DNA from: Minisyncoccia bacterium
GTDB taxonomy: Bacteria; Patescibacteriota; Minisyncoccia; Phycocordibacterales; UBA1550
Reading direction: 5' to 3'
DNA: 64,000 nucleotides
Assembly (NCBI GenBank): GCA_049294435.1
Contig: JBAQCU010000020.1
Location: 13,110 to 77,109, forward strand
Shown here: positions 1 through 64,000 of the stretch, piece by piece
Layout of the letters: every line of letters starts with the position of its first letter
Numbering within the stretch: the first letter of the stretch is position 1
Notes under the pieces: model-generated
Told to the model about the DNA's origin: nothing
Database searches by the model: none
What the model saw: the letters and a program-made list of their open reading frames with translations, nothing else
Made by a program: the position numbers and the translations under genes

Positions 1-1643
1 CACCCGCAGAATACGAAAAGGAGAATATGAAGCTTTCTGCTGGGCAAAAAATTGACCGCAAAACGCTTATGCAAAGGCTTATCAATATCCATTTCACTCG
101 CACCAACGCCGATCTTACCCCTGGAACATTCCGCTCCATCGGCTCACTCATTGAGATCATGCCAGTTTCAGAAAAGATAATTTGGAGCATTACCCTTAAT
201 GCGAGCGGTATAGATACCATCAACAAGGTAGACCCAGTATCACAGAGAATCATAGACACTCCGGAATCAATTTTTATTTTCCCTGCAAAGCACTTCATTA
301 CTAATGAAACAGAAAAGACTCGTGCTATTAAAAAGATAAAAGCTGAACTAGATGCTCAGCTTAAGAAATTTGAGAAGGATGGTAAGCTCCTCGAGGCTGA
401 GCGACTAAAGCGTCGCACTACATATGACCTCGCGATGATTCGTGAGGTTGGTTATTGCAGTGGTATTGAAAACTACTCACGCCAGATGTCTGGGCGGGCA
501 GAGGGTTCTGCTCCAGATACCCTTCTGTCGTATTTTCCACGTACCAAGGATGGAAGCCCTGATTTTCTCACCATTATTGATGAGTCGCACGTAACTATTC
601 CACAAATTGGCGGAATGTACGCGGGTGACCAGTCACGCAAAAAAACTCTCGTAGAGTTTGGTTTTCGCCTGCCATCCGCAATGGACAACCGCCCGCTTCG
701 TTCAGAAGAATTTCATGAGCGCGTTGGTCAAATGATTTTTACATCTGCAACACCATCTAGCTACGAAAAAGAGAACAGTTCACAGGTAGTGGAGCAAGTG
801 ATTCGCCCTACAGGACTCATTGACCCAGAGATTACTATTCGCCCAATTCTCGCGCGTCCAGGCTTTTCTGCAAGTCCAAGTTTTAAAAAGAGCAAAGACA
901 CACGAAAAGAACTTGAGGATACTTCAAAAGGCGCTTACCCTGGGCAAATTCAGGATCTCATTGCTGAGACAAAAAAGGCTGTTGCAAAAGGTGGGCGTGT
1001 TATAGCAACTACCCTCACAAAGAAAATGGCGGAGGACCTTTCGGAATATTTAAAAGGGGAGGGTATCAAAGCCGAGTATGTACACAGCGACATCAAAACA
1101 CTTGAACGTATCCAAATCCTCACCGCATTTCGCAAAGGCACTTTTGATTGTCTCGTCGGGGTCAACCTTCTCCGTGAAGGACTGGACTTGCCAGAAGTGA
1201 CACTTATAGGAATTCTTGATGCAGACAAAGAGGGTTTCCTCCGCTCAGAAACATCGCTAATTCAAATCATTGGTCGCGCAGCGCGTAATGTGGAGGGGCG
1301 TGTAATTCTTTATGCCGAAAAAATTACTGGTTCTATTGAACGCGCAGTTTCAGAAACAAATCGTCGTCGCGCAATTCAGGTAGACTACAACAAGGAGCAC
1401 GGCATCACTCCGAAAACGATTATCAAGCAAATCAAAGACATCACAGAACACCTTGAAACCGACCATATGAAGGCTGTAAAAATGAATCTTGATATTGACG
1501 CGCAAGTATTTATAAAAAATCCTCAAAAACTTTTGAAGCTCAAGGAAAGAGAGATGTCAAAAGCAGTGAAAGAGCTAGATTTTGAAACGGCAGCTATTTT
1601 AAGAGACGAGATCGCGATGTTGAAGGAGCAGTTGGTTATGTAG
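1..1643 (+). CDS. uvrB: Excinuclease ABC subunit B, C-terminal ~540 aa; 5' end lies outside the window
   Basis: The frame is open from the window edge. Helicase C-terminal motifs are present, and a terminal UVR domain (ELDFETAAILRDEIAMLKEQL). TAG stop at 1641-1643. Confidence 0.9.
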   Translation, partial: PAEYEKENMKLSAGQKIDRKTLMQRLINIHFTRTNADLTPGTFRSIGSLIEIMPVSEKIIWSITLNASGIDTINKVDPVSQRIIDTPESIFIFPAKHFITNETEKTRAIKKIKAELDAQLKKFEKDGKLLEAERLKRRTTYDLAMIREVGYCSGIENYSRQMSGRAEGSAPDTLLSYFPRTKDGSPDFLTIIDESHVTIPQIGGMYAGDQSRKKTLVEFGFRLPSAMDNRPLRSEEFHERVGQMIFTSATPSSYEKENSSQVVEQVIRPTGLIDPEITIRPILARPGFSASPSFKKSKDTRKELEDTSKGAYPGQIQDLIAETKKAVAKGGRVIATTLTKKMAEDLSEYLKGEGIKAEYVHSDIKTLERIQILTAFRKGTFDCLVGVNLLREGLDLPEVTLIGILDADKEGFLRSETSLIQIIGRAARNVEGRVILYAEKITGSIERAVSETNRRRAIQVDYNKEHGITPKTIIKQIKDITEHLETDHMKAVKMNLDIDAQVFIKNPQKLLKLKEREMSKAVKELDFETAAILRDEIAMLKEQLVM

Positions 1644-1697
1644 CGAGCACCGTGTATTGCTAGCCAATACTTCGATTATGTGGTATTCTGGGACACT

Positions 1698-4316
1698 ATG
1701 TCTGAACATAAAAAACATAAAGCACTTGATAAAATCACTGTTCGTGGTGCTCGTACACACAATCTTAAAAATATTGATGTTGAAATGCCACGCGATAAGA
1801 TGATCGTCTTTACCGGACTCTCTGGGTCAGGAAAATCCTCACTTGCATTTGATACTATTTTTGCAGAAGGGCAACGACGATACGTGGAATCTCTCTCTGC
1901 ATACGCAAGGCAGTTCTTGAACCAGATGCAAAAGCCGGACGTGGACGAAATCACCGGCCTCTCGCCATCTATATCTATTGATCAAAAATCTCACTCATCA
2001 AACCCACGCTCAACCGTTGCTACTATTACCGAAGTATACGACTACCTTCGTGTTTTGTATGCGCGCATCGGCAAACCGCACTGCCTTGTGTGCGGACAAG
2101 AAATTAAACGCCTCGGTACCGAAGAAATCATAAACTTTATAATGGATGATGTGAAAGGTGCCATTGGTAAAAAGGCATTATCGGTTCGTATTTTTGCACC
2201 TCTCGTTCGCGGGCGCAAGGGCGAATATTATCAGCTACTTTATGATCTTTTGAGCAAAGGCTATTTAATGGTGCGTATTGATGGTGTGGTGCATAATCTA
2301 CGCGAAAAAATTGAACTCTCAAAAACAAAGAAGCACGAGATAGATGTCCTTGTGGACGAAATCTTGATTTCTGACTTCAAAGGAAAAGAGAAAGGCCTGC
2401 CCGCCACTGCCAATCGCTCCATGGATCAGTCAGGCGATGGCAGGCGGGGCAGAGAGCGCCTCGGTGAAGCTGTCGAAAAAGCAATCGACGAGTCACAGAG
2501 CCTAGTTCGCATTGTATTCACAAACAAGAAAGAAGACATTAAAGACTTTATTATGTCCAATCGCTTCGCATGCCCTAACGATGGGTTCTCATACCCAGAA
2601 ATAGAGCCAAGACTTTTTTCATTCAATTCTCCGTACGGTGCATGCCCTCTCTGTAACGGCCTCGGCACAAAACATTTTTTTGGAAATGAAAATTGCCCAG
2701 ACTGCGATGGCGCGCGACTTCGAAAAGAAGCTCTCAATGTTTTTGTAAACGGAAAAAACATTGTTGAGCTTGTGAATATGTCTATTCAAGATGCTTCAAA
2801 TTTTTTCGCAAGCTTAAAAATTTCATCACGCGACCGTGACATTTCGGTTCCAGTAGTAAAGGAGATCCAAAACAGGCTATCTTTTATGCTTGAGGTTGGG
2901 TTAAATTACCTCACTCTTTCTCGTCGTTCTGGGACACTTTCAGGTGGAGAAGGTCAGCGCATTCGTCTCGCGTCTCAGCTTGGCTCGCGACTCGTTGGAG
3001 CTCTTTACGTATTGGACGAGCCTACAATAGGACTACATCAGAGAGACAACGACCGACTCATTAAAACCCTAAAAGAACTGCGCGACATTGGAAATACGAT
3101 TATTGTGGTTGAGCATGACGAGGATACAATTTTCGCCGCAGATTATATGGTGGATATTGGACCAGGAGCTGGAGTGCATGGTGGCGAAATCGTGGTTGCA
3201 GGAGACCTAGAAGAACTTATTACAAATACAAGGAAATATAAATCTCTCACACTTGATTACTTACGTGGTGATGTCTCAGTGCCAACTCCGAAAAGACGAG
3301 ACACGGACAAAGGTCACCTTCGTATTCGCGAAGGTACAATTTTTAACATAAAGCGATTGAGCGCTGATATTCCGCTAGGTAAACTTGTGGCCATCACTGG
3401 CGTCTCTGGCTCTGGTAAATCCACATTTATGTATGAACTTATTCACAAAAACCTTCAAGCACGTCTTGAACGCAAATACCGCACCGCAGACATTTATAAC
3501 TGCGAAAGTTTTACTGGCACTGAGTATCTCACTCGCACCGTACTTATTGATCAATCACCAATAGGTCGTACACCACGCTCAAATCCTGCTACGTACACTG
3601 GCTCGTTTACGTTCATTCGTGATTTATTTTCAGAAACAGCAGAGGCGCGATTGCGTGGATGGGGGCCAGGTCGTTTCTCATTTAATGTAAAAGGTGGCCG
3701 CTGCGAGACCTGCGAAGGTAATGGCACGATTGCAGTAGAAATGCACTTTTTACCAACTGTGTATGTTACCTGCGATGTGTGTCGTGGCAAACGATTTGAA
3801 AAAGATACTCTTGAAGTAAGGTATAAAAAGAAAAATATTTACGAGGTTCTTGAAATGACAGTAGAAGAATCGTTAAAATTTTTTGAGGACATTCCAGCAA
3901 TATACGATCGCTTGAAAACCTTAAATGATGTAGGCCTCGGATATTTGAAACTTGGACAATCTGCAACAACTCTTTCAGGAGGGGAGGCTCAGCGCGTCAA
4001 AATTTCGTCTGAGCTTTATCGCCCTCATGTGGAAAAAACTATTTATCTTTTAGATGAGCCGACAGTAGGACTTCACTACGAGGACGTGAGAAAGCTTATA
4101 GAAATCTTGCAAAAGCTTGTTGATAAAGGCAACAGTGTAATTCTCATTGAGCACAATATGGATGTTATCAAGAACGCGGATTATGTGATTGATATTGGAC
4201 CTGAAGGAGGTGAAGGAGGAGGACAAATCGTCGCGCGTGGCACCCCAGAGCAAATCGCAGCAAGCCCTCTTTCGTATACAGGCAAATACCTTAAAAAAGT
4301 ATTAAAGAAAAAATAG
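1698..4316 (+). CDS. uvrA: Excinuclease ABC subunit A
   Basis: Begins [17 protein letters not shown]. Two ABC cassettes with Walker A ([18 protein letters not shown]) and LSGGE signature motifs. The ORF track starts at an upstream GTG at 1680; the ATG at 1698 fits the conserved N-terminus better. Confidence 0.9.
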
Positions 4317-4331
4317 CCACCAAAGCGATGG

Positions 4332-4712
4332 CTATTTAGGATATCTCAATTTTTTTTGGGGTGATACGAGACCCTTCACGTAGTCTGCAATCATTGTGTC
4401 GAGAAAATTATAATTCGAGTACTTCCTCACTGCATCCTCCCATTCATCAGTAAATAGTGAATTACTGATTCCTTCTATCATGATGTACATACTCACATTG
4501 ACCCCTTCGTCTACTTTTAGATCATAATCTGCTTCACTAGGAAGAGAGACTGCGAACATAGTAAAAAATGATGCCTTTTGGACAAGTAGACATCGCATGC
4601 ACGGCATTCGCAAGAATGGCATCCGTCGGCATAAAATATCCAGTGCGTCAGCAAACGTTTCAGGAAACAAAGTAACCGCGAGAACATTTTTGTGAAATTC
4701 ATTATTTTTCAT
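4332..4712 (-). CDS. Hypothetical protein (126 aa) placed antisense between uvrA and uvrC; contains a PCxxC motif
   Basis: Open reading frame only. No recognised domain. Confidence 0.35.
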   Translation of the reverse strand: MKNNEFHKNVLAVTLFPETFADALDILCRRMPFLRMPCMRCLLVQKASFFTMFAVSLPSEADYDLKVDEGVNVSMYIMIEGISNSLFTDEWEDAVRKYSNYNFLDTMIADYVKGLVSPQKKLRYPK

Positions 4713-4779
4713 GACATATCCCTTTTGATGAGCTAATAACCTCTTTAAATATTACGCCTATATATATAGAATGTAAAGT

Positions 4780-6021
4780 ATGAACAAGCTAATAACAAAA
4801 CTCCCTGACAAACCTGGTGTTTACATATTTCGCGGACCAAAGCGCGAGGTTTTTTATGTTGGAAAGGCGACATCGCTCAAAAGTCGCGTCGCTAGCTATT
4901 TTCGTAAAGACCTAATCGCGACTCGTGGGCCTATTCTAGTTGGGATGGTGGAGTCTGCGAAATCTGTGGATTTTATAGAAACAGATTCTGCCCTTGAGGC
5001 ACTAATTTCAGAAGCGCATCTCATCAAAAAACATCAACCAGTTTATAACACAAAGGAAAAAGATAACAAGAGTTTCAACTACGTGGTTATTACTAAAGAA
5101 GATTTTCCGCGCGTTATTACAATGCGTGGTCGCAACTTGGAAACCCGACATCCAAGTGAAATGCGTGGTCGCAACTTGGAAACCCGACATCCAAGTGAAA
5201 TAAAATATTATTTTGGGCCATTTCCACAAGGAAGCGTCTTGCGCGAAGCGCTAAATATCGTTCGGAAGATTTTTCCGTTTCGCGATAGGTGTAAGCCAGA
5301 GCCAAGTAAGCCGTGCTTCAACGCGCAAATAGGCCTTTGTCCAGGAGTGTGCGCTGGTACAGTATCAAAAGCAGAGTACGCGAAAACAATCCGTCGCATT
5401 AAACTTTTTTTTGAGGGTCACAAAAAAACACTTATCAGTGGGCTTAAACGCGATATGAAGCTATCTGCAAAAAATTTGAAGTTTGAGGAAGCGGGTCATA
5501 TTAAAAAAATGATTTTTGCGCTCAACCACATTCAAGACGTAGCTCTCCTAAAAGCAGAACTTACGAGGTCCGACCTCGTAAGGGATTTTCGCATTGAGGC
5601 TTATGATGTCGCGCATATCTCAGGAACAAATGTTGTTGGTGTAATGGTAGTAATTGAAGACGGCGAACCAAAGAAAAGTGACTACCGAAAATTCAAAATC
5701 AAAAACAGCGCCAATAACGACAATGCATCTTTGCTTGAGATGCTTGAGCGTCGTTTTAACCACCCCGAATGGTCAATGCCAAAACTCATTGTGGTAGATG
5801 GCGGTAAGGCTCAAGTAAACACTGCAGAGCGTGCGCTTAAAGAGTGGGGGATTCAAATCCCTGTAGTAGGTGTTGTAAAAGACGAGCACCATAAGCCAAA
5901 AATGTTGCTAGGTGACAAGACAGCCATCAAAGAACACGATAGGCAGATTCTTCTCGCCAACAACGAAGCCCATCGTTTCGCAGTGAGCTTCCATAGGCAA
6001 CTGAGGAGGAAATCTATTTAA
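4780..6021 (+). CDS. uvrC: Excinuclease ABC subunit C, short form: GIY-YIG, Cys-rich, UVR and RNase H-like endonuclease domains; no C-terminal HhH domain
   Basis: N-terminal GIY-YIG (GVYIFRG..FYVGKA). UVR-like segment (KFEEAGHIKKMIFAL). Endonuclease region (YDVAHISGTNVVG). Only 413 aa. Confidence 0.8.
   Translation: MNKLITKLPDKPGVYIFRGPKREVFYVGKATSLKSRVASYFRKDLIATRGPILVGMVESAKSVDFIETDSALEALISEAHLIKKHQPVYNTKEKDNKSFNYVVITKEDFPRVITMRGRNLETRHPSEMRGRNLETRHPSEIKYYFGPFPQGSVLREALNIVRKIFPFRDRCKPEPSKPCFNAQIGLCPGVCAGTVSKAEYAKTIRRIKLFFEGHKKTLISGLKRDMKLSAKNLKFEEAGHIKKMIFALNHIQDVALLKAELTRSDLVRDFRIEAYDVAHISGTNVVGVMVVIEDGEPKKSDYRKFKIKNSANNDNASLLEMLERRFNHPEWSMPKLIVVDGGKAQVNTAERALKEWGIQIPVVGVVKDEHHKPKMLLGDKTAIKEHDRQILLANNEAHRFAVSFHRQLRRKSI
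5122..5199 (+). repeat. Perfect 39 bp tandem duplication (2 x atgcgtggtcgcaacttggaaacccgacatccaagtgaa) in frame within uvrC; encodes MRGRNLETRHPSE twice
   Basis: Copies at 5122-5160 and 5161-5199 are identical and adjacent. Confidence 0.9.
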
Positions 6022-6216
6022 GCATATGGCCCAGTCATCAATTTGTTAATTGAACAACTCATCCACCACTGCTTTCACCCCATTAGAGACGGGTCACGCT
6101 GCGAGCCCCACGCCTGCCATCGCCTAACTGATTCTATTGAGCGACAGGCAGTGGCGGGCAGGTCGCGGTCTCTAACAGGGCAGGCATCACTTGCTGTCTA
6201 CAATTTTGTAATAACT

Positions 6217-6672
6217 TTACACAAAAAGTTCTTCGACGACCTCTTTGACATCAGCACCGTCTGCTTTCCCGACAAGGTCCTTCATGATTGCTCCAGTTAG
6301 CTGACCTACCTTCGCTTTATCTGTCACGCCGAGGGCGTCTTTTTTAGCGAGTGCAACAACCATAATTTCCTCACGAGACATGAGAGTAGGGAGGTAGGTG
6401 TTAAGAATAGTCAGCTCCGCTTTTTCGCTTTCTGCAAGTTCAGGACGCCCTCCATTTATAAACTGTAGAATAGAATCCTTGCGTTGATTTGCAAGACGCT
6501 TGATAACTTTGAGCACGCCCGCATCATCTAAAATGTCCTGCGGAGTTTTACCAGTCGCAACAAGCTCATTCGTAAAAGCAGAAATCATATTTCGCACCAC
6601 TGAAAGTCGCACCGCATCTTTCGCCATCATGGCGGGTCTTATCTCAGATTTTATTTGTTCGTGTAGAGACAT
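6217..6672 (-). CDS. GatB/YqeY domain-containing protein
   Basis: Typical YqeY sequence (EQIKSEI..LSVVRNMISA..LNTYLP..). Confidence 0.8.
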   Translation of the reverse strand: MSLHEQIKSEIRPAMMAKDAVRLSVVRNMISAFTNELVATGKTPQDILDDAGVLKVIKRLANQRKDSILQFINGGRPELAESEKAELTILNTYLPTLMSREEIMVVALAKKDALGVTDKAKVGQLTGAIMKDLVGKADGADVKEVVEELFV

Positions 6673-6734
6673 CTTTGAAATTTGATTACGAATTAATCCT
6701 TACAGTATACAGGTTATTTGCCATACTGCCACTA

Positions 6735-6763
6735 TTGACTTATTATATTAAATATGCTATACT
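6735..6763 (+). promoter_or_regulatory. Sigma70-like promoter TTGACT-N17-TATACT upstream of the GGDEF gene. An AGGAGG ribosome-binding site lies before the ATG at 6807.
   Basis: TTGACT at 6735-6740, 17 nt spacer, TATACT at 6758-6763. The region is AT-rich and divergent. Confidence 0.4.
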
Positions 6764-6806
6764 TGTACCAGTAATTAATTCGTTCTTACACAAATAGGAG
6801 GCAGTA

Positions 6807-7349
6807 ATGGCTCGTACCTTAAAAGATGCAAATCAAGAAATCGTTGTTCTTAGGGCAAAAATAAAAGAACTTGAGGAACTTACTCTGGATGACCTCACCG
6901 GTCTTCTTCGTAGAAAAGTTTTTCAGCTGGCAGTTGAAGAAGAAATTCTTCGTTGCAAGCGTTCAAAAAAAACATTTGCAGTACTCGTCATTGATCTGAA
7001 TTATCTGAAGACAGTCAATGACACACATGGGCATCAGGCTGGGGATCAAATGATTGTATCATTCGCAGAGTTTCTGAAAAGAAATCTGCGGGATTGTGAC
7101 ATCGTTGCGCGAACTGGCGGGGATGAATTTATGGTTTTCCTCCCAGAGCAAAATGCTAAAGGAGCAAACACGATTCGGAGACATCTTCTTGAGACTCTTG
7201 AACAAGCGACGGTGTCACTGCCATTTTTCAAAGGGGCTGCGATTGGTGTTGCAACATACATCAAAACATCCTCCAGCTTCCAAGAAATGTACAAAATTGC
7301 CGACAAGGCAATGTATGTGCACAAGAAAGCAATGAAAAAGTGCGCCTAG
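6807..7349 (+). CDS. GGDEF-domain diguanylate cyclase (180 aa) with a short N-terminal coiled coil
   Basis: GGDEFMVFL active-site motif and conserved VNDTHGHQAGD. Confidence 0.8.
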   Translation: MARTLKDANQEIVVLRAKIKELEELTLDDLTGLLRRKVFQLAVEEEILRCKRSKKTFAVLVIDLNYLKTVNDTHGHQAGDQMIVSFAEFLKRNLRDCDIVARTGGDEFMVFLPEQNAKGANTIRRHLLETLEQATVSLPFFKGAAIGVATYIKTSSSFQEMYKIADKAMYVHKKAMKKCA

Positions 7350-7415
7350 GAACACATGCCAGCGGACTACCAAGAAATTGGTGGTCCGTTTTTCTTTTGT
7401 GATATACTTGGCAAT

Positions 7416-7616
7416 ATGGAACAAGAAATTTTAAACCGACTACAGGCTCAGGATGAACTTTTGCAAAAAGTGTATATTTCAACAGAAAAAACACGTAAGG
7501 CATTTATGTGGACTCTTTATATTACACTCGCACTATTTATACTTCCGCTGATAGGTCTTATGGCGGTAATCCCAACATTCCTATCTACAGTAGGCGGTGG
7601 AGCATACGGACTTTAA
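7416..7616 (+). CDS. Small hypothetical membrane protein (~66 aa) with a C-terminal TM helix
   Basis: ORF with a hydrophobic C-terminus. Start codon choice is uncertain. Confidence 0.3.
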   Translation: MEQEILNRLQAQDELLQKVYISTEKTRKAFMWTLYITLALFILPLIGLMAVIPTFLSTVGGGAYGL

Positions 7617-7620
7617 TAGT

Positions 7621-8841
7621 ATGATTTATTTACTATTTATATTGGCTATAGGGATAGGTGGAATAGCTGGTTTTTTCACTGCCACTTTTATTAAAAATAA
7701 AGAGTTAAGCATAAAAGATCAGGAATTAGCCATTGAGAAAAGAGCATTGGAAGAAAGAGGCCGAGATATAGACCATCTGGAATCACGGTTTAAGGCTGTT
7801 GCTAGTGATGTAATGCGTGAACACTCCAAGGACTTTCTCGGTGAGTTTGAGAAAACACGAAAAACACATAATTCCGATATTGAAGTTAAAGAGAAAAATT
7901 TTGAACGAATTGCGGAAGGTATTAATAGATCAATGGAGGCTGTTGATAAAAACATTATTCAGTTCGAGAAGCAGAGGATCGAACAATCTGGGGCATTAGG
8001 CGAAAGTATAAAGAATGTTCTAGACACAGGTGCAAAAATGCAGGAAGCGGCACTTTCTCTTAAAAATGTTCTGTCATCTTCTGGTACTGTACGTGGTCGC
8101 TGGGGAGAAGCTGTATTAAAAAATTTACTTGAGCAATCTGGCTTAACTGAGGGTATAGATTTTACTGTACAAGAGACAATTATTGGTGACGAGGCTTCAT
8201 TGCGACCTGATGTAATAGTTAGCTTACCAGGAAATTTGAAATTAGTAATTGATAGTAAAGCAGTTTTGGAGGAGTTTTTTAAGGCAGTAGAAGAAAAAAA
8301 TACTGAGAAAAAAACTCTGAACCTAACGAAATTCGCTCAGGATATCAAAAATCGCATAAAGGATCTATCTAGTAAGGAGTATCAAAAATACCTAGATACT
8401 AGAATACCCTATGTTGTTATGTTTATCCCTAGTGAGGCAGCTGTTCGAGCAGCATTTGAACATGACACAAACCTATACAATGAGGCACAAGAGAAAAGGG
8501 TGATGCTGGCAAGCCCAGCAACTATAATGCCGTTAATACTATTAATTGCTCATGCCTGGAAACAACAAAAAACTGTCGAAAATGCTTCTAAATTAGCGAG
8601 TGAAATAAATGAACTTAGTTCAAGATTAAAAGCATTCTTGGGGCACGTTGTTGGGATTGGAGCATCACTTTCAAGCGCGACAAAAAAATTTAACGAGGCA
8701 GCTAATTCTTGGGATTCAAGAGTGTATACTAAAATTGAGCAAATAAATATACTTGGAGGGAACATGCAGATTAGTAACGAGATTCAAAAAATTGAAACAG
8801 AACCTCGTAACCCAGCAAAACTCATAGAAGCACCAAAATAA
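7621..8841 (+). CDS. rmuC: DNA recombination protein RmuC
   Basis: N-terminal TM helix, coiled coil, and the RmuC nuclease-like core (RGRWGE..DFTVQET..PDVIVSLPG..VIDSKA). The ATG at 7621 avoids overlap with the upstream small ORF. Confidence 0.85.
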   Translation: MIYLLFILAIGIGGIAGFFTATFIKNKELSIKDQELAIEKRALEERGRDIDHLESRFKAVASDVMREHSKDFLGEFEKTRKTHNSDIEVKEKNFERIAEGINRSMEAVDKNIIQFEKQRIEQSGALGESIKNVLDTGAKMQEAALSLKNVLSSSGTVRGRWGEAVLKNLLEQSGLTEGIDFTVQETIIGDEASLRPDVIVSLPGNLKLVIDSKAVLEEFFKAVEEKNTEKKTLNLTKFAQDIKNRIKDLSSKEYQKYLDTRIPYVVMFIPSEAAVRAAFEHDTNLYNEAQEKRVMLASPATIMPLILLIAHAWKQQKTVENASKLASEINELSSRLKAFLGHVVGIGASLSSATKKFNEAANSWDSRVYTKIEQINILGGNMQISNEIQKIETEPRNPAKLIEAPK

Positions 8842-9095
8842 AAAAACCGGAAGCAAAAGGGGGTAAGCTTCCGGGTGGTCATGTTATCCCAAGTTGGTAA
8901 AAAGTGGGGACCAAAATCTAGTATCACATCTGAGGCAATACTGGTGAGGGGTAATCTTCACCACACCTCAACTCCAGCTTCACATCAAACATGGTACAAG
9001 ATAGGACAGAGTAACCCCGCACAGGGAGTGAATAGGGGCACTCGCGGTCCTGAGGCAAAAGTAACAATAAAGCCTGCTTTTGTCAAGGGAATACA

Positions 9096-9126
9096 GGGCT
9101 CCCATAGGCGAGGCCTATGGGAGCCC
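9096..9126 (+). promoter_or_regulatory. Perfect 13 bp stem hairpin (GGGCTCCCATAGG-cgagg-CCTATGGGAGCCC) followed by a T-rich tract, 47 nt upstream of rplU
   Basis: Inverted repeat read directly from the sequence. It lies in the 310 bp non-coding gap 8842-9172. Confidence 0.5.
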
Positions 9127-9172
9127 TTAAGCTCCTTGCATTTCCTTTTATTTCGTGTAGAATACAGGAACT

Positions 9173-9490
9173 ATGAATTTTGCAGTAATACAAACAGGTG
9201 GCAAGCAATACAAGGTCGCAAAAGGCGAGACGCTCATTATTGAGAAGCTTCCTGGCGAGCCCAAAGTTGGGGACAAAATTGTCTTTGACAAGGTTCTCCT
9301 TGTAAACGACGGCTCAAAGACTCTCGTCGGAGCGCCAGTAGTTACAGGAGCCTCAGTGCACGCAACCCTCACCGAGGAAGGACGCGCGAAAAAGGTGGTT
9401 GTCATTCGCTACCGCAACAAGTCCCGCTACTTCAAAAAGAACGGCCATCGCCAACCTTTTATGAAAGTAACGATTGACGCGATCAAGTAA
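9173..9490 (+). CDS. rplU: 50S ribosomal protein L21
   Basis: MNFAVIQTGGKQYKV.. is a canonical L21 N-terminus. Confidence 0.9.
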   Translation: MNFAVIQTGGKQYKVAKGETLIIEKLPGEPKVGDKIVFDKVLLVNDGSKTLVGAPVVTGASVHATLTEEGRAKKVVVIRYRNKSRYFKKNGHRQPFMKVTIDAIK

Positions 9491-9531
9491 AAAGGGGACG
9501 TTTGACAATTGACCTGTAACATTTGACAAAT

Positions 9532-9566
9532 GAAGATTTATGCAAAGCGTAAATCTTCATTTTTGT
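9532..9566 (+). terminator. Rho-independent terminator after rplU: GAAGATTTA-N9-TAAATCTTC followed by TTTTTGT
   Basis: 9 bp stem plus a T-run. Sits between convergent rplU and recR. Confidence 0.6.
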
Positions 9567-9604
9567 ATGCCGTAAATTGTTAAATGTCACATGTTAAATG
9601 TTCC

Positions 9605-10216
9605 TCATCCTCTGTTTTTTAGCGCGTGACGGAGAGTATCGCCGTCGGAATACTCGAGCTCGGTGCCAGTAGATAGCCCACGGCCGAGGGTGGTGATGGT
9701 GACACCGAGCTGTCCTGCGAGAGGGGTGAGTGACTTTATTACATAATCTCTCGTGAAATCGCTTTCCGGGTTTACAGAAAGAGCAAGAATTATTTCTGTA
9801 AGCCCGTCGGCTGCGGAACCCTCTAATCTTTCTAGAAGTTCGCGAATGCGAATTTTTGAAGCTGGGTCTTTTTCCAAAACGGGAATTGTGCCACCGAGGA
9901 TGAAGTATCTGCCTGCGTAGCTTCCGCTACGACGCACACTGTCAAAATCGGTGTCCTTTTCTACTACCATTAGAGTGCTGGAATCCGCATCATCAACACA
10001 CACATTGCAAATCGTGGCTGTGCCTTTGCGCGGAAAAAAGCGAAAACATGATGTACATTGAGCAATATTTTTTTGTAACTCTGAAATCTCACGCGCGAGA
10101 GCGTCCAAATAATGCGGATCCTGCGATAGCAAAAAATACACAAAACGCTTCGCCTGGCGAGTTCCAATACCTGGAAATTTCATAAAAAGTTGCGAAAGGT
10201 TTTCTATTGAGCTCAT
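9605..10216 (-). CDS. recR: Recombination protein RecR
   Basis: HhH, C4 zinc finger (CTSC..CNVC), and a Toprim domain. Confidence 0.9.
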   Translation of the reverse strand: MSSIENLSQLFMKFPGIGTRQAKRFVYFLLSQDPHYLDALAREISELQKNIAQCTSCFRFFPRKGTATICNVCVDDADSSTLMVVEKDTDFDSVRRSGSYAGRYFILGGTIPVLEKDPASKIRIRELLERLEGSAADGLTEIILALSVNPESDFTRDYVIKSLTPLAGQLGVTITTLGRGLSTGTELEYSDGDTLRHALKNRG

Positions 10217-10225
10217 TTTGGTAAA

Positions 10226-11638
10226 TTAAAACTCCTCAAAATTTCCGCCCGCATTTCGTGAGCCTCCATCGTAATCATGATGTTTGTCTATGGACATAAA
10301 TGTTGATTTTTCCTCGTCAAAGTAGAGTTTGATTGCTCCGACTGGGCCGTTTCTATGCTTTTCAACAATAATCTCCGCAATGTTTGTTTTCTCGGCATTT
10401 TTGTCCATCTTGTCCTCGCGGTGAATAAACATCACGACGTCAGCGTCTTGCTCAATGGAACCGGAGTCACGAAGGTCCGAAAGTTTTGGCTTGCCACCAC
10501 GAGCCTCAAGGGCGCGAGAGAGTTGCGAGAGCGCGATAACAGGCACATCCAAATCTTTTGCTAGAGCTTTGAGAGAATGAGAAATTTCGGTCACTTGGTT
10601 CACCATAGAATCGTAGTGCCTTGATGTGTTCATAAGCTGGAGGTAGTCCACAATGATGAGCCCGAGCCCGTGTTCACTCTTTAGTTTGCGCGCGGCGGAA
10701 CGCATTTTCATAATTGTGTTTCCGGATTGGTCGTCAATAAAAACAGGAGCTTTTGAAAGTCTGTCTAAAGAATTGCGGAGTTTATCAAAATCTTCATCAA
10801 GTGAAAGTTTTCCAGTGCGAAGCTTCCACGCATTCACTCGTGCCTCTGCGGAGAGCATTCTGTCCACAAGTTGCTGTGTGTTCATTTCTAGAGAAAAGAT
10901 GCCGACGGGAATATTGTGATGTACCGCAGCCTGACGAGCAATGTCTAGCGCGAGAGTTGTCTTACCCATTGATGGTCGCGCCGCTAGAATAATGAGGTCT
11001 GACTTTTGGAAACCGGAAAGCAACTCGTCCAAAGCGGGGAAACCAGACGGCACTCCGCGAAGCTCACTACCGGACTTGTGCATTTTGTCCAAACGCTCCC
11101 ACGCTTCCTCCAGTGTGTCCTTGAGTCCGATAAACTTTTTGCTCACACTTGAGTTTGTCACCGAGTAAATTTTCTTTTCTGCTTCATCAAGCACGCTCTC
11201 TATCGCCTCGGCTTCGTTGTAGCCGAGCTCAGAAATGTGCGCTGCCGCATCTATGAGCGCGCGCAAAATATATTTTCGCTGAATAATTTCCGCATAGTGT
11301 TTTGCGTTTGTGGAGGATGGAACTGCGTCCACAAGCTCTGCTAAATAACTTCCCCCACCGATAGCGTCAAACTTCCCGCGCTCCTTTAGCCGTGTTGATA
11401 CAGAGAGCAGGTCAATAGGCTCGTGGCGAGTGTGGAGCTCAAGCATCGCGTCAAAAAGCATGCGATGCTTGTCCACATAAAAAGTCTCGCGTGTGACCAT
11501 GTCTGCCACGTCGTACATTCCGTCCGGGCGAAGCATGAGAGAGCCTAGTAGCGCCTTCTCTGTCTCTATGTTTTGAGGTGGAATGCGAAGTTCGTGAGTT
11601 TTAAATTGACGATTTTGGATAATGATTTTGCCTGTCAT
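10226..11638 (-). CDS. dnaB: Replicative DNA helicase DnaB
   Basis: DnaB N-terminal domain, Walker A (ARPSMGKTT), RecA-like core (SQLSRALE..DLRDSGSIEQDAD). Confidence 0.9.
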   Translation of the reverse strand: MTGKIIIQNRQFKTHELRIPPQNIETEKALLGSLMLRPDGMYDVADMVTRETFYVDKHRMLFDAMLELHTRHEPIDLLSVSTRLKERGKFDAIGGGSYLAELVDAVPSSTNAKHYAEIIQRKYILRALIDAAAHISELGYNEAEAIESVLDEAEKKIYSVTNSSVSKKFIGLKDTLEEAWERLDKMHKSGSELRGVPSGFPALDELLSGFQKSDLIILAARPSMGKTTLALDIARQAAVHHNIPVGIFSLEMNTQQLVDRMLSAEARVNAWKLRTGKLSLDEDFDKLRNSLDRLSKAPVFIDDQSGNTIMKMRSAARKLKSEHGLGLIIVDYLQLMNTSRHYDSMVNQVTEISHSLKALAKDLDVPVIALSQLSRALEARGGKPKLSDLRDSGSIEQDADVVMFIHREDKMDKNAEKTNIAEIIVEKHRNGPVGAIKLYFDEEKSTFMSIDKHHDYDGGSRNAGGNFEEF

Positions 11639-11730
11639 TGAGTCATTGTATCATAGGGGGGAAATCCTCAAAACAAGAATCGTGGAAAAGGCGGGGGATA
11701 ATAGGTGGATACAGAATTATGACACAAAAC

Positions 11731-13074
11731 CTATGATAAACTGCTTAATGCTGATATTTTAGGACCACTATCAGTGTCTTCAATGCTCCAGCCCAGAGAA
11801 TTTATTTCCTGGCGAATTTTGTCTGATTTTTTCCAATCCTTGTTTTTACGAGCTTCTTCGCGCGAGTTGACAAGCGCCTTGATATGAGCTGGAACAACCA
11901 CGTTTTTGCGAGTTGCAAGCCCTAATCCAAAAACGCGATCAAAATCCAAAAGTGTTGCAGTTTTAGTTGAAGGCGAGAGCGAGACATCTTTTGCGACCTC
12001 CCAAGCAAGAGCAAGAGCGCGCGAAGTATCTAAATCTTGTATTATAAAATCAATAAAACGTTTCTTGTAATCCTTGTCTACAGAACTGACATCTTCCCCA
12101 ATGTGTTCTTTAAGTTTTCTTAATGCATTTTGCGCGCCTTCAAGCGCTTCAGATGTGAAATTGAGCTTGGAGCGATAGTGAGCTCCAAGTACGAAATACC
12201 TAAATGCAAGCGGTGAAAATCCGCTCTCTGTTATTGTTTTTAAAGTTGTGTGGTTGCCGAGCGACTTGGACATTTTCTGTCCGTCAATCATCACAAATTC
12301 GTTGTGAAGCCAAATTTTTGCCAATGGTTTTCCGGAAAATGCTTCCGACTGCGCTATTTCGTTTGTATGGTGGGGGAAGATGAGGTCAACTCCACCTGTG
12401 TGAATATCTATAGTCTCGCCGAGGGTATCGCGAGCCATTTCAGAACACTCAATATGCCAACCAGGACGACCACGACCAAACGATGCGTCGTATGCATTAC
12501 CGTTGTCATCAGTGGTTTCAAATTTCCATAGCGCAAAATCGCGAGCGGACTTCTTGTCCTCCGCGCCTTCCACACGGGACTCCGTTTCAGCATCCAAATC
12601 TAAATGCGCGAGTGCTCCGTAATTTTTTGATTTCACAACCTCAAAATAAACACCGTCAGATGCTTTGTATGCAAAACCATCACGCAAAAGTTTTTCAATC
12701 ATTACAATCATTCCGCCAATATGCGAAGTTGCGTGAGGCATTTTATGCGGAGTGAGAACGTTCAACGATTTGAGATCAGACAGAAGAAAATTTTCATACT
12801 CAAGCGCAATAGTGCGAATTGACACACCTTCTTCATTTGCTCGCGCTATCATTTTGTCGTCAATATCTGTGATATTCATCACTTGCTTAACATTATATCC
12901 AACATATTCTAGCGTCCGGCGAAGGATGTCGTTTGTGATGAACGCACGCAAGTTGCCAATATGAGCAAAGCCATATACCGTAGGCCCGCAGTTATACATC
13001 CGGATTTCACGGTCATTGAGCGGTTTAAGGATCTCGATAGAACGAGAAAAAGTATTGAACAATTTTACATCCAT
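11731..13074 (-). CDS. cysS: Cysteine--tRNA ligase
   Basis: CGPTVYGFAHIGN (HIGH motif) and KMSKSLGN. The likely start is MDVKLFNT.. at 13074; the ORF track's longer N-terminal extension to 13143 is probably spurious. Confidence 0.9.
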   Translation of the reverse strand: MDVKLFNTFSRSIEILKPLNDREIRMYNCGPTVYGFAHIGNLRAFITNDILRRTLEYVGYNVKQVMNITDIDDKMIARANEEGVSIRTIALEYENFLLSDLKSLNVLTPHKMPHATSHIGGMIVMIEKLLRDGFAYKASDGVYFEVVKSKNYGALAHLDLDAETESRVEGAEDKKSARDFALWKFETTDDNGNAYDASFGRGRPGWHIECSEMARDTLGETIDIHTGGVDLIFPHHTNEIAQSEAFSGKPLAKIWLHNEFVMIDGQKMSKSLGNHTTLKTITESGFSPLAFRYFVLGAHYRSKLNFTSEALEGAQNALRKLKEHIGEDVSSVDKDYKKRFIDFIIQDLDTSRALALAWEVAKDVSLSPSTKTATLLDFDRVFGLGLATRKNVVVPAHIKALVNSREEARKNKDWKKSDKIRQEINSLGWSIEDTDSGPKISALSSLS

Positions 13075-13982
13075 TTCTTGAAAAACTTGAAGTAACCAAA
13101 GAGCAAGACGCCTACGGCACCCATTAAGACAATAATAATCCAAAACCCATCAGGGTTGCTTACAAGAGGAGTATTAACAAAACTCATACCGAACAATTGT
13201 TCAATAAAGGTGAGTGGAAGAATAATAAACGCCGTAACGGTGAGCGTCTTCATGATATCATTCGTCTTTGTCGTGAGGAGGGAGTCATTTGTATCGCGAA
13301 GATCTAGCACGGTCTCTCTGTGCCCATCTAATATTGACGAAATTTTATAAAACTCGCCAACGATTGCATGCAGATAATAAGAAAACTCTTCTCCAAAAAA
13401 TTTTTCACCGGCAATCTCAAATGATTCAAGAACTTCTCTATGTGGACGGATTATTTGCTTAAAATTCAACAGATCGCGGTTAAGATGAGAAATAGAGTTC
13501 ACCATATCGCGCTCCTTTCCGTTAAAAATTTTTGCTTGGATTTCATTGAAATCATGGTTGATGTGATCTAGTTCTCCATCAAGCATCATATAAAGATTTT
13601 TTAAAATATAAAAAAGAATGAAGCCGGCGTGGTCGCCGATATTTGATTTGTCCAAAATTGAGTTTACTTCAAACACTTTTGAGAATTCGTGAAGTTGGTC
13701 AATCAAATTATAATGAGCAGTAATGATAAACTTTTTGCCGATAATGAAGTCAATTTCTTGATCCTCTCCGCCGTCGTGCTTGTGAGAGATGGTAGGGAAG
13801 TGCAATATAAGGTAGATGAAGTTGTGATACAAATCCACCTTTGGTCTGAGTGTAGGGCCCAAAAGCTCATCTGCAACAAGCGGATGAATATCAAACTCCT
13901 CCATTAACGTACGAACTTCCTCTTGTGTAGGCGACTGCACATCAACCCAAACGAGGTCCTTATAGGTGTATCTGAAAATCAT
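13065..13982 (-). CDS. corA: CorA-like divalent cation transporter; the canonical GMN motif appears as GMS
   Basis: Two C-terminal TM helices, FGMSF in the first helix, and an acidic loop. Start assigned at MIFRYTYKD. Confidence 0.7.
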   Translation of the reverse strand: MIFRYTYKDLVWVDVQSPTQEEVRTLMEEFDIHPLVADELLGPTLRPKVDLYHNFIYLILHFPTISHKHDGGEDQEIDFIIGKKFIITAHYNLIDQLHEFSKVFEVNSILDKSNIGDHAGFILFYILKNLYMMLDGELDHINHDFNEIQAKIFNGKERDMVNSISHLNRDLLNFKQIIRPHREVLESFEIAGEKFFGEEFSYYLHAIVGEFYKISSILDGHRETVLDLRDTNDSLLTTKTNDIMKTLTVTAFIILPLTFIEQLFGMSFVNTPLVSNPDGFWIIIVLMGAVGVLLFGYFKFFKKWM

Positions 13983-14013
13983 TAGTATATAGTATAGCAT
14001 TACAATATTATAT

Positions 14014-15276
14014 TTGACCAGAGCCCAAACTTTTGCGATACTACACTTTATGAAGTCATCTGTTAGCAAGCCAGTAATTATTGCAATCTCGGTTATCGCG
14101 GTCGTGGGTATTTATAGTCTTGGAGTGCAATCTGGTCTAGAAAAATCTGCCACCATAAAGGCTCCTCAAATCCAAGCTTCAACATCTTCAGAGGTTTTGG
14201 ACCTCGCGCCATTCTGGAAAACTCTTAAAACGCTTGACGAGCGATTTGTTGCTACAACTGCGTCCTCGTCAGAGCCAACAAATAAGGAAAAAGTATACGG
14301 GGCCATTGAGGGGCTAACCGCCTCGTACGGCGACCCATACACCATCTTTTTCCCTCCAAAAGAAACGACCGCGTTTGAGGAGGAGGTTCGTGGAAGTTTT
14401 GAAGGTGTTGGAATGGAAATTGCAATCAAAGACAAAGTACTCACAGTTGTGGCGCCACTCAAAAATACTCCTGCGGAACGCGCGGGAATACAGGCTGGTG
14501 ACCAGATTTTGAAAATTGATAAACTATACACTGGAGGAATGACGGTGGAAGAGGCCATAAAACATATTCGCGGACCAAGGGGAACGATTGTCACTCTGGC
14601 GATTAAAAGAAACGGCGGGATTGAGGATATTAAAGTAACTCGCGATGTCATCAATATCCCAACGATTGACACAAAGCTTCGCGATGACGGTGTGTTTGTT
14701 GTCTCTCTTTACAATTTTTCCGCAAACTCTGCAAATCTTTTCCGTGATGCGCTTCGCGAGTTCATAGAATCTGGCTCGGATAAGCTTGTGCTTGATCTCC
14801 GTAATAACCCCGGTGGTTACTTAGAGTCAGCTGTTGATATGGCAAGCTTCTTTCTCCCAATTGGAAAAACTGTGGTTATAGAAGACGCTGGGGTGAAAGC
14901 AAAACAGAAACAAGAAAGAAGTCATGGGTATGATGTATTTACTAAAAATTTAAAAATGGTGATTCTTATAAACGAAGGATCAGCGTCAGCGTCTGAAATT
15001 CTAGCTGGAGCTCTCCATGAACACGGTGTTGCAAAACTCGTCGGTGAAAAAAGTTTTGGAAAAGGATCTGTGCAGGAGCTTATTGAAATCACACCGGAAA
15101 CCGCTCTCAAAGTTACTATTGCTCGCTGGCTAACACCAAAAGGGAAGTCCATATCAGAAAACGGGCTTGAGCCGGATTTCGAAGTTGAGGTAACAAAAAA
15201 AGATTTGGAGAAGAAGATTGACCCACAGATGGACAAGGCTGTAGCAATTTTATTGGACACTAACTATAAAAGATAA
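14014..15276 (+). CDS. ctpA: Carboxyl-terminal processing protease (S41) with a PDZ domain
   Basis: Signal/TM segment, PDZ domain, LRNNPGGYL, GSASASEI and SFGKG motifs. Confidence 0.85.
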   Translation: MTRAQTFAILHFMKSSVSKPVIIAISVIAVVGIYSLGVQSGLEKSATIKAPQIQASTSSEVLDLAPFWKTLKTLDERFVATTASSSEPTNKEKVYGAIEGLTASYGDPYTIFFPPKETTAFEEEVRGSFEGVGMEIAIKDKVLTVVAPLKNTPAERAGIQAGDQILKIDKLYTGGMTVEEAIKHIRGPRGTIVTLAIKRNGGIEDIKVTRDVINIPTIDTKLRDDGVFVVSLYNFSANSANLFRDALREFIESGSDKLVLDLRNNPGGYLESAVDMASFFLPIGKTVVIEDAGVKAKQKQERSHGYDVFTKNLKMVILINEGSASASEILAGALHEHGVAKLVGEKSFGKGSVQELIEITPETALKVTIARWLTPKGKSISENGLEPDFEVEVTKKDLEKKIDPQMDKAVAILLDTNYKR

Positions 15277-15278
15277 TT

Positions 15279-15722
15279 ATGCTAATAGTTTTTCTAAAGG
15301 ATATCCCTCGCATTGGGAAGAAGTACGAAACAAAAGAAGTCGCTGACGGATATGGACGCCACCTTGTAGCGCAAAAGCTCGCAGAATCTGCAACAAAAGA
15401 AGCACTCGCGCGCATTCAAGGCAAAATGGCGACCGATGCAACAATGAAAAAAGTTCATACTGAGCTTTTAATGAAGAATCTTGAAGCGATTTCTGGCGCA
15501 ACTATCACGCTTCGTGGTAAAGCAAATGAAAAAGGGCATCTCTTTGCAAGTATTCATAAAGAAGAGATCCTTGCCGAACTTAAACGCTCCGCTCATTTGG
15601 ATATGCACCCCGACTACGTTATTCTAGACCGCCACCTCAAACAACTCGGCACCTACGAAATCCCCGTGGTTATCGAAAAGAATCGGGTGACATTTACGGT
15701 GGTGGTTGAGGCGGTAAACTAA
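15279..15722 (+). CDS. rplI: 50S ribosomal protein L9
   Basis: MLIVFLKDIPRIGKKYETKEVADGYGRH is a canonical L9 N-terminus. Confidence 0.9.
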   Translation: MLIVFLKDIPRIGKKYETKEVADGYGRHLVAQKLAESATKEALARIQGKMATDATMKKVHTELLMKNLEAISGATITLRGKANEKGHLFASIHKEEILAELKRSAHLDMHPDYVILDRHLKQLGTYEIPVVIEKNRVTFTVVVEAVN

Positions 15723-15723
15723 T

Positions 15724-16101
15724 ATGTACAAGGCATTAATTGATCGTGAATCTCTCGTTAGCTCCAAAATACTAAATGATTATGAAATTATAGATATCTA
15801 TGAGGAATACTGGCAAGGAGAAGTTCCTGAGATATTGCATATATCAAAAGTAAGGGTGCCTGAAGAAAAAGTTGATAGTTTTGTTAAAACACTATCTTCA
15901 CAAGAACTTCAGGATGGTTGGTTCGCCTTAGTTTGGGATGAATACAAAGCAATTGTTATTTTTAAAGACAAAATATTTAAACTGAAAAATAAAAATCCGT
16001 GGGGAAAAGAAGAGCTTACTGAAGTCATTGAGTATGGGCGCGCACACGAGATAGACGAAAAATACTTTCTTAATATGAGATCTGTAATGGACATATGGTA
16101 A
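15724..16101 (+). CDS. Hypothetical protein (125 aa)
   Basis: Tightly coupled ORF 2 nt after rplI. No recognised domain. Confidence 0.45.
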   Translation: MYKALIDRESLVSSKILNDYEIIDIYEEYWQGEVPEILHISKVRVPEEKVDSFVKTLSSQELQDGWFALVWDEYKAIVIFKDKIFKLKNKNPWGKEELTEVIEYGRAHEIDEKYFLNMRSVMDIW

Positions 16102-16127
16102 GTATGATTAGGATTAAAAAAACAAAA

Positions 16128-16153
16128 ATCACGCACACTGTGCGGGATTTTTA
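16128..16153 (+). terminator. Hairpin (ATCACGCACA-ctg-TGTGCGGGAT) followed by a TTTTT run
   Basis: Seen directly in sequence after ORF 15724-16101. Confidence 0.5.
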
Positions 16154-16268
16154 CTAGAGAGAGTTACTTCACACTCGCTACCTTTCGTCTTGTCGTTGTT
16201 TCGTCAAAGTTAAACGAAAATTAGAATATAAGTATGCTCTGGTATAGACTAAGGGAAAGACTTTTCTT

Positions 16269-16832
16269 ATGGACACCAGAGATAACGAACTGATTCTAGG
16301 ATATATTGAAGGTGACACCGAGGCACTCACGGAGATTGTTGCTCGAAACATTGGGCTTGTATATCGATATGCACTTAGAATGACAAAAGATATTGAGCAA
16401 GCAGAGGACATCACTCAAGAAACCTTTGTGAAGCTTTGGCGAAATATTCACAAGTTTGATACTGAGAAAAATTTTCGCACGTGGATCCTAGGGATTGCGC
16501 ACAATACTGCCATCGATTTTTTGAGAAAAAGAAAAATTTCTGTATTTTCAGATTTTGACACTAAAGATGAGAGGAACGCAATCACCGACACACTCGCAGA
16601 CATCGCCCCGCTTGCTCCTGAAATATTTGAGAAGGAAGAGACGAAGAAACTGCTCGACAGCGCACTTGAGCAAATTTCTCCTATGCACCATGAAGTCCTT
16701 GCCCTTTATTACGAAGAAGACCTTACCTTCAATGAAATTGGAGAGATTTTGAATAAACCGCTTAATACGGTAAAAAGCCAATACCGCAGAGCTCTTGAAG
16801 AGCTCAGGAAAATTTTAGAGAGGAATCTTTAA
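16269..16832 (+). CDS. ECF-type RNA polymerase sigma-70 factor
   Basis: Region 2 (DITQETFVKLWRN) and region 4 HTH (LTFNEIGEIL..TVKSQYRRA). Confidence 0.85.
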   Translation: MDTRDNELILGYIEGDTEALTEIVARNIGLVYRYALRMTKDIEQAEDITQETFVKLWRNIHKFDTEKNFRTWILGIAHNTAIDFLRKRKISVFSDFDTKDERNAITDTLADIAPLAPEIFEKEETKKLLDSALEQISPMHHEVLALYYEEDLTFNEIGEILNKPLNTVKSQYRRALEELRKILERNL

Positions 16833-16835
16833 TCG

Positions 16836-17285
16836 TTGCACCAAAATGGTTATGAGCTCCGTATACATTATATGGAAAAAGATTATCAGAAATTGTTCCA
16901 AACGCTCAAAAACCCTGAAGTCCCTGTTGGGCTTCAGGGTGCTATCCTTGTGCGGATTAGTACTGAGGCACGCCGTGCATCTCGTATAAGGTTTGCGATA
17001 TTTGCGCCATTAGTGATTTTCTCAGCAATTTCCGTGATTTCGTCATTTCAGTACCTATTACAGGAAACGGTTCAATCAGGGTTAACGAATTATTTTTCAA
17101 TTATTCTTTCTGATAGTGGTGCTGTGCTCACCTACTGGAAAGAATTTTTGACCTATACCGCTGACCAAGCCCCAGTATTAGGGCTTGCAATTTTCTTTGG
17201 CACAATCTTTGCGTTGTTAGTATCCTTAAAAGCAACACTGAGAAATGCTCAAGTAATCTTCCCAAATACACAATTAGTAAACTAA
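16836..17285 (+). CDS. Putative anti-sigma factor / membrane protein
   Basis: Immediately downstream of the ECF sigma; two TM helices. Start is either TTG at 16836 or ATG at 16872. Confidence 0.4.
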   Translation: MHQNGYELRIHYMEKDYQKLFQTLKNPEVPVGLQGAILVRISTEARRASRIRFAIFAPLVIFSAISVISSFQYLLQETVQSGLTNYFSIILSDSGAVLTYWKEFLTYTADQAPVLGLAIFFGTIFALLVSLKATLRNAQVIFPNTQLVN

Positions 17286-17296
17286 TCTAAAAATTC

Positions 17297-17791
17297 ATGA
17301 ACTACAAAAATTTTTTACAAACTAAATTATCTCAAAAAACACTCTATATAATCGGTGCTCTTGTTGTCGCATTGTTCATATTTCAAGCAGGTATTGCCGT
17401 CGGCCAGCGCAAGGCCTCATTTTCTTATCGTTCTGGAGATAATTTTCATCGCATATTTGGTTCACCTGAGCGTAAAGGCATGATGGGTATGATGGATATA
17501 CGAGGTGGACTTGATCCACGTGGAGAATTTACTTCTGGATATGGAGCAAATGGCATAATAGTAAAAATTGATTTACCAACAATTATAGTAGCCGGTGTTG
17601 ATAAGGTTGAGAAAATTATCACGACAGACTCAAAAACAATTGTTCGCAGTTTTAGGAATGATATAAAACCAACAGACCTTAAAGTAGGAGACTCTGTCAT
17701 TATTATTGGAGTCCCAAATACCTCTGCTCAAATTGAAGCAAAACTTATTCGTGTTTTGCCCTCACCCTTTGCGCCTTCAACAATAGAATAA
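17297..17791 (+). CDS. Hypothetical N-terminally anchored protein; paralog of ORF 21593-22012
   Basis: N-terminal TM helix and a C-terminal beta-rich region (KVGDSVIIIG..). Shares architecture with the ORF after the exporter. Confidence 0.5.
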   Translation: MNYKNFLQTKLSQKTLYIIGALVVALFIFQAGIAVGQRKASFSYRSGDNFHRIFGSPERKGMMGMMDIRGGLDPRGEFTSGYGANGIIVKIDLPTIIVAGVDKVEKIITTDSKTIVRSFRNDIKPTDLKVGDSVIIIGVPNTSAQIEAKLIRVLPSPFAPSTIE

Positions 17792-17803
17792 TCAACAAAC
17801 AAA

Positions 17804-19615
17804 ATGAACCAAACCCTTACTGACCAAGTTTATGGCCAAGCCACGAATCAGCTGATTCGAAAAATCCTCGCGTATGCGCGCGCGCATAAAGTTATAAGCG
17901 CGATTGTTCTTGTTGTCGTTCTCTATCTTGGCTACACCGGATATAAATCACTCACGAGCACAGCTGGCGAAACGCGCTATGTGCTTTCGGTAGTGGAGAA
18001 GGGCGCAATGGTAACCTCAATCACGGGAAGCGGGCAGGTGTCGTCATTTAACCAGCTTGATCTCAAACCAAAAGCCTCGGGAGATGTGGTGTATGTCGGC
18101 GTGGTGAACGGTCAACAAGTGAAAGCGGGAACATTGGTGGCACAGCTCGACGCCACCGACGCGCAAAAATCCGTGCGTGACGCGCAGGTAAATCTCGACA
18201 GCACAAAGCTCTCTCTTGAGAAGATCTTACGACCTGCTGACACTCTCTCACTCATTCAAACAGAGAATGCGCTTGCGCAGGCATCCTCGTCTATATTAAA
18301 AGCATACGATGATGGTTTCAATTCGGTGTCAAATGCATTTCTTGATTTGCCGGTAATCATGGCTGGGACTGAAGACATTTTGCATAGCACCACGGTCGAT
18401 CGGGTTCAGGAAAATATATACGCATATACAGACCTAGTAAAAAGTTATGATGATAATGCTATTACCTACAGGGATGATGTTGCGACAAAGTATCAAACAG
18501 CGCGCGACATGTATGATAAAACGTTTGCGGAATATCGCTCGGCTACGCGTTCTTCGAGTCATGCTGAAATCGAGAATTATATCGCAAACGCATATATGAC
18601 AAGCAAGGATATTGCAGACTCGGTAAAAAGTATAAGTGACCTGTTGGGTTATATTAAAGATAAACTCACTGAACACAACAAGAGCATTCCTGCGATACTC
18701 ACGACGCACCAAAATCTTCTCGCGACATATATTAGCAAAACAAACTCCGCTCTCATCGATCTTTTGGGAATACAAACAACAATTACGACTTCAAAGTATA
18801 CAATTGCAGAAAAAACAGAGTCACTTCGCAAACTAAAAGCAGGAGCAGATGCTATTGATATTCAATCAACACAACTTTCACTTAAACAACGAGAAAACGC
18901 TCTCCTCGATGCACAAGCGAACCTCGCGCATTACTTTGTTCGCGCGCCGTTCGCTGGCACCATTGCAAAACTTAATGTGAAAAAAGGCGATCCAATATCG
19001 ACCGCGACTTCAGTGGCGACTTTGATTACGAAGCAGAAGATTGCCGAAATTTCGCTCAATGAAGTAGACGTAGCAAAAGTGAAAGTTGGACAGAAAGCAA
19101 CGCTTACCTTTGATGCTATTGATGGGCTCACTATTGCGGGTGACGTTGCCGAGATTGATACCATCGGCACTGTTAGTCAAGGCGTTGTGACGTACACGGT
19201 CACCATCACGCTTGAGACACAGGATGACCGCGTGAAATCTGGTATGAGCGTGAGCGCAGCGATAATCACCAACATGAAACAGGATGTGCTCATGGTTCCA
19301 AACAGCGCAGTGAAGGCACAAGGAGGCACACACTATGTTGAGCTATTCGATACACCCATGGTTGCAGTCTCTACTTCTACAAGTGGTACAAACGCTGGCG
19401 TTCCATCTACTATCCCACCGCGCCAGCAAGCTGTTGAGATTGGACTCTCCAATGATACGATGACGGAGATTGTGTCAGGGCTTAAGGGGGGAGATCAGGT
19501 AGTATCGCGCACTATTGTCGGCACAGGAACTAAGGCCGCCCAGGCACCAAGCATCTTTAGCGCGGCAGGAGTTCGCACTCCAGGCGCTAACACACGCACA
19601 ACAACAGGGCGCTAG
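17804..19615 (+). CDS. HlyD-family periplasmic adaptor (membrane fusion protein) with a long coiled-coil hairpin
   Basis: N-terminal TM helix, coiled coil, lipoyl/beta-barrel region (VRAPFAGTIAKLNVKKGD). Confidence 0.8.
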   Translation: MNQTLTDQVYGQATNQLIRKILAYARAHKVISAIVLVVVLYLGYTGYKSLTSTAGETRYVLSVVEKGAMVTSITGSGQVSSFNQLDLKPKASGDVVYVGVVNGQQVKAGTLVAQLDATDAQKSVRDAQVNLDSTKLSLEKILRPADTLSLIQTENALAQASSSILKAYDDGFNSVSNAFLDLPVIMAGTEDILHSTTVDRVQENIYAYTDLVKSYDDNAITYRDDVATKYQTARDMYDKTFAEYRSATRSSSHAEIENYIANAYMTSKDIADSVKSISDLLGYIKDKLTEHNKSIPAILTTHQNLLATYISKTNSALIDLLGIQTTITTSKYTIAEKTESLRKLKAGADAIDIQSTQLSLKQRENALLDAQANLAHYFVRAPFAGTIAKLNVKKGDPISTATSVATLITKQKIAEISLNEVDVAKVKVGQKATLTFDAIDGLTIAGDVAEIDTIGTVSQGVVTYTVTITLETQDDRVKSGMSVSAAIITNMKQDVLMVPNSAVKAQGGTHYVELFDTPMVAVSTSTSGTNAGVPSTIPPRQQAVEIGLSNDTMTEIVSGLKGGDQVVSRTIVGTGTKAAQAPSIFSAAGVRTPGANTRTTTGR

Positions 19616-19627
19616 GGCACTATATCT

Positions 19628-20350
19628 ATGATTGAAATTAAAAATGTTACAAAATCATACAAAACAGGGGATATTGATCTCCATGTTTTAAAAAACATCA
19701 GCTTCACAATTGATGATGGTGAATTCGTCGCGATTATGGGACCATCTGGTTCGGGCAAGTCCACACTCATGCACATACTCGGCGCGCTTGACACGCCAAG
19801 TAGCGGAACATACTTTTTGAACGAGCATGATGTGTCAAAAATGAGTGAAGATGAACTTGCAGATATTCGACAGGATAAAATCGGATTTGTGTTTCAGTCA
19901 TTTAATCTTTTGCCTCGCGCCACCGTGCTTCGCAATGTAATGTTGCCTCTTGTCTACGAGGGGATCCCCGAAGCAGAGCGTATCGTTCGAGCAAAAGAAG
20001 CCCTCCATGCTGCGGGGTTTGATGAGAATCGTTTTGAACATCTTTCCAATCAGCTTTCGGGCGGGCAAATACAGCGCGTGGCTATTGCACGCGCGCTTGT
20101 AAATAACCCATCGCTCATCCTTGCCGACGAGCCTACGGGCAATCTTGATTCAAAGACGGGTGAAATTGTGCTCGACACATTTCAGAAACTCAATCGTGAA
20201 AAAGGCAGAACAATTATTATCATCACACACGAGCAGGAGGTGGCTGATCATGCCGACCGAGTTCTTTTTATTCGCGACGGGCTTTTAGTAAGTGACACCA
20301 AAACAGGCAAACAAGGTACATTCCATCACACAGAACACGCCAAAAAATAA
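19628..20350 (+). CDS. ABC transporter ATP-binding protein, MacB/LolD-like
   Basis: Walker A (GPSGSGKST), LSGGQIQR signature, Walker B ([11 protein letters not shown]). Confidence 0.9.
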
Positions 20351-20351
20351 A

Positions 20352-21575
20352 ATGAAACCACAAGATATTTTAAATGAAACTATCGCCGCACTTTCCGCTA
20401 ACAAAGCTCGCTCGGGACTTACCGTGCTCGGCATTGTTATTGGTATCAGCTCGGTAATCGCTATGATTGCTATCGGTCAGGGGGCGCAGGGATCTATCCA
20501 GGCAAGCATTCAGTCGATCGGTTCAAACTTGCTGCTCGTGCAGCCAGGAGCTCAGCGTGGAGCAGGATCACAGGTGAGCTCGGGTCGTGGCTCGGCACGT
20601 ACGCTTACCCAGGATGATGCAGATGCTATTATCAAGGAAGTGACACTTGCAAAGGCTGTTGCGCCAGAAATCTCGAGCCGTTATCAAGTAACGAGTAAAG
20701 GGAAAAACACGAATACTTCAATCGCGGGGGTAACATCAGTATATCCAAGCGTGCGCAATGTCGAGCTTGACCATGGTTCATTTATCAGTGACCAAAATCT
20801 GCGAAGTCTTTCGAAGGTTGCCGTACTCGGCGCGACCGCAAGCACAGATTTGTTTGGAGAGGGTGTTGACCCCGTTGGGCAGACTATTCGCATCAAAAGC
20901 ATTGAGTTCAAAATTATCGGCATAATGAAAGCAAAAGGCGGGAGCGGTTTTGGAAGCCAAGACGACATGATTTTCATACCCCTCACGAGTGCACAGCGGT
21001 TTTTGGCGGGGGATGTATATGTGAGCACGATAAGCGTGCAGGCAGAGGATGAAGGTTCGATGGTGGATGTTCAGCAGCAAATTACCGATCTGCTTCTTGC
21101 TCGGCATCACATCACTGATTCAACACTTGCAGACTTTAATGTGATGAATCAGTCTGACATTGTTGCGACCGCCTCAAGCATCACGCAAACATTTACAGTT
21201 CTTCTTTCAGCTGTCGCGAGTATTTCTCTTGTTGTGGGTGGAATCGGCATTATGAATATGATGCTTACTAATGTGACCGAGCGAACAAAAGAAATTGGAC
21301 TTCGAAAAGCAATTGGCGCAAAACGCCGCGATATCACTTTGCAGTTTTTGGCAGAAGCTGTAATGTTGACCTTTTTCGGCGGTGTGCTCGGCGTGTTTCT
21401 CGGATGGGTGATTTCATATGGCGTGATGTATTTCGGAATTCTACAAACGAGTGTCTCGCTTTCCTCGGTCTTCCTTGCATTCGGCGTATCAGCTGCTATC
21501 GGGATTGTTTTTGGCTACTATCCAGCGCTTCGTGCTTCACGGCTAAACCCAATCGATGCGCTGAGATATGAATAA
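20352..21575 (+). CDS. ABC transporter permease, MacB/FtsX family
   Basis: N-terminal TM helix, a large periplasmic domain, and C-terminal FtsX-like helices (TERTKEIGLRKAIGA). Confidence 0.85.
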   Translation: MKPQDILNETIAALSANKARSGLTVLGIVIGISSVIAMIAIGQGAQGSIQASIQSIGSNLLLVQPGAQRGAGSQVSSGRGSARTLTQDDADAIIKEVTLAKAVAPEISSRYQVTSKGKNTNTSIAGVTSVYPSVRNVELDHGSFISDQNLRSLSKVAVLGATASTDLFGEGVDPVGQTIRIKSIEFKIIGIMKAKGGSGFGSQDDMIFIPLTSAQRFLAGDVYVSTISVQAEDEGSMVDVQQQITDLLLARHHITDSTLADFNVMNQSDIVATASSITQTFTVLLSAVASISLVVGGIGIMNMMLTNVTERTKEIGLRKAIGAKRRDITLQFLAEAVMLTFFGGVLGVFLGWVISYGVMYFGILQTSVSLSSVFLAFGVSAAIGIVFGYYPALRASRLNPIDALRYE

Positions 21576-21592
21576 TATATATAATTAAAAAT

Positions 21593-22012
21593 ATGAACAA
21601 AACAACGTTAGGAATTATTGGAATAGTAGTCGCGGTTATTTCTTTTTTCGCTGGTTTCAAATATGACCAAAGCAAAAGCGTATCGCCTAGAGCAGTAGGC
21701 TCAAACTTCGAGCAGAATGGGCAGGTGCGCATGGGCGGACAGTTTGGCACACGTGGAGCATTCAATGGCGCATCAGGTAGTATCGTTGCAAAAGATGCAA
21801 CGGGTATTACTCTCCGTCTCCGCGATGACGCTGGCTCAAAAATCGTTTTTCTTTCCGCAAGTACAACTATAATGATGACAACAAGTGGCACCGCAAATGA
21901 CCTTATCGTTGGAAAGGATGTTACGGTGAACGGTACGGCAAATCCCGATGGCAGTATCAATGCGCAATCAATTCAGGTTCGTCCAAATCTTGTAACGGGT
22001 ACATCTCGCTAA
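21593..22012 (+). CDS. Hypothetical N-terminally anchored protein; paralog of ORF 17297-17791
   Basis: Same TM plus beta-rich architecture (LIVGKDVTVNG..). Confidence 0.5.
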   Translation: MNKTTLGIIGIVVAVISFFAGFKYDQSKSVSPRAVGSNFEQNGQVRMGGQFGTRGAFNGASGSIVAKDATGITLRLRDDAGSKIVFLSASTTIMMTTSGTANDLIVGKDVTVNGTANPDGSINAQSIQVRPNLVTGTSR

Positions 22013-22034
22013 GCTAAATTTCCATTTATGCTAA

Positions 22035-22066
22035 AATACCGCACATTACTGTGCGGTATTTTATTT
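22035..22066. terminator. Bidirectional terminator hairpin (AATACCGCACA-ttac-TGTGCGGTATT) followed by TTTATTT
   Basis: Lies between the convergent exporter operon and rpmA. Confidence 0.6.
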
Positions 22067-22073
22067 GAGAGTA

Positions 22074-22346
22074 TTACTTAACACTTGCTACTTTACGGCG
22101 AGTTTTTGTGCCGTCAAAGTTTTGCTTGTTCTTCTCGGAGAATTCTACGATACCGTCTTTGAGAGAGTAAAGAGTGTGGTCTTTGCCGATGGCAACATTA
22201 GCTCCTGCGAGGATTTTTGTACCACGCTGACGCACGATGATAGACCCTGCTTTTGCTACCTCGCCAGCATAAAGCTTTGTACCAAGGTACTTAGCTCCAG
22301 AATCGGTTAGGTTTTTGGCGGATCCGCCAGCTTTTCGTGTTGCCAT
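22074..22346 (-). CDS. rpmA: 50S ribosomal protein L27
   Basis: [23 protein letters not shown] is canonical L27. Confidence 0.9.
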
Positions 22347-22394
22347 GGTGTTATAATTTCGTAAATATCTATAAAACGCCTATAATCTAAAGTA

Positions 22395-22784
22395 ATGACA
22401 AGTATACAGAATTTGATGGAAAAAATCAAGGGGTATCGCACTCCAACCCTCCGCGTCATCCCAGATGACCTGTTTTTAGGGCTCATTATTATCCTTGTAG
22501 CGTTTGGGTCATTTGGGCTAGGGCGACTTTCAAAGATAGAAGGCTCAAAAAAATCGGTACAGCTTGAAAACGTTCCGGAACTTACTCAAGCCGAGAAACA
22601 AGCAGCTAGTGTAATAAATACTAATGGAGCACAACTTGTAGGCTCAAAAAACGGTACGAAATACTACTATTCGTGGTGCACTGGAGTATCAAAAATCTCC
22701 TCTTCAAATCTTATTCAATTTACCGACAAGACCGAAGCAGAATCGCGCGGATATACCCCATCTGCCACATGTAAAGGTCTATAA
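22395..22784 (+). CDS. Membrane-anchored protein with a degenerate Ada-like metal-binding domain
   Basis: C-terminus KYYYSWCTG..NLIQFTDKTEAESRGYTPSATC matches the Ada N-terminal Zn-binding pattern (FYxxxC..NxxxFxxxxEAxxxGYxPC). Only two Cys are present. Confidence 0.45.
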   Translation: MTSIQNLMEKIKGYRTPTLRVIPDDLFLGLIIILVAFGSFGLGRLSKIEGSKKSVQLENVPELTQAEKQAASVINTNGAQLVGSKNGTKYYYSWCTGVSKISSSNLIQFTDKTEAESRGYTPSATCKGL

Positions 22785-22804
22785 ATATGCTACACTAGAA
22801 TACT

Positions 22805-23821
22805 ATGACCCCATCAGAAACTCTTCACACACATACCACTCTCTCAGACGGCAAGCTAACTCATCGCGAAATGTTTGAGTTGGCGCAATCGCTTGGTGTT
22901 GCTGTTATCGCATTCACAGATCACGACGCTGTACCGTCACCAGATACAATGGCTCTGCTTGAAGCAGAGCGCGAGCGAACACTAAAATGGATTGTTGGAA
23001 TAGAGATCACCGCCGACATTCCAAAAGAGTTAAAGCCGAACGTATGCGCAATGCACATTGTGGGACTTTTTGTTGACCCGACGAATGAAGCGCTCGTGAA
23101 GCATTGCCAACGCGCCCAGAAGGCTCGAGTTAAAAGAATGAAAGGAATAGTGTCCAAACTTCAAAATCTTGGTTTCAGAATTACTGAGGAGGATTGCCTT
23201 GAGATGTCGGGAGGGGAGTCTGTTGGCAGACCACATATTGTTCAGGCAATTAACAAATATCCCGAAAATAATTTGGTTGTGGAAAAAATTCGTCTTGAGA
23301 TGGCGAATGAAGCGACGCTCAACTCTGCTATTCAAGAACAATATTCGCAGATGATGCAAAAAGGGGAGAATAGTTACCCATATACACTCTTTCTTTCGCC
23401 AGAAGCATTTCGCAATGGATATGCAGAACACGACTATATGCCAGACCTAGACGAAGCTGTGAAGCTAATCCGCGACGCTGGTGGAGTGGCTATTTTGGCC
23501 CACTATTTTACAGTCAAACAGAAAATGTCTCTTGAAGAGTTAGAGAGGATACTATCTGAAAAGCGACTTGACGGAGTAGAAGTTGTATATGGACTCCGCG
23601 AATATGGAACAACTGGTGAAGCCGTGATGAACAAGGAACGTCAAGCTCTTCGTGAAATGGCAAAAAAATATGGAACGCTAGCTCTTGGAGGATCTGATGC
23701 ACACGGAGCGGATGACCTTGAGCGTTTTACAATGAACGATTGGTTCTCAGCAGAAACTGTTGGATTTACAGAAAAAATTCTAGCGACTGGGAAGGTGAAC
23801 AAACAATTCTCATCACTGTAG
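22805..23821 (+). CDS. PHP-domain metal-dependent phosphoesterase
   Basis: N-terminal LHTHTTLSDGK (HxH motif) and a later DHD motif. Confidence 0.8.
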   Translation: MTPSETLHTHTTLSDGKLTHREMFELAQSLGVAVIAFTDHDAVPSPDTMALLEAERERTLKWIVGIEITADIPKELKPNVCAMHIVGLFVDPTNEALVKHCQRAQKARVKRMKGIVSKLQNLGFRITEEDCLEMSGGESVGRPHIVQAINKYPENNLVVEKIRLEMANEATLNSAIQEQYSQMMQKGENSYPYTLFLSPEAFRNGYAEHDYMPDLDEAVKLIRDAGGVAILAHYFTVKQKMSLEELERILSEKRLDGVEVVYGLREYGTTGEAVMNKERQALREMAKKYGTLALGGSDAHGADDLERFTMNDWFSAETVGFTEKILATGKVNKQFSSL

Positions 23822-23846
23822 TGCCGTATGTTATACTGAAATAATT

Positions 23847-24434
23847 ATGATAGTCGCAGATATCGAAGCAACTGGATTAGATCCTCGCAAACACTCTATT
23901 TTGAGCATAGGCGCAGTTGAATTAGAGCACCCAGAAAGGCAATTTTACGGAGAATGCCACACATGGGACGGCGCGAGCATTATGAGCGACGCTCTCGCTG
24001 TAAACGGCTTTACAAAACAAGAATGTACAGATCCAAAAAAACATTCTATAAAGGAACTGATGGATAATTTTTTGCATTGGATAGAACAATGTGAGGACAA
24101 AACGCTCGCAGGGCAAAATCCATCATTTGACCGTGATTTTTTAAACGACTCGTTTGCGCGGTCAAGCATAGGCTGGCACTTCTCATATAGGACATTGGAC
24201 TTAAATTCAATGGCATATATGGATATGGTAAAACGCGGAATTCCAGTTCAACGCAAAAACGACCGCGCCGATCTATCGCTTGACACGATTTTAAAATATG
24301 TAGGACTTCCAGAAGAGCCCAAGCCACACCATGGACTCACAGGCGCGAAAATGGAGGCTGAAGCATTTTCTCGTATATTATACAGTAAAAATCTATTACC
24401 AGAGTTTTCAGAATACTCAATTGCTCATCTGTAA
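23847..24434 (+). CDS. DEDD-family 3'-5' exonuclease, DnaQ-like
   Basis: Exo I motif IVADIEATGLDP. Confidence 0.75.
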   Translation: MIVADIEATGLDPRKHSILSIGAVELEHPERQFYGECHTWDGASIMSDALAVNGFTKQECTDPKKHSIKELMDNFLHWIEQCEDKTLAGQNPSFDRDFLNDSFARSSIGWHFSYRTLDLNSMAYMDMVKRGIPVQRKNDRADLSLDTILKYVGLPEEPKPHHGLTGAKMEAEAFSRILYSKNLLPEFSEYSIAHL

Positions 24435-24444
24435 AATTCAAACA

Positions 24445-25068
24445 ATGGATCACAAAAAAAGCCTGAAAAAAATAATGCGTATTCTGACGCGACTTTTTCC
24501 TGCGCCCGCATGCGCACTCAATTACAAAAAACCATTTGAGCTTCTTGTAGCAGTTATTTTGTCTGCTCAGTGTACAGATAAAAGAGTGAACGAAGTTACC
24601 AATCAACTTTTCAAAAAATACAAAAAGCTAGATGATTATATAAAAGCAAAGCCCTCAGACTTTGAAAAGGATATCTACTCCACAGGATTTTATCGAGCAA
24701 AGGCAAGAAATATTCTTGCTGCTGCAAAAGCAATCAAAAAAGATTTTAGTGGAAAAGTTCCAAAGACGATGGGGGAGATGATTACTATCCCAGGAGTGGG
24801 AAGAAAAACAGCAAATGTTGTTCTCGGTGAGCTTTACGGCACTGCTGAGGGGATAGCTGTAGACACGCACGTCATTCGCTTATCGCGCTTACTTGGTCTC
24901 ACTAAACACAAAGATGCTGTAAAAATAGAGCGCGACCTTATGAAAATCATTCCCAAAAAAGATTGGGTGCGTTTTTCACACATGCTTATTCTCTACGGTA
25001 GGGAATACTGTCCCGCGCGATGTAAGCACACAGACTGCCCTTTAGCGTTGTTTTATGTTAAAATTTAA
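24445..25068 (+). CDS. nth: Endonuclease III (DNA glycosylase/AP lyase)
   Basis: HhH-GPD with GVGRKTANVVL; C-terminal [4Fe-4S] Cys cluster (CPARCKHTDCP). Start at MDHKK (24445). Confidence 0.9.
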   Translation: MDHKKSLKKIMRILTRLFPAPACALNYKKPFELLVAVILSAQCTDKRVNEVTNQLFKKYKKLDDYIKAKPSDFEKDIYSTGFYRAKARNILAAAKAIKKDFSGKVPKTMGEMITIPGVGRKTANVVLGELYGTAEGIAVDTHVIRLSRLLGLTKHKDAVKIERDLMKIIPKKDWVRFSHMLILYGREYCPARCKHTDCPLALFYVKI

Positions 25069-25086
25069 GGCTAATATAATAATTTT

Positions 25087-26283
25087 ATGGAGAGCTCAGA
25101 CTACCTATTAACTAACAAAGAAAAACGACACGGGTTCCTAGGGCTATACTTTGGACGAATGGTGATGGCAATATCAAGCGGACTCCTTGGCGTTTTTCTT
25201 CCTATATTTATTTACAATCTTTCTGGTGGGAATATCCCGCTCGTAATGGCATACTATGCGGTGGCAAGTGGTGTGTACCTTTTTCTTGTTGCTTTTGGAG
25301 CGCAATTTTTGAATAAATTCGGTTTTAGAAAAGCCCTCGTGCTTGCAAGTCTATCTGCTGTGGCCATAAACACAGCTTATTATTTTACGACTCCCGACAA
25401 CATGTGGAAGCTTCTTCCTATCTCACTGATTTTTGTAATCGTATTCAGGCTTTTGTTCTGGATTCCGTATCATGTGGACTTTGCGATTTTTACAAACACG
25501 GGAAGAAGGGGAGGGCAGGTTGGGCTGATGCTTTCTACTATTACACTGCTTGGGGTTGTAGGACCGATGCTCGCGGGATATATTATTGAAGTATTTTCAA
25601 TGCAAGCCCTTTTTTTTATTGCTATAGTGGTATATTTGATTGGAACAATCCCGTTTGCATTGGTACCACGTACAAATGAAAAATTCAATTGGGACTATAT
25701 GAGGGCATGGTGCGAACTTTTTTCAAAAAAGAACAGGGCAGTGGTATGGGCATCCATCGCTACAGGGGCCGAGGAAACCATTGGAGTCATTGTTTGGCCT
25801 ATTTTTATTTTTCTTCTTCTACAAGGTGACTATTTCAAGGTCGGAGCGCTTTCAAGTTTTATACTAGGAGTTACAGTGCTCATGCAATATATGTTTGGCC
25901 ACTACCTAGATCGTATAGGGAAGAAGAGCAAGATGCTTCGCGCAGGAAGCATCTTATACGCTCTTGGCTGGATTGTGAAAATCTTTGTTCTTACAGCGTT
26001 CCATGTGTTTATCGTCGGTATCTACCACAAAATAGCACAGGTGATGACAGACACCTCGTACGACGCGATATTTTACGATCTCGCGGCTGACCAAGGGCAC
26101 TATGTGGACGAATTTACAGTCCTAAGCGAAATGGCGATGCAAATAGGTCGGCTTATTGCGCTAGGCGCTGTGGCGGCCTTGGCGATGTTCACCAGCCTTA
26201 ACTGGACTTTCGTTATAGGTGCCATTGCGTCACTCGCGCTTACATCACTCTCTATGGTGATTGCAGAAGAGAAGAGGGTTTAG
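25087..26283 (+). CDS. MFS transporter
   Basis: About 12 predicted TM helices and an MFS-like loop motif. Confidence 0.7.
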   Translation: MESSDYLLTNKEKRHGFLGLYFGRMVMAISSGLLGVFLPIFIYNLSGGNIPLVMAYYAVASGVYLFLVAFGAQFLNKFGFRKALVLASLSAVAINTAYYFTTPDNMWKLLPISLIFVIVFRLLFWIPYHVDFAIFTNTGRRGGQVGLMLSTITLLGVVGPMLAGYIIEVFSMQALFFIAIVVYLIGTIPFALVPRTNEKFNWDYMRAWCELFSKKNRAVVWASIATGAEETIGVIVWPIFIFLLLQGDYFKVGALSSFILGVTVLMQYMFGHYLDRIGKKSKMLRAGSILYALGWIVKIFVLTAFHVFIVGIYHKIAQVMTDTSYDAIFYDLAADQGHYVDEFTVLSEMAMQIGRLIALGAVAALAMFTSLNWTFVIGAIASLALTSLSMVIAEEKRV

Positions 26284-26462
26284 TGTGTAGCTTTGGTTGC
26301 TAATATGCTATATGCTATTTATATGGGTACGTCGCACAATATATCTTTTACGCTGGTACGTTATACGACATTGACTATAAATACTGACAAGTTACTAAGT
26401 AATTGATGGCTTAAATACCATTACTTCTACCTCTTTATCCATAATCCATACACTTCTGCAAC

Positions 26463-27125
26463 TTACTGAATCTTTAACTGGTTTCTTTTCTCGCAAAATT
26501 TCACGAATGAATCCCACGAATACAGATGATGTCCTGCTAAAGGTTTATTTTTCTTATTTTTGATTACTGAGTCAAGGAGTGCCTGATCAAGCCCCTTGTT
26601 CATTTGTAAAAAAATCACTTGATGTTGATTCAACTGCGGGCTTTGGTATTTCGCCAACTTGCTGTTTAGGCAGCCGATTAGATTACGTCTGTCTAGAGGA
26701 CAGAGCACCTCCACGCAAAATCCACCAAGTTTATCATTAACAAAGAAATCAACACGCGTCCTCTTGTCGTCAAAAAATGAATGTCTATGATGCACAGAAT
26801 CGCGCTTGAATCGTTTTTTGAGGTACTCTGCTACCTCCTGCTCGACGCGACGCGAGCGTACGCTGATTGTACGGGCTCGTTTGCTACTATGCGTACCCTC
26901 CCGAAAATCAGACTGCGTATCTAAGCCAAGAGTTTTTCGCAATTCTACAAGCCCTCCAAAATTTCGTTCTATTGAACGAGCTGACGGCAGATATGGGTGC
27001 GCGTCAACTTCAGGCGCAGTTGGATAGCGACCATTCTTCGTATAAAAATTTTCAAGACCTGCCTTTAGTTCCAGAAGCTTCCACGGCTTTTGCCCACCTG
27101 GCTTTTGTATGCGTAGATTCTCCAT
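26463..27125 (-). CDS. Hypothetical protein, possibly Vsr/DUF559-like endonuclease fold
   Basis: A weak VDFFVNDKLGGFCVEVL pattern resembles the VDF..IVIELDG core. Start uncertain (27125 or 27158). Confidence 0.35.
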   Translation of the reverse strand: MENLRIQKPGGQKPWKLLELKAGLENFYTKNGRYPTAPEVDAHPYLPSARSIERNFGGLVELRKTLGLDTQSDFREGTHSSKRARTISVRSRRVEQEVAEYLKKRFKRDSVHHRHSFFDDKRTRVDFFVNDKLGGFCVEVLCPLDRRNLIGCLNSKLAKYQSPQLNQHQVIFLQMNKGLDQALLDSVIKNKKNKPLAGHHLYSWDSFVKFCEKRNQLKIQ

Positions 27126-27256
27126 TCCCCAAGTATACCCTACCACACAGTGTCGCACAAGGGATATGTTGCTATTAATATGCTTAAATGCTAGTTTTTT
27201 AGTAGAGACGGATTTTCAGTTATTGCCCTTTAAACTTAAAATATAGGAGAATTAAA

Positions 27257-28048
27257 ATGTCTAGCGAAGAAGCCTCTAAAGAAATCTACAGTCTTGAGAT
27301 TGTGGAAAATGGTTTTGCTTTCAAAATCAAGGAAACTTTGTATCAGCACTTTCTTTCCCTCATTAAAAACGAAGAGATACTTAAACGCCTTTTGGAAATA
27401 CCGAGAACAACAGTTGGCAATCTTTGTGTTTTTAGAATAGCATTACCATTTGTTGATTTTTCAGGCAATGAAAACAAAGGGCTTGCCTGGGATAATTTGG
27501 CAAAATGCTCCAAACAGTTGGGAATTTTGTTTATGCTCACCAACGACATTTTAACCGAAGAGGAGCAAACTCCTGAACTCTGCCTAAGCGATGATTTACA
27601 GCTTATGAATATAACTGCTGTTTATCGCAGCGATACCAGATTTCACGCCTGCCCAATGAGCGTAGTCCTTAGCAAACGAGGGTACAATCTACTCCGTGAA
27701 AATTACACCAAGGATACCATAATACCTTTATGCGAAGAAAAAGCTCTTGATTTTTATTTTGGAATGTCATCTGCCACCAAAGCTGAGTTTGATCAGAGTA
27801 AAGAGGATTACTTGAGGGCAGGCGGAGTGGTTTTCGGCGTCAGGGCTATGATAAGGTATCAAGGTGTTCCCTCCTTTACTGTTCCTGGGGATTGTGCTTG
27901 TTTGGGTGCAAACCCTGACGAGTTCAAATATTCAAGGCTTGTAAATTCTCATAATCTGGATACACCGCTACAGCAGATGGCGATGCTGGCTTCCGTAGTA
28001 ACTTTATGGAACGAGGTATTGAAACCACTTCATACTGCAGGTAAATGA
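27257..28048 (+). CDS. Hypothetical protein (263 aa)
   Basis: Strong ribosome-binding site (AGGAGAAttaaaATG) and a terminator after the stop. No recognisable domain. Confidence 0.5.
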   Translation: MSSEEASKEIYSLEIVENGFAFKIKETLYQHFLSLIKNEEILKRLLEIPRTTVGNLCVFRIALPFVDFSGNENKGLAWDNLAKCSKQLGILFMLTNDILTEEEQTPELCLSDDLQLMNITAVYRSDTRFHACPMSVVLSKRGYNLLRENYTKDTIIPLCEEKALDFYFGMSSATKAEFDQSKEDYLRAGGVVFGVRAMIRYQGVPSFTVPGDCACLGANPDEFKYSRLVNSHNLDTPLQQMAMLASVVTLWNEVLKPLHTAGK

Positions 28049-28071
28049 ATATGGGTTAGTTCTCCAACTTT

Positions 28072-28100
28072 AACAGCGCAAGAAATTGCGCTGTTTTTTT
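28072..28100 (+). terminator. Rho-independent terminator: AACAGCGCA-agaaat-TGCGCTGTT followed by TTTTTTT
   Basis: Seen directly after ORF 27257-28048. Confidence 0.65.
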
Positions 28101-28115
28101 GTATTAGACTTTGAC

Positions 28116-28334
28116 CTACTTTCCAAAAACCGCGGAGATGCTAGTGAACAAGTATGTAATCATTGGCTTCATGTATGTAGCCCATGCTACTACAAATATA
28201 TTCCAAACTTTCTGAATGATGGGACTTTCAAAAACTGAACGTAAATCAATATTAAAATATCCAAGCGCTGCAATTGCAATAATCGCCAAGAGAACGATTT
28301 GCATAAACCCGCGATTCTTAGAAATCTTTTTCAT
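28116..28334 (-). CDS. Small membrane protein (72 aa)
   Basis: Two predicted TM helices; downstream of the M23 peptidase on the same strand. Confidence 0.4.
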   Translation of the reverse strand: MKKISKNRGFMQIVLLAIIAIAALGYFNIDLRSVFESPIIQKVWNIFVVAWATYMKPMITYLFTSISAVFGK

Positions 28335-28355
28335 ACGATAATTATACTAAATCTT

Positions 28356-29639
28356 TTACAGGTAATCCATTGGATTAAGATATGCATTTAGAGCTGCGAC
28401 TGGTATAGAAGCATCCGCACAGTTTGTTATTTTTTTCACATCTCCTAGTCGAATGATTTCAACCGCCGCACTTACAAACACCGATAAATGTAGGTGCGGC
28501 CCTGTACTATATCCTGTGTTGCCACTATAACCAACTAGGTCACCTGTGGATACTGACTGTCCATTTGATACCTTAATAAGCGAGAGATGAGCATATAGCA
28601 TAGAAAGACCGTTGAAGTGCTCCACAAGTACCCACTTTCCGTATGAATAGCACCCATTATATTGGTCAGTATTCCCCGTTCCAATTATTTTACCTGGAAG
28701 CATCGCCTTAACAGGAGTCCCGACAGATACACCAAAATCTATGCCATTATGTCCACTTCCATTGTATGCCCCACTTCTTGCAAACGCAGTATTTCCAAAA
28801 TATTGTGTTATGCGAACATTGTCTACGGGGTAGGAAAAAACTTTTGTTCCTCGAGGTGGAATCGACTTAGGATCAAGAATAAATTTCAATGTGGACTCAT
28901 ACTCTTTAAGTTCTTTTTCAAGCGCATCTTTGAGCGTTAGTTTTTCTTTTAGGGTTTTTTGATATTTTGATTCTTGACTGCTCGTCTGAGTGAGTAGTTG
29001 AGTTTGTTGTTTCTTTGTATTTTCCGTCACCTTCTTTTGATCGTTGAGCGTGCTTTTCAAATCAAGAAGCTTACCTTTTTCATTTTGTTTTTTATTATTT
29101 TTTATCTCAAGGTCGCTTTTCAGTGATTTAACAATACCCAAATTATCACTGATCCCCTGGCTATATTGTTCAAGCATATCAATATCGTTCCAAAGGCCTG
29201 AAAAACTCTCGTTGGACAAAGCAACCTCCGCTAATGAATCGCTATCGCGTTCGTACATAGAAAGCAGTGCTTCCTTGAGCGCTGCAATGCGTACACTAAT
29301 TTCATTCTCTTTGTATGTTATTTCTGAACTGAGCTGGCGAATGGTAAGATTGGTAGTATCTACTTTTGTTTGAGTAAGCCTTATATCGGTTTCAAGTTTT
29401 TTTCGTGTTATTTCTAGTAACGCAATAGCATTCTTGAGAGTATTTTTCTTTGTGGCAAGCGTTGCTAGGTCGCCTTGGTATTGCGATATTTCTAGCTCGA
29501 GCTTTTGTATCGCACTTGCTTGGCTTGTGATTTTTTGCTGAAGCTCCTCAATCGTTTGAGCATGAACCAATGAGTCAGCGGTTAGCATAACCACTGTTAG
29601 AAATAATAAAATAGTTAATTGCTGAAAATGTAATCGCAT
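28356..29639 (-). CDS. M23 (LytM) peptidase with an N-terminal signal peptide and a long coiled coil, EnvC-like
   Basis: HNGIDFG (HxxxD) and HLHLSVF (HxH) catalytic motifs; ~250 aa of coiled coil. Confidence 0.85.
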   Translation of the reverse strand: MRLHFQQLTILLFLTVVMLTADSLVHAQTIEELQQKITSQASAIQKLELEISQYQGDLATLATKKNTLKNAIALLEITRKKLETDIRLTQTKVDTTNLTIRQLSSEITYKENEISVRIAALKEALLSMYERDSDSLAEVALSNESFSGLWNDIDMLEQYSQGISDNLGIVKSLKSDLEIKNNKKQNEKGKLLDLKSTLNDQKKVTENTKKQQTQLLTQTSSQESKYQKTLKEKLTLKDALEKELKEYESTLKFILDPKSIPPRGTKVFSYPVDNVRITQYFGNTAFARSGAYNGSGHNGIDFGVSVGTPVKAMLPGKIIGTGNTDQYNGCYSYGKWVLVEHFNGLSMLYAHLSLIKVSNGQSVSTGDLVGYSGNTGYSTGPHLHLSVFVSAAVEIIRLGDVKKITNCADASIPVAALNAYLNPMDYL

Positions 29640-29675
29640 AATAAATAAAATATTAGAATCAGTTTAGAGTTAGAA

Positions 29676-31019
29676 CTATACTCGAAGAACTTCTATCGCG
29701 TAGAAAATACGACGTATTGTCGTTTCCTTACCTAATATGCTTGCAAGCGTAAACGGGTCAGGAGATTTATCCCGCCCAGAAAGCGCGTAACGCATGGGCC
29801 ACAATACACTCCCCCGCCCTGCATCGGTCGCGTAGTCCCAGATAGCAGTCTTGATTGTTTCTGGCATAAAAAATGTGTCATCAATGTCAGCAATGAGAGA
29901 AAGGACTTTTTTTAATTTATTAGTAGCTACACTAGCATCATTTTCATCCTTCCAAAGCAAAGCCTCTTTTGCAAAAGTTGGGTCATCAAAAAAATAATTA
30001 TACTCCCCCGCTTCTGCCAATATTTTTACCTCTCCAAATACTGAAACATGGTCTACGATAACAGGAACCAACTTTTCAAAAATTTTTTTATTGCCTTCTG
30101 CTTTTTCACGAAGCGATTTTGGAAATCTTGAAAGAATCTCCTCCTCCGCCTTTTCCGTGCGAAGAAGTTTCATATAATGTTTGTTGAGCCATTTTAATTT
30201 ATCGATATTAAAGACGGCGCTACCTTTTTGAACTCTCTCGGGTGTAAAAAGTTTAGTCATTTCACTGATGGAAATGATTTCTTGATCATTTCCCGGATTC
30301 CAGCCCATGAGCGCGACGAAATTTAGAATCGCCTCTGGAAGATACCCTTCTTCTCTGTACTCTGTAACAGCAAGCGCACCATGACGTTTAGAAAGTTTTG
30401 TTTTGTCTGGCGCGAGAATCATTGGCAAATGTGTATAGATAGGGCGTGACGCGCCAATTGCTTCCTGAATGAGGATTTGTCTTGGTGTGTTTGAAATGGC
30501 ATCATCACCGCGGATTATGTGGGTAACCCCCATTTCAAAATCATCCACGACCACAGCAAAGTTATAGAGTGGCGTTTCAAAATCTTTTGCAATAACAAAG
30601 TCACCGAGTTCTGTAGTGTTAAAAGAAATATCCCCACGCGCTTCATCGTGAAAAGTCACGACAATATTTGGATTTTTAAAACGAATGACCTCGGTGCGGT
30701 GACCATCATCAACTGCAATTTCTTTGGACACATACGCGGTACCATTGGCGACAAGTACCTCAAGATATTTTTTATAGATTGCGGAGCGGTCTGATTGCCG
30801 AAAGAACTCGTCATGTGTAAGCCCAAGCCATTTTAAGCCTTCGACGATATTTTCTTCAAATTCTCGCGTTGAGCGCTCTTTGTCAGTGTCCTCGATACGA
30901 AGAATAAACATGCCATTGTTTTGGCGAGCGTAAAGCCACGAGTAAAGAGCTGTCCGAGCGGAGCCGATATGGAGCACTCCTGTCGGGGAGGGTGCAAATC
31001 GTGTAATTACTTTTGTCAT
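29676..31019 (-). CDS. gltX: Glutamate--tRNA ligase
   Basis: PSPTGVLHIGSART (HIGH motif) and KLSKRHG. Confidence 0.9.
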   Translation of the reverse strand: MTKVITRFAPSPTGVLHIGSARTALYSWLYARQNNGMFILRIEDTDKERSTREFEENIVEGLKWLGLTHDEFFRQSDRSAIYKKYLEVLVANGTAYVSKEIAVDDGHRTEVIRFKNPNIVVTFHDEARGDISFNTTELGDFVIAKDFETPLYNFAVVVDDFEMGVTHIIRGDDAISNTPRQILIQEAIGASRPIYTHLPMILAPDKTKLSKRHGALAVTEYREEGYLPEAILNFVALMGWNPGNDQEIISISEMTKLFTPERVQKGSAVFNIDKLKWLNKHYMKLLRTEKAEEEILSRFPKSLREKAEGNKKIFEKLVPVIVDHVSVFGEVKILAEAGEYNYFFDDPTFAKEALLWKDENDASVATNKLKKVLSLIADIDDTFFMPETIKTAIWDYATDAGRGSVLWPMRYALSGRDKSPDPFTLASILGKETTIRRIFYAIEVLRV

Positions 31020-31037
31020 TGGCTGTTTTGAATTGCA

Positions 31038-32165
31038 TTAACCTTGGTGACGCATTAAAATTGCTACAATCTGTTCGGCGATTTGCTCGGCAGCATCTGT
31101 GCGCGCAAACGCCCTCGCAGACTTTTTCATCAACGCGCGCTTGTTGTTGTCATTCATTAAATTCTCAATCTCTGACATCAAAATATTCGGTCCCATATTT
31201 GACTCTTCTATAACCACGGCACCACCTGCGCGCGCGTAAGCAAACGCATTCTTCCTCTGATGATCGCCAACGTGATTTGCAATGGGAATAAGAATAGATG
31301 GAATCTCCCACGCTGCAATTTCAAAAATTGCAGACCCTGCTCGCGACACGATAATAGTCGCCTCCTCCGCGGCTAGTTTCATTGTTTGATTATCAAGATA
31401 CCCATAAATATGGTAGCGTGACGCATTTGCATTACCGCTCAAAAGTCCGCTTACCGTAGTTTTTACGTCTTCCATGTTTGCCTCTCCTGTCTGGTGGATA
31501 ACTTGATATTTTTCCACAAGACGAGGTGAGAGAGTTTCCATTTGACTATTGATAACGCGCGCGCCTTGAGAGCCGCCAAGAACAAGGAGTGTTGGAATAC
31601 CTTGCTCAAGATCAAGCTCTTTTAGAGCATTCTTTCCCGAAGGGCGCAGAATTTCCTCGCGAATCGGGTTACCTGTGAGAGCCGTGCGACCCTCTGGAAA
31701 AAATTGCGCCGCTTCAGCGTATGAGATGGCGATTTTTTGCGCAAACTTACCAGCCCATGTATTTACGCGACCTGGCGCGCTGTCAGATTCATGAATAATA
31801 ACAGGAATGCGAAATAGTTTCGCAGCAACCAAAGTTGGGAAACTTGCAAAACCTCCTTTACTAAATACAACATCAGGATATAACACAAACATTTGAAAAA
31901 TTGACTTTAGTACCCCCCAACCAGTTTTAAAGAAATCAAAAAAATTTTGTAAGGAAAAGTATGTTCGTCTCTTCCCTGCTGTTACGGCCTTAAATTTGAT
32001 TTTGTTGTCAAAAAGCATCCGCTCATTGTATGGCTCGGTAGACAAATAGAACATCAGAACATTCGCGATTTTTTCGCGTACAAGGAGTTGGTGCAGTTTT
32101 TGTGCTACAGCAATAATCGGATAAAAGTGACCGCCTGTTCCCCCACCGGTAAATACGATTTTCAT
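31038..32165 (-). CDS. murG: UDP-GlcNAc--lipid I N-acetylglucosaminyltransferase MurG
   Basis: FTGGGTGGHFYP G-loop; GT28 fold. Confidence 0.9.
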   Translation of the reverse strand: MKIVFTGGGTGGHFYPIIAVAQKLHQLLVREKIANVLMFYLSTEPYNERMLFDNKIKFKAVTAGKRRTYFSLQNFFDFFKTGWGVLKSIFQMFVLYPDVVFSKGGFASFPTLVAAKLFRIPVIIHESDSAPGRVNTWAGKFAQKIAISYAEAAQFFPEGRTALTGNPIREEILRPSGKNALKELDLEQGIPTLLVLGGSQGARVINSQMETLSPRLVEKYQVIHQTGEANMEDVKTTVSGLLSGNANASRYHIYGYLDNQTMKLAAEEATIIVSRAGSAIFEIAAWEIPSILIPIANHVGDHQRKNAFAYARAGGAVVIEESNMGPNILMSEIENLMNDNNKRALMKKSARAFARTDAAEQIAEQIVAILMRHQG

Positions 32166-32453
32166 GTTAGTTTTTCATAGTGAGAGAAGCGAGCTTAGTA
32201 AAACTACACCTGGTTAAATGCGATTTTGCAAATCGCGATTTCAAATTCTCTGTTAAACAGCCTGAGAATTTTTTATTATAGTTATGTGATTTTTTCATAA
32301 TAATGTTAATTGTGTTTTTAATTTGAAATCATTTAACTGGGTAAGGAAATTATATAACTTGATACAACATATTCTGCGTTCGCTCGGAAATGCAAACTCC
32401 GTGTTTGTATTTCGCTCGCTCTCTCGCTCTCTTGAATATAGTCGCTTCACTCC
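32166..32453 (-). promoter_or_regulatory. Family 1 structured leader/repeat, copy A (core 32211-32339), filling the ftsW-murG spacer
   Basis: Shares GGTTAAATGCGATTTTGCAAATCGCGATTTCAAATTCTCTGTT at one end and AATTTGAAATCATTTAACTGGG at the other with copies at 63087-63294 and 63655-63872. Strand is given as the sense of the downstream gene. Confidence 0.6.
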
Positions 32454-33551
32454 TTAATTTCTCTTAGAAATATTTAGGAGAATTCCTACCTCAAGGAAAG
32501 CAAATAGTATCGCGGAACCGCCGTGGCTAACAAACACAAGTGGTACGCCAGTAAGCGGTATTAGCCCGAGCATAGCAGCGATATTCGCAAATGACTGCGA
32601 TACTATCAGTATAACAATTCCTACAGCCAAAAGCGACTCAAAAATATTTGGGGTACGTCTCGCAATTTGTATGCCACGAACACCGAACAAAAGAAACAAA
32701 ATTATGATAATCAACCCGCCAATAAACCCAAATTCTTCTCCTACCACCGCAAAAATAGAGTCGCCTGTTGGTTCAGGGAGAGAACCGAATTTTTGTAGAC
32801 TTTGCCCGAAACCACGGCCTGTAATTCCACCTGAACCGATTGCGAGGAGAGATTTTTGAATCTGATAACTCGACCCCTGCGGGTCGTGCGAAGGGTCAAG
32901 GTATGTGAGAATACGCTCGCCAACATATGGACGAGCAAGAGCTAGAGCGCCGACCGCAAGAACACTAATACCTATAATAAGCAAAAAATGACGAATCTTC
33001 ATTCCTGCAGCAAGAAGCATTGCAATCACAGCGGCAAAAAGAACGGCCAATGTGCCGGTGTCTGGCTCTGCAAGCAACACTATAGCAGGGAGAAGCAATA
33101 TTCCGCCAGTGACAGTCAAGGCTGTTTTTAAAGTTTGGATGCGCTCCCTGAGAATTGGCAAAAGTGCGGCGAAATAGATAACAGTACCAAGTTTGAGAAG
33201 CTCGGACGGTTGAAATGTAATGAACCTCAAATCAATCCACCTATGCGCTCCACCGTGTTCCAATCCGACACCAGGCACAAAAACAAAAAGTGTAACGATT
33301 ACGGAACCAATAAAAATATAAAGTGCATTTGTTTGTAGTAATTTTAAATTGACCTTAAACGCAAAAAAAACGGCAATAATAATTCCAAGAAGAAGCCCTA
33401 AAATAACTTGATCAAACAAAAGATCCTTCAAAGAAAATCCCTTTCGCGCAAAAAGCCCAAACGAGGCAGAAGTGAAAACAAAAAGCCCTACTAGTGCAAG
33501 AAGAGCGGTAATTCCAAGAAATATTTTATCTATTGATTGGATTTTTTTCAT
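32454..33551 (-). CDS. ftsW: SEDS-family peptidoglycan glycosyltransferase FtsW/RodA
   Basis: About 10 TM helices and conserved SEDS loops (GSGGITGRGFGQS). Confidence 0.85.
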   Translation of the reverse strand: MKKIQSIDKIFLGITALLALVGLFVFTSASFGLFARKGFSLKDLLFDQVILGLLLGIIIAVFFAFKVNLKLLQTNALYIFIGSVIVTLFVFVPGVGLEHGGAHRWIDLRFITFQPSELLKLGTVIYFAALLPILRERIQTLKTALTVTGGILLLPAIVLLAEPDTGTLAVLFAAVIAMLLAAGMKIRHFLLIIGISVLAVGALALARPYVGERILTYLDPSHDPQGSSYQIQKSLLAIGSGGITGRGFGQSLQKFGSLPEPTGDSIFAVVGEEFGFIGGLIIIILFLLFGVRGIQIARRTPNIFESLLAVGIVILIVSQSFANIAAMLGLIPLTGVPLVFVSHGGSAILFAFLEVGILLNISKRN

Positions 33552-33563
33552 AACATATTTATT

Positions 33564-34619
33564 TCATCCGACGAGCGCGATTATCGTACCAAGAAGCGCG
33601 AGTACCACCGAAATAACCCAGTATCTCATCACCACCTTGTATGGTGGCCAACCGAGCGCCTGAAAATGGTTGTGTAAGGGTGCTACTAAAAATACTTTTT
33701 TACCATTTCGATATTTTTTTGAAAGAATTTGAATAAGTGACGATGCGCTTGTGGCGATAAGTAGGAGTGCGATGATGGGGAGCACCAGTACTGCCTTTGT
33801 AAGAAAAGCAACGACCGTGAGAGCAGTAGTGAGCGCCATTGTTCCTGTTTCTGAATTAAAAAAACGCGCGGGTGGAATATTAAACCACAGAAATGCTAGG
33901 AGCCCTCCGACCACTACACTGGAAAAAACAGCAAGATCTATTTGCCCCTGCGCAAATGCTATAACTGCGTAAGCGGTAAAAATTGATGCAAATACTCCGC
34001 CCGAAAGCCCATCTATACCGTCTATTATTCCACCGGAATAAATACCGATCATAAAAACAATGAAGAGCGGAATAAACCATAATCCTAGATGCATATCGCC
34101 TACAAACGGCACATGAACAAAATCTATCCCAAGCTTTGCGTAAAACCACCATGCACCAGCGCTTGCAAGGAAAAATATAAATGCGAGTCGCGCACGCAGA
34201 GCGAGGCCTCCGCCAGCATATGTGCCTGTTTCGCGACACACTAGGTAATCATCAATAAGTCCGAATAGTCCTCCTGCAACGAGAGCAAAAAGAGGGAGCC
34301 ATGTTTGCTCACGAGAAAGAAACGAGAGTTTTGAAAAAATACTGTCTGGGAAGACTGAAGCAAAAATAAAAAATAAAATAATCGTTATAGAAACAGATCC
34401 CCAAACTACAACCCCACCCATACGAGGCGTTTTTCTGTCTTCATCATTGTGAAGCTTACCTGAAATAGTTGCTTCTTTCCCGTCCATTGTTAAGCGTACG
34501 CTGGTTTTCTTCCACATCCTATGGCGATAGAGAAACGAGGTCAAAAAAGGAGTTATAGCTATACCAACAAAGAATGCTGTGGCGGTAGCAAGAAAAATTT
34601 TTACAACATCAATTGGCAT
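33564..34619 (-). CDS. mraY: Phospho-N-acetylmuramoyl-pentapeptide transferase MraY
   Basis: GLIDDYL, GIDGLSGG and NHFQALGW motifs. Confidence 0.9.
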   Translation of the reverse strand: MPIDVVKIFLATATAFFVGIAITPFLTSFLYRHRMWKKTSVRLTMDGKEATISGKLHNDEDRKTPRMGGVVVWGSVSITIILFFIFASVFPDSIFSKLSFLSREQTWLPLFALVAGGLFGLIDDYLVCRETGTYAGGGLALRARLAFIFFLASAGAWWFYAKLGIDFVHVPFVGDMHLGLWFIPLFIVFMIGIYSGGIIDGIDGLSGGVFASIFTAYAVIAFAQGQIDLAVFSSVVVGGLLAFLWFNIPPARFFNSETGTMALTTALTVVAFLTKAVLVLPIIALLLIATSASSLIQILSKKYRNGKKVFLVAPLHNHFQALGWPPYKVVMRYWVISVVLALLGTIIALVG

Positions 34620-34661
34620 AGTATTTATCTATTGTACAAAAATTATACAGAAGCACCAAAC

Positions 34662-35699
34662 TCATCTTTTTTGTGAAATTACAGAAACTCTAATTGCAGA
34701 AACAATCTTCCGCATATCGTCAAAACGCCCCTTATAGCTAGAGCCGAGTACTACGGCCACGACAGGGTCGCCAATTCCTCTGTCAAAAATAATTGCAAGA
34801 TTTCCCCCAGATAGATCTGTAAAACCAGTCTTTGATGCCACGAGTCCGGGGATACTCCCAACTATTTCATTCGTATTTGATAAAATATGCGCGATTTCAT
34901 CCTGCGAATAAATACGTGCGTCCTTGCGAGCGGTTATTTCTATGGTTTCTGGATATCTTTTCCAAAGTTCAGCAAATAACTCCGCAACATTGCGAGCAGA
35001 TCCGTACCCTCCTCCCTGCTCAAGTATGCTCACCTGCGCGAGCTGACTACTTTTTGGCAAAGGGACATCTAGGCCAGACTCATTAAAAAATCGCATCTGT
35101 TCTAGCCCGAGTGCGACAGCCTTTTCATTCATCATCTGAACAAAGCTCGCGCGTGCCAGATTCAAGTCGCCAACTTTCTCTGACATATCATTTGCACCTA
35201 CAAAACCCGCCACCGCATGCGCCGCGTCGTTTGAGGAAACAAGCAACATTGCGTTCAATATATCGCCGAGTCGCCACCTTTCACCAGGGCGAAGCCCTGA
35301 GTCCCCCTCTGCAGAAAGGTCGTCTTTTGTAAGGGTGAGTACTGCGCTCTCGGAGAAATGCTCGCGAGCCACAAACGCAGTCATCAACTTGGTCAATGAC
35401 GCAAGTGGAAGTTTTTCGTTTTCACTTTTTGCAAAAAGCACCACTCCTGTTTTTAATTCAATTACATAGACAGCACGCGCCACAAGCGAAATATCTTCAA
35501 ACGGATTCACAATTTTTGCTGTGCTAATTTCCTCAGTTGCACCACCAGTATTGTTTACACCTGTTTCTGTCTGCGTTGGAAGAGCAAATGAAAGTAGCCC
35601 CTGCATTGCAACTGCGAGGCCAGCTCCGCCAATGAGAACAATCGCAAGCGAATGGAGTCTCTTTGCGGTAATGTGTCCTTTATTCTTCCTCGTGTCCAT
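34662..35699 (-). CDS. D-alanyl-D-alanine carboxypeptidase (S11, PBP5/6-like)
   Basis: SLTK (SxxK), SSND (SxN) and KTG motifs; N-terminal TM/signal segment. Confidence 0.8.
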   Translation of the reverse strand: MDTRKNKGHITAKRLHSLAIVLIGGAGLAVAMQGLLSFALPTQTETGVNNTGGATEEISTAKIVNPFEDISLVARAVYVIELKTGVVLFAKSENEKLPLASLTKLMTAFVAREHFSESAVLTLTKDDLSAEGDSGLRPGERWRLGDILNAMLLVSSNDAAHAVAGFVGANDMSEKVGDLNLARASFVQMMNEKAVALGLEQMRFFNESGLDVPLPKSSQLAQVSILEQGGGYGSARNVAELFAELWKRYPETIEITARKDARIYSQDEIAHILSNTNEIVGSIPGLVASKTGFTDLSGGNLAIIFDRGIGDPVVAVVLGSSYKGRFDDMRKIVSAIRVSVISQKR

Positions 35700-36225
35700 T
35701 TTCAGTATCTGATTTTTTAAACTCCTCGACAGATTTCTGCGTCTCTTCGTATCCTGGCAAATCAGAAACTTTGCTTACTCCCATATATGAAAGAAGTTCA
35801 AATGTTGGTTGATATGCGACGCTTCGTCCACCTTGGTCAACTTTTTCAATAAGTCCGCGCACAAGCAGACTTCGTAAAATATAATTTGAATTCACACCCC
35901 GAATGTAGTTTATTTCGCTTCGTGTTATAGGTCCTCTATAAAGCACTGTTGCGAGAGTTTCAAGCCCTGCCTTGCCAAGATCTTTACCGAGCTCTTCTTT
36001 GAGTAGACTCTCTATTGTTGACCCCATTTCTGGTGAAGAGGCGAGCATATACTCATCGCCATTTTGCATCAAAACGATTCCACGACCAGAGAGTGACTGC
36101 TCAAGCTCTGTGAGTCCAGCACGTACATCTTCCTCCGATATGTTTAGTGTTTTTGCCAAAAAACCTGTTGTTACAGGCTCCCCCTTGAAAAACAGTAATG
36201 CTTCGATTTTGCGAGAAAGTTCCAT
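35680..36225 (-). CDS. scpB: Segregation and condensation protein B
   Basis: Tandem wHTH (ALLFFKGEPV.., RGPITRSEINYIRGV..). Confidence 0.85.
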   Translation of the reverse strand: MELSRKIEALLFFKGEPVTTGFLAKTLNISEEDVRAGLTELEQSLSGRGIVLMQNGDEYMLASSPEMGSTIESLLKEELGKDLGKAGLETLATVLYRGPITRSEINYIRGVNSNYILRSLLVRGLIEKVDQGGRSVAYQPTFELLSYMGVSKVSDLPGYEETQKSVEEFKKSDTENGHEEE

Positions 36226-36246
36226 ATGTTCTTTACTATATCACGA

Positions 36247-36276
36247 ATTATACATTCTCCAGATACCTATTGACAA
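36247..36276 (-). promoter_or_regulatory. Sigma70-like promoter TTGTCA-N18-TATAAT for scpB. It overlaps a plus-strand TTGACA-N16-TATACT at 36270-36297.
   Basis: Hexamers read from the sequence on both strands. Confidence 0.4.
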
Positions 36277-36322
36277 AAATAGATAATCGTCTATACTGTA
36301 TACATTATGGCTTCGGCCTCCG

Positions 36323-36352
36323 AGATGCCCGTCACCGCAAGGTGACGGGCAT
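36323..36352. terminator. GC-rich perfect 13 bp stem hairpin (GATGCCCGTCACC-gcaa-GGTGACGGGCATC) followed on the plus strand by GATGTTTT
   Basis: Seen in sequence directly after the stop of ORF 36360-36650. Confidence 0.5.
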
Positions 36353-36359
36353 CGATGTT

Positions 36360-36650
36360 TTAAAGAGAGGATTTCCATACCGAGACAAGTTTGTCGAATA
36401 ACTCCTGATTCAAAATATCAACCTTTCGGAAAAGTCTTTTCGTGCTAATAACTCTTGTTTGAGTAAGTTTAGCCCATACAACTTTGTTTTCAGTTTCTAT
36501 CTTATGATGAAATTCATCATTCTTTTCCTTGAGCGAACACCGCCAAATTTCACGAGGGTGCACGAAAAACACACGCCCTGTTTCATTAAGCTGTTTTTTA
36601 AGGATATTCCACTGGTCAAAACTTTCTTTCATAAAATTATTTCGCTCCAT
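36360..36650 (-). CDS. Hypothetical protein (96 aa) inserted between scpA and scpB
   Basis: ORF overlapping the scpA 3' end by 14 nt. No recognised domain. Confidence 0.4.
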   Translation of the reverse strand: MERNNFMKESFDQWNILKKQLNETGRVFFVHPREIWRCSLKEKNDEFHHKIETENKVVWAKLTQTRVISTKRLFRKVDILNQELFDKLVSVWKSSL

Positions 36651-37374
36651 AATTTGGTGTTTCTAAAGTATTTGTCTCAATTTCAATATCATCACTGTGT
36701 GAACCCTGAGTTACAGCAATCATTCCTTGCTTCACTAGCTCAAGCATAGCGAGGAAACTAACGATGATATTCACCTTTTCCTCCTTACCCACTCCGGCAA
36801 ACTCCTTAAAACTCATTTTTAAACTCCCTGTAATGCGTGTAGTTAGCCTGTCCATCATTTCCTCAAGCGAGATTACCTTTTTTACAACAACTTTTGGTAA
36901 AGTAATCTTTTTTGGAAAATGCAGTATAACATCTCGCATCGCAGAAAAAATGCTTTGCGTGGAAATTTCCTCGCTAGGAGTAAATACCGCTTCCCTCTCG
37001 CGTGGTTGCCCTTTTGGAAAAGAAATATTCTCGCCAAACATTTGCTTCACATTCACAGATAGCTCTCGAATTTTCTGATATTCCTTGAGGCGTCTTTCAA
37101 GCTCATCAATGTCCTGTGTTTCCTCATCAGTGAGTGAGAGCGTTGGCAGAAGTGATTTAGATTTGATAAGGATGAGAGTAGATGCAACAATGAGAAAATT
37201 TGAGACAAAATCCACCGGCATCTTTTCAAATTGCTTTAGGTGCTGGATATAGTCATCCGCAACCACGGCAAGCGAAATCTCATTAATGAAAAGTTTGCGC
37301 TTCTCAACAAGGTCCAACAGAAGCTCCAGTGGCCCCTCAAACACATCGGTTTTAATTTGGTAATCTGAGGGCAT
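36637..37374 (-). CDS. scpA: Segregation and condensation protein A
   Basis: MPSDYQIKTDVFEGPLELLLDLV is a canonical ScpA N-terminus. A start at 37374 avoids overlap with the upstream membrane ORF. Confidence 0.8.
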   Translation of the reverse strand: MPSDYQIKTDVFEGPLELLLDLVEKRKLFINEISLAVVADDYIQHLKQFEKMPVDFVSNFLIVASTLILIKSKSLLPTLSLTDEETQDIDELERRLKEYQKIRELSVNVKQMFGENISFPKGQPREREAVFTPSEEISTQSIFSAMRDVILHFPKKITLPKVVVKKVISLEEMMDRLTTRITGSLKMSFKEFAGVGKEEKVNIIVSFLAMLELVKQGMIAVTQGSHSDDIEIETNTLETPNYGAK

Positions 37375-37378
37375 AAAC

Positions 37379-37789
37379 TTATCTCCTTGTCTTAATATAC
37401 GCTCGCACAATTTTAACCAACGAAGTAATGATGAAGATAATATAAAGTAGCCAGAGGACAGCAAATTCAAATATTCCTGAACTGATACCCCAACCACCTC
37501 CGCCACCTGCATTTTCAAGCCAAAGTGTTACTACGATGATAACTGGAATAAACCACTTTGCGAAATTCCACCAGGCGTGGAAGACTTCGTCTTTCATGCG
37601 GTAGGTAATGAGGGATAGGAGAAAAAGTGGAGTGGAAACAATAGCCAATGATGCAACTATCCCGTAGGAATCACTGCAAATAAACAAATTTCCACTAGAA
37701 CAGTGCCAAATTTGATTAATAACAGCAGGAAGAAACAAAATAATACTTCCAATTACTCCTACAAATAAAACATTTTTTTTTGTCGTCAT
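37379..37789 (-). CDS. Hypothetical membrane protein (136 aa, 4 TM, Gly-rich loop)
   Basis: ORF with hydrophobic segments. Confidence 0.45.
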   Translation of the reverse strand: MTTKKNVLFVGVIGSIILFLPAVINQIWHCSSGNLFICSDSYGIVASLAIVSTPLFLLSLITYRMKDEVFHAWWNFAKWFIPVIIVVTLWLENAGGGGGWGISSGIFEFAVLWLLYIIFIITSLVKIVRAYIKTRR

Positions 37790-37806
37790 AAGTTTATATA
37801 AATAAA

Positions 37807-39090
37807 TTAATAATCTACTCTCATACTCCCTTTATCGCTCACAAGTTTCAAAATACGGAGTCCTAAAAATGTCTCCTTGTTTTCCTTTTCATCTTCATCA
37901 CCGCTATTCACCTTCCTTTCAATTTTAGTAGTATTCTTCTTCGCATCATAATGCGCTTCAACCTTTAAATTCCCAACTGTCACTTTCTGTTCAAGTTCCT
38001 TGATATTTCCCATTTTGTCAGTGGACCACTCATATTGTAGCGTAATTTTAGGAATTGCGCTTATGGAGATACCATTGTAATACAACTCCTGTAGCTGTAC
38101 TTTTATTTCCTTCGCTTCTTGTTTAGATTTAGAAAATACAATGCCCAAAGTGTTACCCGTAAGGTCTGTAATGATTGACGAGGTAGCAGTATTAAAGACT
38201 GTTGCTTCTCCGCCATTGTCAATGCCCTCAATCAACAATTGTTGAGTAGTAGTGCTAAAAGAGATGCGTGCTTCTGGAGACGTTGTGTCGAAGGCGACAT
38301 CATTGCCGACATTTGGCATGAGAGTGAAATCGATCGTGCCATCATTGTCATAGTCAACGAATAGAGGTGTTGCGGTTTGAAGTATGCCGTCGGGAAAGGA
38401 GATCGTCGCAGTTGTTGAAGTTGCGGATGGGACACCAGAAAATGTTGTAGAAGCAATTATGTTGTTCATACCATCAATCTCCTCCATGTCCAAGGTAAAA
38501 GAGCCAGAGGCGTAGCCTACGAGGTTTAATGTGATGGAAGTTCCTTTAGGGATTTTGAGTACTTGAACTTCGCCGTAACGCTTGAAACTACCGTCTGGAA
38601 TAGTAGAGATTGCGGAGCTAACTGTATTACCAAGGTTATCGGTGACAGAGAGGTTGAGTGGCGAGTGAAGAATGAAGCTAAGGCGGTCAGGAGAATTTGA
38701 TGAAGGAGGGGAAGTAGGTATAAACTCCAACGTAGTTGTTGATGTAATATTAGTGAGAATATTTTGAATAAGGGTACGAAGTGATGGAACCTCAAGAATG
38801 TCGGCATGTTTACGGGGAGCATTCCCAGTAAGCCACCATTTATTGTACGTATCCAAATCCACCCAGTACTTCTTCGTCGTTGAAGCAGTACTCAAGAGCG
38901 CGCTCGCTGTCACCACTGTCCCGTCACCATCCACCACTTCTTTTGGGTTATAAATAACAGTGGGAGTAGTGGTGTACACGCAATATGTTTTGGTAAAAGG
39001 AAATGCTGGTTGTGTTTCCTTACAGACAGTTTTCTTCCCCTCTTTATACTCAATATTGTCGCGAGCGTATCCTCTCCCCAGCCGGCAATC
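37807..39090 (-). CDS. Downstream part of the giant surface protein (lipase C-terminal region with a DGDGTV motif, then Thr/Ser-rich beta region). Reading frame shifted relative to the 5' part.
   Basis: The frame is open upstream of the annotated GTG back to a TGA at 39091-39093 and reads ..DNIEYKEGKKTVCKETQPAFPFTKTYCVYTTTPTVIYNPKEVVDGDGTVV. This is protein-like, whereas the tail of the upstream frame is not. Confidence 0.55.
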   Translation of the reverse strand, partial: DCRLGRGYARDNIEYKEGKKTVCKETQPAFPFTKTYCVYTTTPTVIYNPKEVVDGDGTVVTASALLSTASTTKKYWVDLDTYNKWWLTGNAPRKHADILEVPSLRTLIQNILTNITSTTTLEFIPTSPPSSNSPDRLSFILHSPLNLSVTDNLGNTVSSAISTIPDGSFKRYGEVQVLKIPKGTSITLNLVGYASGSFTLDMEEIDGMNNIIASTTFSGVPSATSTTATISFPDGILQTATPLFVDYDNDGTIDFTLMPNVGNDVAFDTTSPEARISFSTTTQQLLIEGIDNGGEATVFNTATSSIITDLTGNTLGIVFSKSKQEAKEIKVQLQELYYNGISISAIPKITLQYEWSTDKMGNIKELEQKVTVGNLKVEAHYDAKKNTTKIERKVNSGDEDEKENKETFLGLRILKLVSDKGSMRVDY

Positions 39091-41762
39091 TCATAGAGCG
39101 ACACTCCTTGAGGTGGCGTCCATATATCAAGCACGCCGTGCACCACTTCCGCTTGAGAAAAAAGATTTGCGTTTCCTACGCTTGGATAAGCCAAATCATC
39201 TGCTGACGATGATGCGGTTCGCCATGTATCGGTAATGAAATTTCGCAATCCAGACTCAGAATTAATAACTGTTCCATAGCGGGCACGAAAATCTGCGAGA
39301 AAATCTGAGTTATCAAATGTTACGACAGAAGTGGTAACATTTGTAAAATAGCTGACTGAGGAAACAAGATTGTAAGCAGATGACATATTTTCGGCAAGAC
39401 TGCGGGCAGTTTTTAAAGAAAGTGCGAGAGGAAAAATATCCGCAGGCAATCCTTGATCATACCCGTGTAAAATCGCACCTATCGCCTGTGGTGTTCCTAC
39501 TTGTGGCACTGCAATTAAGACAACCTTGTCAATAAGTTTAGTAGTTTCTGTGTCACCAAGTTTTTGCATAAGCGCTTTTGCCACAAGTCCACCGTTAGAA
39601 TGCGCAACAATAGTGACCTTGCCAGTTTTTGAGGTTTTCGCGAGACGACGAAGCTCTTGAATAATGTATGGTGATGATGTAGCAGAGAGGTATGAAATAT
39701 TCTCGCCTGTCTTAATACCATTGTTTAAAATATCGTCTAGAGAAAGGCGCCAATCGTATGGAGTGGTCGTTGCGATGATACCATAATCGGTCTCCCATGT
39801 TTTCATTTCTTGGAGAAATGATTTGTAAACATTCCCCTTAATCGGCAAATAGGCATTGTCAATCACATCCTTAGTGTATACATCATTTCGGACAGAGGCT
39901 CCGCCTGAGTTTAAAAATAAGTTCTCAGCATCAGCGTTTGATGATGGTTCCCAAAGTTTGTTCTCTACGCCATTGCCGTCTGGCATATACAACCGACTTG
40001 CCTCAAGCCCCGGAAGAAAAAGCACGTTGGAGTAACAATTTGTCTGACAAGAAGTTTCTAATTGCTTTACAACCACCGTTCCAGCTCCTGCGCACGTCGC
40101 AGACCAACCATCAAAGCTGACACATCCTCCTTTTGCAAAAACTCCACCAGAAAACGAGGAAGTGGCATAATAAAGAGCAATTCTGCCACCACCACCCATA
40201 CCAAATACAATGTTTGGCCAATACGCAGGACCGCCGTTGGCTCGATAGCTACCAGCACCAGACATCTTGTCGGCAGTAACATAAATACTGCCACCACTTG
40301 ACGTGTTGCTTCCATCTGCAGAAATCGTGCCGTCATTTAAAAGAGTGTCAGTAACAACAAGTCTAATAGCTCCACCTCCGTGTGGAAAATATCCATTTCC
40401 TCCGCTACCAAAATCGATTGGTGCTGTCGAGGACCCATATGTTGATGTTGCTGAATTCCACAGCCCGATACCGCCATAGCTTGCGCCAGCGGTCGCTGTC
40501 GCAGGGGCCCCTTGCCCCAACCCCGCGCCATATCCCTTTGCATTTGCGGTGACAGAACCGCCAAGAGATATATTTAGGTTTGGTATAGTTAGGGACAAAA
40601 TATGTTCTTTTGCCACGGTGAGTGTCCCACCATTTTTAATGTTTAAAGTGTCAGATACTAATGTTTCATTGCCGGACAAAGTCAATGTGCTTCCTTGACC
40701 TATATCTATTAGGGGAATATTTAATACCGAAGAACCTAATATAGTGAAATAAGAATTCTGTTCTTCCATAAGGTAATGAGCATTGATACTCGCACCATCC
40801 TTCACTGTTATTCCAGAAAGATTTCTTACAAAAATATTATCTGCAGTTACAGATACGTCTTTCTCAATCTCTACGCCTGTGCTGTTTACAATAGAAACGT
40901 TACGAAAACTAAAAGGTGTGTCATTTGCTTGAAATCTAAAAGATCCTTTTGGATACAAATCATTATTCGTAGTATCGATAAAAACTACTGTTCCATGGCC
41001 TCCAGCCGGATTACATCCATAAAAACAATAAATTCCAGCGTTTGCTTTTGCGCTACCGGTAAAAGATGACTGTTGATAATATACCGCTATTCTTCCACCA
41101 CCCCCTGAATAATAATATGGCCAGGATGTATCTGCTCCGTTTGCGTTAAATGTACCTGCTCCTGCTAATTTATTAACAGTTACATATATGCTTCCGCCAC
41201 TCGTACGATACAATTGTCCATTTGAAGAAATATTGCCATTATTTAGAAGCGTGTCAGCCACAACAAGTCTTATGGCTCCACCGCCTCTATAACCGCTTGT
41301 CCCACTCCCCAAATCAATTGGCATCATGGCAGACCCGTATGTTGAAGTGGCTGTGTTCGCACCACCAGCACCACCGTAACTTGCGCCAGCATTAGTGCCA
41401 GAAGGAGGCAACCCTGGTCCAGACGCATATCCTTTACCATCTGCGGAAATACGCGAACCTAGTGTAACCGTTATATTAGTAGCATTTATTTTTACTCCCT
41501 TGAATAAGTCCATGGAAAGCTGGTTTCCTTCTAACGTAAGTGTTGCATTATTGGCTATGGTTAAATTATTGAAATTGTATTCACCCGCGAGTAGAGATTT
41601 GCTTGCAATAACAACGACTTCAGCTTCAGTGCTATCTGCTATGGCGTTGCTATTCAAATCTGAATCTAAAACAGCAGAGGCATAAATAGTTTGAGTGCCC
41701 ACAAAGAACGTACAGAAAAAGACAGTTGCTACTGCTAATATAATTTTACTTTTACTCATCAT
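38910..41762 (-). CDS. Giant secreted protein, 5' part: signal peptide, two ~270 aa Gly-rich repeats (beta-helix-like), and an alpha/beta-hydrolase lipase domain (LCAT/PGAP1-like, AHSNGG). Probably the same gene as 37807-39090, interrupted by a frameshift.
   Basis: MMSKSKIILAVATVFF.. signal peptide. Internal repeats GASYGG(A/I)G..ATSTYGS..PID(L/F)GSG..GGGAIRLVV.DTLLN. Nucleophile motif TIVAHSNGG. The last ~45 codons are low-complexity (KRGRKLSVRKHNQHFLLP..). Confidence 0.7.
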   Translation of the reverse strand: MMSKSKIILAVATVFFCTFFVGTQTIYASAVLDSDLNSNAIADSTEAEVVVIASKSLLAGEYNFNNLTIANNATLTLEGNQLSMDLFKGVKINATNITVTLGSRISADGKGYASGPGLPPSGTNAGASYGGAGGANTATSTYGSAMMPIDLGSGTSGYRGGGAIRLVVADTLLNNGNISSNGQLYRTSGGSIYVTVNKLAGAGTFNANGADTSWPYYYSGGGGRIAVYYQQSSFTGSAKANAGIYCFYGCNPAGGHGTVVFIDTTNNDLYPKGSFRFQANDTPFSFRNVSIVNSTGVEIEKDVSVTADNIFVRNLSGITVKDGASINAHYLMEEQNSYFTILGSSVLNIPLIDIGQGSTLTLSGNETLVSDTLNIKNGGTLTVAKEHILSLTIPNLNISLGGSVTANAKGYGAGLGQGAPATATAGASYGGIGLWNSATSTYGSSTAPIDFGSGGNGYFPHGGGAIRLVVTDTLLNDGTISADGSNTSSGGSIYVTADKMSGAGSYRANGGPAYWPNIVFGMGGGGRIALYYATSSFSGGVFAKGGCVSFDGWSATCAGAGTVVVKQLETSCQTNCYSNVLFLPGLEASRLYMPDGNGVENKLWEPSSNADAENLFLNSGGASVRNDVYTKDVIDNAYLPIKGNVYKSFLQEMKTWETDYGIIATTTPYDWRLSLDDILNNGIKTGENISYLSATSSPYIIQELRRLAKTSKTGKVTIVAHSNGGLVAKALMQKLGDTETTKLIDKVVLIAVPQVGTPQAIGAILHGYDQGLPADIFPLALSLKTARSLAENMSSAYNLVSSVSYFTNVTTSVVTFDNSDFLADFRARYGTVINSESGLRNFITDTWRTASSSADDLAYPSVGNANLFSQAEVVHGVLDIWTPPQGVSLYEIAGWGEDTLATILSIKRGRKLSVRKHNQHFLLPKHIACTPLLPLLFITQKKWWMVTGQW

Positions 41763-41768
41763 AAATAA

Positions 41769-43166
41769 CTATTTCATCCTTGGAATCGTAATCCCGAGCT
41801 CCTGAAGTTGCTCCGCGCTCACTTCCGACGGAGTTTCCATCATAAGGTCACGACCTTCGCCGGTCTTTGGGAAGGCAATCACTTCGCGAATGTTTGGCTC
41901 ACCAGTGAGAATAGCGAGAAAGCGATCAAGCCCCCATGCAATACCGCCGTGCGGTGGCGCGCCGTACGAGAAAGCATCAATCATGTGACCAAAGTTAGTG
42001 CGAATGTTCTCTTCGGTGTGCCCCATAATCTCAAGCACTTTAATAAGCGCGTCTGGACGATGATTACGAATACTTCCACCACCAATTTCAAAACCATTGA
42101 GTGCGATGTCGTACTGCGCAGCCAAAATCTCACCAATCTTTTCTTTATTCATAAGCCATTTGTGATGCTCCGACATTGGCGCAGAAAAAGGGTTATGCGT
42201 AAATGTCCATCCGCCTTTTTTGTCTTTCTCAAAAAATGGAAATTCAATAACCCAACAGAACGCCAAGAGATTCGGGTCGTTTTTATCTTCACGCATATCA
42301 GGGCGGTCATTTCCGTACTTTTCCATCGCTTCTTTGTACGTAATGCGTGGGAAAGGAACTGTCTGAATTTTCTTTTCTGGCGCGAGTGTTTGCACAAGCT
42401 CGATCAAAAGTTTTTCATTGAGCTCCATAATATCCTTTTGATTTACAAACGAAAGCTCCATATCGAGCTGAGTAAACTCGGGCTGACGGTCACCGCGTGT
42501 GTCCTCATCACGCATACAGCGAGCAATTTGAAAATAACGTTCCATCCCTGCAACCATCAAGAGTTGCTTGTACTGTTGAGGAGATTGCGGGAGCGCGTAA
42601 AATTTACCCTGTTCAATACGAGACGGCACGATATAGTCGCGCGCGCCTTCCGGAGTAGACTTTGTAAGAATGGGTGTTTCTATCTCTATAAAATTATGTT
42701 TTGAAAGAAAGTTACGTATATGAAGCGCAATATCATGGCGAAGACGCATGTTTCTCTGAAGGCGAGGGCGACGAAGGTCTAGATAGCGATACTTTAGACG
42801 TGTTTCTTCTCCAATCTCGTGACCATCTGAGGTAACATCCATAGGAGGAGTTTGGGCTTCGTTTAATACTAGAATACTCAAAACTTCAAGCTCAATGTCT
42901 CCATTAAGTACGTCTGCTTTGATATTGCGCTCTGGGCGCTTGTTTACTTGAGCAGAAACACTCACGACCCACTCTGGGCGAAGGCGTTGTGCTACCTCGA
43001 GTGCCAGAGCGTGATTTGGAAGTACAACAGCTTGAACTTTGCCACTCATCTCGCGTAAATCAAGAAAAACCATCTTCCCTTGGTCACGGCGAATATCCAC
43101 CCACCCTTGCACGGTAACTTCTTTGCCGATATGTTTTTTTAAATCTTTAATGTAGGTACGTTCCAT
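41769..43166 (-). CDS. aspS: Aspartate--tRNA ligase, short archaeal/non-discriminating type (no GAD insertion); AsnRS not excluded
   Basis: N-terminal OB fold; class IIb motifs (FRDED-like ARCMRDEDTRGDRQPEFTQLD; GGIAWGLDRF..AFPKT); 465 aa. Confidence 0.75.
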   Translation of the reverse strand: MERTYIKDLKKHIGKEVTVQGWVDIRRDQGKMVFLDLREMSGKVQAVVLPNHALALEVAQRLRPEWVVSVSAQVNKRPERNIKADVLNGDIELEVLSILVLNEAQTPPMDVTSDGHEIGEETRLKYRYLDLRRPRLQRNMRLRHDIALHIRNFLSKHNFIEIETPILTKSTPEGARDYIVPSRIEQGKFYALPQSPQQYKQLLMVAGMERYFQIARCMRDEDTRGDRQPEFTQLDMELSFVNQKDIMELNEKLLIELVQTLAPEKKIQTVPFPRITYKEAMEKYGNDRPDMREDKNDPNLLAFCWVIEFPFFEKDKKGGWTFTHNPFSAPMSEHHKWLMNKEKIGEILAAQYDIALNGFEIGGGSIRNHRPDALIKVLEIMGHTEENIRTNFGHMIDAFSYGAPPHGGIAWGLDRFLAILTGEPNIREVIAFPKTGEGRDLMMETPSEVSAEQLQELGITIPRMK

Positions 43167-43170
43167 GATT

Positions 43171-43410
43171 TTAGTGGTAAATCTCTTTCTTAACTTTCTC
43201 TAGTGCCTCTTCGTATGTTTCCTCTTCTGCTAATTGGTCGAGTATCGATGGGTCACGCTTAACTAACTTATCAAAATCATCCGCATGTTCTCCAATCCAC
43301 GAAATAAGTGACTGGTCTAATTCATGCGCAAGTTTTATTTGCACCATGTTACGTGAAAGCTGTTGCTTCTCACTAAAGCCTCCGCCCATAGGTTGTTCCA
43401 TTTGTCCCAT
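43171..43410 (-). CDS. Hypothetical acidic small protein (79 aa)
   Basis: ORF tightly packed between trpS and aspS. Confidence 0.4.
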   Translation of the reverse strand: MGQMEQPMGGGFSEKQQLSRNMVQIKLAHELDQSLISWIGEHADDFDKLVKRDPSILDQLAEEETYEEALEKVKKEIYH

Positions 43411-43411
43411 A

Positions 43412-44389
43412 TTATTTCAAAATTAATCCCACCTTCTCACGCACGTCTTTCATTGTCTTCTGCGCATGAGCGCGCGCAACGATGCCACCCTCTTTCAAAA
43501 TTTTAAGAACTGCTTCGGGGTCGCGCGCTATCTCCTCACGACGCGCGCGCATTGGCGAGATAAACGAAATAATTTTTTCTACGAGTAAATCTTTTGACTC
43601 CTTGTAGCCAATTCCTCCTTTGATATATCGCTCACGTATTTCTTTCAGATTATCTCCGGGAAAGAGTTCGTGTAGTGCAAATACCTTGCATTCGCTTGGA
43701 TCTTTTGGTTCCTCCACACCTTTTGAGTCTGTGGGAATACTCATCACCGCTTTTTTGATTTCATCATCACTCGCAAAAAGCCCAATGATATTGCCATAAC
43801 TCTTGCTCATCTTACGACCATCTGTACCAGGTACCGTTTTTACTTCTTCAAGAATCATTGCTTCAGGAATTTTGAATGTCTCTCCAAAAGTGCGGTTAAA
43901 CTTTTGCGCGGTATCACGGGCTATTTCAATGTGTTGCTTCTGATCAAGCCCAACAGGCACCACGTCTGCGTTATACATCAAGATGTCAGCAGCCATAAGA
44001 ATAGGATAATCAAAAAGACCCACGTTCACCTCTTTGTTTTTCGCTTCAGCATCCTTGAAAGCATGCGCGCGAGAAAGATACGGCATTGTAGTGATGGTAT
44101 TAAAAATCCAAGCGAGCTCGGTCACCTCTGGCACATCGGACTGCAAAAAGAGTGTAGTCTTTTTAGTGTCCACACCAATAGCTAGATAGTCCATCGCAAT
44201 CTCCAGCGTGAGCTTTTGCAAAAGCGCCCCGTCAGACACACTCGTGAGAGCGTGGTAGTTGGCGATAAAAATATACTGGCAATACTCGTCCTGCCTATCC
44301 ACAAACTGACGCATAGCACCAAAATAATTACCGATATGTACGGTTCCCGTTGGTTTTACTCCAGAAAGTAGTGTTTTCTGCATTTCCAT
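43412..44389 (-). CDS. trpS: Tryptophan--tRNA ligase
   Basis: SGVKPTGTVHIGNYFGA (HIGH motif) and KMSKS. Confidence 0.9.
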   Translation of the reverse strand: MEMQKTLLSGVKPTGTVHIGNYFGAMRQFVDRQDEYCQYIFIANYHALTSVSDGALLQKLTLEIAMDYLAIGVDTKKTTLFLQSDVPEVTELAWIFNTITTMPYLSRAHAFKDAEAKNKEVNVGLFDYPILMAADILMYNADVVPVGLDQKQHIEIARDTAQKFNRTFGETFKIPEAMILEEVKTVPGTDGRKMSKSYGNIIGLFASDDEIKKAVMSIPTDSKGVEEPKDPSECKVFALHELFPGDNLKEIRERYIKGGIGYKESKDLLVEKIISFISPMRARREEIARDPEAVLKILKEGGIVARAHAQKTMKDVREKVGLILK

Positions 44390-44432
44390 ATACTACCAGA
44401 AAAAACGTTGATTTTAAAGCCGACCGCACCCG

Positions 44433-46097
44433 TTACCCTTTCGCCTCAAGCTCAACATAAAAGCTTGAGCCATGACCTTCCCCTTTAGACTCAGCCCAAA
44501 TTCGTCCTTCGTGTTTCTTAATCACTTCTTTCGCCACATAAAGACCTAGGCCAGTTCCTTCTGTATATACTTTGTTTACACCCTCACCACGACTAAACTT
44601 TTTAAAAATTTTTTCAAGCGTCATTGAGTTCATCCCAATACCTGTGTCTGATAAACTAAAAATAATTTTTTTTCTGTCTGAACTTTTGGATAAGAGTAAG
44701 GATATTTCTCCATTTGGTGTGTATTTTATAGAATTATCTATGAGATTTGAAATAACTTGTCGCAATTTTCCACTATCTCCCACAGTAATAAACTGCTCAT
44801 TACCCGAAACGCCATCATCTATCATCACGTTAAAGACCAAACGTGCATGGAGAGCATTCTGCTCCATATCACTCGCGATGTCTGTGACTAGTTTTTTCAT
44901 ATCCACGTCGACAAATTTATAATTCATATCACCGCTTTCTATGCGTGAAATATCCATAAAATCAGAAATCACAACAACGAGATGTCCGCTTGAAACAGAT
45001 ATCTTTTCAAGCGCATCCATCACGGGATGAGAAAGCGGGCCAAAAGAACCCTCGATGAGCATTGATGCATAACCTTTAATAACGGTAAGCGGGTCACGCA
45101 AGTGGTGCGCCGCAATGGAGAGAAATTCTGATTTTTTCTTATCAAGGAGCTTCAAACGCTTTGATATTGCATCAAGATTATGAGAAAGACGTATAATCCT
45201 CTCTTCAGACTCTATCTCGCGCTTCACGCTTCTTGCTAAAAATGAACTGGACAAAATGATTAATAACGTGATTACTGTTCTAATAAACAAATCGTAGATA
45301 GAATTCGCGAAAAAGAGCTCGGTTATAAGAACAAGCGCAATAATAGAGATGAGCAACTCAATAGTAATAATTTTAATGTTAAAAGAATTGTACTTTATGA
45401 GAATAAATGAAGTTGCAAAAATAAGCAGGCTTACAGAAAAGTGTCCAATCCAAAACATACCATGCTGTCCAACAGTAAAAATCGGAGGCATGAATGACAT
45501 TACCATCGTTATTGCGCAGACAAAACCAACCACTGTAAGCATCTCGAAAATTGCAGTTTTAAGAATCCCGACACTTTCTTGATATTTTTTAACAAGCAAG
45601 AAAATAGCTGCTACAAGATACGTAAAAATATAAAAAATGTATATCAGGAATCCTTTACCTAAAACCATGCCATCAAGAGCTCCAGTGGGGGCCTCCTGAT
45701 AACTGACAATGAATGATGGGTACCAGTACAAAATACCGACTATTGCAAAATAGGGTACGAAAAAAGCAACAAATTTTTGAAACGAAATCTCACTATTTTC
45801 AATCGAAAATACATGCAAAAATATAAATAAAAATGGAGGCACGATGGCGGCGACTGCGTAGAGTGCCACGATTCCCATATAAACGCCAGATATACTGAAC
45901 GAGCCATCTAAAATAGCATAAACAAAACTACTCAAAAGATTTATAATCGCTAAAAAAAAGAAAATTCTGCTGTTGCGTTTTGCAAGATCCTGCCAAAATA
46001 TAACCCACGAGAGTACCACGATAAAAAGATTCCATATCACGAGTACGCACATCTCAATGGAAAGGTTACTGATAATATCAAGTAATGCTACTGGCAT
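44433..46097 (-). CDS. Sensor histidine kinase with an N-terminal multi-TM sensor, HisKA and HATPase_c domains
   Basis: H-box SIAAHHLRDPLTV; G-boxes DTGIGM, GTGLGL. Confidence 0.85.
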   Translation of the reverse strand: MPVALLDIISNLSIEMCVLVIWNLFIVVLSWVIFWQDLAKRNSRIFFFLAIINLLSSFVYAILDGSFSISGVYMGIVALYAVAAIVPPFLFIFLHVFSIENSEISFQKFVAFFVPYFAIVGILYWYPSFIVSYQEAPTGALDGMVLGKGFLIYIFYIFTYLVAAIFLLVKKYQESVGILKTAIFEMLTVVGFVCAITMVMSFMPPIFTVGQHGMFWIGHFSVSLLIFATSFILIKYNSFNIKIITIELLISIIALVLITELFFANSIYDLFIRTVITLLIILSSSFLARSVKREIESEERIIRLSHNLDAISKRLKLLDKKKSEFLSIAAHHLRDPLTVIKGYASMLIEGSFGPLSHPVMDALEKISVSSGHLVVVISDFMDISRIESGDMNYKFVDVDMKKLVTDIASDMEQNALHARLVFNVMIDDGVSGNEQFITVGDSGKLRQVISNLIDNSIKYTPNGEISLLLSKSSDRKKIIFSLSDTGIGMNSMTLEKIFKKFSRGEGVNKVYTEGTGLGLYVAKEVIKKHEGRIWAESKGEGHGSSFYVELEAKG

Positions 46098-46254
46098 AAT
46101 TCAATTATACCATACCAATCGCAAAAATTACCCACGATTTTGTTGAAAACTACTGCAGAGTTCTTTTTTCTTTCAACTCCAAATATACTGACTCCGAATT
46201 TGTGTCTTCGCACCTTTAGTATAAATTTTGATAAATTCACACTGCTTGCTAATA

Positions 46255-46432
46255 CCATCCCCAATTAACCTATGTACAATAATCCAAAAATTTTGGCTGC
46301 GACTTCGAATCAGCTGATTCGTGGCTCGGCCATAAAAGAAAATCCTTTGAAATATCCCGATATTCCTCATATTTTTCTCTTCGTCTCGCTCAAAATTTTG
46401 GAATTCTTTGCACAAGAGTTAATTGGGGATGG
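46255..46432. repeat. 178 bp element bounded by a perfect 15 bp inverted repeat (CCATCCCCAATTAAC / GTTAATTGGGGATGG) with TA dinucleotides outside both ends; contains the 16 bp palindrome CGAATCAGCTGATTCG (46306-46321) and two CAAAATTTTGG boxes
   Basis: Inverted repeats and palindromes read directly from the sequence in the intergenic region between the two histidine kinases. Confidence 0.45.
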
Positions 46433-46462
46433 TATAACATTCTTTGCTATACACCAAACACT

Positions 46463-48205
46463 TTATTGGCTTTCTGGTTCTCTCATCTTCGGCATCTCCA
46501 CTGTCACTATCGTGCCTTTGCCTAAACCTGCTGATTCAATGCGAAGTGTCCCGTGGTGCGCATCAATAATTTGTTGAGCGATGTACAAACCGATACCAGG
46601 CGTTCTTTTTTCCATCATTGTCGATTCTTCTTCCTCTCTCTTATTCTGCCCTCCCTCCTGTGGCATATGCTTCTCATTAAGTGCCGAATGTCCGCCTTCC
46701 TTCACTTTTAGATTAAATCTTTCAAAAATTGACGTTATCTGCTCCTGCTTCATTCCAATCCCTGTGTCAGAAACAGTGAGACGAACTTTTTTTGTTAAGC
46801 TGTCATCTGCAACAGTTACTCGCACACTACCCGACGCAGTAGTATATTTGATAGCATTTTCCAATATATGCTTCACTATTTGTTTAACTTTTTTCTCATC
46901 AATATAGGCAAGGAATTCTTTATCGCCTGTGGCAGTAAATGATACATCAACTTTTGCTTCAGCCACCTCATCCTTTAATTCTGTAATTGTACTTTCCACA
47001 AGATTTTTGAAATTTGTCATCTCAAAATTAAGCATTGTTCTCCCTTGTTCAATACGAGAAATCGTAAGAAGATCCTCTACTAGCGCGATAATCTTTTGAC
47101 TAGATTTATAGAGCTTTCCCATGGCATCTCGAGCAGAATCATTAATATGTCCAAAAGTTCCTTCAAGGATCATGGACGCATAGCCTTTAATGACTGTAAG
47201 AGGCGCGCGTAGCTGGTGCGAAGCAATAGACATGAACTCCGTCTTCTGCTCTTCAAGTACTCGTAATTTCTCATTCGCTACCTCCATTTCCTTCAATAAC
47301 CCAAAAATTCGTTCTCTGTTACTGATATCCTTGTAAATGCCACGAAGAAGCACTACGCTAAAGATAAAAATGAGTAAAGCCATTAATACGTTCAACATAA
47401 AATCCGTTTTTAAATACGAGGTAAATACATTAATAAACAAAAACAAGTTTAGCAACAAAACCGCTAATTCAACGAGAATAACTTTTATATCGAAAAGCTG
47501 GTGTTTGAATATAGCATATGAAATAATCAGTGGATAAAGAAACACCGTCAAATTCATATACGGATAAATATCAAAACCGTATACTGGGAGAAAATTAAAA
47601 GCTCCACCCGCAAAACTTACCGCCATACCAAAGAAGAAAAATTTAATCTTTTCTTTAATCAATCTATCTTTACTTTCTTTAAATCCTAGCCATAAAAGGA
47701 AATGACTGTATCCTGTTAGGCCAAAAAACATTATGGTAAATAGTGGGTAAAAAGGACCTGGTGGCGAATCATAATAAAACTGCCCAAAAACAAAACGCAT
47801 GTTGTCAATAAAGAGACCATCAGTAAAATTTGTTATCAAAAGTAACACGGAAACGGCATATAAAAATATCAAAATTTCTGTTTTCTTTTTTTCCAAAAAC
47901 TCATATACAAAATGCAAAAAGAATACAGGTATTAAAATTGCTCCTATATGCGCAATTTTCCACCAAAATGATGCTGTTTCTGGCGATGTTGAACCTCCAA
48001 CAAAATATATGCCCAGACCAAAAAGAAACACAGCAAAACAAAAAACAGCCCAAAGATAATGCAGTTTTTTCTTGCCAATAAATAACATCAGCAGAGTCAT
48101 CAAACCACTCGTAACAGCAATCAAAAAACCTGATAAACTGTAAAAGTTCATTCTTATGTTATATATTATAAATGAATTGCTGTCTACATCATTAAACATT
48201 ACCAT
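46463..48205 (-). CDS. Sensor histidine kinase (paralog of the upstream HK) with a multi-TM sensor and a C-terminal insert
   Basis: H-box SIASHQLRAPLTV; HATPase_c with TGIGM, and GIGLYIA after a Glu-rich insert. Confidence 0.85.
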   Translation of the reverse strand: MVMFNDVDSNSFIIYNIRMNFYSLSGFLIAVTSGLMTLLMLFIGKKKLHYLWAVFCFAVFLFGLGIYFVGGSTSPETASFWWKIAHIGAILIPVFFLHFVYEFLEKKKTEILIFLYAVSVLLLITNFTDGLFIDNMRFVFGQFYYDSPPGPFYPLFTIMFFGLTGYSHFLLWLGFKESKDRLIKEKIKFFFFGMAVSFAGGAFNFLPVYGFDIYPYMNLTVFLYPLIISYAIFKHQLFDIKVILVELAVLLLNLFLFINVFTSYLKTDFMLNVLMALLIFIFSVVLLRGIYKDISNRERIFGLLKEMEVANEKLRVLEEQKTEFMSIASHQLRAPLTVIKGYASMILEGTFGHINDSARDAMGKLYKSSQKIIALVEDLLTISRIEQGRTMLNFEMTNFKNLVESTITELKDEVAEAKVDVSFTATGDKEFLAYIDEKKVKQIVKHILENAIKYTTASGSVRVTVADDSLTKKVRLTVSDTGIGMKQEQITSIFERFNLKVKEGGHSALNEKHMPQEGGQNKREEEESTMMEKRTPGIGLYIAQQIIDAHHGTLRIESAGLGKGTIVTVEMPKMREPESQ

Positions 48206-48239
48206 TCAAAGTCTGACTGCTTGTCTGTGATATAAAAAA

Positions 48240-48265
48240 TGGACAGCACTGAGATGCTGTCCATA
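48240..48265 (-). terminator. Hairpin ATGGACAGC-N8-GCTGTCCAT preceded on the plus strand by an A-run (T-run in minus sense), after the SDR gene
   Basis: Seen in sequence. Confidence 0.5.
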
Positions 48266-48277
48266 AAATTAATGCTG

Positions 48278-49417
48278 TTATTTCTTCCCGAAGTTCGCGT
48301 ACATTGCATAATCCAACATTAAGCACAACATCGCCTCATCAACATCTTTGTGAGGAATATACTTACATCCCAGTGTGTTGATAAGTTTATCACATGTAAA
48401 AACGCTGCCGTGTTTAATGTACTGCTGGTAGATTTTAGTGTTTTCATTAATCCCAGTTTGAATCTTTGCCAGTAGCGGTTTTAATTCCATGACACCGAAC
48501 AAATCATATCTGACGCCAGAGATACCTAAATGTCTTAATGACATCTCTATAATTGATTTCACCTTCGGCGGGTTCTGATGAACCAAATGGTAAGTTTGAC
48601 CACAGCTTGACATCTTAAGCAACTCAGACATCATTTGTGCAACCCAATCAACAGTGACCATATTCAGAACAGAAATAGAGGAACAATCAATGAAAAGAGG
48701 AATATTCATCACACCTTTTTCATTAAAGGTTACTCCTTCATCCGTGCATTTCTGCTTATCTGCAAGCCACCGTCTGTTCCAGCTTTTGAGCATCCGCCAA
48801 AATGGCATAAAGAATCCATAATAGCTGTGAAAGGTCAGTACCCTCCCATCAACCGAACTCCCAAGTACTGTCGGGAGTCTGTAAATAGTGAATTCTCCGC
48901 CTTCCCATCCGTGCACCAATTTCTCGCTCTCAATTTTTGACAGCTCATAGGCGTTGAAAGATTTCTGGCCGATATCCAAATCAGTTTCGTGAAAAACAAT
49001 AGCACTGCCAGAAATGTAAGCGGTACTTATGTAGTGAAAACTCTTAACATCAAGAACACTGGCCAACTCCAACATATTTTGAACTCCACCTACATTGGTA
49101 TGCCAAACATGATCAGCATCTTTTTCTTCAAAACTAATTGCAGCGGCTCCGTGTAAAATTTTTCCAATCTTCCCACGCCAGAATTCACTGTCTGCGCGAG
49201 AAAGTCCACCAAATGGTAATGTAATATCACCATCAATAGCAATGTCCAGACCATCACGAATCGTCGGCAAAAGTTCAGCCAAGCGTGCTTGTGCATTTTT
49301 CCCGCTAGATGAACGGATTAAATACAAAATACGCCACCCCTCTTTTTGCAAAACCATTGCAAGCTCCGAGACAACCTGACCAGTTGCACCAGTCAACAAA
49401 ACAGTTTTATCATTCAT
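48278..49417 (-). CDS. SDR-family NAD(P)-dependent oxidoreductase, thioester-reductase/epimerase-like
   Basis: TGATGQVVSEL Rossmann motif and YELSK (YxxxK). Confidence 0.7.
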   Translation of the reverse strand: MNDKTVLLTGATGQVVSELAMVLQKEGWRILYLIRSSSGKNAQARLAELLPTIRDGLDIAIDGDITLPFGGLSRADSEFWRGKIGKILHGAAAISFEEKDADHVWHTNVGGVQNMLELASVLDVKSFHYISTAYISGSAIVFHETDLDIGQKSFNAYELSKIESEKLVHGWEGGEFTIYRLPTVLGSSVDGRVLTFHSYYGFFMPFWRMLKSWNRRWLADKQKCTDEGVTFNEKGVMNIPLFIDCSSISVLNMVTVDWVAQMMSELLKMSSCGQTYHLVHQNPPKVKSIIEMSLRHLGISGVRYDLFGVMELKPLLAKIQTGINENTKIYQQYIKHGSVFTCDKLINTLGCKYIPHKDVDEAMLCLMLDYAMYANFGKK

Positions 49418-49511
49418 TTTGTTGCTCCTTATAGAGAATCAAAAAGATCATTACTTTCATTGTTCCTTTGAAAACATACATCAAAACACGTTGAAAGTCA
49501 ATGTGAAAATC

Positions 49512-49677
49512 CGTAACCCCTCACACCTACTTCTCAAAAATACAAAAAACAACGAGATTGTCGTCTTTGCGAGCGGGAGCGAAGCAATCCAGGAGCTAAT
49601 CGTTAAACGCTGGATTTCTTCGCAAAGCTCGCAAAGACAAGGATTTTGGGCTAGTGTAGCAGGGGTGTGAGGGGTTA
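49512..49677. repeat. Family 2 nested-palindrome element, copy a: inverted ends GTAACCCCTCACACC / GGTGTGAGGGGTTAC, flanked by the 8 bp direct repeat GAAAATCC (49504-49511 and 49678-49685)
   Basis: Terminal inverted repeat and flanking direct repeat read from the sequence. Inner stems: TCTTTGCGAGC / GCTCGCAAAGA, and GCGAAGCAATCCAG / CTGGATTTCTTCGC. Confidence 0.55.
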
Positions 49678-49701
49678 CGAAAATCCAGCGTAGCATGCTA
49701 C

Positions 49702-50763
49702 TTATACTCCCTCTTTGCGAAGGTCTTCAATGAGTCTTTCGGCAGCGCGTGAAAGCTTTCCTGGAGTTTTAACTTCTAATTTTATTAAAATATCACCGCG
49801 ATGTTTACCACTAAAAGGCACGCCCTTTTCACGCACGCGCAAAACCTCGCCTGACGAAACACCTTTTGGGATTTTTAATTTAATTTCTCCGTCGAGTGTC
49901 TGTACAGCATACTCGGCGCCAAGAATTGCATCAGTAAGTTTTACGGTGAGTTGCATAATGAGATTTGCCCCTTCGCGTTTAAAAACTTTGTGTTGGCCAA
50001 CATGTACCCTGACATACAAATCTCCTGCCTTGCCATTCTGAATAGCCTCGCCGGCTCCTGCTAGGCGTACCTGCTCGCCATTTTGAATACCAGATGGAAT
50101 GCGAATAGTAATTTGCTCTTCATTTCTCACAACGCCTGCGCCTTTGCACGGATGACATTTTTCTTCAGGAACTCTACCTAAACCATGACACGTTGGACAC
50201 TCACGCTCTTGCGCAAACGTGCCGAGAATAGTACGTACGGATTCCTGTGTGCGCCCTTTTCCTTTACACTGCGCGCATTCTTTTGTTCTTATGCCGGGTT
50301 TTGAGCCACTACCATGACAAGTATCGCACGCGGATGTCTTTGTAATGCGTACCTTATGCTCCACACCAAACACAGCCTCTGAAAATGAGATCTCTAAATC
50401 TACAGCAATATCTCGACCGCGACGCGCTTGTTCACGACGACCTCCACCAAAAAAATCTCCGAATATGTCGTTTAGGTCTACACCATCAAATCCTTGTCCG
50501 CCTTGGAAACCTGAAAAACCAAAACCACCAGCCTGCCCTCCGCTAGCAAACCCCTGTTCTGGACCAGCTGAACCGTAGGTATCATACTGAGAACGTTTTT
50601 TCTCATCTGAAAGAATTTGGTACGCTTCACTTGCCTCTTTGAATTTTTTCTCATCTCCTCCTTTGTCTGGATGATGCTCGTGCGCAAGCTTGCGGAACGC
50701 TTTTTTAATTTCGTCCTGAGATGCGTCCTTTTCAACGCCGAGTGTTTTGTAGTAATCTTTCAT
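49702..50763 (-). CDS. dnaJ: Chaperone DnaJ
   Basis: J domain ([14 protein letters not shown]), four CxxCxGxG repeats, C-terminal domains. The ATG at 50763 is preferred over the upstream TTG at 50784. Confidence 0.9.
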
Positions 50764-50853
50764 TAATCTTGGGACATGTGACAATTAACATTTGACATGT
50801 GACCGAACGCATCATGAATCATGAATTTTTAGTCAATTGTCAATGGTCAATTG
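50764..50853 (-). promoter_or_regulatory. dnaK-dnaJ spacer with three tandem ATTGAC(N) repeats, two TCATGA palindromes, and two GTCACATGTC boxes about 22 bp apart just upstream of the dnaJ ATG
   Basis: Repeats read from sequence. Minus sense: aacaATTGACcATTGACaATTGACtaaaa ... cgGTCACATGTCaaatgttaattGTCACATGTCcc. Confidence 0.45.
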
Positions 50854-52755
50854 TTAATTGTCCTTCTTCTCCTCTCCTTCCTTGTACTCTGCGTCGTGAA
50901 CTTTTTCTTCACCATCTCCCTTTGCTTCAGCTTCACCTGCCTTAGCAGATTCTGTATTCTTCATCATCTCCTCTCCGATTTTTGAGAGTTCGTCTGAAAG
51001 CTCTTGTGATGCCTTCTTCATCGCCTCTATATCAGTACCAGCCGACGCAGTCTTTGCTAAAGCAATCTTTTCCTCAACTTTTGTTTTAATATCTGCAGAA
51101 AGTTTGTCTCCATTATCACGAAGCGATTTCTCGGCTGTGTAAACCATCTGTTCTAACATATTTTTTGTCTCCGCGCTGTCGCGCTTCTTTGCGTCTTCTT
51201 CTGCGTTTATTTCTGCTTCTTTTTGCATACGTGCAATGTCGTCCTTTGAAAGTCCTGAGCTTGCTTCTATGCGGATTGATTGCTCTTTGCCTGTAGTTTT
51301 TTCCTTAGCTTTTACTTGAAGAATACCGTTTGCGTCAACATCAAAAGAAACTTCAACTTGAGGCACACCGCGATGCGCTGGTGGAATACCGTCTAGAATA
51401 AAACGGCCAAGCGACTTGTTGTCGGGAGCCATTGGACGTTCACCCTGAACTACGTGGATCTCTACAGATGTTTGATTGTCAGAGGCGGTAGAAAAAATTT
51501 GTGAACGGGATGCGGGGATTGTCGTATTTTTTTCAATAAGCTTCGTCGCTACGTTCCCAAAAGTTTCGATACCGAGTGAAAGCGGAATGACATCTAAAAG
51601 AAGCACATCCTTTACATCACCTTGAAGGATCCCGGCTTGGATAGCAGCGCCAATTGCCACCACTTCGTCAGGATTGATTGAGCGGTTTGGTTCTTTGCCA
51701 AAAAGTTCCTTCACTGCGTTTACAATAGCAGGCATACGTGTCTGCCCCCCAACCATAATAATTTCATTGATATCTTCCTTTTTGAATGGGGATGCGGCAA
51801 GTGCGCGCTTTGTAATTTCAATTGATTTCTCAATATACTCACGAGCAAGTTCGTCCAATGTCGCGCGCGAAAGCTTCATAAGAAGGTGCTTGGGACCATC
51901 AGCCCCTGAAGTAATAAAAGGAATATTGATTTCTGCTTCTGTGGTCGTGGAAAGCTCATGTTTTGCCTTTTCTGCAGACTCCTTTAAACGTTGGAGCGCC
52001 ATCATATCCGTTGAAACATCAATACCCGACTCTTTTTTAAATTCGCTCGCAATGTGCTTGATAATCTTCTGGTCAATGTCTTCTCCACCCATATGTACAT
52101 CGCCGTCTGTGGACTTCACCTCAATAACATCGCCTCCAATCTCAAGCACAGACACGTCAAACGTACCACCTCCAAAATCGTACACAACAACCTTTTCATC
52201 TTTCTTTTTATTAAAACCATAGGCCAGAGCTGCAGCAGTAGGCTCGTTAATAATACGCTTCACGTCAAAACCAGCAATTGTTCCAGCATCCTTTGTCGCC
52301 TGACGTTGTGAGTCATTGAAATATGCGGGCACGGTGATAACCGCCTCGGTGATTTTCTCACCAAGCTTTGCTTCTGCATCTGCCTTTATCTTCTGGAGAA
52401 CCATCGCAGAAATCTCCTCTGGACGGTATTGCTTCTCTCCCATCTTCACCAACACACCGCCAGTTGGAGATTTTTCGATACCAAACGGCGCCGTTTTTTT
52501 ATCGCGTTGAACACCCTCATCTTCAAAGGTATGACCGATCATGCGCTTGATGCCAAAAAGCGTGTTCTGAGGGTTGGTCACCGCCTGACGCTTTGCCAAA
52601 AGTCCCACCAAGCGCTCACCACTCTTTGAAACTGCGACAATGGACGGAGTTGTGCGCGCGCCTTCGATGTTTTCTACGATACGTGGCTCGCCACCTTCAA
52701 TGATAGCGACCGCGCTGTTTGTTGTACCCAAGTCAATTCCTAAAATTTTTGCCAT
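50854..52755 (-). CDS. dnaK: Chaperone DnaK (Hsp70)
   Basis: [17 protein letters not shown].., full NBD and SBD, acidic C-terminus. Confidence 0.95.
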
Positions 52756-52839
52756 GTTTGTTTTATGTGATTATGTTTGTGGGACTATTAAAATTCGACT
52801 TTCTTTTTCTTTCACTCGAGCCCTGTTAAATGTTACATG

Positions 52840-53478
52840 TCAGTTGTCAATTGTTCCCCCTACGTGTCCGAAGGCCTTTACTTTCGCGGGACGAATAACT
52901 TTACTATGCAAACGATAACCTTTTTGTATAATCTCGGAGACTGTATCTGCATCTTTTTCTGATTTTGGCGGAATCTCCTCTATAGCGATATGGAGCCGTG
53001 GGTCAGTCTTCTCCCCCACTTCCCCTATTTCTGTGAGCCCCCTCGACTCAAGAACAGAATACATTTGCGCGTAAATATATTCAACTCCTTTCCGCCAATT
53101 CTCGTCTACTTTTTCCCATGCTTCTTTGTTTCCAAAAGCCATCGAGAAGCTATCTAACACCGGAATTAAATCATCAACAAGCCCCTCAGCTGCGAATTTT
53201 ATCATTTCACCACGACTTTTTTCCTCCTCTTTTTTAACATTTGCGAAGTCCGCGCGCATTCTTTGCCACCCATCCAAATAGTCTTTCTTCTCCTTTTCGC
53301 AGATTTTGAGTTTCTCACGCATTTTCTTCTGTGTAAGGGCTGGGTTCTCCAAATCCTCCTCACTTTCAAAAGACACGGGGTCAATATACGTAGTATCGTC
53401 CTTCGTGTCAAGTAATTCACTTTGAGCATCGACACCCGCTATTTTCTCATCTTTTTCTTCGCTTTCGTTTTTTATCAT
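52840..53478 (-). CDS. grpE: Nucleotide exchange factor GrpE
   Basis: Coiled coil plus C-terminal beta domain (DFANVKKEEEKSR...AIEEIP). Confidence 0.85.
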   Translation of the reverse strand: MIKNESEEKDEKIAGVDAQSELLDTKDDTTYIDPVSFESEEDLENPALTQKKMREKLKICEKEKKDYLDGWQRMRADFANVKKEEEKSRGEMIKFAAEGLVDDLIPVLDSFSMAFGNKEAWEKVDENWRKGVEYIYAQMYSVLESRGLTEIGEVGEKTDPRLHIAIEEIPPKSEKDADTVSEIIQKGYRLHSKVIRPAKVKAFGHVGGTIDN

Positions 53479-53700
53479 AGTTATTGAAACCTTATCTTAT
53501 CACACTGGGGAAAGTAGTGGAAATTACTATGAATTTTTAGTCTTATTTTTATTTGTTGTTATTTCTGTTGTTTTTAGAACTTTTCTTGCCTCCCCTTTCC
53601 CTTCCCTCATCGCTTTTGTATACGCTAAAACGATAGCCGACTTAGGAGCCTGCAAAACTGCACCCGTCTGAAATTGTTCACCTAGAATAGTTACCATAAG

Positions 53701-53907
53701 TTAGATATTACCATAATTTGCATTTATTTCAATACCGTTTTCTGTTGCGATTTTATCCATAGACTGGGCAGCTGCAACAAGGCTCCTTGCCATCACCTTC
53801 CTGCCTTTAGACATCCTTAGTTTGATATAGCTCAATTTGTCGGTGTCATCCCTTTTCTTATATTCATCTACCTCAATGATCATAGATGTAATTCTACCAC
53901 AGACCAC
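53701..53907 (-). CDS. Hypothetical small protein (68 aa)
   Basis: ORF only; located beside a Family 2 element and the TA remnant. Confidence 0.3.
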   Translation of the reverse strand: MVCGRITSMIIEVDEYKKRDDTDKLSYIKLRMSKGRKVMARSLVAAAQSMDKIATENGIEINANYGNI

Positions 53908-54013
53908 CTATCAAACAACTTCCAACGGCTCAGATGTAGGGAAGTTCTCTCTTATTTTGCTAGCTATACGTCGCTAATGAGCCGTTCAAATTTTAAATCA
54001 AAGGTACCTGACC

Positions 54014-54134
54014 TGCTCTGTAGAAAACATGGTTGTAGTCTTTGCGAGGCACGAAGCAATCTAGGTTTTACGTGTAATTTTATGGATTGCCACGTCGCAA
54101 GCTCCTCGCAAAGACAGTGTTTTCTACGGAGCAT
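54014..54134. repeat. Family 2 nested-palindrome element, copy b: inverted ends TGCTCTGTAGAAAACA / TGTTTTCTACGGAGCAT, flanked by the 8 bp direct repeat ACCTGACC (54006-54013 and 54135-54142)
   Basis: Inner core (GTCTTTGCGAGG..CGAAGCAATCTAGG..GGATTGCCACGTCG..CTCGCAAAGAC) is homologous to copy a; the outer stem differs in sequence but is still complementary. Confidence 0.55.
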
Positions 54135-54190
54135 ACCTGACCTTATATCGCATCAAAGCATGCTCAAAACTTCACAATTAGCTAGAAATC

Positions 54191-54421
54191 CTAAAGTGTT
54201 CTTTTATAGATTTTGTAAATACGACTTCTGTGGTCAACCATTTTGATTGTGATTACCTTGCCAGAAACCTTGTACAAAACGCGATAATCACCGACACGTA
54301 GTTTGTAAACTCCCTTCAAATCATAATGTAAAAGTTCTGGAATTAAACTAGCATAGTATTCAGCATCCACAGCATCAAGATCCGCAACTGCTCTCTCGTC
54401 CTATTTAACGACCAGCGCCAT
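54191..54421 (-). pseudogene. RelE/ParE-family toxin remnant with an in-frame TAG at codon 7 (MALVVK*DERAVADL..YKLRVGDYRVLYKVSGKVITIKMVDHRSRIYKIY)
   Basis: Manual translation of the minus strand. The C-terminal RVGDYRVLY...HRSxIY pattern is typical of RelE/ParE. TAG is used as a stop elsewhere in the window (e.g. uvrB). Confidence 0.6.
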
Positions 54422-54502
54422 ACTTTTCCGCAACACGGTCATGCGAGATGGGTTTAGACCTCACAGCAAGGCGTATTTTTAATCTATTGATAAACGGCTT
54501 AC

Positions 54503-54601
54503 TTAAAGACAAAAAACTAAACTGTCAGGGTCACCGAGTAATTCATTAAGCTTTTTCTCAACGAGAAAATCTATTTTTTTATCGAGTGCTTTTAAGGTCA
54601 T
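54503..54601 (-). CDS. Short antitoxin-like ORF (32 aa, MTLKALDKKIDFLVEKKLNELLGDPDSLVFCL) directly upstream of the RelE remnant
   Basis: Manual translation; below the ORF-track length cutoff. Its position as the upstream partner of a RelE-like gene suggests an antitoxin. It may be truncated. Confidence 0.3.
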   Translation of the reverse strand: MTLKALDKKIDFLVEKKLNELLGDPDSLVFCL

Positions 54602-54656
54602 ATAAAAATATTACCCCAAAAACTGCCAAAAAGCAACAACATCACCCTTCGCCTTA

Positions 54657-55259
54657 TTATTTCATCGCTCGAAGTTTCTTTGTATATTCCTCCCCACAAT
54701 CAGATTCTAATTCTCCGAGAACAAGTTGAATTGACTTATACTGTCCCGTTGGTATTGAAGAAACATACTTGTATTTTTTATACAATGGTTTATAAAACAT
54801 TCTTAGCAAGAAATGAAGTTCCCAGTGCATATCAAATAGTATCCGATTGCGTTTTTCATTTAATATTTTATTTGAACTATAGCTATTTTCTGGACATCTA
54901 ATATGTACAGTAAGAGGCCCCAATTCATTTCTAAACATTCTTACTGCTGCCTGACGGATATTCCCGTTATCGTGTTGTATCAAATAAAACAACCAAGGGA
55001 AAAGAAAGTCTGGCTCAGCTTCCCTATCGTGCAGAAAATATATTACTGACACCGCCATAGCAAAATTCTCCTGTCTCCAATCTTCACTAATAGTCACGTA
55101 TACACGGTCAGCACTATTAATAATTTTCTTCATTTCAATAAACTCTTCTTTTCCGCTTTTTGAACTATACAAAAATTTACGAACACTCCTCGCAGCCTCC
55201 CTGCTGGATTGCCTGTCCCCCTCTAATATAATTTTAAACAAAGCATTAAATGACTGCAT
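54657..55259 (-). CDS. Hypothetical protein (200 aa)
   Basis: ORF with a TATAAT box and a ribosome-binding site upstream. No confident domain. Confidence 0.5.
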   Translation of the reverse strand: MQSFNALFKIILEGDRQSSREAARSVRKFLYSSKSGKEEFIEMKKIINSADRVYVTISEDWRQENFAMAVSVIYFLHDREAEPDFLFPWLFYLIQHDNGNIRQAAVRMFRNELGPLTVHIRCPENSYSSNKILNEKRNRILFDMHWELHFLLRMFYKPLYKKYKYVSSIPTGQYKSIQLVLGELESDCGEEYTKKLRAMK

Positions 55260-55314
55260 AGTTTTGTTTATTTTTTACCTTCTTTCTCCATATATTTCAT
55301 TCTATTATACACTC

Positions 55315-55620
55315 TTATACGGATAAGGCACTAAAATCAACCGTGTCACCGTCAAAAAGAATTGAATGGTCTCTAGGCGGGATGCCGTTGATTGAAAACC
55401 CAATTAAACCTGGCGGATATTTTTCTTCAATCTCCGGGCACTCCATAAAAACATTCATCAGTAAGTACAAAAAAGATGCCCCTTCGCTAATTATTACTGA
55501 GTGCCCCTCATTCCCCGTAATCTTCTGTAGCTCTTTATCGAAGCGGACATTGACACTCATTGCCCTTGGCATACCGTGCATCTCTGATTTTTCATTTGTA
55601 ATCTTTTTCATACATTTCAT
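55315..55620 (-). CDS. Ubiquitin-fold (MoaD/ThiS / Ub-Mut7C-like beta-grasp) small protein, without a C-terminal GG
   Basis: Core MSVNVRFDKEL..GASFLYLL..INGIPPRDHSILFDGDTVDF matches the beta-grasp sulfur-carrier pattern. Begins MKCMKK, as RhuM does. Confidence 0.45.
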   Translation of the reverse strand: MKCMKKITNEKSEMHGMPRAMSVNVRFDKELQKITGNEGHSVIISEGASFLYLLMNVFMECPEIEEKYPPGLIGFSINGIPPRDHSILFDGDTVDFSALSV

Positions 55621-55764
55621 TCTACCCTAAAACATTTTGTGCTCAAAATGTTCGGGCAACCCGTAACTAGCGGGTTTAACCCTAAACTGTCTTCGGCGGT
55701 CGGGCGACACTGCGAAGCAGGGTTTAGCCACAGACCGCACCTCACCAAAATTTTGATCCTCATC
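55621..55764 (-). promoter_or_regulatory. Family 3 leader, copy 1: shares ~90 bp plus the first four codons (ATGAAATGTATG) with the RhuM leader; hairpin AACATTTTG-tgctc-CAAAATGTT (55631-55653) overlaps the AGGG ribosome-binding site; contains a 47 bp internal duplication
   Basis: Aligned directly against 56770-56880. Confidence 0.55.
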
Positions 55765-56784
55765 TCAATGCCCCTTTTCTTTTGTTCCCTTAACTTTTAA
55801 AAGTTTTTTCACCTCCTTGTCAAAGTCTGAAACATAATTTCTGTCTCTCACCTGCCTGTACTTTTCGTATTCCCTAAAAGCCAACGTTTCCGCATCCTTT
55901 GCGCTCACCGTACCCGCAGTATGCAATAGTTTCTTTTCAGAGATTGTCAGAAATTCATCGAGCTTTATAATCCAATCTTGCATTTTCATGAGTCGCCCAC
56001 TAGAAGCCTGCAAATCTGCAAAATCGATGTACAAAGAAACAATCAAGTTGAGCTGACTTATTTCTGACTCAGATAAATAATTTTTTGCAATAGGAATGTC
56101 TCCTGCGGTAATGTAGTCGTTTTTAAAACTAGTTAATCCCATCAGTGGCTTTCTACTATCAGCACGCTTGGCAATTATTTCTGCGGCGGTAGAACCATGC
56201 ACTGCGTAGTGCATTTTATTTTGTACCATGGCAAAAAACTTTTGAGTTTGCTCCGTGTCTACTTTGTAATCGATGCTAGTTGCGTATATATCAGTGACTT
56301 TCTGATAAAACATACGCTCACTACTGCGAATATCTCTAATTCTCTGTAAAAGTTCTTGGAAATATCTTGCACGGCCATCACCCTGCTTTAATCGTTCATC
56401 ATCCATAGTAAATCCCTTAATCAGGTATTCACGCAACCTCTCCGTTGCCCATATGCGAAATTGAGTCCCCTTATCAGACCGCACTCGATACCCAACGGCC
56501 AAAATAGCATCAAGATTATAATGCTTTGTATCATACTCCTTACCATCTGTAGCAGTTATCCGGAAATTCCGGATAACTGAATTTTCATTTAATTCCAGTT
56601 CTAAAAATATATTTTTTAGATGCTCATTAGCCGTACGTACATCAATAACAAAAAGTTCTGCAATTAATTTTTGCGTTAGCCACACATTTTCATCCTCAAT
56701 TCTAACACGAATTTTTTGATCGTCGCCAAGAATTTGATAGATTGCTATTTGTATTTTTTCTGTTTCCTTCTTCATACATTTCAT
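55765..56784 (-). CDS. RhuM-family virulence/Fic-associated protein
   Basis: ENVWLTQKLIAELFVIDVRTANEHLKNIF and GYRVRSDKGTQFRIWATERLREYLIKGF match conserved RhuM-family blocks. Confidence 0.7.
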   Translation of the reverse strand: MKCMKKETEKIQIAIYQILGDDQKIRVRIEDENVWLTQKLIAELFVIDVRTANEHLKNIFLELELNENSVIRNFRITATDGKEYDTKHYNLDAILAVGYRVRSDKGTQFRIWATERLREYLIKGFTMDDERLKQGDGRARYFQELLQRIRDIRSSERMFYQKVTDIYATSIDYKVDTEQTQKFFAMVQNKMHYAVHGSTAAEIIAKRADSRKPLMGLTSFKNDYITAGDIPIAKNYLSESEISQLNLIVSLYIDFADLQASSGRLMKMQDWIIKLDEFLTISEKKLLHTAGTVSAKDAETLAFREYEKYRQVRDRNYVSDFDKEVKKLLKVKGTKEKGH

Positions 56785-56880
56785 TCTACCCTAAAACATT
56801 TTGTGCTCAAAATGTTCGGGCGACCCGCAACTAGCGGGTTTAGCCACAGGCCTCCTCTCATCAAGATTTTAATCTTCATT
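56785..56880 (-). promoter_or_regulatory. Family 3 leader, copy 2 (upstream of RhuM): hairpins CCCGC-tagtt-GCGGG and AACATTTTG-tgctc-CAAAATGTT (56795-56817) immediately before the ribosome-binding site and ATG
   Basis: Aligned directly against 55606-55745. Confidence 0.55.
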
Positions 56881-56952
56881 TTTGTAATTCCATTTTTAGA
56901 ATTTTAGAAACGAGTGGCTGACCCCCATTTTTCCCATTTTTGACCCCCTTTT

Positions 56953-57624
56953 TCAATCGGAAATGTCCGCTTGTTCCTTAAATATTATTTTCTTTCTGTA
57001 TGCCTTACAATAATTAATTGTAGAACAAATTTCCTTGAAAAGTAATTTTGATTCGTTTTCCTCATAATCATACTCCTCCTCAGACTTACCTTGGAATTTA
57101 TAGTGCAAAAAACTGCTCCTTTTTTCAGAAACCTTCTTAATTAAATTAAAATGTTTTCTGTTAAATTTAGGTAACTTCATAACATCAATTAACCAAGTAA
57201 ACTTACCCTCAAAAGAAACATATTTTAATAATTCCTTAAGCGTACTATTAGGAACATCATTTCTAATAGTCCATATTTGAATAATTTCGTTAATGAAGTG
57301 CTCAAAATACGTTGCCAGAAAAACGTATGCAAGGTTAAAATCATCTTCCTTAACAGATTGTTCAAAACTACTCAAAAGGGTATCTTGATGAATAATTACA
57401 AAATGAGAATGTTTACTTTTTGCACGTTGCCTAACCCATTTTCTGATTTTCTCATCTACCAATTTTTTATTAGAAAGATCAGCGACAACAAGAACTCCAC
57501 AAATTATTGCTGACTCAACAAGTTGAGGAAAAATTTCTTTCAACAATTGGTGACCTTCACTATCTACTGCCATTCCCTCTTTATTAGTTTGCTCCTTTAT
57601 CATAGTGCTATAAAATTTCATCAA
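56953..57624 (-). CDS. Hypothetical protein (223 aa), possibly HEPN-like (R-x4-H: EKRSSFLHY); last gene of the restriction-modification operon
   Basis: Overlaps the 3' end of the RM gene by 17 nt. The Rx4-6H motif alone is weak evidence. Confidence 0.4.
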   Translation of the reverse strand: MMKFYSTMIKEQTNKEGMAVDSEGHQLLKEIFPQLVESAIICGVLVVADLSNKKLVDEKIRKWVRQRAKSKHSHFVIIHQDTLLSSFEQSVKEDDFNLAYVFLATYFEHFINEIIQIWTIRNDVPNSTLKELLKYVSFEGKFTWLIDVMKLPKFNRKHFNLIKKVSEKRSSFLHYKFQGKSEEEYDYEENESKLLFKEICSTINYCKAYRKKIIFKEQADISD

Positions 57625-60600
57625 TCTCCCTCATTACATTATCTGTCTCCGTAAGTACCACAATAATCTTTTGATAGTGTTCGATGTCAGCGTTGGTGAG
57701 CGTGCGGGTTTTGCGGTCTTTCAGCCATTTTTGAGCGGGTTGGTATCCACCGATGTAGAAATTCCATGCGACTTCGGGAACATTGCCAAAATACTGGGTA
57801 TCGTTTATGTAGACATTTCCATTTTCATATTTTATTTTTTCCACAGTGTCACTCCCCGCTACAGGGTATGAAGTAATAAGATTGTTGCATTCGGATGCGG
57901 TCATCAAGTGTAGTTCACGGAGCTTAGTACCAAGAGGCACCAGCTTCCAAAATTCTTCCTTATTTTTTGGATATGGTACGCGTGGAAAATCTGTTTTTAA
58001 AAACTCGCTATATTTAGTGCGGTAGCTTGGTGAATATAGGTATGCATAAATATAGTCCAAAATATTTTCAGGAGTAATCCTAATATCACCGTCTTTTGTA
58101 TTATATTCAGCTACAGGATAATACACACTACCGACAGCTTCAGCAATTTTTCTTGAAATTACTAGATCGATGTTTGGAATTCTTGAAACTCTAATATTTC
58201 CCACCTCGCCAGCATGAAAACTACTGCCAACTTCTGGATAAAGATAGAGTGGAAATGATGCCCCGATTTCAGAAGTTTTATTTGAAACATAACTTGATTC
58301 AACGATATTGTCATGGACTAGAACATGTTGAAACCCCTCAATCTTCTGCTGCCTGCACAACATAAGTCCAATATTTTCCTTATTTATCAAATGTTGCATG
58401 ACGTCCCACCGTCCGCGTTCTACAAACTTCTTATCATAATAAATATATCTTGTATCAAATGGTCTATAATTTATCTTACAAACTTTGCCTTCTTCATAGT
58501 CAAAACTTTGATTATTTGCATAAGCAATAATATTTTTCTTGAGCAATTCCTTATCTTCCGAGATAACGATAGCATCTCGCCCTGTTACTATTCCTACGCT
58601 GGAGGTAGTAAATAATTCACTAACAGAAAAACCTTCACTGTATGCGCCCTTATTTTCTCCTTCCAGCTTCCAAACATCACATTCATCTGGCAGTTTCACC
58701 CACATCACTGTTTCTACACTGGCGATATCGAGCATCTGAAACTTGGCATCTCGTGTGCCATACATATCACTAACATGCACAGTCGCGAGCTTTTTATCTC
58801 TAATATTTAGGAACTTTTTAACTGCCAAAATTATAGACACACCTGACATGATATCAAAAACATTTTCATCTTTTGTTCCGTCTGGACTTATTTCCTTTTT
58901 ACGACTATTGCCGTGTAAGTCAACTACATAAATTTTATCGAATGTGTTTCTCAGATGCCAACGCATTCCGCGGAATGTTGGGTTGTCTATATAGCCATGT
59001 GCAGTAATCATCCCAACAATTCCCTCTCCGTTTTTCTCGATGAGACTCTCGGCAAAACGAATAAACTTAACGTAGTCGTCGTTAATCCATTTACTATTTC
59101 GCTCTTTTAATTTTTCTTTGCCCCCAATTTCAACCTTGTAAACATCATTGTCGGTGTAGTGAGGGTTCATTGATTCACCGCTGTACGGCGGATTCCCAAT
59201 CACACACATAATCGGATACTCGGACTTCACACGCGATGCATTTTTGCTTTCCTCGGCAATACTGTCCATAATTCCGAAAAGTGTATCCTGGGTTGAGTAG
59301 TCAATTGGTGCATCAAGGGTGTTGGTGAGATACACACCGAGGCGGGTATTGATATTATCTGCACCGGTATCGTGAAGTGTCATGCCGAGTTTCAAGTGCG
59401 CGATGGTGTACGAAGCCATCATGAGCTCAAAACCATGCAGGCGTGGCAGGAGGTCGTTTTCTACATACGCAGGCCATCTCCCCTCTTGTCCTTTGAAATT
59501 TTCATGAATATGATTAATTACCTCATTGAGAAAAGTACCTGTCCCTGTGGCGACATCGAGTACCTGCACCTTGTGATATTCTTTTTGAACTTTTACCTCC
59601 TTACTTTTGTTGTTGATTTCTTTTTTCTCAATGATAACCTTGGTTGTATCGGTAAGACCTTTTTCAAGACCAAATTCACTTTTTAGCAGACTGTCGACTG
59701 CTCGCACAATAAACTGCACTACTGGTCGCGGTGTATAGAAAACACCCATTTCCATTTTTTTCTTTGAGTCGTACTCCTTCAAAAAATCTTCGTAGAAGTG
59801 AATGACTGGATCCTTGTCGTCTTTTTCTTTTTGATAGAAATCACGCAGTATTTTTTCTACATCGGCGTGAGTAAAAACTTCACAAAGCTCGTCGACAATA
59901 AATCTCAATTTATCAGGAAAGGATGTACCTGCAATGTGGTCAAAAAATGAGCGTAGAAACGGATTAGTTTTAGGAACAAGCTCGCGCGCTTCGGTACGAG
60001 AAAAATCTTCGGGAGTTGTGTCGTTATAACGTGCTGCAAAAAGCCCATACACGAGAGTTTGTGCATACATATCGGCAAAAGATTCATCGTCAAGACCAGA
60101 AACAAGGTGCTCGCGAACCACATTACGCATTTTGAGCAAGTCAGCATATTTGTGCGAAGGATTCGCAAGCATTTCTCGCACATTGCCTCGAATACGCTGA
60201 GCCTTGCCGCCCATAATCTGAGCAAGATGTTTCCCGCGTTTAATAGGCTCCTTGTGAGACGAAGAAAAGTCTACAAGGGTTTTTGGAAGAAGTGAAAAAT
60301 TTTTAGGGAATGCAGTTATTGTGCGATTGGTTTTGTCGAAACTTGCAATAGCAACAGGCTCGCCGTATCTCTCACCATTGCGATAGAAACGAAATTCAAC
60401 GTAGTCAGTAAGCACAAGATTATCATAACCAAAGTAACGCTCCATTTGGTTACTTTTTTCTATTTTGTCGAGGCTGATGCCTATATCTTTTGCTTCAATG
60501 TAGAGAATGGGTACTCCATTTTTCGAAATAACAAAATCGGGCTTATTCCCATCATCATTTGTTGAATCGTGGTTGATTTGTGTTACCTTGCCATCAGCCT

Positions 60601-60727
60601 GAAAAATTTGTTTCAAGAGCAACTCAAAGTCAGTACGATAAATCATCTCTCTTCCGTTTGAAGCATCCAGACGGGCAAATTTTTGTGCGATATTCTTTAA
60701 ATATTCTTCCATAGTAATTATTGACAC
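57608..60727 (-). CDS. Type IIG/IIL restriction-modification enzyme, MmeI-like: N-terminal PD-ExK nuclease, gamma-class N6-adenine methyltransferase, C-terminal target-recognition domain
   Basis: N-terminus DFVISKNGVPILYIEAKD (D..EAK). MTase motif I VLDVATGTGTFL and motif IV IGNPPYSG. 1039 aa in a single chain. Confidence 0.8.
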   Translation of the reverse strand: MSIITMEEYLKNIAQKFARLDASNGREMIYRTDFELLLKQIFQADGKVTQINHDSTNDDGNKPDFVISKNGVPILYIEAKDIGISLDKIEKSNQMERYFGYDNLVLTDYVEFRFYRNGERYGEPVAIASFDKTNRTITAFPKNFSLLPKTLVDFSSSHKEPIKRGKHLAQIMGGKAQRIRGNVREMLANPSHKYADLLKMRNVVREHLVSGLDDESFADMYAQTLVYGLFAARYNDTTPEDFSRTEARELVPKTNPFLRSFFDHIAGTSFPDKLRFIVDELCEVFTHADVEKILRDFYQKEKDDKDPVIHFYEDFLKEYDSKKKMEMGVFYTPRPVVQFIVRAVDSLLKSEFGLEKGLTDTTKVIIEKKEINNKSKEVKVQKEYHKVQVLDVATGTGTFLNEVINHIHENFKGQEGRWPAYVENDLLPRLHGFELMMASYTIAHLKLGMTLHDTGADNINTRLGVYLTNTLDAPIDYSTQDTLFGIMDSIAEESKNASRVKSEYPIMCVIGNPPYSGESMNPHYTDNDVYKVEIGGKEKLKERNSKWINDDYVKFIRFAESLIEKNGEGIVGMITAHGYIDNPTFRGMRWHLRNTFDKIYVVDLHGNSRKKEISPDGTKDENVFDIMSGVSIILAVKKFLNIRDKKLATVHVSDMYGTRDAKFQMLDIASVETVMWVKLPDECDVWKLEGENKGAYSEGFSVSELFTTSSVGIVTGRDAIVISEDKELLKKNIIAYANNQSFDYEEGKVCKINYRPFDTRYIYYDKKFVERGRWDVMQHLINKENIGLMLCRQQKIEGFQHVLVHDNIVESSYVSNKTSEIGASFPLYLYPEVGSSFHAGEVGNIRVSRIPNIDLVISRKIAEAVGSVYYPVAEYNTKDGDIRITPENILDYIYAYLYSPSYRTKYSEFLKTDFPRVPYPKNKEEFWKLVPLGTKLRELHLMTASECNNLITSYPVAGSDTVEKIKYENGNVYINDTQYFGNVPEVAWNFYIGGYQPAQKWLKDRKTRTLTNADIEHYQKIIVVLTETDNVMREIDEIL

Positions 60728-60734
60728 TATAAAT

Positions 60735-61802
60735 TTAAATCCTCACATACCTCGTACCGCGTCCGCGACCGATACGCCTTATTTTCTTGAGTTCAAGGAG
60801 CCTTTCGACTGATTGTCGAACTGTGCTGAGTGCAATGCCTGTTTTTCCTACTATTTCAGCAACACCCGTTTCGTCTACGCTTGAGATGTACTTCCATACC
60901 GCAAACTGTTTTGGGGAAAGCGTATCTTCAATGTGTTCTTCTTTAAGAAATATGAGTGCTTTTGTTGCCTGTTCTTTGACAACACCGAGAAAGAAGTTGA
61001 GCCATGGAGCAATCGTGTCGTGTTCTGTTCCAAATGTCTCTTGTGATTTTATAAGTGCGACATAGTATTCGTCTTTGCGTCGTTCGACGATTTGCTCATG
61101 AGAAACATACTGCACAAACTGGTATTCAGATCGGAGTAAAAGCAAGTTAGTCATAACGCGCGAAAGACGCCCGTTGCCGTCTTCGAATGGGTGAATTTTT
61201 AAAAATTCAACAAGGAAGTTGGCGATTACAAGCAAAGGATGGAACCGTCGGTCTATAAGTGCGTCGTATGTCCAGTCGACAAGCTCGGTCATTTCTCTAG
61301 GAGCGCGCCATGCTGGAGTTGTTTCAAAAATTACTTTTGCTATAGATTTTCCATCAGGCGCAAGTATGCCGACGGTGTTTTCAATTTTTTTGTACTTGCC
61401 TTTGTGGAGTTTATCTTTGTCAGAATATTTGAGAAGCTCGTTGTGTAGCGAGCCAATCACCCCTTCACGGAGTGGAAGCGTCTGATAACTATCAAAGACA
61501 TTTTGAAGCACTTCAAGGTAGCCCTGCACTTCTTGATAGTCGCGCTCGGCAAGCTTCGATGCCGTGAGTCCCTGCATGACTTTCTCCACTTCTTCGTCGG
61601 AGAGTTTTGACCCCTCAATACGGGTCGATGCACCAGCAGAGGTAACAAGCACCGAGCGTTTGAGGCTGGTAATTGCTTGTGGAGTCATCCGTAGCCCACC
61701 TTTGAACTCCCCTCTCATGCCGTCAATTTCAGCAACAAGAGATAGTATATGAGGCGCGGGCGCTTGAAGCCTGTGATCAAATTTTGTCTTATTTTCGTCC
61801 AT
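60735..61802 (-). CDS. Fic-family protein, class II (N-terminal inhibitory helix with S-x3-E-G) and a C-terminal winged HTH
   Basis: Fic motif HPFEDGNGRLSR; inhibitory motif ASTRIEGS; C-terminal LSTVRQSVERLLELKKIRRIGRGRGTRYV. Its stop lies 7 nt before the RM start. Confidence 0.85.
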   Translation of the reverse strand: MDENKTKFDHRLQAPAPHILSLVAEIDGMRGEFKGGLRMTPQAITSLKRSVLVTSAGASTRIEGSKLSDEEVEKVMQGLTASKLAERDYQEVQGYLEVLQNVFDSYQTLPLREGVIGSLHNELLKYSDKDKLHKGKYKKIENTVGILAPDGKSIAKVIFETTPAWRAPREMTELVDWTYDALIDRRFHPLLVIANFLVEFLKIHPFEDGNGRLSRVMTNLLLLRSEYQFVQYVSHEQIVERRKDEYYVALIKSQETFGTEHDTIAPWLNFFLGVVKEQATKALIFLKEEHIEDTLSPKQFAVWKYISSVDETGVAEIVGKTGIALSTVRQSVERLLELKKIRRIGRGRGTRYVRI

Positions 61803-61873
61803 AATTTACCGCTATACTGTATATAGTTGATTATAGCGGATTATGGCGGGAGAAGTCAATAACAATTTTTGTA

Positions 61874-62000
61874 ACCCCTCACACCTATAGAAAAATTCTA
61901 GAAGACCAGAGTCATTGCGAGTAGATAGCGTCCAAGACGTGAACTTGCTAGTTCAGAAACAATCCATGAGTCCTGGATTGCCACGTCGGAGTACCGACTC
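61874..62000. repeat. Family 2 element, copy c (partial or rearranged): left end GTAACCCCTCACACC is identical to copy a; inner core (TCATTGCGAG..CTGGATTGCCACGTCGG..GACTCGCAAAGACGG) is homologous to copy b; no matching right terminal repeat
   Basis: Read from sequence. Confidence 0.45.
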
Positions 62001-62052
62001 GCAAAGACGGAAAACTAGAGTTTCGTAATTCAAAGTTTATGAGATAGAAGAA

Positions 62053-62086
62053 AGAGCGGGATTGCTGAAGGCAATCCCGCTCTTTT
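62053..62086. terminator. Hairpin AGAGCGGGATTGC-tgaag-GCAATCCCGCTCT with TTTT (plus strand) or TTTCTTCT (minus strand); terminator of the rpsI operon and/or the repeat-region transcript
   Basis: 13 bp perfect stem read from sequence. Confidence 0.55.
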
Positions 62087-62224
62087 AATGTGTAAAATGT
62101 TTCGCTTAGGAAACGTTCAAATATTAGGATGGATGCGAGGCGCTAAAAATTTTTTCGACCAAGGTGTACAAGTGTACATTGCGGGAGAAAAAATTTTATA
62201 GCAACAAAGCAGACACCCAATATT

Positions 62225-62740
62225 TTAACGTTTACTCCATTGTGGGGCCTTACGGGCCTTCTTGAGCCCGAACTTTCGTCGCTCTTTCATTCGTGGGTCG
62301 CGCTTGAGGAAGCCGAGCTTCTTGAGACGCTTGCGTGTCTCCTCATCAAATTCTACGAGCGCTCGCGAGAGTCCGTGGCGAATAGCTTCTGCTTGTGAGT
62401 GAATTCCCCCTCCGATTACCTTTGCAGAAATGGTGAACTTACCTACTACCTTTGACTTTTCGATTGCCTCAGCAATAATATTCTGCATATCTGCTGTAGG
62501 AAAATAGGTTGGTACATCCTTACCGTTTACTACCACTGACTCTTTTGTAGCCTCGGTAATACGAACGCGCGCTGTTGAAGTCTTGCGACGACCAACAGCC
62601 TCAATATATCTTCCGAGAGCAGTTTTAGTAGTCGCTTTTTTTACCGTAGCCTTTTCCTCCGTGGTTTTACTTAGAGTAGGCGCTTTTTTTACAGCCTTAA
62701 ATTTGACTTCTTTTTCTATTGTAGTATCTTTGGTCGTCAT
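62225..62740 (-). CDS. rpsI: 30S ribosomal protein S9 with a ~40 aa Lys/Thr-rich N-terminal extension
   Basis: C-terminus ..GGGIHSQAEAIRHGLSRAL..RDPRMKERRKFGLKKARKAPQWSKR is canonical S9. Confidence 0.9.
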   Translation of the reverse strand: MTTKDTTIEKEVKFKAVKKAPTLSKTTEEKATVKKATTKTALGRYIEAVGRRKTSTARVRITEATKESVVVNGKDVPTYFPTADMQNIIAEAIEKSKVVGKFTISAKVIGGGIHSQAEAIRHGLSRALVEFDEETRKRLKKLGFLKRDPRMKERRKFGLKKARKAPQWSKR

Positions 62741-62741
62741 A

Positions 62742-63086
62742 TTATTCAGTAATTTTTAAATTCTTCATTCGCACTTTATGCAAACGGTTGCGGGGAATCA
62801 TGCGTGAAATTGCGCGGAGGAAAACTTCAGCGTAACCCTTTTTCTCGATGGTGTACCCAACGGTACGCTCACGAAGTCCGCCTGGGTAGCCAGAGTATGT
62901 CTTTGAGTGCACCTCTCCCATCTTTGATGGAGCGATGGTTGCCTTTGAGGCATTTAGAACAATCACTTCTACTGGAGCTACGAGGTGCTTCTGGAATGCG
63001 ACCGAGTTTTTACCCATAAGAACGCTGGCTGCCTCTGTGGCAACACGTCCTACGGATTTTCCTTTTGCGTCAATTTTGTATGTCAT
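62742..63086 (-). CDS. rplM: 50S ribosomal protein L13
   Basis: MTYKIDAKGKSVGRVATEAA.. The ORF track's MEIFKIS.. extension comes from the upstream repeat; the real start is the ATG at 63086. Confidence 0.85.
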   Translation of the reverse strand: MTYKIDAKGKSVGRVATEAASVLMGKNSVAFQKHLVAPVEVIVLNASKATIAPSKMGEVHSKTYSGYPGGLRERTVGYTIEKKGYAEVFLRAISRMIPRNRLHKVRMKNLKITE

Positions 63087-63294
63087 GGTAGATCTTCTTA
63101 GCGAGCAAAGCGAGATTTTGAAAATCTCCACCCGGTTAAATGCGATTTTGTAAATCGCGATTTCAAATTCTCTGTTGAATAATCAGCAGAGGATTTATTA
63201 TCATTACGTGATGCTAACATAAAGTGTGTCATATTACTAATTTGAAATCATTTAACTGGGTTTGAAAATTATAGTCGCTTCCCTCCTTAATTTT
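63087..63294 (-). promoter_or_regulatory. Family 1 structured leader/repeat, copy B (core 63134-63259) between rplQ and rplM
   Basis: Contains, in gene sense: a TATAAT box right after the rplQ stop; the long-range inverted repeat CCCAGTTAAATGATTTCAAATT ... AATTTGAAATC[GCGATTTACAAAATCGC]ATTTAACCGGG; and the palindrome GAGATTTTCAAAATCTC before the ATG. Confidence 0.6.
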
Positions 63295-63654
63295 CTAAAC
63301 GAACTCAATAACCGCCATTTTAGAAGCATCTCCGCCACGACGTGGTAGCTTCACAATACGTGTATAGCCACCGGCGCGCTCTTTGTAGCGAGGCGCAATT
63401 TCATCAATAAGCTTCTTTGCACCTTCCTCTCCAGAGACACCGCCAAGTCGTGAAATAATAAGACGACGTGAAGCAAGGTCTGCTTTGCCACCACGTGTAA
63501 CCAATTTCTCCACGAATGGTCGGAGTTCTTTGGCACGAGCTTCTGTAGTCTCTATATGCTCAGTTTTAATAAGAGAAAGCGCAAGAGAACGTAGAAGCGC
63601 AATGCGTCCTGCGTGATCTCGTCCGAATTTTCGAATTGACTTGTGGTGTTTCAT
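63295..63654 (-). CDS. rplQ: 50S ribosomal protein L17
   Basis: MKHHKSIRKFGRDHAGRIALLRSLA.. is canonical L17. Start at 63654; the ORF-track extension to 63699 is repeat-derived. Confidence 0.9.
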   Translation of the reverse strand: MKHHKSIRKFGRDHAGRIALLRSLALSLIKTEHIETTEARAKELRPFVEKLVTRGGKADLASRRLIISRLGGVSGEEGAKKLIDEIAPRYKERAGGYTRIVKLPRRGGDASKMAVIEFV

Positions 63655-63872
63655 GGTTGATTTTCTTAGCGAGTGAAACGAGATTTTGAAAATCTCCACC
63701 CGGTTAAATGCGATTTTGTAAATCGCGATTTCAAATTCTCTGTTGCATAATTTACGGGGAATTTATAATCGTTGTGTGATACTAGCATAAAGTGTGTCAT
63801 ATTGCCAATTTGAAATCATTTAACTGGGTTCTCAAAAAATACATTAGCTATACTCATTATTTTTTGGAATAA
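63655..63872 (-). promoter_or_regulatory. Family 1 structured leader/repeat, copy C (core 63702-63827) between rpoA and rplQ
   Basis: About 90% identical to copy B over the conserved arms; the central ~65 bp is homologous but more diverged. Confidence 0.6.
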
Positions 63873-64000
63873 TTATGCCTTGAGAGTGATATCGTGGGCA
63901 CCGAGCGCACGCTTGATTTCCTGAATACCTTTATCGCCCAAACCGTCGATTTCCAAGAGGTCTTCTTCAGTCTTGCGAGCAAGTCCACCTATTGTGCGAA
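63873..64000 (-). CDS. rpoA: DNA-directed RNA polymerase alpha subunit, C-terminal domain only; 5' end lies outside the window
   Basis: Minus-strand translation ..LLEIDGLGDKGIQEIKRALGAHDITLKA* is a typical alpha-CTD HhH. Stop at 63873-63875. Confidence 0.8.
   Translation of the reverse strand, partial: RTIGGLARKTEEDLLEIDGLGDKGIQEIKRALGAHDITLKA

Follow-up and report, generated by a model that had tools for sequence, protein, structure and literature searches.

The junction between rpsI and grpE in the metagenome-assembled genome of a tiny, uncultured Minisyncoccia (Patescibacteria) bacterium is probably a hot spot for accessory genes, at which a patchwork defence island was built gene by gene from modules that are likely autonomous. 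The island is an 8.7 kb block in the window (the whole stretch of DNA that was analysed, 64,000 nt), flanked by grpE (52840–53478) and rpsI (62225–62740), with grpE-dnaK-dnaJ directly downstream and every gene on the minus strand. Its parts would be a resident SoFic-like Fic, a mobile DrdV-like Type IIL restriction-modification enzyme (RM), a solo HEPN protein, RhuM (PDC-S05), two uncharacterised genes, and a dead RelE/ParE toxin-antitoxin module. Fic, RM, and HEPN are most likely each an autonomous single-gene defence module, and the classes to which the modules are assigned by sequence (SoFic, Type IIL RM, RhuM/PDC-S05, and HEPN) have known or candidate stand-alone defence roles. We infer the biochemical activities and anti-phage roles of the island genes by analogy with characterised systems.

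The open reading frames (ORFs) of the original prediction were all found where it had placed them on the minus strand, and its reading of the block as an accessory island without housekeeping genes held, the majority of the genes being of defence type. The rpsI-grpE gap was 84–104 nt in three of six close relatives (L166, L170, and L171), while L167, L168, and L169 carried other cargo of 2.4–5.6 kb there. Because the site is empty in three relatives and differently filled in three, the island is accessory. The window and the cargo of the relatives had only Fic (L167, 68% identity) and the toxin-antitoxin remnant (L168, approximately 80% DNA identity) in common. GC content was 0.455 in Fic, 0.397 in RM, 0.304 in HEPN, 0.376 in RhuM, 0.353 in the gene for a 200-aa protein, and 0.43–0.47 in core genes. 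The dnaK operon lacks an adjacent hrcA, as had been noted from the sequence; since none of the six relatives had hrcA adjoining grpE, this is a trait of the lineage and not a consequence of the island. Two small ORFs of 56 and 68 aa adjoining grpE (53527..53907, minus strand), for which relatives were undetected, may be non-coding filler.

The Fic gene (60735..61802, minus strand, 355 aa) was assigned to the SoFic-like class II Fic AMP-transferases with a C-terminal wHTH from Pfam, PADLOC, and PDB matches and motifs. It matched Pfam Fic (E = 4.7e-14), PDB 8uqu (E = 9e-31), and, nearly end to end, the PADLOC SoFic profile (E = 1.1e-39, profile positions 23–350 of 361). The catalytic motif HPFEDGNGRLSR begins at residue 204, and the inhibitory motif STRIEG at residue 59 is N-terminal, which places the protein in class II. 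A class II Fic with a wHTH had been proposed, and both parts were supported, the wHTH by the full-length profile match and by weak wHTH-type matches at residues 277–352. The gene resembles SoFic single-gene defence in its full-length profile match, Fic and inhibitory motifs, and length class, but its score of 42.5 bits was far under the NCBIfam SoFic equivalog cutoff of 550. The E. coli Sofic has a small AS1-type antitoxin gene downstream (PMC12249575), whereas the window Fic has none and the RM gene starts 7–22 nt on. The GC content of Fic is similar to that of host core genes. In L167, the Fic with 68% identity occupies the same rpsI-grpE site without RM and is followed by an NYN gene; the product of the latter is of an RNase-fold type. 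By analogy with SoFic, the window Fic would be kept inactive by an inhibitory helix within the protein and would AMPylate targets upon infection.

The next gene (57608..60727, minus strand) was classified from Pfam, PADLOC, and PDB matches and motifs as a single-chain, DrdV-like Type IIL (IIG) RM. Matches were obtained to PADLOC REase_MTase_IIG (E = 1e-273) and Pfam Type_ISP_C (E = 3.7e-80), as well as N6_Mtase, Eco57I, and HSDR_N, and the motifs PD...EAK, DVATGTGTF, and NPPY were found. The domains are a PD-(D/E)xK nuclease, a gamma-class N6-adenine methyltransferase, and a Type ISP-type recognition domain; no helicase domain was detected in the protein. The best PDB matches were LlaGI, DrdV, and LlaBIII (approximately 1e-34). 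The original prediction was right in the single-chain Type IIG architecture and wrong in the MmeI family, which was rejected in favour of a DrdV/Type ISP-TRD-like assignment (MmeI_Mtase 21 bits, cutoff 27). The NCBI product name, Type ISP, was also rejected, since an ATPase motor is absent. The likeness to DrdV (Type IIL, PDB 7LO5) covers the length (approximately 1030 aa), the N-terminal PD-(D/E)xK nuclease, and the gamma-class N6A methyltransferase with NPPY, and the C-terminal recognition domain is shared with the methyltransferase-recognition module of DrdV and LlaGI/LlaBIII; the sequence alignment with DrdV is, however, limited to the methyltransferase region. A high similarity has been reported between the methyltransferase and recognition domains of DrdV and their counterparts in LlaGI/LlaBIII. 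As in DrdV and MmeI, the enzyme would methylate its own sites on one strand and cut unmodified incoming DNA.

The RM gene appears from sequence comparison to be horizontally mobile and to move as a lone ORF. In its closest relative (L082, 86% amino acid identity), DNA homology extended from the ATG to the stop codon only; the upstream neighbour was a non-Fic gene, and AbiH stood downstream in the place of the HEPN gene. Other relatives lay in unrelated contexts; in L083/L084, for instance, the neighbours were Peptidase_M50 on one side and a tRNA synthetase on the other. In 23 of the 75 evaluable RM loci, another gene abutted the 3' end of RM, with a gap of at most 25 nt. Several of these genes are of defence or RNase type, namely NYN (two loci), HEPN_Cthe2314, AbiH, TIR, GmrSD, and Schlafen/AlbA_2, which hints at a functional RM-plus-effector logic over mere neighbourhood. 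The RNase-fold NYN gene behind the L167 Fic likewise weighs against fully autonomous modules. The 3' genes of RM relatives also include non-defence types (ParA-like and metallo-beta-lactamase), and ten were without a Pfam match; RhuM stood close behind RM in L074, L077, and L055. This variable gene slot directly 3' of the RM family is a modest lead.

The third gene (56953..57624, minus strand) encodes a protein of 222–223 aa with the predicted RNase site RSSFLH (R169...H174). An R-x4-H motif in a HEPN-like protein had been suggested, and the family motif, which is invariant, together with a helical HEPN fold, confirmed the protein as a genuine HEPN-superfamily member. A near-invariant tyrosine follows the catalytic histidine in the family (R169-x4-H174-Y175), and the structural neighbours include the AMPylated HEPN toxins 8xdj and 7ae6. 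When 71 members were compared with the Pfam HEPN families, none reached threshold (best E approximately 2e-4), and the family had no match in PADLOC, PDB sequences, phages, or plasmids. Its absence from Pfam and PADLOC makes it another modest lead. Its genes stand alone and are dispersed among genomes that are unrelated to one another (host GC 25–66%), and no recurrent neighbour or antitoxin-like partner was found among 77 loci. Stand-alone HEPN Abi nucleases and toxins (HepS, HEPN-MNT, AbiU2/ApeA/Cthe_2314) are similar in the invariant Rx4H, the helical fold, and the solo gene, but the family in the window falls under every Pfam HEPN threshold and has no recurring antitoxin-like partner. Judging from the superfamily, the protein would dimerise, cleave RNA via the Rx4H site, and abort infection.

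A strong intrinsic terminator behind rpsI (62051..62085, minus strand; a 15-bp stem with 8 G-C pairs and a T-rich tail, coinciding with the perfect inverted repeat I20) is predicted to separate the ribosomal-protein operon from the island. Between it and Fic lies a promoter-like site, TTGACT-18-TATAAT (61830..61887, minus strand), which agrees with the consensus at 11 of 12 positions, is the best on the minus strand in the region, and is the probable promoter of the Fic-RM-HEPN transcript. It is preceded by the 17-mer TAGGTGTGAGGGGTTAC; the 17-mer and the −35 box recur before the gene downstream of dnaJ. The spacing of 7 nt originally given from the Fic stop to the RM start holds for a GTG start and becomes 22 nt with ATG 60712 (1034 aa), the likely start because homology to other RM genes begins there. 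Similarly, the 17-nt overlap of RM and HEPN requires a TTG start; it is 14 nt with ATG 57621 and gives way to a 4-nt gap with the NCBI start at 57603. ATG 57621 lies inside the RM 3' end with an SD-like GAGGGAG in front, and translational coupling between the end of the RM gene and HEPN is probable. No minus-strand terminator-like site was found within the three genes. The single transcript that had been proposed is plausible because a terminator and a promoter precede Fic and the junctions are of 7–22 nt or overlapping, and the three genes are probably read from one promoter.

A conserved, functionally coupled Fic-RM-HEPN system was not borne out, because co-occurrence was absent from the loci compared on the RM, HEPN, and Fic sides. 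Of the RM loci, 69 had 1.1 kb or more of upstream sequence, and an adjacent Fic was found in none of them; two Fic homologues did occur, but 2.4 and 8 kb away. The HEPN family of the window was found in none of 84 RM loci, with only four RM relatives above 70% identity. None of the 77 HEPN-family loci, mostly short contigs, had the RM family or Fic. The Fic-side comparison is that with L167. That the arrangement is not a standard named system, as first remarked, was upheld, but the theme of Fic/Doc, RM, and HEPN, with RhuM, was published in 2013: Anantharaman et al. described mobile neighbourhoods of Doc/Fic, R-M, and HEPN (PrrC/RloC-like) genes with RhuM as an alternative partner (PMC3710099). 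The same gene classes (Fic/Doc NMP-transferase, RM, HEPN, RhuM) stand side by side in the window; the published cases, however, comprise multi-subunit Type I R-M and large ABC-ATPase-HEPN anticodon nucleases, and relatives do not preserve the linkage seen in the window. A defence at three levels (protein, DNA, and RNA), the same idea as in the original prediction, was also earlier in print (PMC3710099). As an integrated system selected as a unit, the trio would account for the single promoter, the lack of an internal terminator, and the minimal spacers, and the mobile neighbourhoods on record lend it precedent; nevertheless, beyond the missing co-occurrence, the GC contents differ across all three genes and homology to the nearest RM is confined precisely to the ORF. 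The comparative data largely refute this reading, which we consider quite improbable.

A narrower coupling is conceivable but rather unlikely, in which RM is a first line of defence that keeps a coupled HEPN RNase inactive, as in PrrC-EcoprrI, where a Type Ic R-M holds an anticodon nuclease in a latent state. Phage anti-restriction would release the RNase and abort infection, the RM 3' slot would dock interchangeable effectors, and Fic and RhuM would be independent. Such second-line logic is possible by analogy, as the gene for a HEPN-type RNase lies within or directly beside an R-M gene in both cases; the overlap of 14–17 nt and the SD-like sequence within RM would also be the look expected of a functional pair. 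The 23 of 75 RM relatives with differing abutting or overlapping genes, several of defence or RNase type, the three loci with RhuM behind RM, the 16 or more HEPN clades for which a link to R-M systems is reported, and the experimental precedent of PrrC (PMC3710099) point the same way. Unlike PrrC, however, the window HEPN has neither an ABC-ATPase nor another PrrC-like regulatory domain, the R-M type is other, and the linkage is not conserved. All 77 loci of the HEPN family are without the RM family, the neighbour families listed for these loci include no recurring methylase or RM family, and the 3' genes elsewhere include ParA-like and metallo-beta-lactamase genes and ten without a Pfam match. 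The strong difference in GC between HEPN (0.304) and RM (0.397) suggests recent juxtaposition.

In MNT-HEPN toxin-antitoxin systems, an adenylyltransferase silences a HEPN toxin by AMPylating a tyrosine beside the Rx4H motif. Fic could by analogy control the HEPN RNase, given an AMP-transferase within the operon of the HEPN gene, Y175 directly after H174, and 8xdj and 7ae6 among the structural neighbours. We give this hardly any credence: Fic is near none of the 77 HEPN-family loci, the L167 orthologue lacks a HEPN partner, the folds of MNT and Fic are unrelated, and Fic has its own auto-inhibitory helix in a SoFic-type architecture that works alone. Non-defence roles, such as a transcriptional or stress regulator (Fic-wHTH), an orphan-like epigenetic methylase (RM), and an RNA-processing factor (HEPN), are very improbable. 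The host-like GC of Fic and its conservation at the site in one relative, the position directly upstream of grpE-dnaK-dnaJ, and the recurrence of the promoter-proximal 17-mer before another gene would fit them, but the site is empty in half of the relatives, the nuclease, methylase, Fic, and HEPN catalytic motifs are all intact, and RhuM and toxin-antitoxin debris, typical of defence islands, are nearby.

The patchwork island continues with the RhuM gene (55765..56784, minus strand), whose earlier identification was verified with Pfam (Virulence_RhuM, E = 1.8e-108) and PADLOC (candidate single-gene defence PDC-S05, E = 4.6e-135). One RhuM/PDC-S05 member protected approximately 1000-fold against T7 and T5 (PMC12881386). 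RhuM has its own promoter-like 5' cassette (56782–56879, minus strand), and a second copy (55618..55763, minus strand; TTGAGC-16-TAGAAT, a leader, and the first six codons, MKCMKK) precedes the gene for a 101-aa protein (55315..55620, minus strand). The copies are alike over 61 nt at 95% and 66 nt at 79% identity and are the only two within the window. A beta-grasp fold had been proposed for the 101-aa protein and is at most a candidate assignment, its single-sequence AlphaFold model having a pLDDT of 46. Neither this protein nor the 200-aa protein (54657..55259, minus strand) had a match in Pfam, PADLOC, NCBIfam, or PHROGs. The relBE-like module was decayed, as had been described. Its antitoxin pseudogene (54405..54601, minus strand), of the RelE/ParE type, is frameshifted into ORFs of 32 and 35 aa that jointly match an intact 63-aa gene in L168 (7512–7703), with 80% DNA identity over 272 nt in this region. 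The toxin fragment (54191..54370, minus strand, 59 aa) is truncated N-terminally and matches only positions 48–89 of the 89 in Pfam ParE_toxin (E = 2.2e-6; RelE_StbE, E = 0.0028); the L168 homologue has decayed too, by another route.

The "Family 2 elements" of the original prediction correspond to a palindromic repeat of approximately 80–100 nt with the core GTCTTTGCGAG...GCAATCCA/TGGATTGC...CTCGCAAtGAC, a pattern with 10 matches against 1.1 expected. Of the two copies inside the island, that at the rpsI-proximal edge (61911..62008, minus strand) had an RNA fold of −40 kcal/mol (z = −4.3), whereas a degenerate copy near the grpE-proximal end (54038..54115, minus strand), recognised by alignment with the other copies, gave a fold no more stable than those of shuffled sequences (z = −1.0). 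A third copy follows dnaJ (49563–49638).

The window belongs to a metagenome-assembled genome of Minisyncoccia (Patescibacteria/CPR) and lies on a contig of 125 kb. The open reading frames between grpE and rpsI (53479-62224) were all found at the coordinates of the original prediction, on the minus strand. On this strand, the gene order was rplQ, rplM, rpsI, the island, grpE, dnaK, and dnaJ, with grpE (52840-53478) and rpsI (62225-62740) as the flanks. The same junction was compared in six close relatives, whose GrpE proteins were 76-84% identical. In three of them (L166, L170, and L171), grpE followed rpsI directly with a spacer of 84-104 nt, and in the other three, the spacer carried different cargo of 5.6 kb (L167), 2.4 kb (L168), and 3.6 kb (L169). 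The island is accessory, as had been proposed, and since the site is empty or differently filled in the six relatives, the rpsI-grpE junction is a hot spot with turnover. Two pieces only were common to the window and the relatives: the Fic gene (L167, 68% identity) and a toxin-antitoxin remnant (L168, ~80% DNA identity). Being shared, these two are considered older residents of the junction. The missing hrcA gene is a lineage trait, because none of the six relatives had hrcA beside grpE.

In the island, Rfam gave nothing at threshold and a tRNA scan was negative; there is therefore no tRNA-type integration site. A classical integrative element was also considered and rejected: no terminal inverted repeats bounded the whole island, and no integrase or transposase gene was found inside it. 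The gene content is that of a defence island of known module types, which as such is an ordinary finding. It does indicate that very small genomes of Patescibacteria keep a dedicated hot spot for the gain, swap, and loss of defence genes. In the flank, the rpsI product was 171 aa long (151-157 aa in the relatives), with a Lys/Thr-rich N-terminal extension of ~45 residues and the S9 profile match starting from residue 47.

The Fic gene (60735-61802) encodes a 355-aa protein, which matched Pfam Fic (E = 4.7e-14) and contained the active-site motif HxFx(D/E)GNGRxxR as HPFEDGNGRLSR at residues 204-215. In class II Fic proteins, the inhibitory motif (S/T)xxxE(G/N) precedes the Fic core within one chain. 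Here, STRIEG was found at residues 59-64 of the same chain, N-terminal to the core, and together with the catalytic motif it assigns the protein to class II. Residues 277-352 gave weak matches of the wHTH type, and the PADLOC SoFic profile aligned over nearly its full length (E = 1.1e-39, positions 23-350 of 361), which agrees with the predicted class II Fic and places its wHTH at the C-terminus. SoFic is an established and abundant defence made of one gene. The protein scored 42.5 bits against the NCBIfam model NF046030 (cutoff 550), which ruled out an equivalog of Shewanella oneidensis SoFic; judged by these profiles, it is a family relative instead. In E. coli, Sofic has a small AS1 antitoxin gene downstream (PMC12249575), whereas the window Fic has no such counterpart.

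The restriction-modification (RM) open reading frame (57608-60727) is 1039 aa long and carries the nuclease, methylase, and recognition domain in a single polypeptide. The nuclease part is of the PD-(D/E)xK type (HSDR_N, E = 1.5e-5, residues 50-119, PDF...YIEAKD). The methylase part matched N6_Mtase (E = 1.4e-12) and Eco57I, with DVATGTGTF at 391 and NPPY at 512, corresponding to a gamma-class N6-adenine methyltransferase, and the C-terminal recognition domain (TRD) matched Type_ISP_C (E = 3.7e-80). The protein was recognized by the PADLOC profile REase_MTase_IIG (E = 1e-273). The nearest solved structures in a search of PDB sequences were LlaGI, DrdV, and LlaBIII (~1e-34), and no MmeI chain was among the matches. 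LlaGI and LlaBIII are ~1400-1580 aa long, whereas the window enzyme has 1034-1039 aa and no translocase, and their alignment to it covers the MTase-TRD part alone. No helicase or ATPase family was found in the enzyme with Pfam or NCBIfam, and the region that joins nuclease and methyltransferase lacks a RecA-like ATPase motor; therefore, it is not a Type ISP enzyme, which is the NCBI product name. The MmeI family proper was rejected as well: MmeI_Mtase scored 21 bits (cutoff 27), and the other MmeI models in Pfam (MmeI_TRD etc.) were unmatched. Of the original assignment, the single-chain Type IIG architecture was retained, and membership in the MmeI family was not. With DrdV among the best relatives, no motor, and MmeI models below threshold, the accurate name is a DrdV-like Type IIL enzyme. 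Methylase and recognition domains common to DrdV and the Type ISP enzymes were described in the DrdV paper. The family is very large, and at a cutoff of E ≤ 1e-50 it counts at least 8000 members.

The nearest relative of the RM enzyme, in locus L082, was 86% identical, and the DNA homology started exactly at the ATG and stopped at the last codons. This onset of the homology supports ATG 60712 as the start of the window gene (1034 aa, 22-nt gap after Fic). In L082, the gene upstream is not a Fic gene, and an AbiH gene downstream overlaps the RM stop by 4 nt. The RM reading frame of this family is swapped as an exact unit, bounded by its start and stop codons. The two loci (L082 1-3954 and window 57480-60840) have the RM gene as a precise cassette, with AbiH in the place of the HEPN gene.

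The third gene of the trio (56953-57624) encodes a 223-aa protein, which had been tentatively called HEPN-like. A word-index homologue search with this protein gave two relatives and was insufficient; an exhaustive HMMER scan was necessary to reveal the family and yielded 504 cluster representatives at E ≤ 1e-3 (243 at E ≤ 1e-10). The family is solo, and its members, ~210 aa long, form at least 504 clusters when grouped at 50% identity. Across 71 aligned members, E108, N112, K141, R169, H174, K176, and Y205 were invariant, and the consensus RNxFVHYKW is the textbook Rx4H motif (R169, H174). No Pfam family passed its threshold with the window protein (HEPN_RiboL-PSP, 14.4 bits; gathering threshold 28.4). 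Among the 71 members, 26 sub-threshold Pfam matches were to three HEPN families (Apea 15, RiboL-PSP 6, Cthe2314 5). An AlphaFold model built on the family alignment (pLDDT 90, pTM 0.83) had the alpha-helical HEPN fold, and the same HEPN structural neighbours took the top ranks in Foldseek, without significance. The invariant motif, the sub-threshold HEPN matches, and the confident model place the protein in the HEPN superfamily.

The family was not matched in PADLOC, the window protein had no tblastn match in phage and plasmid collections, and PDB sequences searched with the protein and with the family profile gave nothing useful. An exact-sequence look-up of NCBI's 216-aa version returned no record. 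A HEPN-MNT toxin-antitoxin system was rejected, since no minimal nucleotidyltransferase is adjacent: no MNT antitoxin gene was found in the island, and all-against-all clustering of neighbours at 77 metagenomic loci of the family gave no partner gene that recurs. Pfam matches for 149 open reading frames near these HEPN genes were mainly to unrelated housekeeping functions, with three integrases and one IS66 transposase. Being solo, with an invariant Rx4H motif, hosts of 25-66% GC, and a position outside the Pfam, PADLOC, phage, and plasmid sets, the family is an inexpensive candidate for a novel abortive-infection system made of one gene, with a predicted RNase role. Locus L001 (497-2108) has a member with 37% identity whose gene shares 17 nt with the 3' end of an unrelated gene (306/328 aa); this is also the length of the RM-HEPN overlap in the window if the TTG start is used.

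A functionally coupled Fic-RM-HEPN trio, as originally predicted, was not supported, as co-occurrence was absent from all three sides. Among 84 RM loci with enzymes 43-86% identical, none of the 69 with at least 1.1 kb upstream had an adjacent Fic gene, and the only two Fic homologues were 2.4 and 8 kb away. A profile search found the HEPN family at 0/84 of these loci. Conversely, neither this type of RM gene nor any Fic gene was present at the 77 HEPN-family loci. In L167, the syntenic Fic orthologue has no RM gene behind it; a NYN-domain gene lies between it and grpE. GC contents of 0.455 for Fic (core genes 0.43-0.47), 0.397 for RM, and 0.304 for HEPN agree with piecemeal assembly. In L167 (Paceibacterota contig Ga0376277_0000994, 8138-9890), 118 nt separate Fic from the NYN-domain gene, which has an RNase fold; a resident Fic and then a putative RNase gene are thus seen in both genomes, and the two RNase folds are unrelated.

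In the window genome, the three genes are likely co-transcribed, and HEPN translation is likely coupled to that of RM. This reading is based on a strong terminator after rpsI (62085-62051), a near-consensus promoter before Fic (TTGACT-18-TATAAT, 61859-61830), no terminator-like site on the minus strand within the trio, and an SD-like GAGGGAG directly before ATG 57621, within the RM coding end. We read the tight packing as the usual compaction of defence islands in small genomes, not as proof of joint function; tight operon packing is by itself no evidence that several genes work as one system. The theme itself has been published, which makes the trio idea a rediscovery. At least 16 HEPN clades have been linked to R-M systems (Anantharaman et al. 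2013, PMC3710099), and mobile neighbourhoods in which R-M genes occur together with an ABC-HEPN nuclease and a Doc/Fic toxin were interpreted as three-level defence acting on DNA, RNA, and protein, with RhuM-like proteins replacing Doc in similar neighbourhoods (PMC3710099). The window differs from these in its single-chain Type IIL enzyme, its small solo HEPN family, and its linkage, which is not conserved.

What keeps a coupling of RM to an effector alive is the variable slot at the 3' end of the RM family. Of the 75 RM loci that could be evaluated, 23 had a gene on the same strand (≥ 140 aa) that abutted or overlapped the RM stop (gap ≤ 25 nt), and this gene differed almost every time. The slot held NYN (L004, L060), HEPN_Cthe2314 (L048), a weak AbiU2-like HEPN (L017), AbiH (L082), TIR (L058), GmrSD (L023), Schlafen/AlbA_2 (L014), an N-terminal RhuM fragment (L077), and ParA-like, Bro-N, DUF6236, and metallo-beta-lactamase proteins; ten genes had no Pfam match. 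RhuM was also close downstream of RM in L074 and L055. The HEPN family profile had no significant relation by hhalign to the RM-downstream genes of L048, L017, L054, and L024, and a motif-level impression that those of L054 and L024 were HEPN-like was dropped.

The slot would suit a model of the PrrC/EcoprrI kind, where the RM enzyme guards an effector. We consider this model unlikely for the RM-HEPN pair of the window, however, given that HEPN-R-M linkage is not conserved from either side. PrrC has an N-terminal ABC-ATPase regulatory domain, whereas the 223-aa protein has no ATPase match, and its N-terminal 75 residues form a short helical region in the predicted model. A broader version, which we rate as less probable still, is that DrdV-like Type IIL enzymes would have a dedicated, translationally coupled 3' slot for swappable second-line effectors, restrained by the RM enzyme and released when a phage disables restriction. 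HEPN, NYN, AbiH, TIR, GmrSD, RhuM, and others may be such effectors, with the window HEPN family as one of them and Fic as a third layer of control, possibly based on AMPylation. If true, this would be a single-chain-RM form of the PrrC/EcoprrI guard principle. Compaction of separately acquired modules is the reading preferred here; two leads are left, the HEPN family that lacks annotation and the variable 3' slot, which is the most interesting pattern found and could become a systematic screen for new effectors.

Downstream of the trio, the RhuM call (55765-56784) was confirmed by Pfam Virulence_RhuM (E = 1.8e-108, 362 bits; cutoff 33.7) and by PDC-S05 (E = 4.6e-135, residues 5-330). Protection of E. 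coli, ~1000-fold against T7 and T5, has been reported for one PDC-S05 representative (PMC12881386). The module described as a decayed relBE (54191-54601) indeed had a truncated toxin and a frameshifted antitoxin: a 59-aa open reading frame corresponds to a RelE/ParE toxin reduced to its C-terminal half (48-89 of 89 profile positions), and the antitoxin, of which L168 has an intact copy of 63 aa, carries a frameshift. With both genes damaged, an intact RelE/ParE type II system was rejected. The complementary decay of the two copies points to an old insertion common to the window and L168 and eroding independently. In L168 (7485-7869), the antitoxin is intact and the toxin internally deleted, and in the window, the toxin has lost its N-terminus. 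Neither the 101-aa (55315-55620) nor the 200-aa (54657-55259) protein matched anything in Pfam, PADLOC, NCBIfam, or PHROGs. For the 101-aa protein, predicted as a beta-grasp protein, an alignment-free model (pLDDT 46) gave a strand-helix order that is compatible with a beta-grasp fold and unreliable.

A palindromic repeat of ~80-100 nt (GTCTTTGCGAG...GCAATCCA/TGGATTGC...CTCGCAAAGAC) was found in one orientation at 49563-49638, 54038-54115, and 61911-62008. All copies lie within 12.5 kb, with none elsewhere in the 64-kb window, and for two of them the predicted folding is far better than in shuffled controls (z = -6.9 and -4.3). None of the 171 fetched loci, the six closest relatives among them, contained the paired core. 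The repeat is probably the "Family 2" of the original prediction and could be a MITE- or REP-like element. Also on the minus strand, the 17-mer TAGGTGTGAGGGGTTAC, followed after ~10 nt by a -35 box ATTGACTT, was found at 61830-61887 and 49470-49529, preceding the Fic gene and an epimerase-like gene that lies downstream of dnaJ. The 17-mer of the dnaJ copy has an inverted partner (49662-49678), and this partner flanks the palindromic repeat. From this recurrence and the flanking partner, the repeat may contain a promoter that faces outwards; alternatively, the 17-mer may serve as an operator, conceivably of the Fic wHTH.

A 5' cassette of ~100-145 nt was duplicated before the 101-aa gene (55618-55763) and before RhuM (56782-56879). 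In it, a promoter-like TTGAGC-16-TAGAAT is combined with a leader that contains a small palindrome and with the six initial codons (MKCMKK). The copies, the only two in the window, are 95% identical over 61 nt, and the genes behind them are unrelated. A 196-nt repeat was found upstream of rplM and rplQ (63078-63273 and 63646-63841, 86% identity), with a third, more diverged copy at 32195-32354. It gives the rplM and rplQ reading frames an identical spurious N-terminal extension (MEIFKIS...) and may be a common leader or promoter element. A perfect tandem duplication, two copies of the 39-nt unit AATGCGTGGTCGCAACTTGGAAACCCGACATCCAAGTGA, was observed at 5121-5198.

Follow-up and report, generated by a model that had tools for sequence, protein, structure and literature searches.

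Two genes of a defence island, one belonging to the RhuM family and the other encoding a ubiquitin-like protein, each have their own copy of a locally duplicated module which probably acts as a promoter for a leaderless mRNA. Within this module we identified a two-hairpin element that is apparently undescribed and is spread across many Patescibacteria.

A repeat module precedes a RhuM gene and a ubiquitin-like gene

The analysis started from a 64-kb stretch of DNA, referred to as the window. All module, element and promoter sequences are quoted in the orientation of the minus strand. The genes and modules are:

55765-56775, minus strand: RhuM-family gene, 336 aa from the second ATG; the open frame reaches 56784.
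55315-55611, minus strand: beta-grasp (MoaD/SAMP/ubiquitin-like) gene, 98 aa from its native ATG (55609-55611).
56773-56879, minus strand: repeat module copy 2, 107 nt upstream of RhuM, native ATG included (alignment and repeat search).
55609-55763, minus strand: repeat module copy 1, 155 nt, from the RhuM stop codon to the native ATG of the ubiquitin-like gene.

An earlier note on this DNA had named the two gene products, and both identities were confirmed. The RhuM protein matched Pfam family PF13310 (E = 1.8e-108, 362 bits for a gathering cut-off of 33.7) and the PADLOC entry PDC-S05. The ubiquitin-like protein had no match in Pfam; its AlphaFold model (mean pLDDT 81) displayed a beta-grasp fold, with MoaD (6jbz_B, TM 0.66/0.77) as the top Foldseek match and further matches to SAMP1 and ubiquitin-like chains (TM 0.65-0.8, normalised to the target). 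Its 14 homologues were all Patescibacteria-type. The protein has no C-terminal Gly-Gly and ends with ...DFSALSV; the ends of its homologues vary and also lack GG.

The direct-repeat search returned two matches between the modules, 55590-55681 with 56754-56845 (92 nt, 89% identity, no gaps) and 55720-55763 with 56836-56879 (44 nt, 82% identity), and pairwise alignment agreed with both. The longest perfectly identical run was 51 nt long (56771-56821 = 55607-55657, GCCCGAACATTTTGAGCACAAAATGTTTTAGGGTAGAATGAAATGTATGAA). The shared sequence reported upstream of the two genes is real and, as described, identity extends through ATGAAATGTATGAA. A 29-nt core was matched twice in the window, in the two modules, against 0 matches expected by chance (100 shuffles). 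Copy 1 contained an extra 48 nt when compared to copy 2.

Both modules stop exactly at the native ATG of their own gene. In both genes this start codon (MKK) is the second ATG, where the repeat ends; both were called from it in the NCBI annotation, which gives RhuM a length of 336 aa. RhuM homologues natively begin with MKKET at the position of this second ATG, and the MKCM start codons previously thought to be shared by the two genes are therefore probably not a coding start.

An independent Logan assembly of run SRR28062858 is interrupted within the repeat, 16 nt upstream of the ubiquitin-like gene, which is the behaviour expected of a true repeat with two distinct left-hand contexts. Together with several position differences between the copies and the 48-nt block, this break argues against an assembly artefact. 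In relatives (loci L002/L003), a single homologue of the module was located in front of the ubiquitin-like gene. This module was a mosaic of both window copies, and the comparison therefore gives no polarity for the RhuM insertion: RhuM may have been inserted in the window lineage or may have been lost in the relative. The viral contigs searched contained no match to the repeat.

The module carries a two-hairpin element

Each module contains a double-hairpin element of 57-75 nt, made of GGCTAA, a variable hairpin (H1), CG-CCCGA, a second hairpin (H2) and TTAGGG. Three copies were delineated at the locus:

56789-56845, minus strand: intact element of module 2 (covariance model R1, 67.5 bits, E ~1e-13; fold).
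55625-55682, minus strand: intact element of module 1 (R1, 60.8 bits, E ~4e-12).
55680-55729, minus strand: decayed tandem copy of the element (read from the sequence; weak fold).

Both intact copies sat in the R1 seed, so their scores are partly circular; 47 non-seed copies score alike. In module 2, GGCTAA is followed by H1 (56823-56839), CG, H2 with its CCC/GGG pairing (56789-56820) and the TTAGGG end. In module 1, GGGTTAA replaces GGCTAA, followed by TTGCCCGA and TTAGGG. The window H1 is ACCCGC-tagtt-GCGGGT and the window H2 is CCCGAACATTTTG-agca-CAAAATGTTttaGGG, with a 4-nt loop; the two hairpins previously noted both fold as described. The 47-bp internal duplication attributed to copy 1 does correspond to an extra block, which is 48 nt long and represents the decayed tandem copy. 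The latter retains GGCTAA, TCGCCCGA and TTTAGGG, both hairpins being eroded.

The copy-2 region (131 nt) folded with -34.5 kcal/mol (z = -3.2 vs shuffles) and the copy-1 region with z = -0.9. On warming from 37 to 45 C, the predicted energy of H2 moved from -11.2 to -8.9 kcal/mol, its structure being unchanged from 10 to 45 C. Across the 64-kb window, R1 found the element at this single locus only. The closest RhuM homologues were considered as a source of the repeat and rejected; no element copy was present upstream of the three closest homologues fetched (five loci).

A promoter-like site ends next to the native start codons

A consensus scan identified promoter-like sites of the same geometry in both copies:

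56783-56810, minus strand: promoter-like site of copy 2, TTGAGC (56805-56810), 16 nt, TAGAAT (56783-56788).
55619-55646, minus strand: promoter-like site of copy 1, TTGAGC (55641-55646), 16 nt, TAGAAT (55619-55624).

The TTGAGC of copy 2 sits in the 5' arm and loop of H2, and its TAGAAT hexamer is followed 8 nt later by the A of the native ATG (56775). By consensus match only, both copies have the layout of a sigma-70-type leaderless promoter, for which the two hexamers are expected to be spaced by 16-18 nt and the ATG to begin 7-8 nt past the -10 box. The match quality was 9/12, and shuffled sequence yields an equal match about 12 times per 4 kb. Strict -10 hexamers located 6-7 nt before the start codon were found for six other genes in the window, for ~0.6 expected; examples are TAGAAT-7-ATG at 4780 and TATAAT-6-ATG at 46097 and 25087. 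A loose Shine-Dalgarno test was matched by 7 of 43 genes. The relative L002 retains TAGAAT-7-ATG, and TTGAGG-16-TACAAT-6-ATG precedes an unrelated gene in L054. A -10 box right after the GGG was seen in the window lineage and L054 only and is no trait of the element family. Our literature search found no demonstration of leaderless translation in this phylum.

We therefore infer from the position of the two boxes, the -10 TAGAAT 7 nt before the native ATG and the -35-like TTGAGC contributed by H2 16 nt further upstream, that transcription would begin at or beside the A of the ATG and produce a leaderless mRNA. The hairpins would then lie upstream of the transcript and, on this leaderless reading, could not regulate translation. 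A gene entering between the promoter and its former gene would strip the latter of a usable start, which the second module copy in front of the ubiquitin-like gene would restore. The direct repeats could also permit the loss or gain of RhuM through homologous recombination.

The element family is found in many Patescibacteria

The element was located in about 80 loci from many Patescibacteria. The covariance model R1, built on 27 copies, detected 74 copies with E < 1e-9 in 72 loci. None of the 33 loci compared to Rfam at gathering score had a family match at the element, and no paper on a two-hairpin element of this kind was found in the literature searched.

It is in part shown that selection keeps the element as a pair of hairpins. 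The sequence of H1 varies freely among the 74 copies and all ten modelled pairs change on both sides; 96.7% of H1 pairing cells were paired vs 80.8% in shuffles, and 0/500 shuffles reached the observed score. Only 6/591 H1 pairs were G-U, and G-U and A-C mismatches were equally rare (15 vs 11), so that H1 bears no sign of one selected RNA strand. Covariation in H2 was seen in five diverged copies only, and the conservation of H2 is partly forced by the search patterns used to collect the copies. The H2 stems of diverged copies were unrelated in sequence. Two of these copies had compensatory changes in the CCC/GGG pairing (GGTC/GACC and TCC/GGA), in support of the earlier proposal that the second hairpin reaches the GGG.

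Tandem copies were also present in L007, L008, L014, L025 and L042, and the highest density was five copies in 16 kb of one genome (L013 and L023, which are 8-kb genome pieces). The left half of the element, GGCTAA-hairpin-TCG, resembles the reverse complement of its right half, and R1 also matched the reverse strand of L030 and L023 with 56-60 bits.

The REP, BIME and REPIN sequences of Enterobacteria and Pseudomonas are short intergenic hairpin palindromes, often inverted doublets, found in hundreds of copies; genomes with the REP/REPIN type carry tens to hundreds of them, together with a linked RAYT transposase. Like them, the element is a short, imperfect intergenic palindrome with inverted halves, positioned just after stop codons, single or in tandem, and built of Watson-Crick pairs only. 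Unlike them, it has few copies per genome region and an unrelated sequence, its H2 is conserved in sequence while H1 is free, and its ends abut the 5' ends of stable RNAs. Rickettsia palindromic elements are 100-150 bp long and are inserted in frame within protein genes. The element is similarly tolerated in functional genes (twice in a tmRNA gene, and as a half in an RNase P RNA gene), but no copy was found inside a protein-coding gene. The Correia/NEMIS repeats of Neisseria are bounded by 26-bp terminal inverted repeats and duplicate a TA target. They resemble the element as palindromic repeats supplying part of a promoter to the next gene, a role that the H2 arm with its -35-like TTGAGC may play here. 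In contrast to these repeats, the inner hairpins of the element vary, making a transposase that reads conserved ends unlikely. By analogy, and as shown in part, the element appears to resemble in its behaviour the short interspersed palindromes known from other bacteria. TIGR stem-loop arrays are described from Patescibacteria and phages (PMC12045711). They share with the element variable, consistently palindromic stems, tandem units and the phylum; this assignment was ruled out by the lack of box C/D motifs in the element.

Element copies adjoin stable RNA genes and ORF ends

The hairpin pair precedes many unrelated genes in many Patescibacteria, which bears out the idea of a portable module. 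It was most often located immediately upstream of tRNA and tmRNA genes, its own end matching the 5' terminus annotated for the mature RNA; in about 30 loci, the terminal GGG made up the first bases of the tRNA or tmRNA gene. The GGC end adjoined a divergent tRNA in nine loci. Other copies were inside stable RNA genes. The tmRNA gene of L042 (540 nt) contained two copies, and the RNase P RNA gene of L022 had half an element in place of helix P3, with the GGG aligned as the 3' strand of this helix and hence inside the gene. Both the tmRNA-internal copies and the RNase P RNA half-element were in sense orientation.

The stop codon of upstream ORFs was often within the TAA of GGCTAA. Copies placed after ORF ends occurred in both orientations (~24 vs 10), and some were found between convergent genes, with stop codons at both element ends. 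Most copies occupied fixed syntenic spots (rpmG / tRNA-Trp; GIY-YIG / tmRNA) and formed no arrays. A small GIY-YIG gene was present upstream of the tmRNA gene in 13/13 tmRNA loci and lay between two element copies in L027 and L032. Its product was considered as an enzyme moving the element; the gene was flanked on both sides in only 2-3 of the 13 loci, and plain synteny is more likely. These placements partly establish that gene boundaries, the transcribed 5' leader regions of tRNA and tmRNA precursors and the interior of tmRNA genes all tolerate, or make use of, the element.

At least seven tRNA-adjacent copies had an extended -10 promoter (TGCTATATT, TGTTATACT, TGGTATAGT) 10-37 nt upstream, indicating that the element is transcribed at those loci. 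In the RhuM and ubiquitin-like mRNAs, the element could likewise be a structured 5' leader with an RNA-level role, expressed from a promoter upstream of GGCTAA. It would protect the 5' end or serve as a processing site or insulator, as it seems to do before tRNA and tmRNA genes, and translation would start independently of a Shine-Dalgarno site in the A/U-rich stretch past H2. The sense orientation of the copies within tmRNA and RNase P RNA genes agrees with this proposal, as does a TAAAAT hexamer located 20 nt before copy 2. However, this hexamer is not kept between the copies (CAAAAT at copy 1), H1 is nearly devoid of G-U pairs, both orientations occur after ORF ends, and the -10 box 7 nt before the ATG matches the genome-wide pattern. 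We regard such a leader as possible but unlikely, the leaderless promoter module being the preferred reading.

A related and more doubtful hypothesis concerns the family as a whole: the element would be a discrete functional RNA module instead of passive DNA, transcribed ahead of tRNA and tmRNA sequences as the 5' part of their precursors and released when RNase P cuts precisely at the UUUUA terminus of the element. In that case, given that the sequence of H2 is also the one occupying the place of helix P3 in an RNase P RNA, the element might attract or titrate RNase P or the protein of that enzyme. Alternatively, it might itself function as a small RNA. Copies before defence genes such as RhuM would then tie these genes to the same control.

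Three further functions were considered for the element and set aside. It is not an intrinsic terminator, as it does not have a G+C-rich stem followed by a U run, was absent from the terminator-scan list and is located between promoter and tRNA at tRNA loci; L054 and L028 have a canonical terminator ahead of it. The idea of a bidirectional terminator accounts for the copies between convergent genes and for the stop codons at both element ends, and is contradicted by the promoter-element-tRNA order and the tmRNA-internal copies. The CAAAAT of the H2 3' arm has an attractive spacing for a -10 box firing at the GGG, which would yield leaderless stable RNAs. This idea was dropped because of the extended -10 promoters upstream at tRNA loci, the TATAAT boxes of other tRNAs and the presence of H2 inside the L022 RNase P RNA. 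H1 was more -10-like at divergent-tRNA loci (6/8) than in other copies (19/63).

Cassette recombination and occlusion of a ribosome-binding site as unlikely alternatives

Copies flanking single genes, with short conserved ends and a variable, strictly Watson-Crick palindromic centre, are reminiscent of integron attC sites. The element could thus be a cassette recombination site, attC-like or otherwise read as a hairpin, with RhuM as an inserted cassette bearing one site on each side. RhuM and one repeat do form a 1164-nt unit between direct copies, and the GIY-YIG gene enclosed by two copies in L027 and L032 has a comparable arrangement. Against this, the ends of H2 (CCCGAAC ... GTTTTAG) and H1 (GCTAAAC / GTTCGCC) miss the attC core consensus RYYYAAC ... 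GTTRRRY, the element has two hairpins instead of one, and most copies are at fixed syntenic places. The module repeat also exceeds the element by ~37 nt upstream and 16 nt downstream. A domain scan that took in the island genes and further ORFs of 110 aa or more from the interval 41.8-63.7 kb returned no integrase or recombinase. Integron-like shuffling, one of the origins suggested previously, is accordingly very unlikely.

The earlier note had also viewed the AGGG before the first ATG as a ribosome-binding site hidden by H2. On such a model H2 would open upon a change of temperature or the binding of a small RNA or ligand and switch both genes together. The GGG is indeed paired with CCC in H2 at a distance of 4 nt from the first ATG, this pairing is compensated in two diverged copies, and the hairpin structure is both conserved and stable. 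But the GGG is the conserved end of the element, kept where tRNA and tmRNA genes follow it and, in L022, within the gene for RNase P RNA; Shine-Dalgarno sites are rare in this genome and the native start is the second ATG. RNA thermometers (fourU, ROSE) place a hairpin beside the start codon to hide the ribosome-binding site. The element likewise has a hairpin next to a start codon; unlike thermometers, it offers no Shine-Dalgarno site to hide, its hairpin is stable and not poised to melt at 45 C, the same hairpin is found before tRNA genes, and the true start is here probably at the first base of the transcript. Rfam 15, searched with positions 53000-59000 of the window and E up to 10, returned no thermometer, riboswitch or other match at the element. 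A riboregulator or an attenuator is disfavoured in the same way, the GGG having no Shine-Dalgarno role and the sequence of H1 being free. Occlusion of a ribosome-binding site is thus highly improbable; the checks proposed with it, a search for further copies and an estimate of fold stability, returned many copies and a stable structure, and neither points to that mechanism.

Finally, a small leader protein of 32 or 48 aa (MKIKIL..LNP..NILSTKCFRVE), with a stop codon (TGA) that overlaps the ATG and would couple the translation of both genes, has a frame that is open in both copies, survives the 48-nt insertion and has synonymous changes at 4/7 differences in its first 12 codons, but it is scarcely credible and was rejected, given that its ATG is absent in the closest relative (L002/L003), that it has no Pfam match and that the frame crosses H1, which is free to vary in the 74 copies, so that no leader peptide is conserved.

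Discussion

Expression of the two defence-island genes probably depends on a promoter that was copied and reaches as far as the start codon. This arrangement illustrates a way for a genome poor in ribosome-binding sites to accommodate a new gene, and calls for caution with apparent MKCM starts and leader hairpins, which are easily misread in such genomes. The covarying two-hairpin element is positioned with single-base precision at the 5' ends of tRNA and tmRNA genes and is built into tmRNA and RNase P RNA genes. Since Patescibacteria are almost all uncultured, such conserved non-coding signals offer one of the few ways to learn how these bacteria express and process their RNA.

A two-hairpin element is duplicated on both sides of RhuM

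The window comes from a Minisyncoccia (Patescibacteria) metagenome-assembled genome and carries a defence-type island (53500-62200) flanked by rpsI-rplM and grpE-dnaK-dnaJ. Its genes, all on the - strand, are in order Fic (SoFic), a type IIG restriction-methylase, a 223-aa gene, RhuM (PADLOC PDC-S05), a 101-aa gene, a 200-aa gene and a ParE toxin. The restriction-methylase carries a Type ISP C-terminal domain, and the 223-aa and 200-aa proteins had no match among Pfam or PADLOC models. The 101-aa protein had no match in Pfam and lacked a C-terminal Gly-Gly; it was modelled as a beta-grasp (mean pLDDT 81), with MoaD, SAMP1 and ubiquitin-like chains as top structural matches. The earlier label Ub/MoaD-like therefore holds for the fold only.

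RhuM homologues 80-86% identical, from very different bacteria, start MKKET. Homologue proteins P0016-P0134 are 79-86% identical to this RhuM; their sources are Patescibacteria, many contigs without assignment and one record named Gammaproteobacteria bacterium. Such conservation is unusually high for a defence-island gene and suggests that RhuM may be frequently transferred horizontally.

The duplicated leader described in the earlier note was recovered as direct copies on both sides of RhuM:

55609-55763: copy 1, before the ubiquitin-like (101-aa) gene
56773-56879: copy 2, before RhuM

The copies contain a 51-nt run without differences (chance expectation for core matches: none), and both hairpins folded as first described. 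The internal duplication noted in copy 1 exists as an extra block of 48 nt; this block retains, in order, GGCTAA, TCGCCCGA and TTTAGGG, and is a decayed tandem copy of the element. An assembly artefact is unlikely, because an independent assembly has a break within the repeat and the window copies differ at several positions.

Other repeats were found in the window. A 196-nt direct repeat lies near rplQ (63078-63273 and 63646-63841, 86% identical, spacing 568 nt); another, partial copy stands 31 kb off at 32195-32354, and ATTTGAAATCATTTAACTGGG is common to all three. At 5121-5198, a 39-nt unit (AATGCGTGGTCGCAACTTGGAAACCCGACATCCAAGTGA) is duplicated perfectly in tandem.

The window modules resemble leaderless-mRNA promoters

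The window repeat exceeds the element by about 37 nt on the upstream side and 16 nt on the downstream side, and ends at the second ATG, the NCBI start of both the RhuM and ubiquitin-like genes. Together with the MKKET start of the homologues and the lack of the element at five retrieved loci of the three closest RhuM homologues, this indicates that MKCM, proposed earlier as a shared coding start, is most likely non-coding. A small ORF through the leader was considered and is not conserved.

Strict -10 hexamers were found 6-7 nt 5' of the start codons of 6 genes besides RhuM and the ubiquitin-like gene, against about 0.6 expected, and a loose test gave Shine-Dalgarno matches in 7/43 genes, which suggests that leaderless mRNAs may be widespread in this genome. 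Strong -10 boxes (TATAAT, TACAAT, TAGAAT) stand 6-8 nt before many window start codons, with examples at 4780, 10226-11638 (-), 25087, 44433-46097 (-), 21593 and 22395. In both modules, TAGAAT lies 7 nt 5' of the native ATG and TTGAGC, formed by the H2 arm and loop, 16 nt farther upstream. This geometry is kept in L002, a relative with a single module before the ubiquitin-like gene, and the retrieved locus L054 has TTGAGG-16-TACAAT-6-ATG 5' of an unrelated gene. From consensus and position only, we infer that the module would be a leaderless-mRNA promoter, duplicated to give each gene its own. The chief alternative places the element within the mRNA as a 5' leader. A hairpin occluding the ribosome-binding site, a thermometer or an attenuator was unsupported, given the scarcity of Shine-Dalgarno matches, the GGG that elsewhere starts tRNA or tmRNA genes, the probable start at the second ATG, the stability of H2 and the free sequence of H1. 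Integron-type recombination fared no better: the core sites gave it no support, and a scan of the island genes and of other ORFs (at least 110 aa; 41.8-63.7 kb) turned up no integrase. The idea of a portable cassette survives in spirit.

In three unrelated genomes of Patescibacteria, an intergenic motif, (A)ATGGGGTCAGCCAC, lies 5' of RhuM or of the ubiquitin-like gene; its window occurrence follows a partial second copy (GGGGGTCA).

56914-56928 (-): window
9811-9823: L005
2710-2722: L085
2643-2655: L086

The element is a family with a covarying first hairpin

Searching one genome per species with the H2 stem and a 5-nt loop yielded 33 loci in Parcubacteria/Paceibacteria-type genomes of many named lineages, among them Yanofskybacteria, Harrisonbacteria, Taylorbacteria, Sungiibacteriota, Campbellbacteria and Minisyncoccia, and a metagenome scan with the 4-nt H2 loop of the window added 43. 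Further copies, which the earlier note proposed to look for, thus exist in many Patescibacteria. All copies share the plan GGCTAA, H1, CG-CCCGA, H2, TTAGGG. A covariance model built on an alignment of 27 copies and run against every retrieved locus detected 74 copies at E < 1e-9. H1, which is 8 to 52 nt long, showed changes on both sides in 10/10 modelled pairs; pairing was kept in 96.7% of cells, compared with 80.8% for shuffles and no more than 53% with the partner slid. The apparent invariance of H2 was imposed by the search patterns used to collect the copies. Five diverged copies found via the covariance model have unrelated H2 stems, and in 2/5 the CCC/GGG pairing is compensated (GGTC/GACC, TCC/GGA).

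Element ends often coincide with gene ends

At about 30 loci, a tmRNA or tRNA gene (Trp, Glu, Ser, Ala) begins with the GGG end, which supplies its first bases, and in 9 loci a divergent tRNA has its 5' end next to, or overlapping, the GGC end. The TAA of GGCTAA is often the stop of the upstream ORF, and convergent ORFs end in the complement of TTAGGG. The same syntenic sites (rpmG / tRNA-Trp; small GIY-YIG gene / tmRNA, 13 loci) recur with different, compensated H1 stems, which speaks for a probable long vertical maintenance with selection acting on the hairpin. Some lineages have also gained the element: copies lie inside two tmRNA genes, tandem copies were seen in some loci, and ubiquitin-like gene homologues from beyond the lineage of the window lack it.

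In 13/13 retrieved tmRNA loci (L008, L013, L014, L017, L021, L027, L030, L032, L042, L052, L053, L057, L061), the gene immediately 5' of tmRNA is a small GIY-YIG nuclease-like one of about 85-100 aa, with the element between the two; L027 and L032 carry a second copy on the other flank of the GIY-YIG gene. L042 has three copies head-to-tail there (1882-2087, -; 67-nt period), the repeat unit including the final codons of the GIY-YIG gene.

A probable constraint on both strands or on the DNA itself

H1 is nearly all Watson-Crick (G-U in 6/591 pairs); mismatches of the G-U and A-C kinds are equally rare (15 vs 11). The whole element is near-palindromic, the covariance model also matches its reverse strand, and both orientations occur after ORF ends. 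Collectively, this argues for a constraint felt by both strands, or by the DNA itself. Even so, tRNA loci have strong extended -10 promoters 10-37 nt 5' of the element (7 or more cases, where our own estimate of the expectation is about 0.5), so the element is predicted to be transcribed there as a leader whose end coincides with the annotated mature tRNA 5' end, the site of RNase P cleavage. The same arrangement rules out that the element is an efficient terminator when so oriented.

Copies lie within tmRNA genes, and half an element at the P3 place of RNase P RNA

Element copies enlarge two tmRNA genes in the pseudoknot region, and H2 with its CCC/GGG base occupies the place of helix P3 in three RNase P RNA loci:

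L042 1348-1887 (-): tmRNA gene, 540 nt, with a 205-nt insertion holding two copies (1609-1675 and 1425-1493)
L013 3991-4391 (-): tmRNA gene with one copy (4179-4234)
L022 120-187 (-): RNase P RNA
L040 1450-1512: RNase P RNA
L041 343-405 (-): RNase P RNA

In L022, the Rfam RNase P model placed CCCGAAC..H2..TTAGGG as helix P3, immediately 5' of GAGGAAAGUCC; the match is weak owing to the early end of the contig, and all three contigs stop short of the 3' end of the gene. GAGGAAAGUCC directly follows H2 in each. L041 may hold an additional element-like insertion after P4.

No Rfam 15 family matches the element and no published paper describing it was found, so the family seems undescribed. Its kind, a short palindromic interspersed repeat, is known. 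Its unusual traits are a free H1 beside a conserved H2, ends that fall base-exactly on the 5' termini of stable RNA genes, copies in tmRNA genes, and half an element at the helix P3 place of RNase P RNA.

Follow-up and report, generated by a model that had tools for sequence, protein, structure and literature searches.

The ftsW-murG, rplQ-rplM and rpoA-rplQ spacers in the window (the whole stretch of DNA analysed, 64,000 nucleotides from a Yonathbacteria-related Parcubacteria MAG) are each filled by one copy, in gene sense, of a homologous non-coding repeat built of nested palindromes, which is probably a MITE/REPIN-like insertional element of a few Yonathbacteria-related Parcubacteria, anchored at a motif lacking a Shine-Dalgarno (SD) sequence in front of the ATG. 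The first-pass annotation had recognised one shared element in these spacers, in the same orientation and at the same distance from the start codon, and this was borne out: all three copies lie on the minus strand (Table 1), and the conserved hairpin ends 44, 44 and 43 nt before the ATG. The homology is wider than had been described, running from just past the upstream stop codon up to the ATG itself and including an outer inverted repeat. Copies B and C are 86% identical across 196 nt, copy A is 75-78% identical to both, and a 22-nt arm (CCCAGTTAAATGATTTCAAATT) and a 31-nt core (GAAATCGCGATTTRCAAAATCGCATTTAACC) each occur exactly three times in the window (chance expectations of about 0.01 and 0, respectively). 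The extra insertion of about 85 nt reported for copy A is present; the nested insertion of L004 is a different one and lies elsewhere. Open reading frames through the copies amount to artefactual N-terminal extensions only (MEIFKIS), as had also been noted. The grpE-dnaK spacer probably holds a degenerate relic of a fourth copy, a tentative assignment that the covariance model (CM) search did not detect. No tRNA or tmRNA was found near the copies.

Table 1. Repeat copies and their parts in the window. Positions count from the first letter of the window.
Feature	Position	Strand	Remarks
Copy A, long form	32166-32453	minus	Entire spacer from ftsW stop to murG ATG; secondary insertion nested inside; CM R1 80 bits
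Copy A extended -10-like box TGAAAAAAT	32289-32297	minus	Within P2
Secondary insertion, about 85 nt	32352-32436 (approximate boundaries)	minus	Own hairpin; nested in the 5' part of copy A; missing from the homologous murG copy of L001
Probable degenerate relic (fourth copy)	52756-52839	minus	grpE-dnaK spacer; P1 3' arm CATTTAACAGGG at 52821-52831 and frame-like ATTTTAATAGTC; tentative
Copy B, long form	63087-63294	minus	Entire spacer from rplQ stop to rplM ATG; CM R1 130.8 bits
Copy B 3' tail	63087-63130	minus	GAGATTTTCAAAATCTC hairpin (63112-63128), P0 3' arm, then unpaired A-rich start region TAAGAAGATCTACC leading to the ATG
Copy B P0 3' arm TCGCTTTGCTC	63103-63113	minus	Partner of GAGGGAAGCGAC
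Copy B P1 3' arm ATTTAACCGGG	63131-63141	minus	Partner of CCCAGTTAAAT
Copy B P3 hairpin GCGATTT-ACA-AAATCGC	63142-63158	minus	
Copy B P2 module	63159-63249	minus	Arms GATTTCAAATT and AATTTGAAATC around about 70 variable nt, including the extended -10-like box
Copy B extended -10-like box TGTTAGCAT	63211-63219	minus	Within P2
Copy B P1 5' arm CCCAGTTAAAT	63250-63260	minus	Partner of ATTTAACCGGG
Copy B TATAAT box in frame	63268-63273	minus	TAGAAA 18 nt upstream; 10/12 matches; consensus match only, not above shuffled expectation
Copy B P0 5' arm GAGGGAAGCGAC	63274-63285	minus	Terminal inverted repeat of the frame; 10/11 positions pair with TCGCTTTGCTC
Copy C, long form	63655-63872	minus	Entire spacer from rpoA stop to rplQ ATG; CM R1 111 bits
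Copy C extended -10-like box TGCTAGTAT	63779-63787	minus	Within P2; TTGGCA 18 nt upstream; scan gives TTGGCA-18-TAGTAT with TG

The architecture of the repeat is nested, with an outer frame closed by terminal inverted repeats (P0, consensus GAGCGAAGCGAC / GTCGCTTCGCTC), inside it a 39-nt perfect hairpin (P1 and P3), and inside that a second hairpin module (P2). The P0 arms pair at 12/12 positions in the copy before rpsS and at 10/11 in window copies A and B, and across copies there are changes on both arms. The seven inner base pairs of P1 (GTTAAAT/ATTTAAC) are the same in each of the 16 aligned copies, six of the seven P3 pairs show no variation, and the P2 arms carry compensatory changes. 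P1, P3 and the P2 arms hardly vary even between genomes with only about 71-78% identity in their proteins, whereas the interior of P2 has diverged. Three structures described earlier were found as such, namely the hairpin GCGATTT-N3-AAATCGC interrupting the distal arm, the palindrome AAATCGCGATTT, and the GAGATTTTCAAAATCTC hairpin of copies B and C. The build is also modular: the minimal form, found before rpsS, holds the 39-nt hairpin CCCAGTTAAATGCGATTT-N3-AAATCGCATTTAACTGGG, the long copies (all three in the window included) add P2 with about 70 variable nt and a TGnTAAAAT box, the frame before rpsD is empty, and frames at tuf-rpsJ and before rpoB enclose unrelated inner hairpins. The secondary nested insertions are a further sign of modularity. 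The near-identical contigs L007 and L010 differ by a flip of the hairpin loop, a palindrome event at the DNA level. The 3' tail is homologous among copies as far as the ATG, with identical 19-nt tails before different genes, and the frame is bordered on both sides by versions of an A-rich motif native before start codons in these genomes (approximately AGAAAAYYAAC).

The search of related genomes that the first-pass annotation had proposed did yield more copies. Pattern scans and the covariance model together gave 19 distinct sites in this window, the GTDB genomes PCUO01 and JAVHQE01 and several metagenome contigs, a count that covers genome fragments rather than whole genomes. Copies range from 82 to 288 nt and are non-coding, and the downstream genes are rpoB, rpoC, dnaK, gap, rbfA, rpsJ, rpsS, rplV, rplN, rpsN, rpsR, rpsD, a Mur ligase gene, murG, rplM and rplQ. 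At 19/19 sites the copy lies in gene sense and abuts the ATG of a housekeeping gene, its conserved core stopping 42-48 nt short of that ATG, in agreement with the non-random orientation and spacing claimed from the window alone. Random orientation, which would have indicated a plain MITE, is thus not seen at any of the 19 sites, and the orientation lock therefore stays a real and unusual property. Additional matches to GAGCGAAGCGA in these loci lie in unrelated contexts, pattern scans of viral contigs gave no match, and literature searches did not turn up a description of the repeat in CPR genomes. Judged by these searches, the element is confined to a few Yonathbacteria-related Parcubacteria, ultra-small groundwater bacteria.

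The orthologous junctions of relatives provide the evidence for insertion. The ftsW-murG spacer is 1-7 nt long in L024-L028, the rpoA-rplQ spacer 20-25 nt in L003, L020-L023 and L029 (22 nt in L029), and the rplQ-rplM spacer 23-26 nt in L021-L023; the nearest relatives have 1-26 nt at most of these junctions, some hold a different insert, and the covariance model found no copy in about 160 kb of their sequence. At the murG junction the empty site of L026-L028 ends in ...AAGAAAAACTAAC immediately before the ATG (for L028, TATTTCTAAGAAAAACTAAC / ATG), and the filled site in the window reads TATTTCTAAGAGAAATTAAG / GAGTGAAGCGAC...CTCTCAC / TATGAAAAACTAAC / ATG. The murG copy is thereby flanked by an A-rich direct repeat (GAGAAATTAAG / GAAAAACTAAC) that equals the empty-site sequence of L026-L028. 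This direct repeat need not be a classical target-site duplication, and the flanks may instead be carried by the element or represent an att-like core, since left and right flanks are no more similar within a copy than between copies (6.75/12 versus 6.68/12, p = 0.42) and identical 19-nt tails precede different genes. In a neighbour-joining tree of MurG, the three genomes with a murG copy fall in three separate clades, each with element-free sisters. The three murG copies have common subfamily features in their 5' parts and therefore possibly descend from one old insertion, followed by several losses.

The first-pass annotation had listed a MITE origin as possible, and a MITE/REPIN-like repeat is now the best reading. 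The copies are small (below the roughly 300 nt of MITEs) and non-coding, end in terminal inverted repeats (the P0 arms), and are dispersed, with presence and absence at orthologous sites (the 19 sites, the empty relatives and the patchy MurG tree); the 39-nt perfect hairpin corresponds to the conserved, repeated palindrome of 20-40 nt expected of REP/REPIN sequences. A derivation from IS200/IS605-type sequences, for which one would expect insertion on one strand beside a short target, subterminal hairpins and no target-site duplication, is a candidate; the element shows the orientation lock and hairpins, and both of its flanks end in YAAC-like motifs. No transposase or recombinase could be linked to the element, neither 373 kb of loci nor the viral contigs contained an autonomous IS with the same ends, and no Y1_Tnp gene adjoins any copy in the loci examined, which are fragments of genomes. 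The relative L021 does contain a pair of RAYT-like genes, but the REP on its flanks (GAAAGGGGGTCAGGTACCC) is unrelated in sequence to the hairpin described here. An integron attC site was also considered and rejected: attC sites have the core order RYYYAAC ... GTTRRRY, a cassette context and a nearby intI, whereas P1 (GTTAAAT...ATTTAAC) has the reverse core order on either strand and lies in housekeeping operons; no integrase was found in the window region examined.

Several known systems resemble the repeat in part. The Correia elements of Neisseria (CREE/NEMIS) are likewise non-coding, multi-copy and intergenic, about 100-160 nt long with terminal inverted repeats, often co-transcribed, and polymorphic in presence and absence between strains; RNase III acts on their RNA hairpin, and promoters can arise at their ends (PMC2649163). 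They differ in occurring in both orientations and in hundreds of copies, with a duplicated TA target and an IHF site, whereas the element here is orientation-locked, ATG-abutting and nested-modular, and has no sequence similarity to them. ERIC/IRU sequences of enterobacteria and the Chunjie MITE of Geobacter are also imperfect palindromes in transcribed intergenic regions of operons, but they belong to other phyla, have other sequences, and have not been described as strictly sense-oriented or anchored at start codons. ERIC sequences also come in shorter and longer variants, produced by internal deletion or by insertion at fixed positions within the sequence. REP/REPIN-RAYT (Y1/HUH) and IS200/IS605-derived palindromes share with our element short and highly conserved hairpins, which last within a lineage and are maintained through compensatory changes (for REPIN biology see PMC3116915), and their recognition as single-stranded DNA, which is strand-specific, could explain the orientation lock; REPs, however, usually lie downstream of genes, in both orientations and at high copy number, and have no additional frame and tail of the kind seen here. 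Putative mobile promoters ('promoter propagation') similarly place highly similar upstream regions before non-homologous genes within and between genomes (PMC3488235), but the element here is palindromic, takes up the whole spacer from stop to start and lies mostly inside operons, and any promoter activity would be putative. Finally, the intercistronic RNase III sites of phage T7 are repeated hairpins between cistrons, in the same orientation and near the downstream start; at about 50-60 nt, not mobile and without flanking direct repeats, they are an analogy only for a possible function at the RNA level.

The predicted fold of copy B is one rod with a three-way junction (z -5.5), leaving about 10-11 nt unpaired before the ATG (about 15-19 nt in the family's shorter copies). 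Folding is as good on one strand as on the other (z -5.5 each), and assigning the strand through folding energy was rejected on that ground. The covariation check suggested earlier gave a value above shuffles, the observed value being reached by 0/500. On the sense strand G-U pairs exceed A-C mismatches (49 versus 17 cells, but just 19 versus 11 when counted by column). The absence of a clear SD sequence, which had been listed among the features of the element, is correct and not special to these genes, as most genes of this genome are without one. A split SD sequence, with a 5'-end AAGGAGG folded near the AUG, was discarded: GGAGG is present in some copies only, and the genome is mostly non-SD. 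The tail CACTCTTTAAAAA, which may resemble a boxA/Nus antitermination site, overlaps the P0 arm.

From these observations a scheme for a MITE/REPIN-like element can be proposed. The element would enter through transposition or recombination at the pre-ATG motif, in a step specific for both strand and target, and loss might occur through slippage between the flanking direct repeats. The insert would be tolerated in essential operons because the whole of it folds back on itself, as the rod and three-way junction, and because the downstream gene would regain an unpaired, SD-less start region like the native one. Long copies might also bring in an internal promoter, and the long stem could serve for RNase III-type processing or for stability. 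The first-pass annotation took the identical placement as an argument for a functional cis-element over random MITE insertions; it is better explained by insertion or recombination at the A-rich pre-ATG motif, together with selection against disruptive insertions, than by a shared regulatory role.

The strongest alternative, which we judge unlikely, is that the repeat is a domesticated cis-acting expression cassette: an internal promoter that travels with the element (either the TGnTAAAAT of P2 or the TAGAAA-N18-TATAAT of the frame), joined to a structured 5' leader, with a long stem that is processed (for example by RNase III) or stabilises the downstream cistron, so that highly expressed genes are uncoupled from their operons. 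The long P2 alignment conserves TTATGnTAAAATCA, and the extended -10-like TGnTAAAAT box is retained in 11/11 long copies while the interior around it diverges, yet short and minimal copies without this box occupy the same kind of places. The scan lists TAGAAA-18-TATAAT in copy B and TTGGCA-18-TG-TAGTAT in copy C, but the region has no excess of promoter-like matches over shuffled sequence (5 versus 2.2 +/- 1.5). A promoter-like element had been among the earlier candidates, and such a box may indeed be involved; the TATA box placed directly after the upstream stop codon, however, is clear in copy B only (63273-63268), being split by the secondary insertion in copy A and absent from copy C. A cassette would suit host genes that are without exception housekeeping or highly expressed, the sense orientation of every copy, stems conserved over diverged genomes with compensatory changes and a sense-strand excess of G-U pairs, and a rod-like predicted fold that keeps the start region free, and Correia elements are a precedent for promoters and RNase III sites supplied by a MITE (PMC2649163). 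Against this stand the closest relatives, for which 1-26 nt suffice at most of these junctions, the patchy distribution, and the equal folding of both strands. The near-invariant stems, the retained -10-like box, the G-U excess and the covariation are nonetheless signs of constraint, and could mean a host function.

It is improbable that the repeat is a double-stranded DNA operator or architectural site, with AAATCGCGATTT and the 39-bp P1 and P3 palindrome bound by a nucleoid protein or a dimeric regulator so as to co-ordinate genes related to growth. The palindromes are perfect, invariant in sequence across genomes and upstream of many such genes, but the spacing between outer half-sites varies from about 25 to >250 nt, unrelated hairpins can take the place of the inner palindrome with the frame kept, and compensatory changes maintain the pairing and not the sequence. 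Symmetry of the site would also leave the orientation lock unexplained, and relatives do without the sites. A gene-specific regulatory RNA for rplQ, rplM and murG (an r-protein autoregulatory leader or an attenuator, both among the first-pass candidates, or a riboswitch), to which the structured leader before two ribosomal-protein genes and some covariation would be suited, is very improbable and was dismissed on its gene range (>14 unrelated genes follow the element, including dnaK, gap, rbfA, rpoB/C and Mur ligases), the empty orthologous junctions of the nearest relatives, the missing terminator after the structure, inner hairpins that can be swapped for unrelated sequences, and the lack of an Rfam match even at permissive thresholds (0 matches for the entire window at gathering thresholds, and chance snoRNA and miRNA matches only at permissive E-values in 63040-63900). 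On this evidence the element does not represent an old leader that regulates ribosomal-protein genes. The earlier annotation thus described the repeat, its arms, hairpins and orientation correctly, and its interpretation is supported in part only.

CPR/Patescibacteria genomes are very small and usually called repeat-poor, and here a palindromic family has colonised the stop-start junctions of essential operons (ribosomal-protein, rpoBC, dcw and dnaK). For annotation, the repeat yields false N-terminal extensions and mimics a conserved leader. It also bears on SD-less initiation of translation, as the element recreates the native A-rich start region, and it points to an insertion mechanism of unusual target and strand specificity, with nested modules and loop flips reflecting palindrome dynamics. 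If the -10-like box is active, the long copies would represent natural propagation of a promoter and 5'-UTR inside essential operons. More speculatively, and as a suggestion in which we place little confidence, the family might be an undescribed class of strand- and target-specific hairpin element that homes to the SD-less initiation motif 5' of start codons and brings its own replacement start region, with a promoter in its long forms, the P1/P3 hairpin being the recognition site of a single-stranded DNA recombinase or an RNA-binding factor. Such an element would be a portable intercistronic expression cassette, co-opted by streamlined CPR bacteria to uncouple and boost essential genes such as those for ribosomal proteins, RNA polymerase, DnaK, GAPDH and MurG.

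The element described here is a non-coding palindrome of nested build, present in several copies, that has terminal inverted repeats and lies between direct repeats; its presence varies at orthologous sites, and where present it always lies in sense and adjoins the ATG. Three homologous copies, A, B and C, were identified in the window with a repeat finder and a MAFFT alignment, B and C being 86% identical over 196 nt and A being 75-78% identical to these two, with homology extending from just past the upstream stop codon through to the ATG. The minus-strand gene order at copies B and C is rpoA (end)-rplQ-rplM-rpsI, and mraY-ftsW-murG, with copy A, is encoded about 31 kb away. A 22-nt arm and a 31-nt core each occur three times in the window, always on the gene strand, against chance expectations of about 0.01 and about 0. 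The repeat that the first-pass annotation had reported in these spacers was thus confirmed, as were its finer observations: an interrupted distal arm with a GCGATTT-N3-AAATCGC hairpin, the GAGATTTTCAAAATCTC hairpin of copies B and C, an extra segment of about 85 nt in copy A, and artefactual MEIFKIS N-termini.

Coordinates of element copies, other repeats and neighbouring features
Feature	Sequence	Coordinates	Strand	Remarks
Copy A, ftsW to murG spacer	window	32166-32453	minus	288 nt, unusually long
Copy B, rplQ to rplM spacer	window	63087-63294	minus	208 nt, unusually long
Copy C, rpoA to rplQ spacer	window	63655-63872	minus	218 nt, unusually long
Minimal copy before rpsS	L007	9281-9319		loop GAA
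Minimal copy before rpsS	L010	7059-7097		loop TTC
RAYT-like Y1 transposase genes	L021	1260-1934; 15988-16662		224 aa, PF01797
Second repeat family	window	61900-62020	minus	between Fic gene and rpsI terminator
Matches to second family	L001; L005	7276-7318; 759-923		77-91% identity
Different spacer repeat	L020	9929-10000; 11524-11638
Different spacer repeat	L029	976-1032
Island	window	53479-62224		about 8.7 kb
Direct repeat in island	window	55590-55681; 56754-56845		92 nt, 89% identical
Further stretches of direct repeat	window	55720-55763; 56836-56879
rpsI	window	62225-62740		171 aa
Intrinsic terminator after rpsI	window	~62050-62090
Tandem duplication	window	5121-5198		within ORF 4780-6021

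The first-pass annotation had proposed a search for the core in related genomes, and further copies were indeed found. A scan by pattern, with each species represented by one genome, detected the core in only two genomes, the Candidatus Yonathbacteria MAG PCUO01 and the Paceibacterota MAG JAVHQE01, to both of which the window DNA is about 70-80% identical, and a metagenome scan added 14 further loci. MurG of the window matches, at 100% identity, a protein encoded on a 125-kb contig of an NCBI 'Minisyncoccia' MAG. Every copy was extracted by script, and a covariance model (R1) was built and run on all loci, which together with the pattern scans gave 19 distinct element sites. The genes 3' of these sites are murG (three genomes), rplM (two genomes), rplQ, rbfA, rpsN, rpsS, rplV, rplN, rpsJ, rpsR, rpsD, rpoB, rpoC, dnaK, gap and a Mur ligase. 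All 19 sites are in gene sense, with 42-48 nt between the end of the conserved core and the ATG. Roughly two in three copies occupy a stop-start junction within an operon; the rpoB and gap copies each head a transcription unit, as the rpsN and rpsS copies probably also do, so that the anchor is the start codon rather than the upstream stop codon.

Comparison of the copies revealed a nested and modular build. The frame opens with an A-rich 5' flank (ATAAGATAAC or AGAAAATTAAG), continues with an outer inverted repeat, P0 (GAGCGAAGCGAC ... GTCGCTTCGCTC), and closes with an A-rich tail (TTTAAAAATCAACC or a sequence like it) adjoining the ATG; the PCUO01 rpsK-rpsD junction holds a 77-nt empty frame. 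An inner hairpin occupies the centre, and its minimal form, found before rpsS, is a 39-nt perfect palindrome, CCCAGTTAAAT-GCGATTT-N3-AAATCGC-ATTTAACTGGG (P1 plus P3). Between P1 and P3 a hairpin module, P2 (GATTTCAAATT-loop-AATTTGAAATC), is inserted, which in the long copies, including A, B and C, contains about 70 additional nt; these interiors are strongly diverged yet retain TTATGnTAAAATCA, an extended -10-like box. The tuf-rpsJ copy has an unrelated perfect 22-bp hairpin within the same frame, the copy before rpoB retains P1 with different hairpins in place of P2 and P3, and extra nested insertions occur at differing positions in copy A and in the PCUO01 murG copy (L004). Between two near-identical metagenome contigs, L007 and L010, the only difference is that the minimal rpsS copy has its 3-nt loop inverted; this is a DNA-level palindrome event, the flip of a small palindrome.

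Six short or minimal copies are predicted to fold into one common RNA rod, from P0 through P1 to a three-way junction with P2 and P3 (z-scores -4.8 to -10), leaving 15-19 nt before the AUG unpaired. Copy B is predicted to form the same rod (z -5.5) with about 10-11 unpaired nt before the AUG, and its opposite strand folds equally well (z -5.5), as expected for palindromic DNA. Covariation, a check also suggested in the first-pass annotation, was scored on an alignment of 16 distinct copies (A2), with long P2 interiors trimmed and two secondary insertions spliced out by hand. Pairing holds in 87.6% of the A2 cells, none of the 500 shuffles and none of the slid controls reaches the observed score, and two-sided changes occur in P2 (three pairs) and P0. 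The seven inner pairs of P1 and six of the seven P3 pairs never vary, an invariance that is partly ascertainment, since P3 and the 3' arm of P1 formed part of the search patterns. The sense strand has more G-U pairs than A-C mismatches, 49 vs 17 by cell and, as weak evidence, 19 vs 11 by column. Covariation above the controls indicates that pairing is maintained, which fits an RNA structure and a single-stranded-DNA hairpin recognised by a recombinase alike and does not separate them.

Orthologous junctions in relatives are largely empty. Among six relatives picked via L13 homologues (L020-L023, L029 and L030), rpoA-rplQ spacers measure 20-25 nt and rplQ-rplM spacers 23-26 nt, or, in L020 and L029, hold an unrelated 57-72-nt insert instead; R1 found no element copy in L020-L023. 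PCUO01 has the rplM copy and an empty rpoA-rplQ spacer. In five relatives picked via MurG homologues (L024-L028), which include the nearest relatives of the window (77-83% identity), the ftsW-murG spacer is 1-7 nt long and R1 found no match at this junction. The three element-bearing genomes belong to three separate clades of a neighbour-joining MurG tree, and in each of these clades their sisters lack the element. The empty murG junction of L028 reads TATTTCTAAGAAAAACTAAC/ATGAAAATCG, and the filled one in the window reads TATTTCTAAGAGAAATTAAG/GAGTGAAGCGAC...CTCTCAC/TATGAAAAACTAAC/ATGAAAATCG. This insert, with P0 as its terminal inverted repeats, is flanked by an 11-nt direct repeat that equals the empty-site sequence; the left repeat copy contains the last codons and stop codon of ftsW, and the right one restores the native pre-ATG context.

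The murG junction has seen either several gains or a single old gain with several precise losses after it, and slippage between the direct repeats would recreate the empty site exactly. In their 5' parts the three murG copies share subfamily features, which speaks for an old insertion, and the PCUO01 copy has a chimeric 3' part, which suggests that copies have recombined. Both histories describe an unstable insertion and not a conserved essential leader. The structured leader proposed at first pass therefore stands as a repeat with a particular placement, but not as a conserved functional leader, given the empty junctions in relatives.

Native operon-internal spacers in this clade are 1-26 nt long, rich in A, C and T, and without a Shine-Dalgarno sequence, and one native spacer motif, roughly AGAAAAYYAAC, recurs in variant form on either side of every copy. 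Since flanks are no more similar within a copy than between copies (6.75/12 vs 6.68/12, p = 0.42) and 19-nt tails recur unchanged before different genes of different genomes, they are probably not target duplications of the usual kind, specific to each copy. They resemble a target or att-like core common to the element and the sites it enters, which would explain the fixed distance to the ATG and, with a strand-specific enzyme, the orientation lock; selection against insertions harming the coding sequence or start region would strengthen both. We infer that the element spread by target- and strand-specific transposition or recombination by a putative enzyme and can be lost by repeat-mediated deletion. 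Essential operons would tolerate the insert because it is self-folding and restores an unpaired start region that lacks a Shine-Dalgarno sequence. RAYT-type systems do exist in the clade, as contig L021 carries two RAYT-like genes (77% DNA identity), each with inverted REP-like units (GAAAGGGGGTCAGGTACCC) on its flanks, so that this Parcubacteria contig shows a REPtron-like arrangement. These REPs are unrelated to the hairpin of the element, and no RAYT-type gene was found next to any element copy.

Roles in expression may accompany the proposed mobility. The predicted long stem may act as an RNase III-type processing or stability site. The TGnTAAAAT box of long copies and the TAGAAA-N18-TATAAT in the frame of copy B may each be an internal promoter; a consensus promoter scan lists TGnTAAAAT-type and TATAAT boxes, in numbers not above shuffled expectation. 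A reading as r-protein leader or riboswitch is contradicted by the unrelated downstream genes, the empty orthologous spacers and the Rfam search, another first-pass suggestion, which matched no family.

Window genes mostly lack a Shine-Dalgarno sequence, and many have a TATAAT-like box just 5-25 nt upstream of the ATG, a sign that leaders may be very short or missing. The rpsD-rpoA spacer of L020-L023 holds a conserved promoter-like TTTGCAT-N17-TATAGT and, after it, a leader some 23 nt long (…TAATTTACACCACA-ATG), a useful reference for the appearance of native promoters in the clade. The core of the second repeat family, CGTGAACTTGCTAGTTCAGAA, is the secondary insertion nested in the PCUO01 murG copy, and a different repeated spacer sequence (…TCGGACATAAA.AATTA.TAAAT…) precedes rplM in two element-free relatives, L020 and L029, and in L020 also dnaK; repeat families close to start codons may be a general feature of the clade. 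Relatives have grpE-dnaK-dnaJ directly after rpsI, where the window has an island encoding a Fic-domain protein, a 1039-aa type ISP restriction-modification enzyme, a RhuM-family protein and small ORFs. The direct repeat of the island lies upstream of two neighbouring genes and contains the hairpin GGGCAACCCGTAACTAGCGGGTT. The rpsI product has a Lys/Thr/Ala-rich N-terminal extension (relatives, 151-157 aa), and its gene is followed by a clear terminator. Elsewhere in the window, a 39-nt unit (AATGCGTGGTCGCAACTTGGAAACCCGACATCCAAGTGA) is perfectly tandem-duplicated.

Among the closest known kinds are bacterial MITEs in transcribed intergenic regions, for example Correia elements, a source of promoters and RNase III sites (PMC2649163), and ERIC; Chunjie, as cited in PMC10969869, inserted into one operon and left it undisturbed. 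Hairpin repeats mobilised by Y1 transposases, REP/REPIN-RAYT (PMC3116915) and IS200/IS605 derivatives, are also near, and 'promoter propagation' (PMC3488235) offers a further parallel. Our literature searches found no description of the repeat, and CPR bacteria go unmentioned in a MITE review of 2024. Strict sense orientation, start-codon anchoring with an element-borne start region, and nested modular architecture set the element apart from all of these. It appears to be a new Parcubacteria variant of the MITE/REPIN kind, locked in orientation, that may affect expression.
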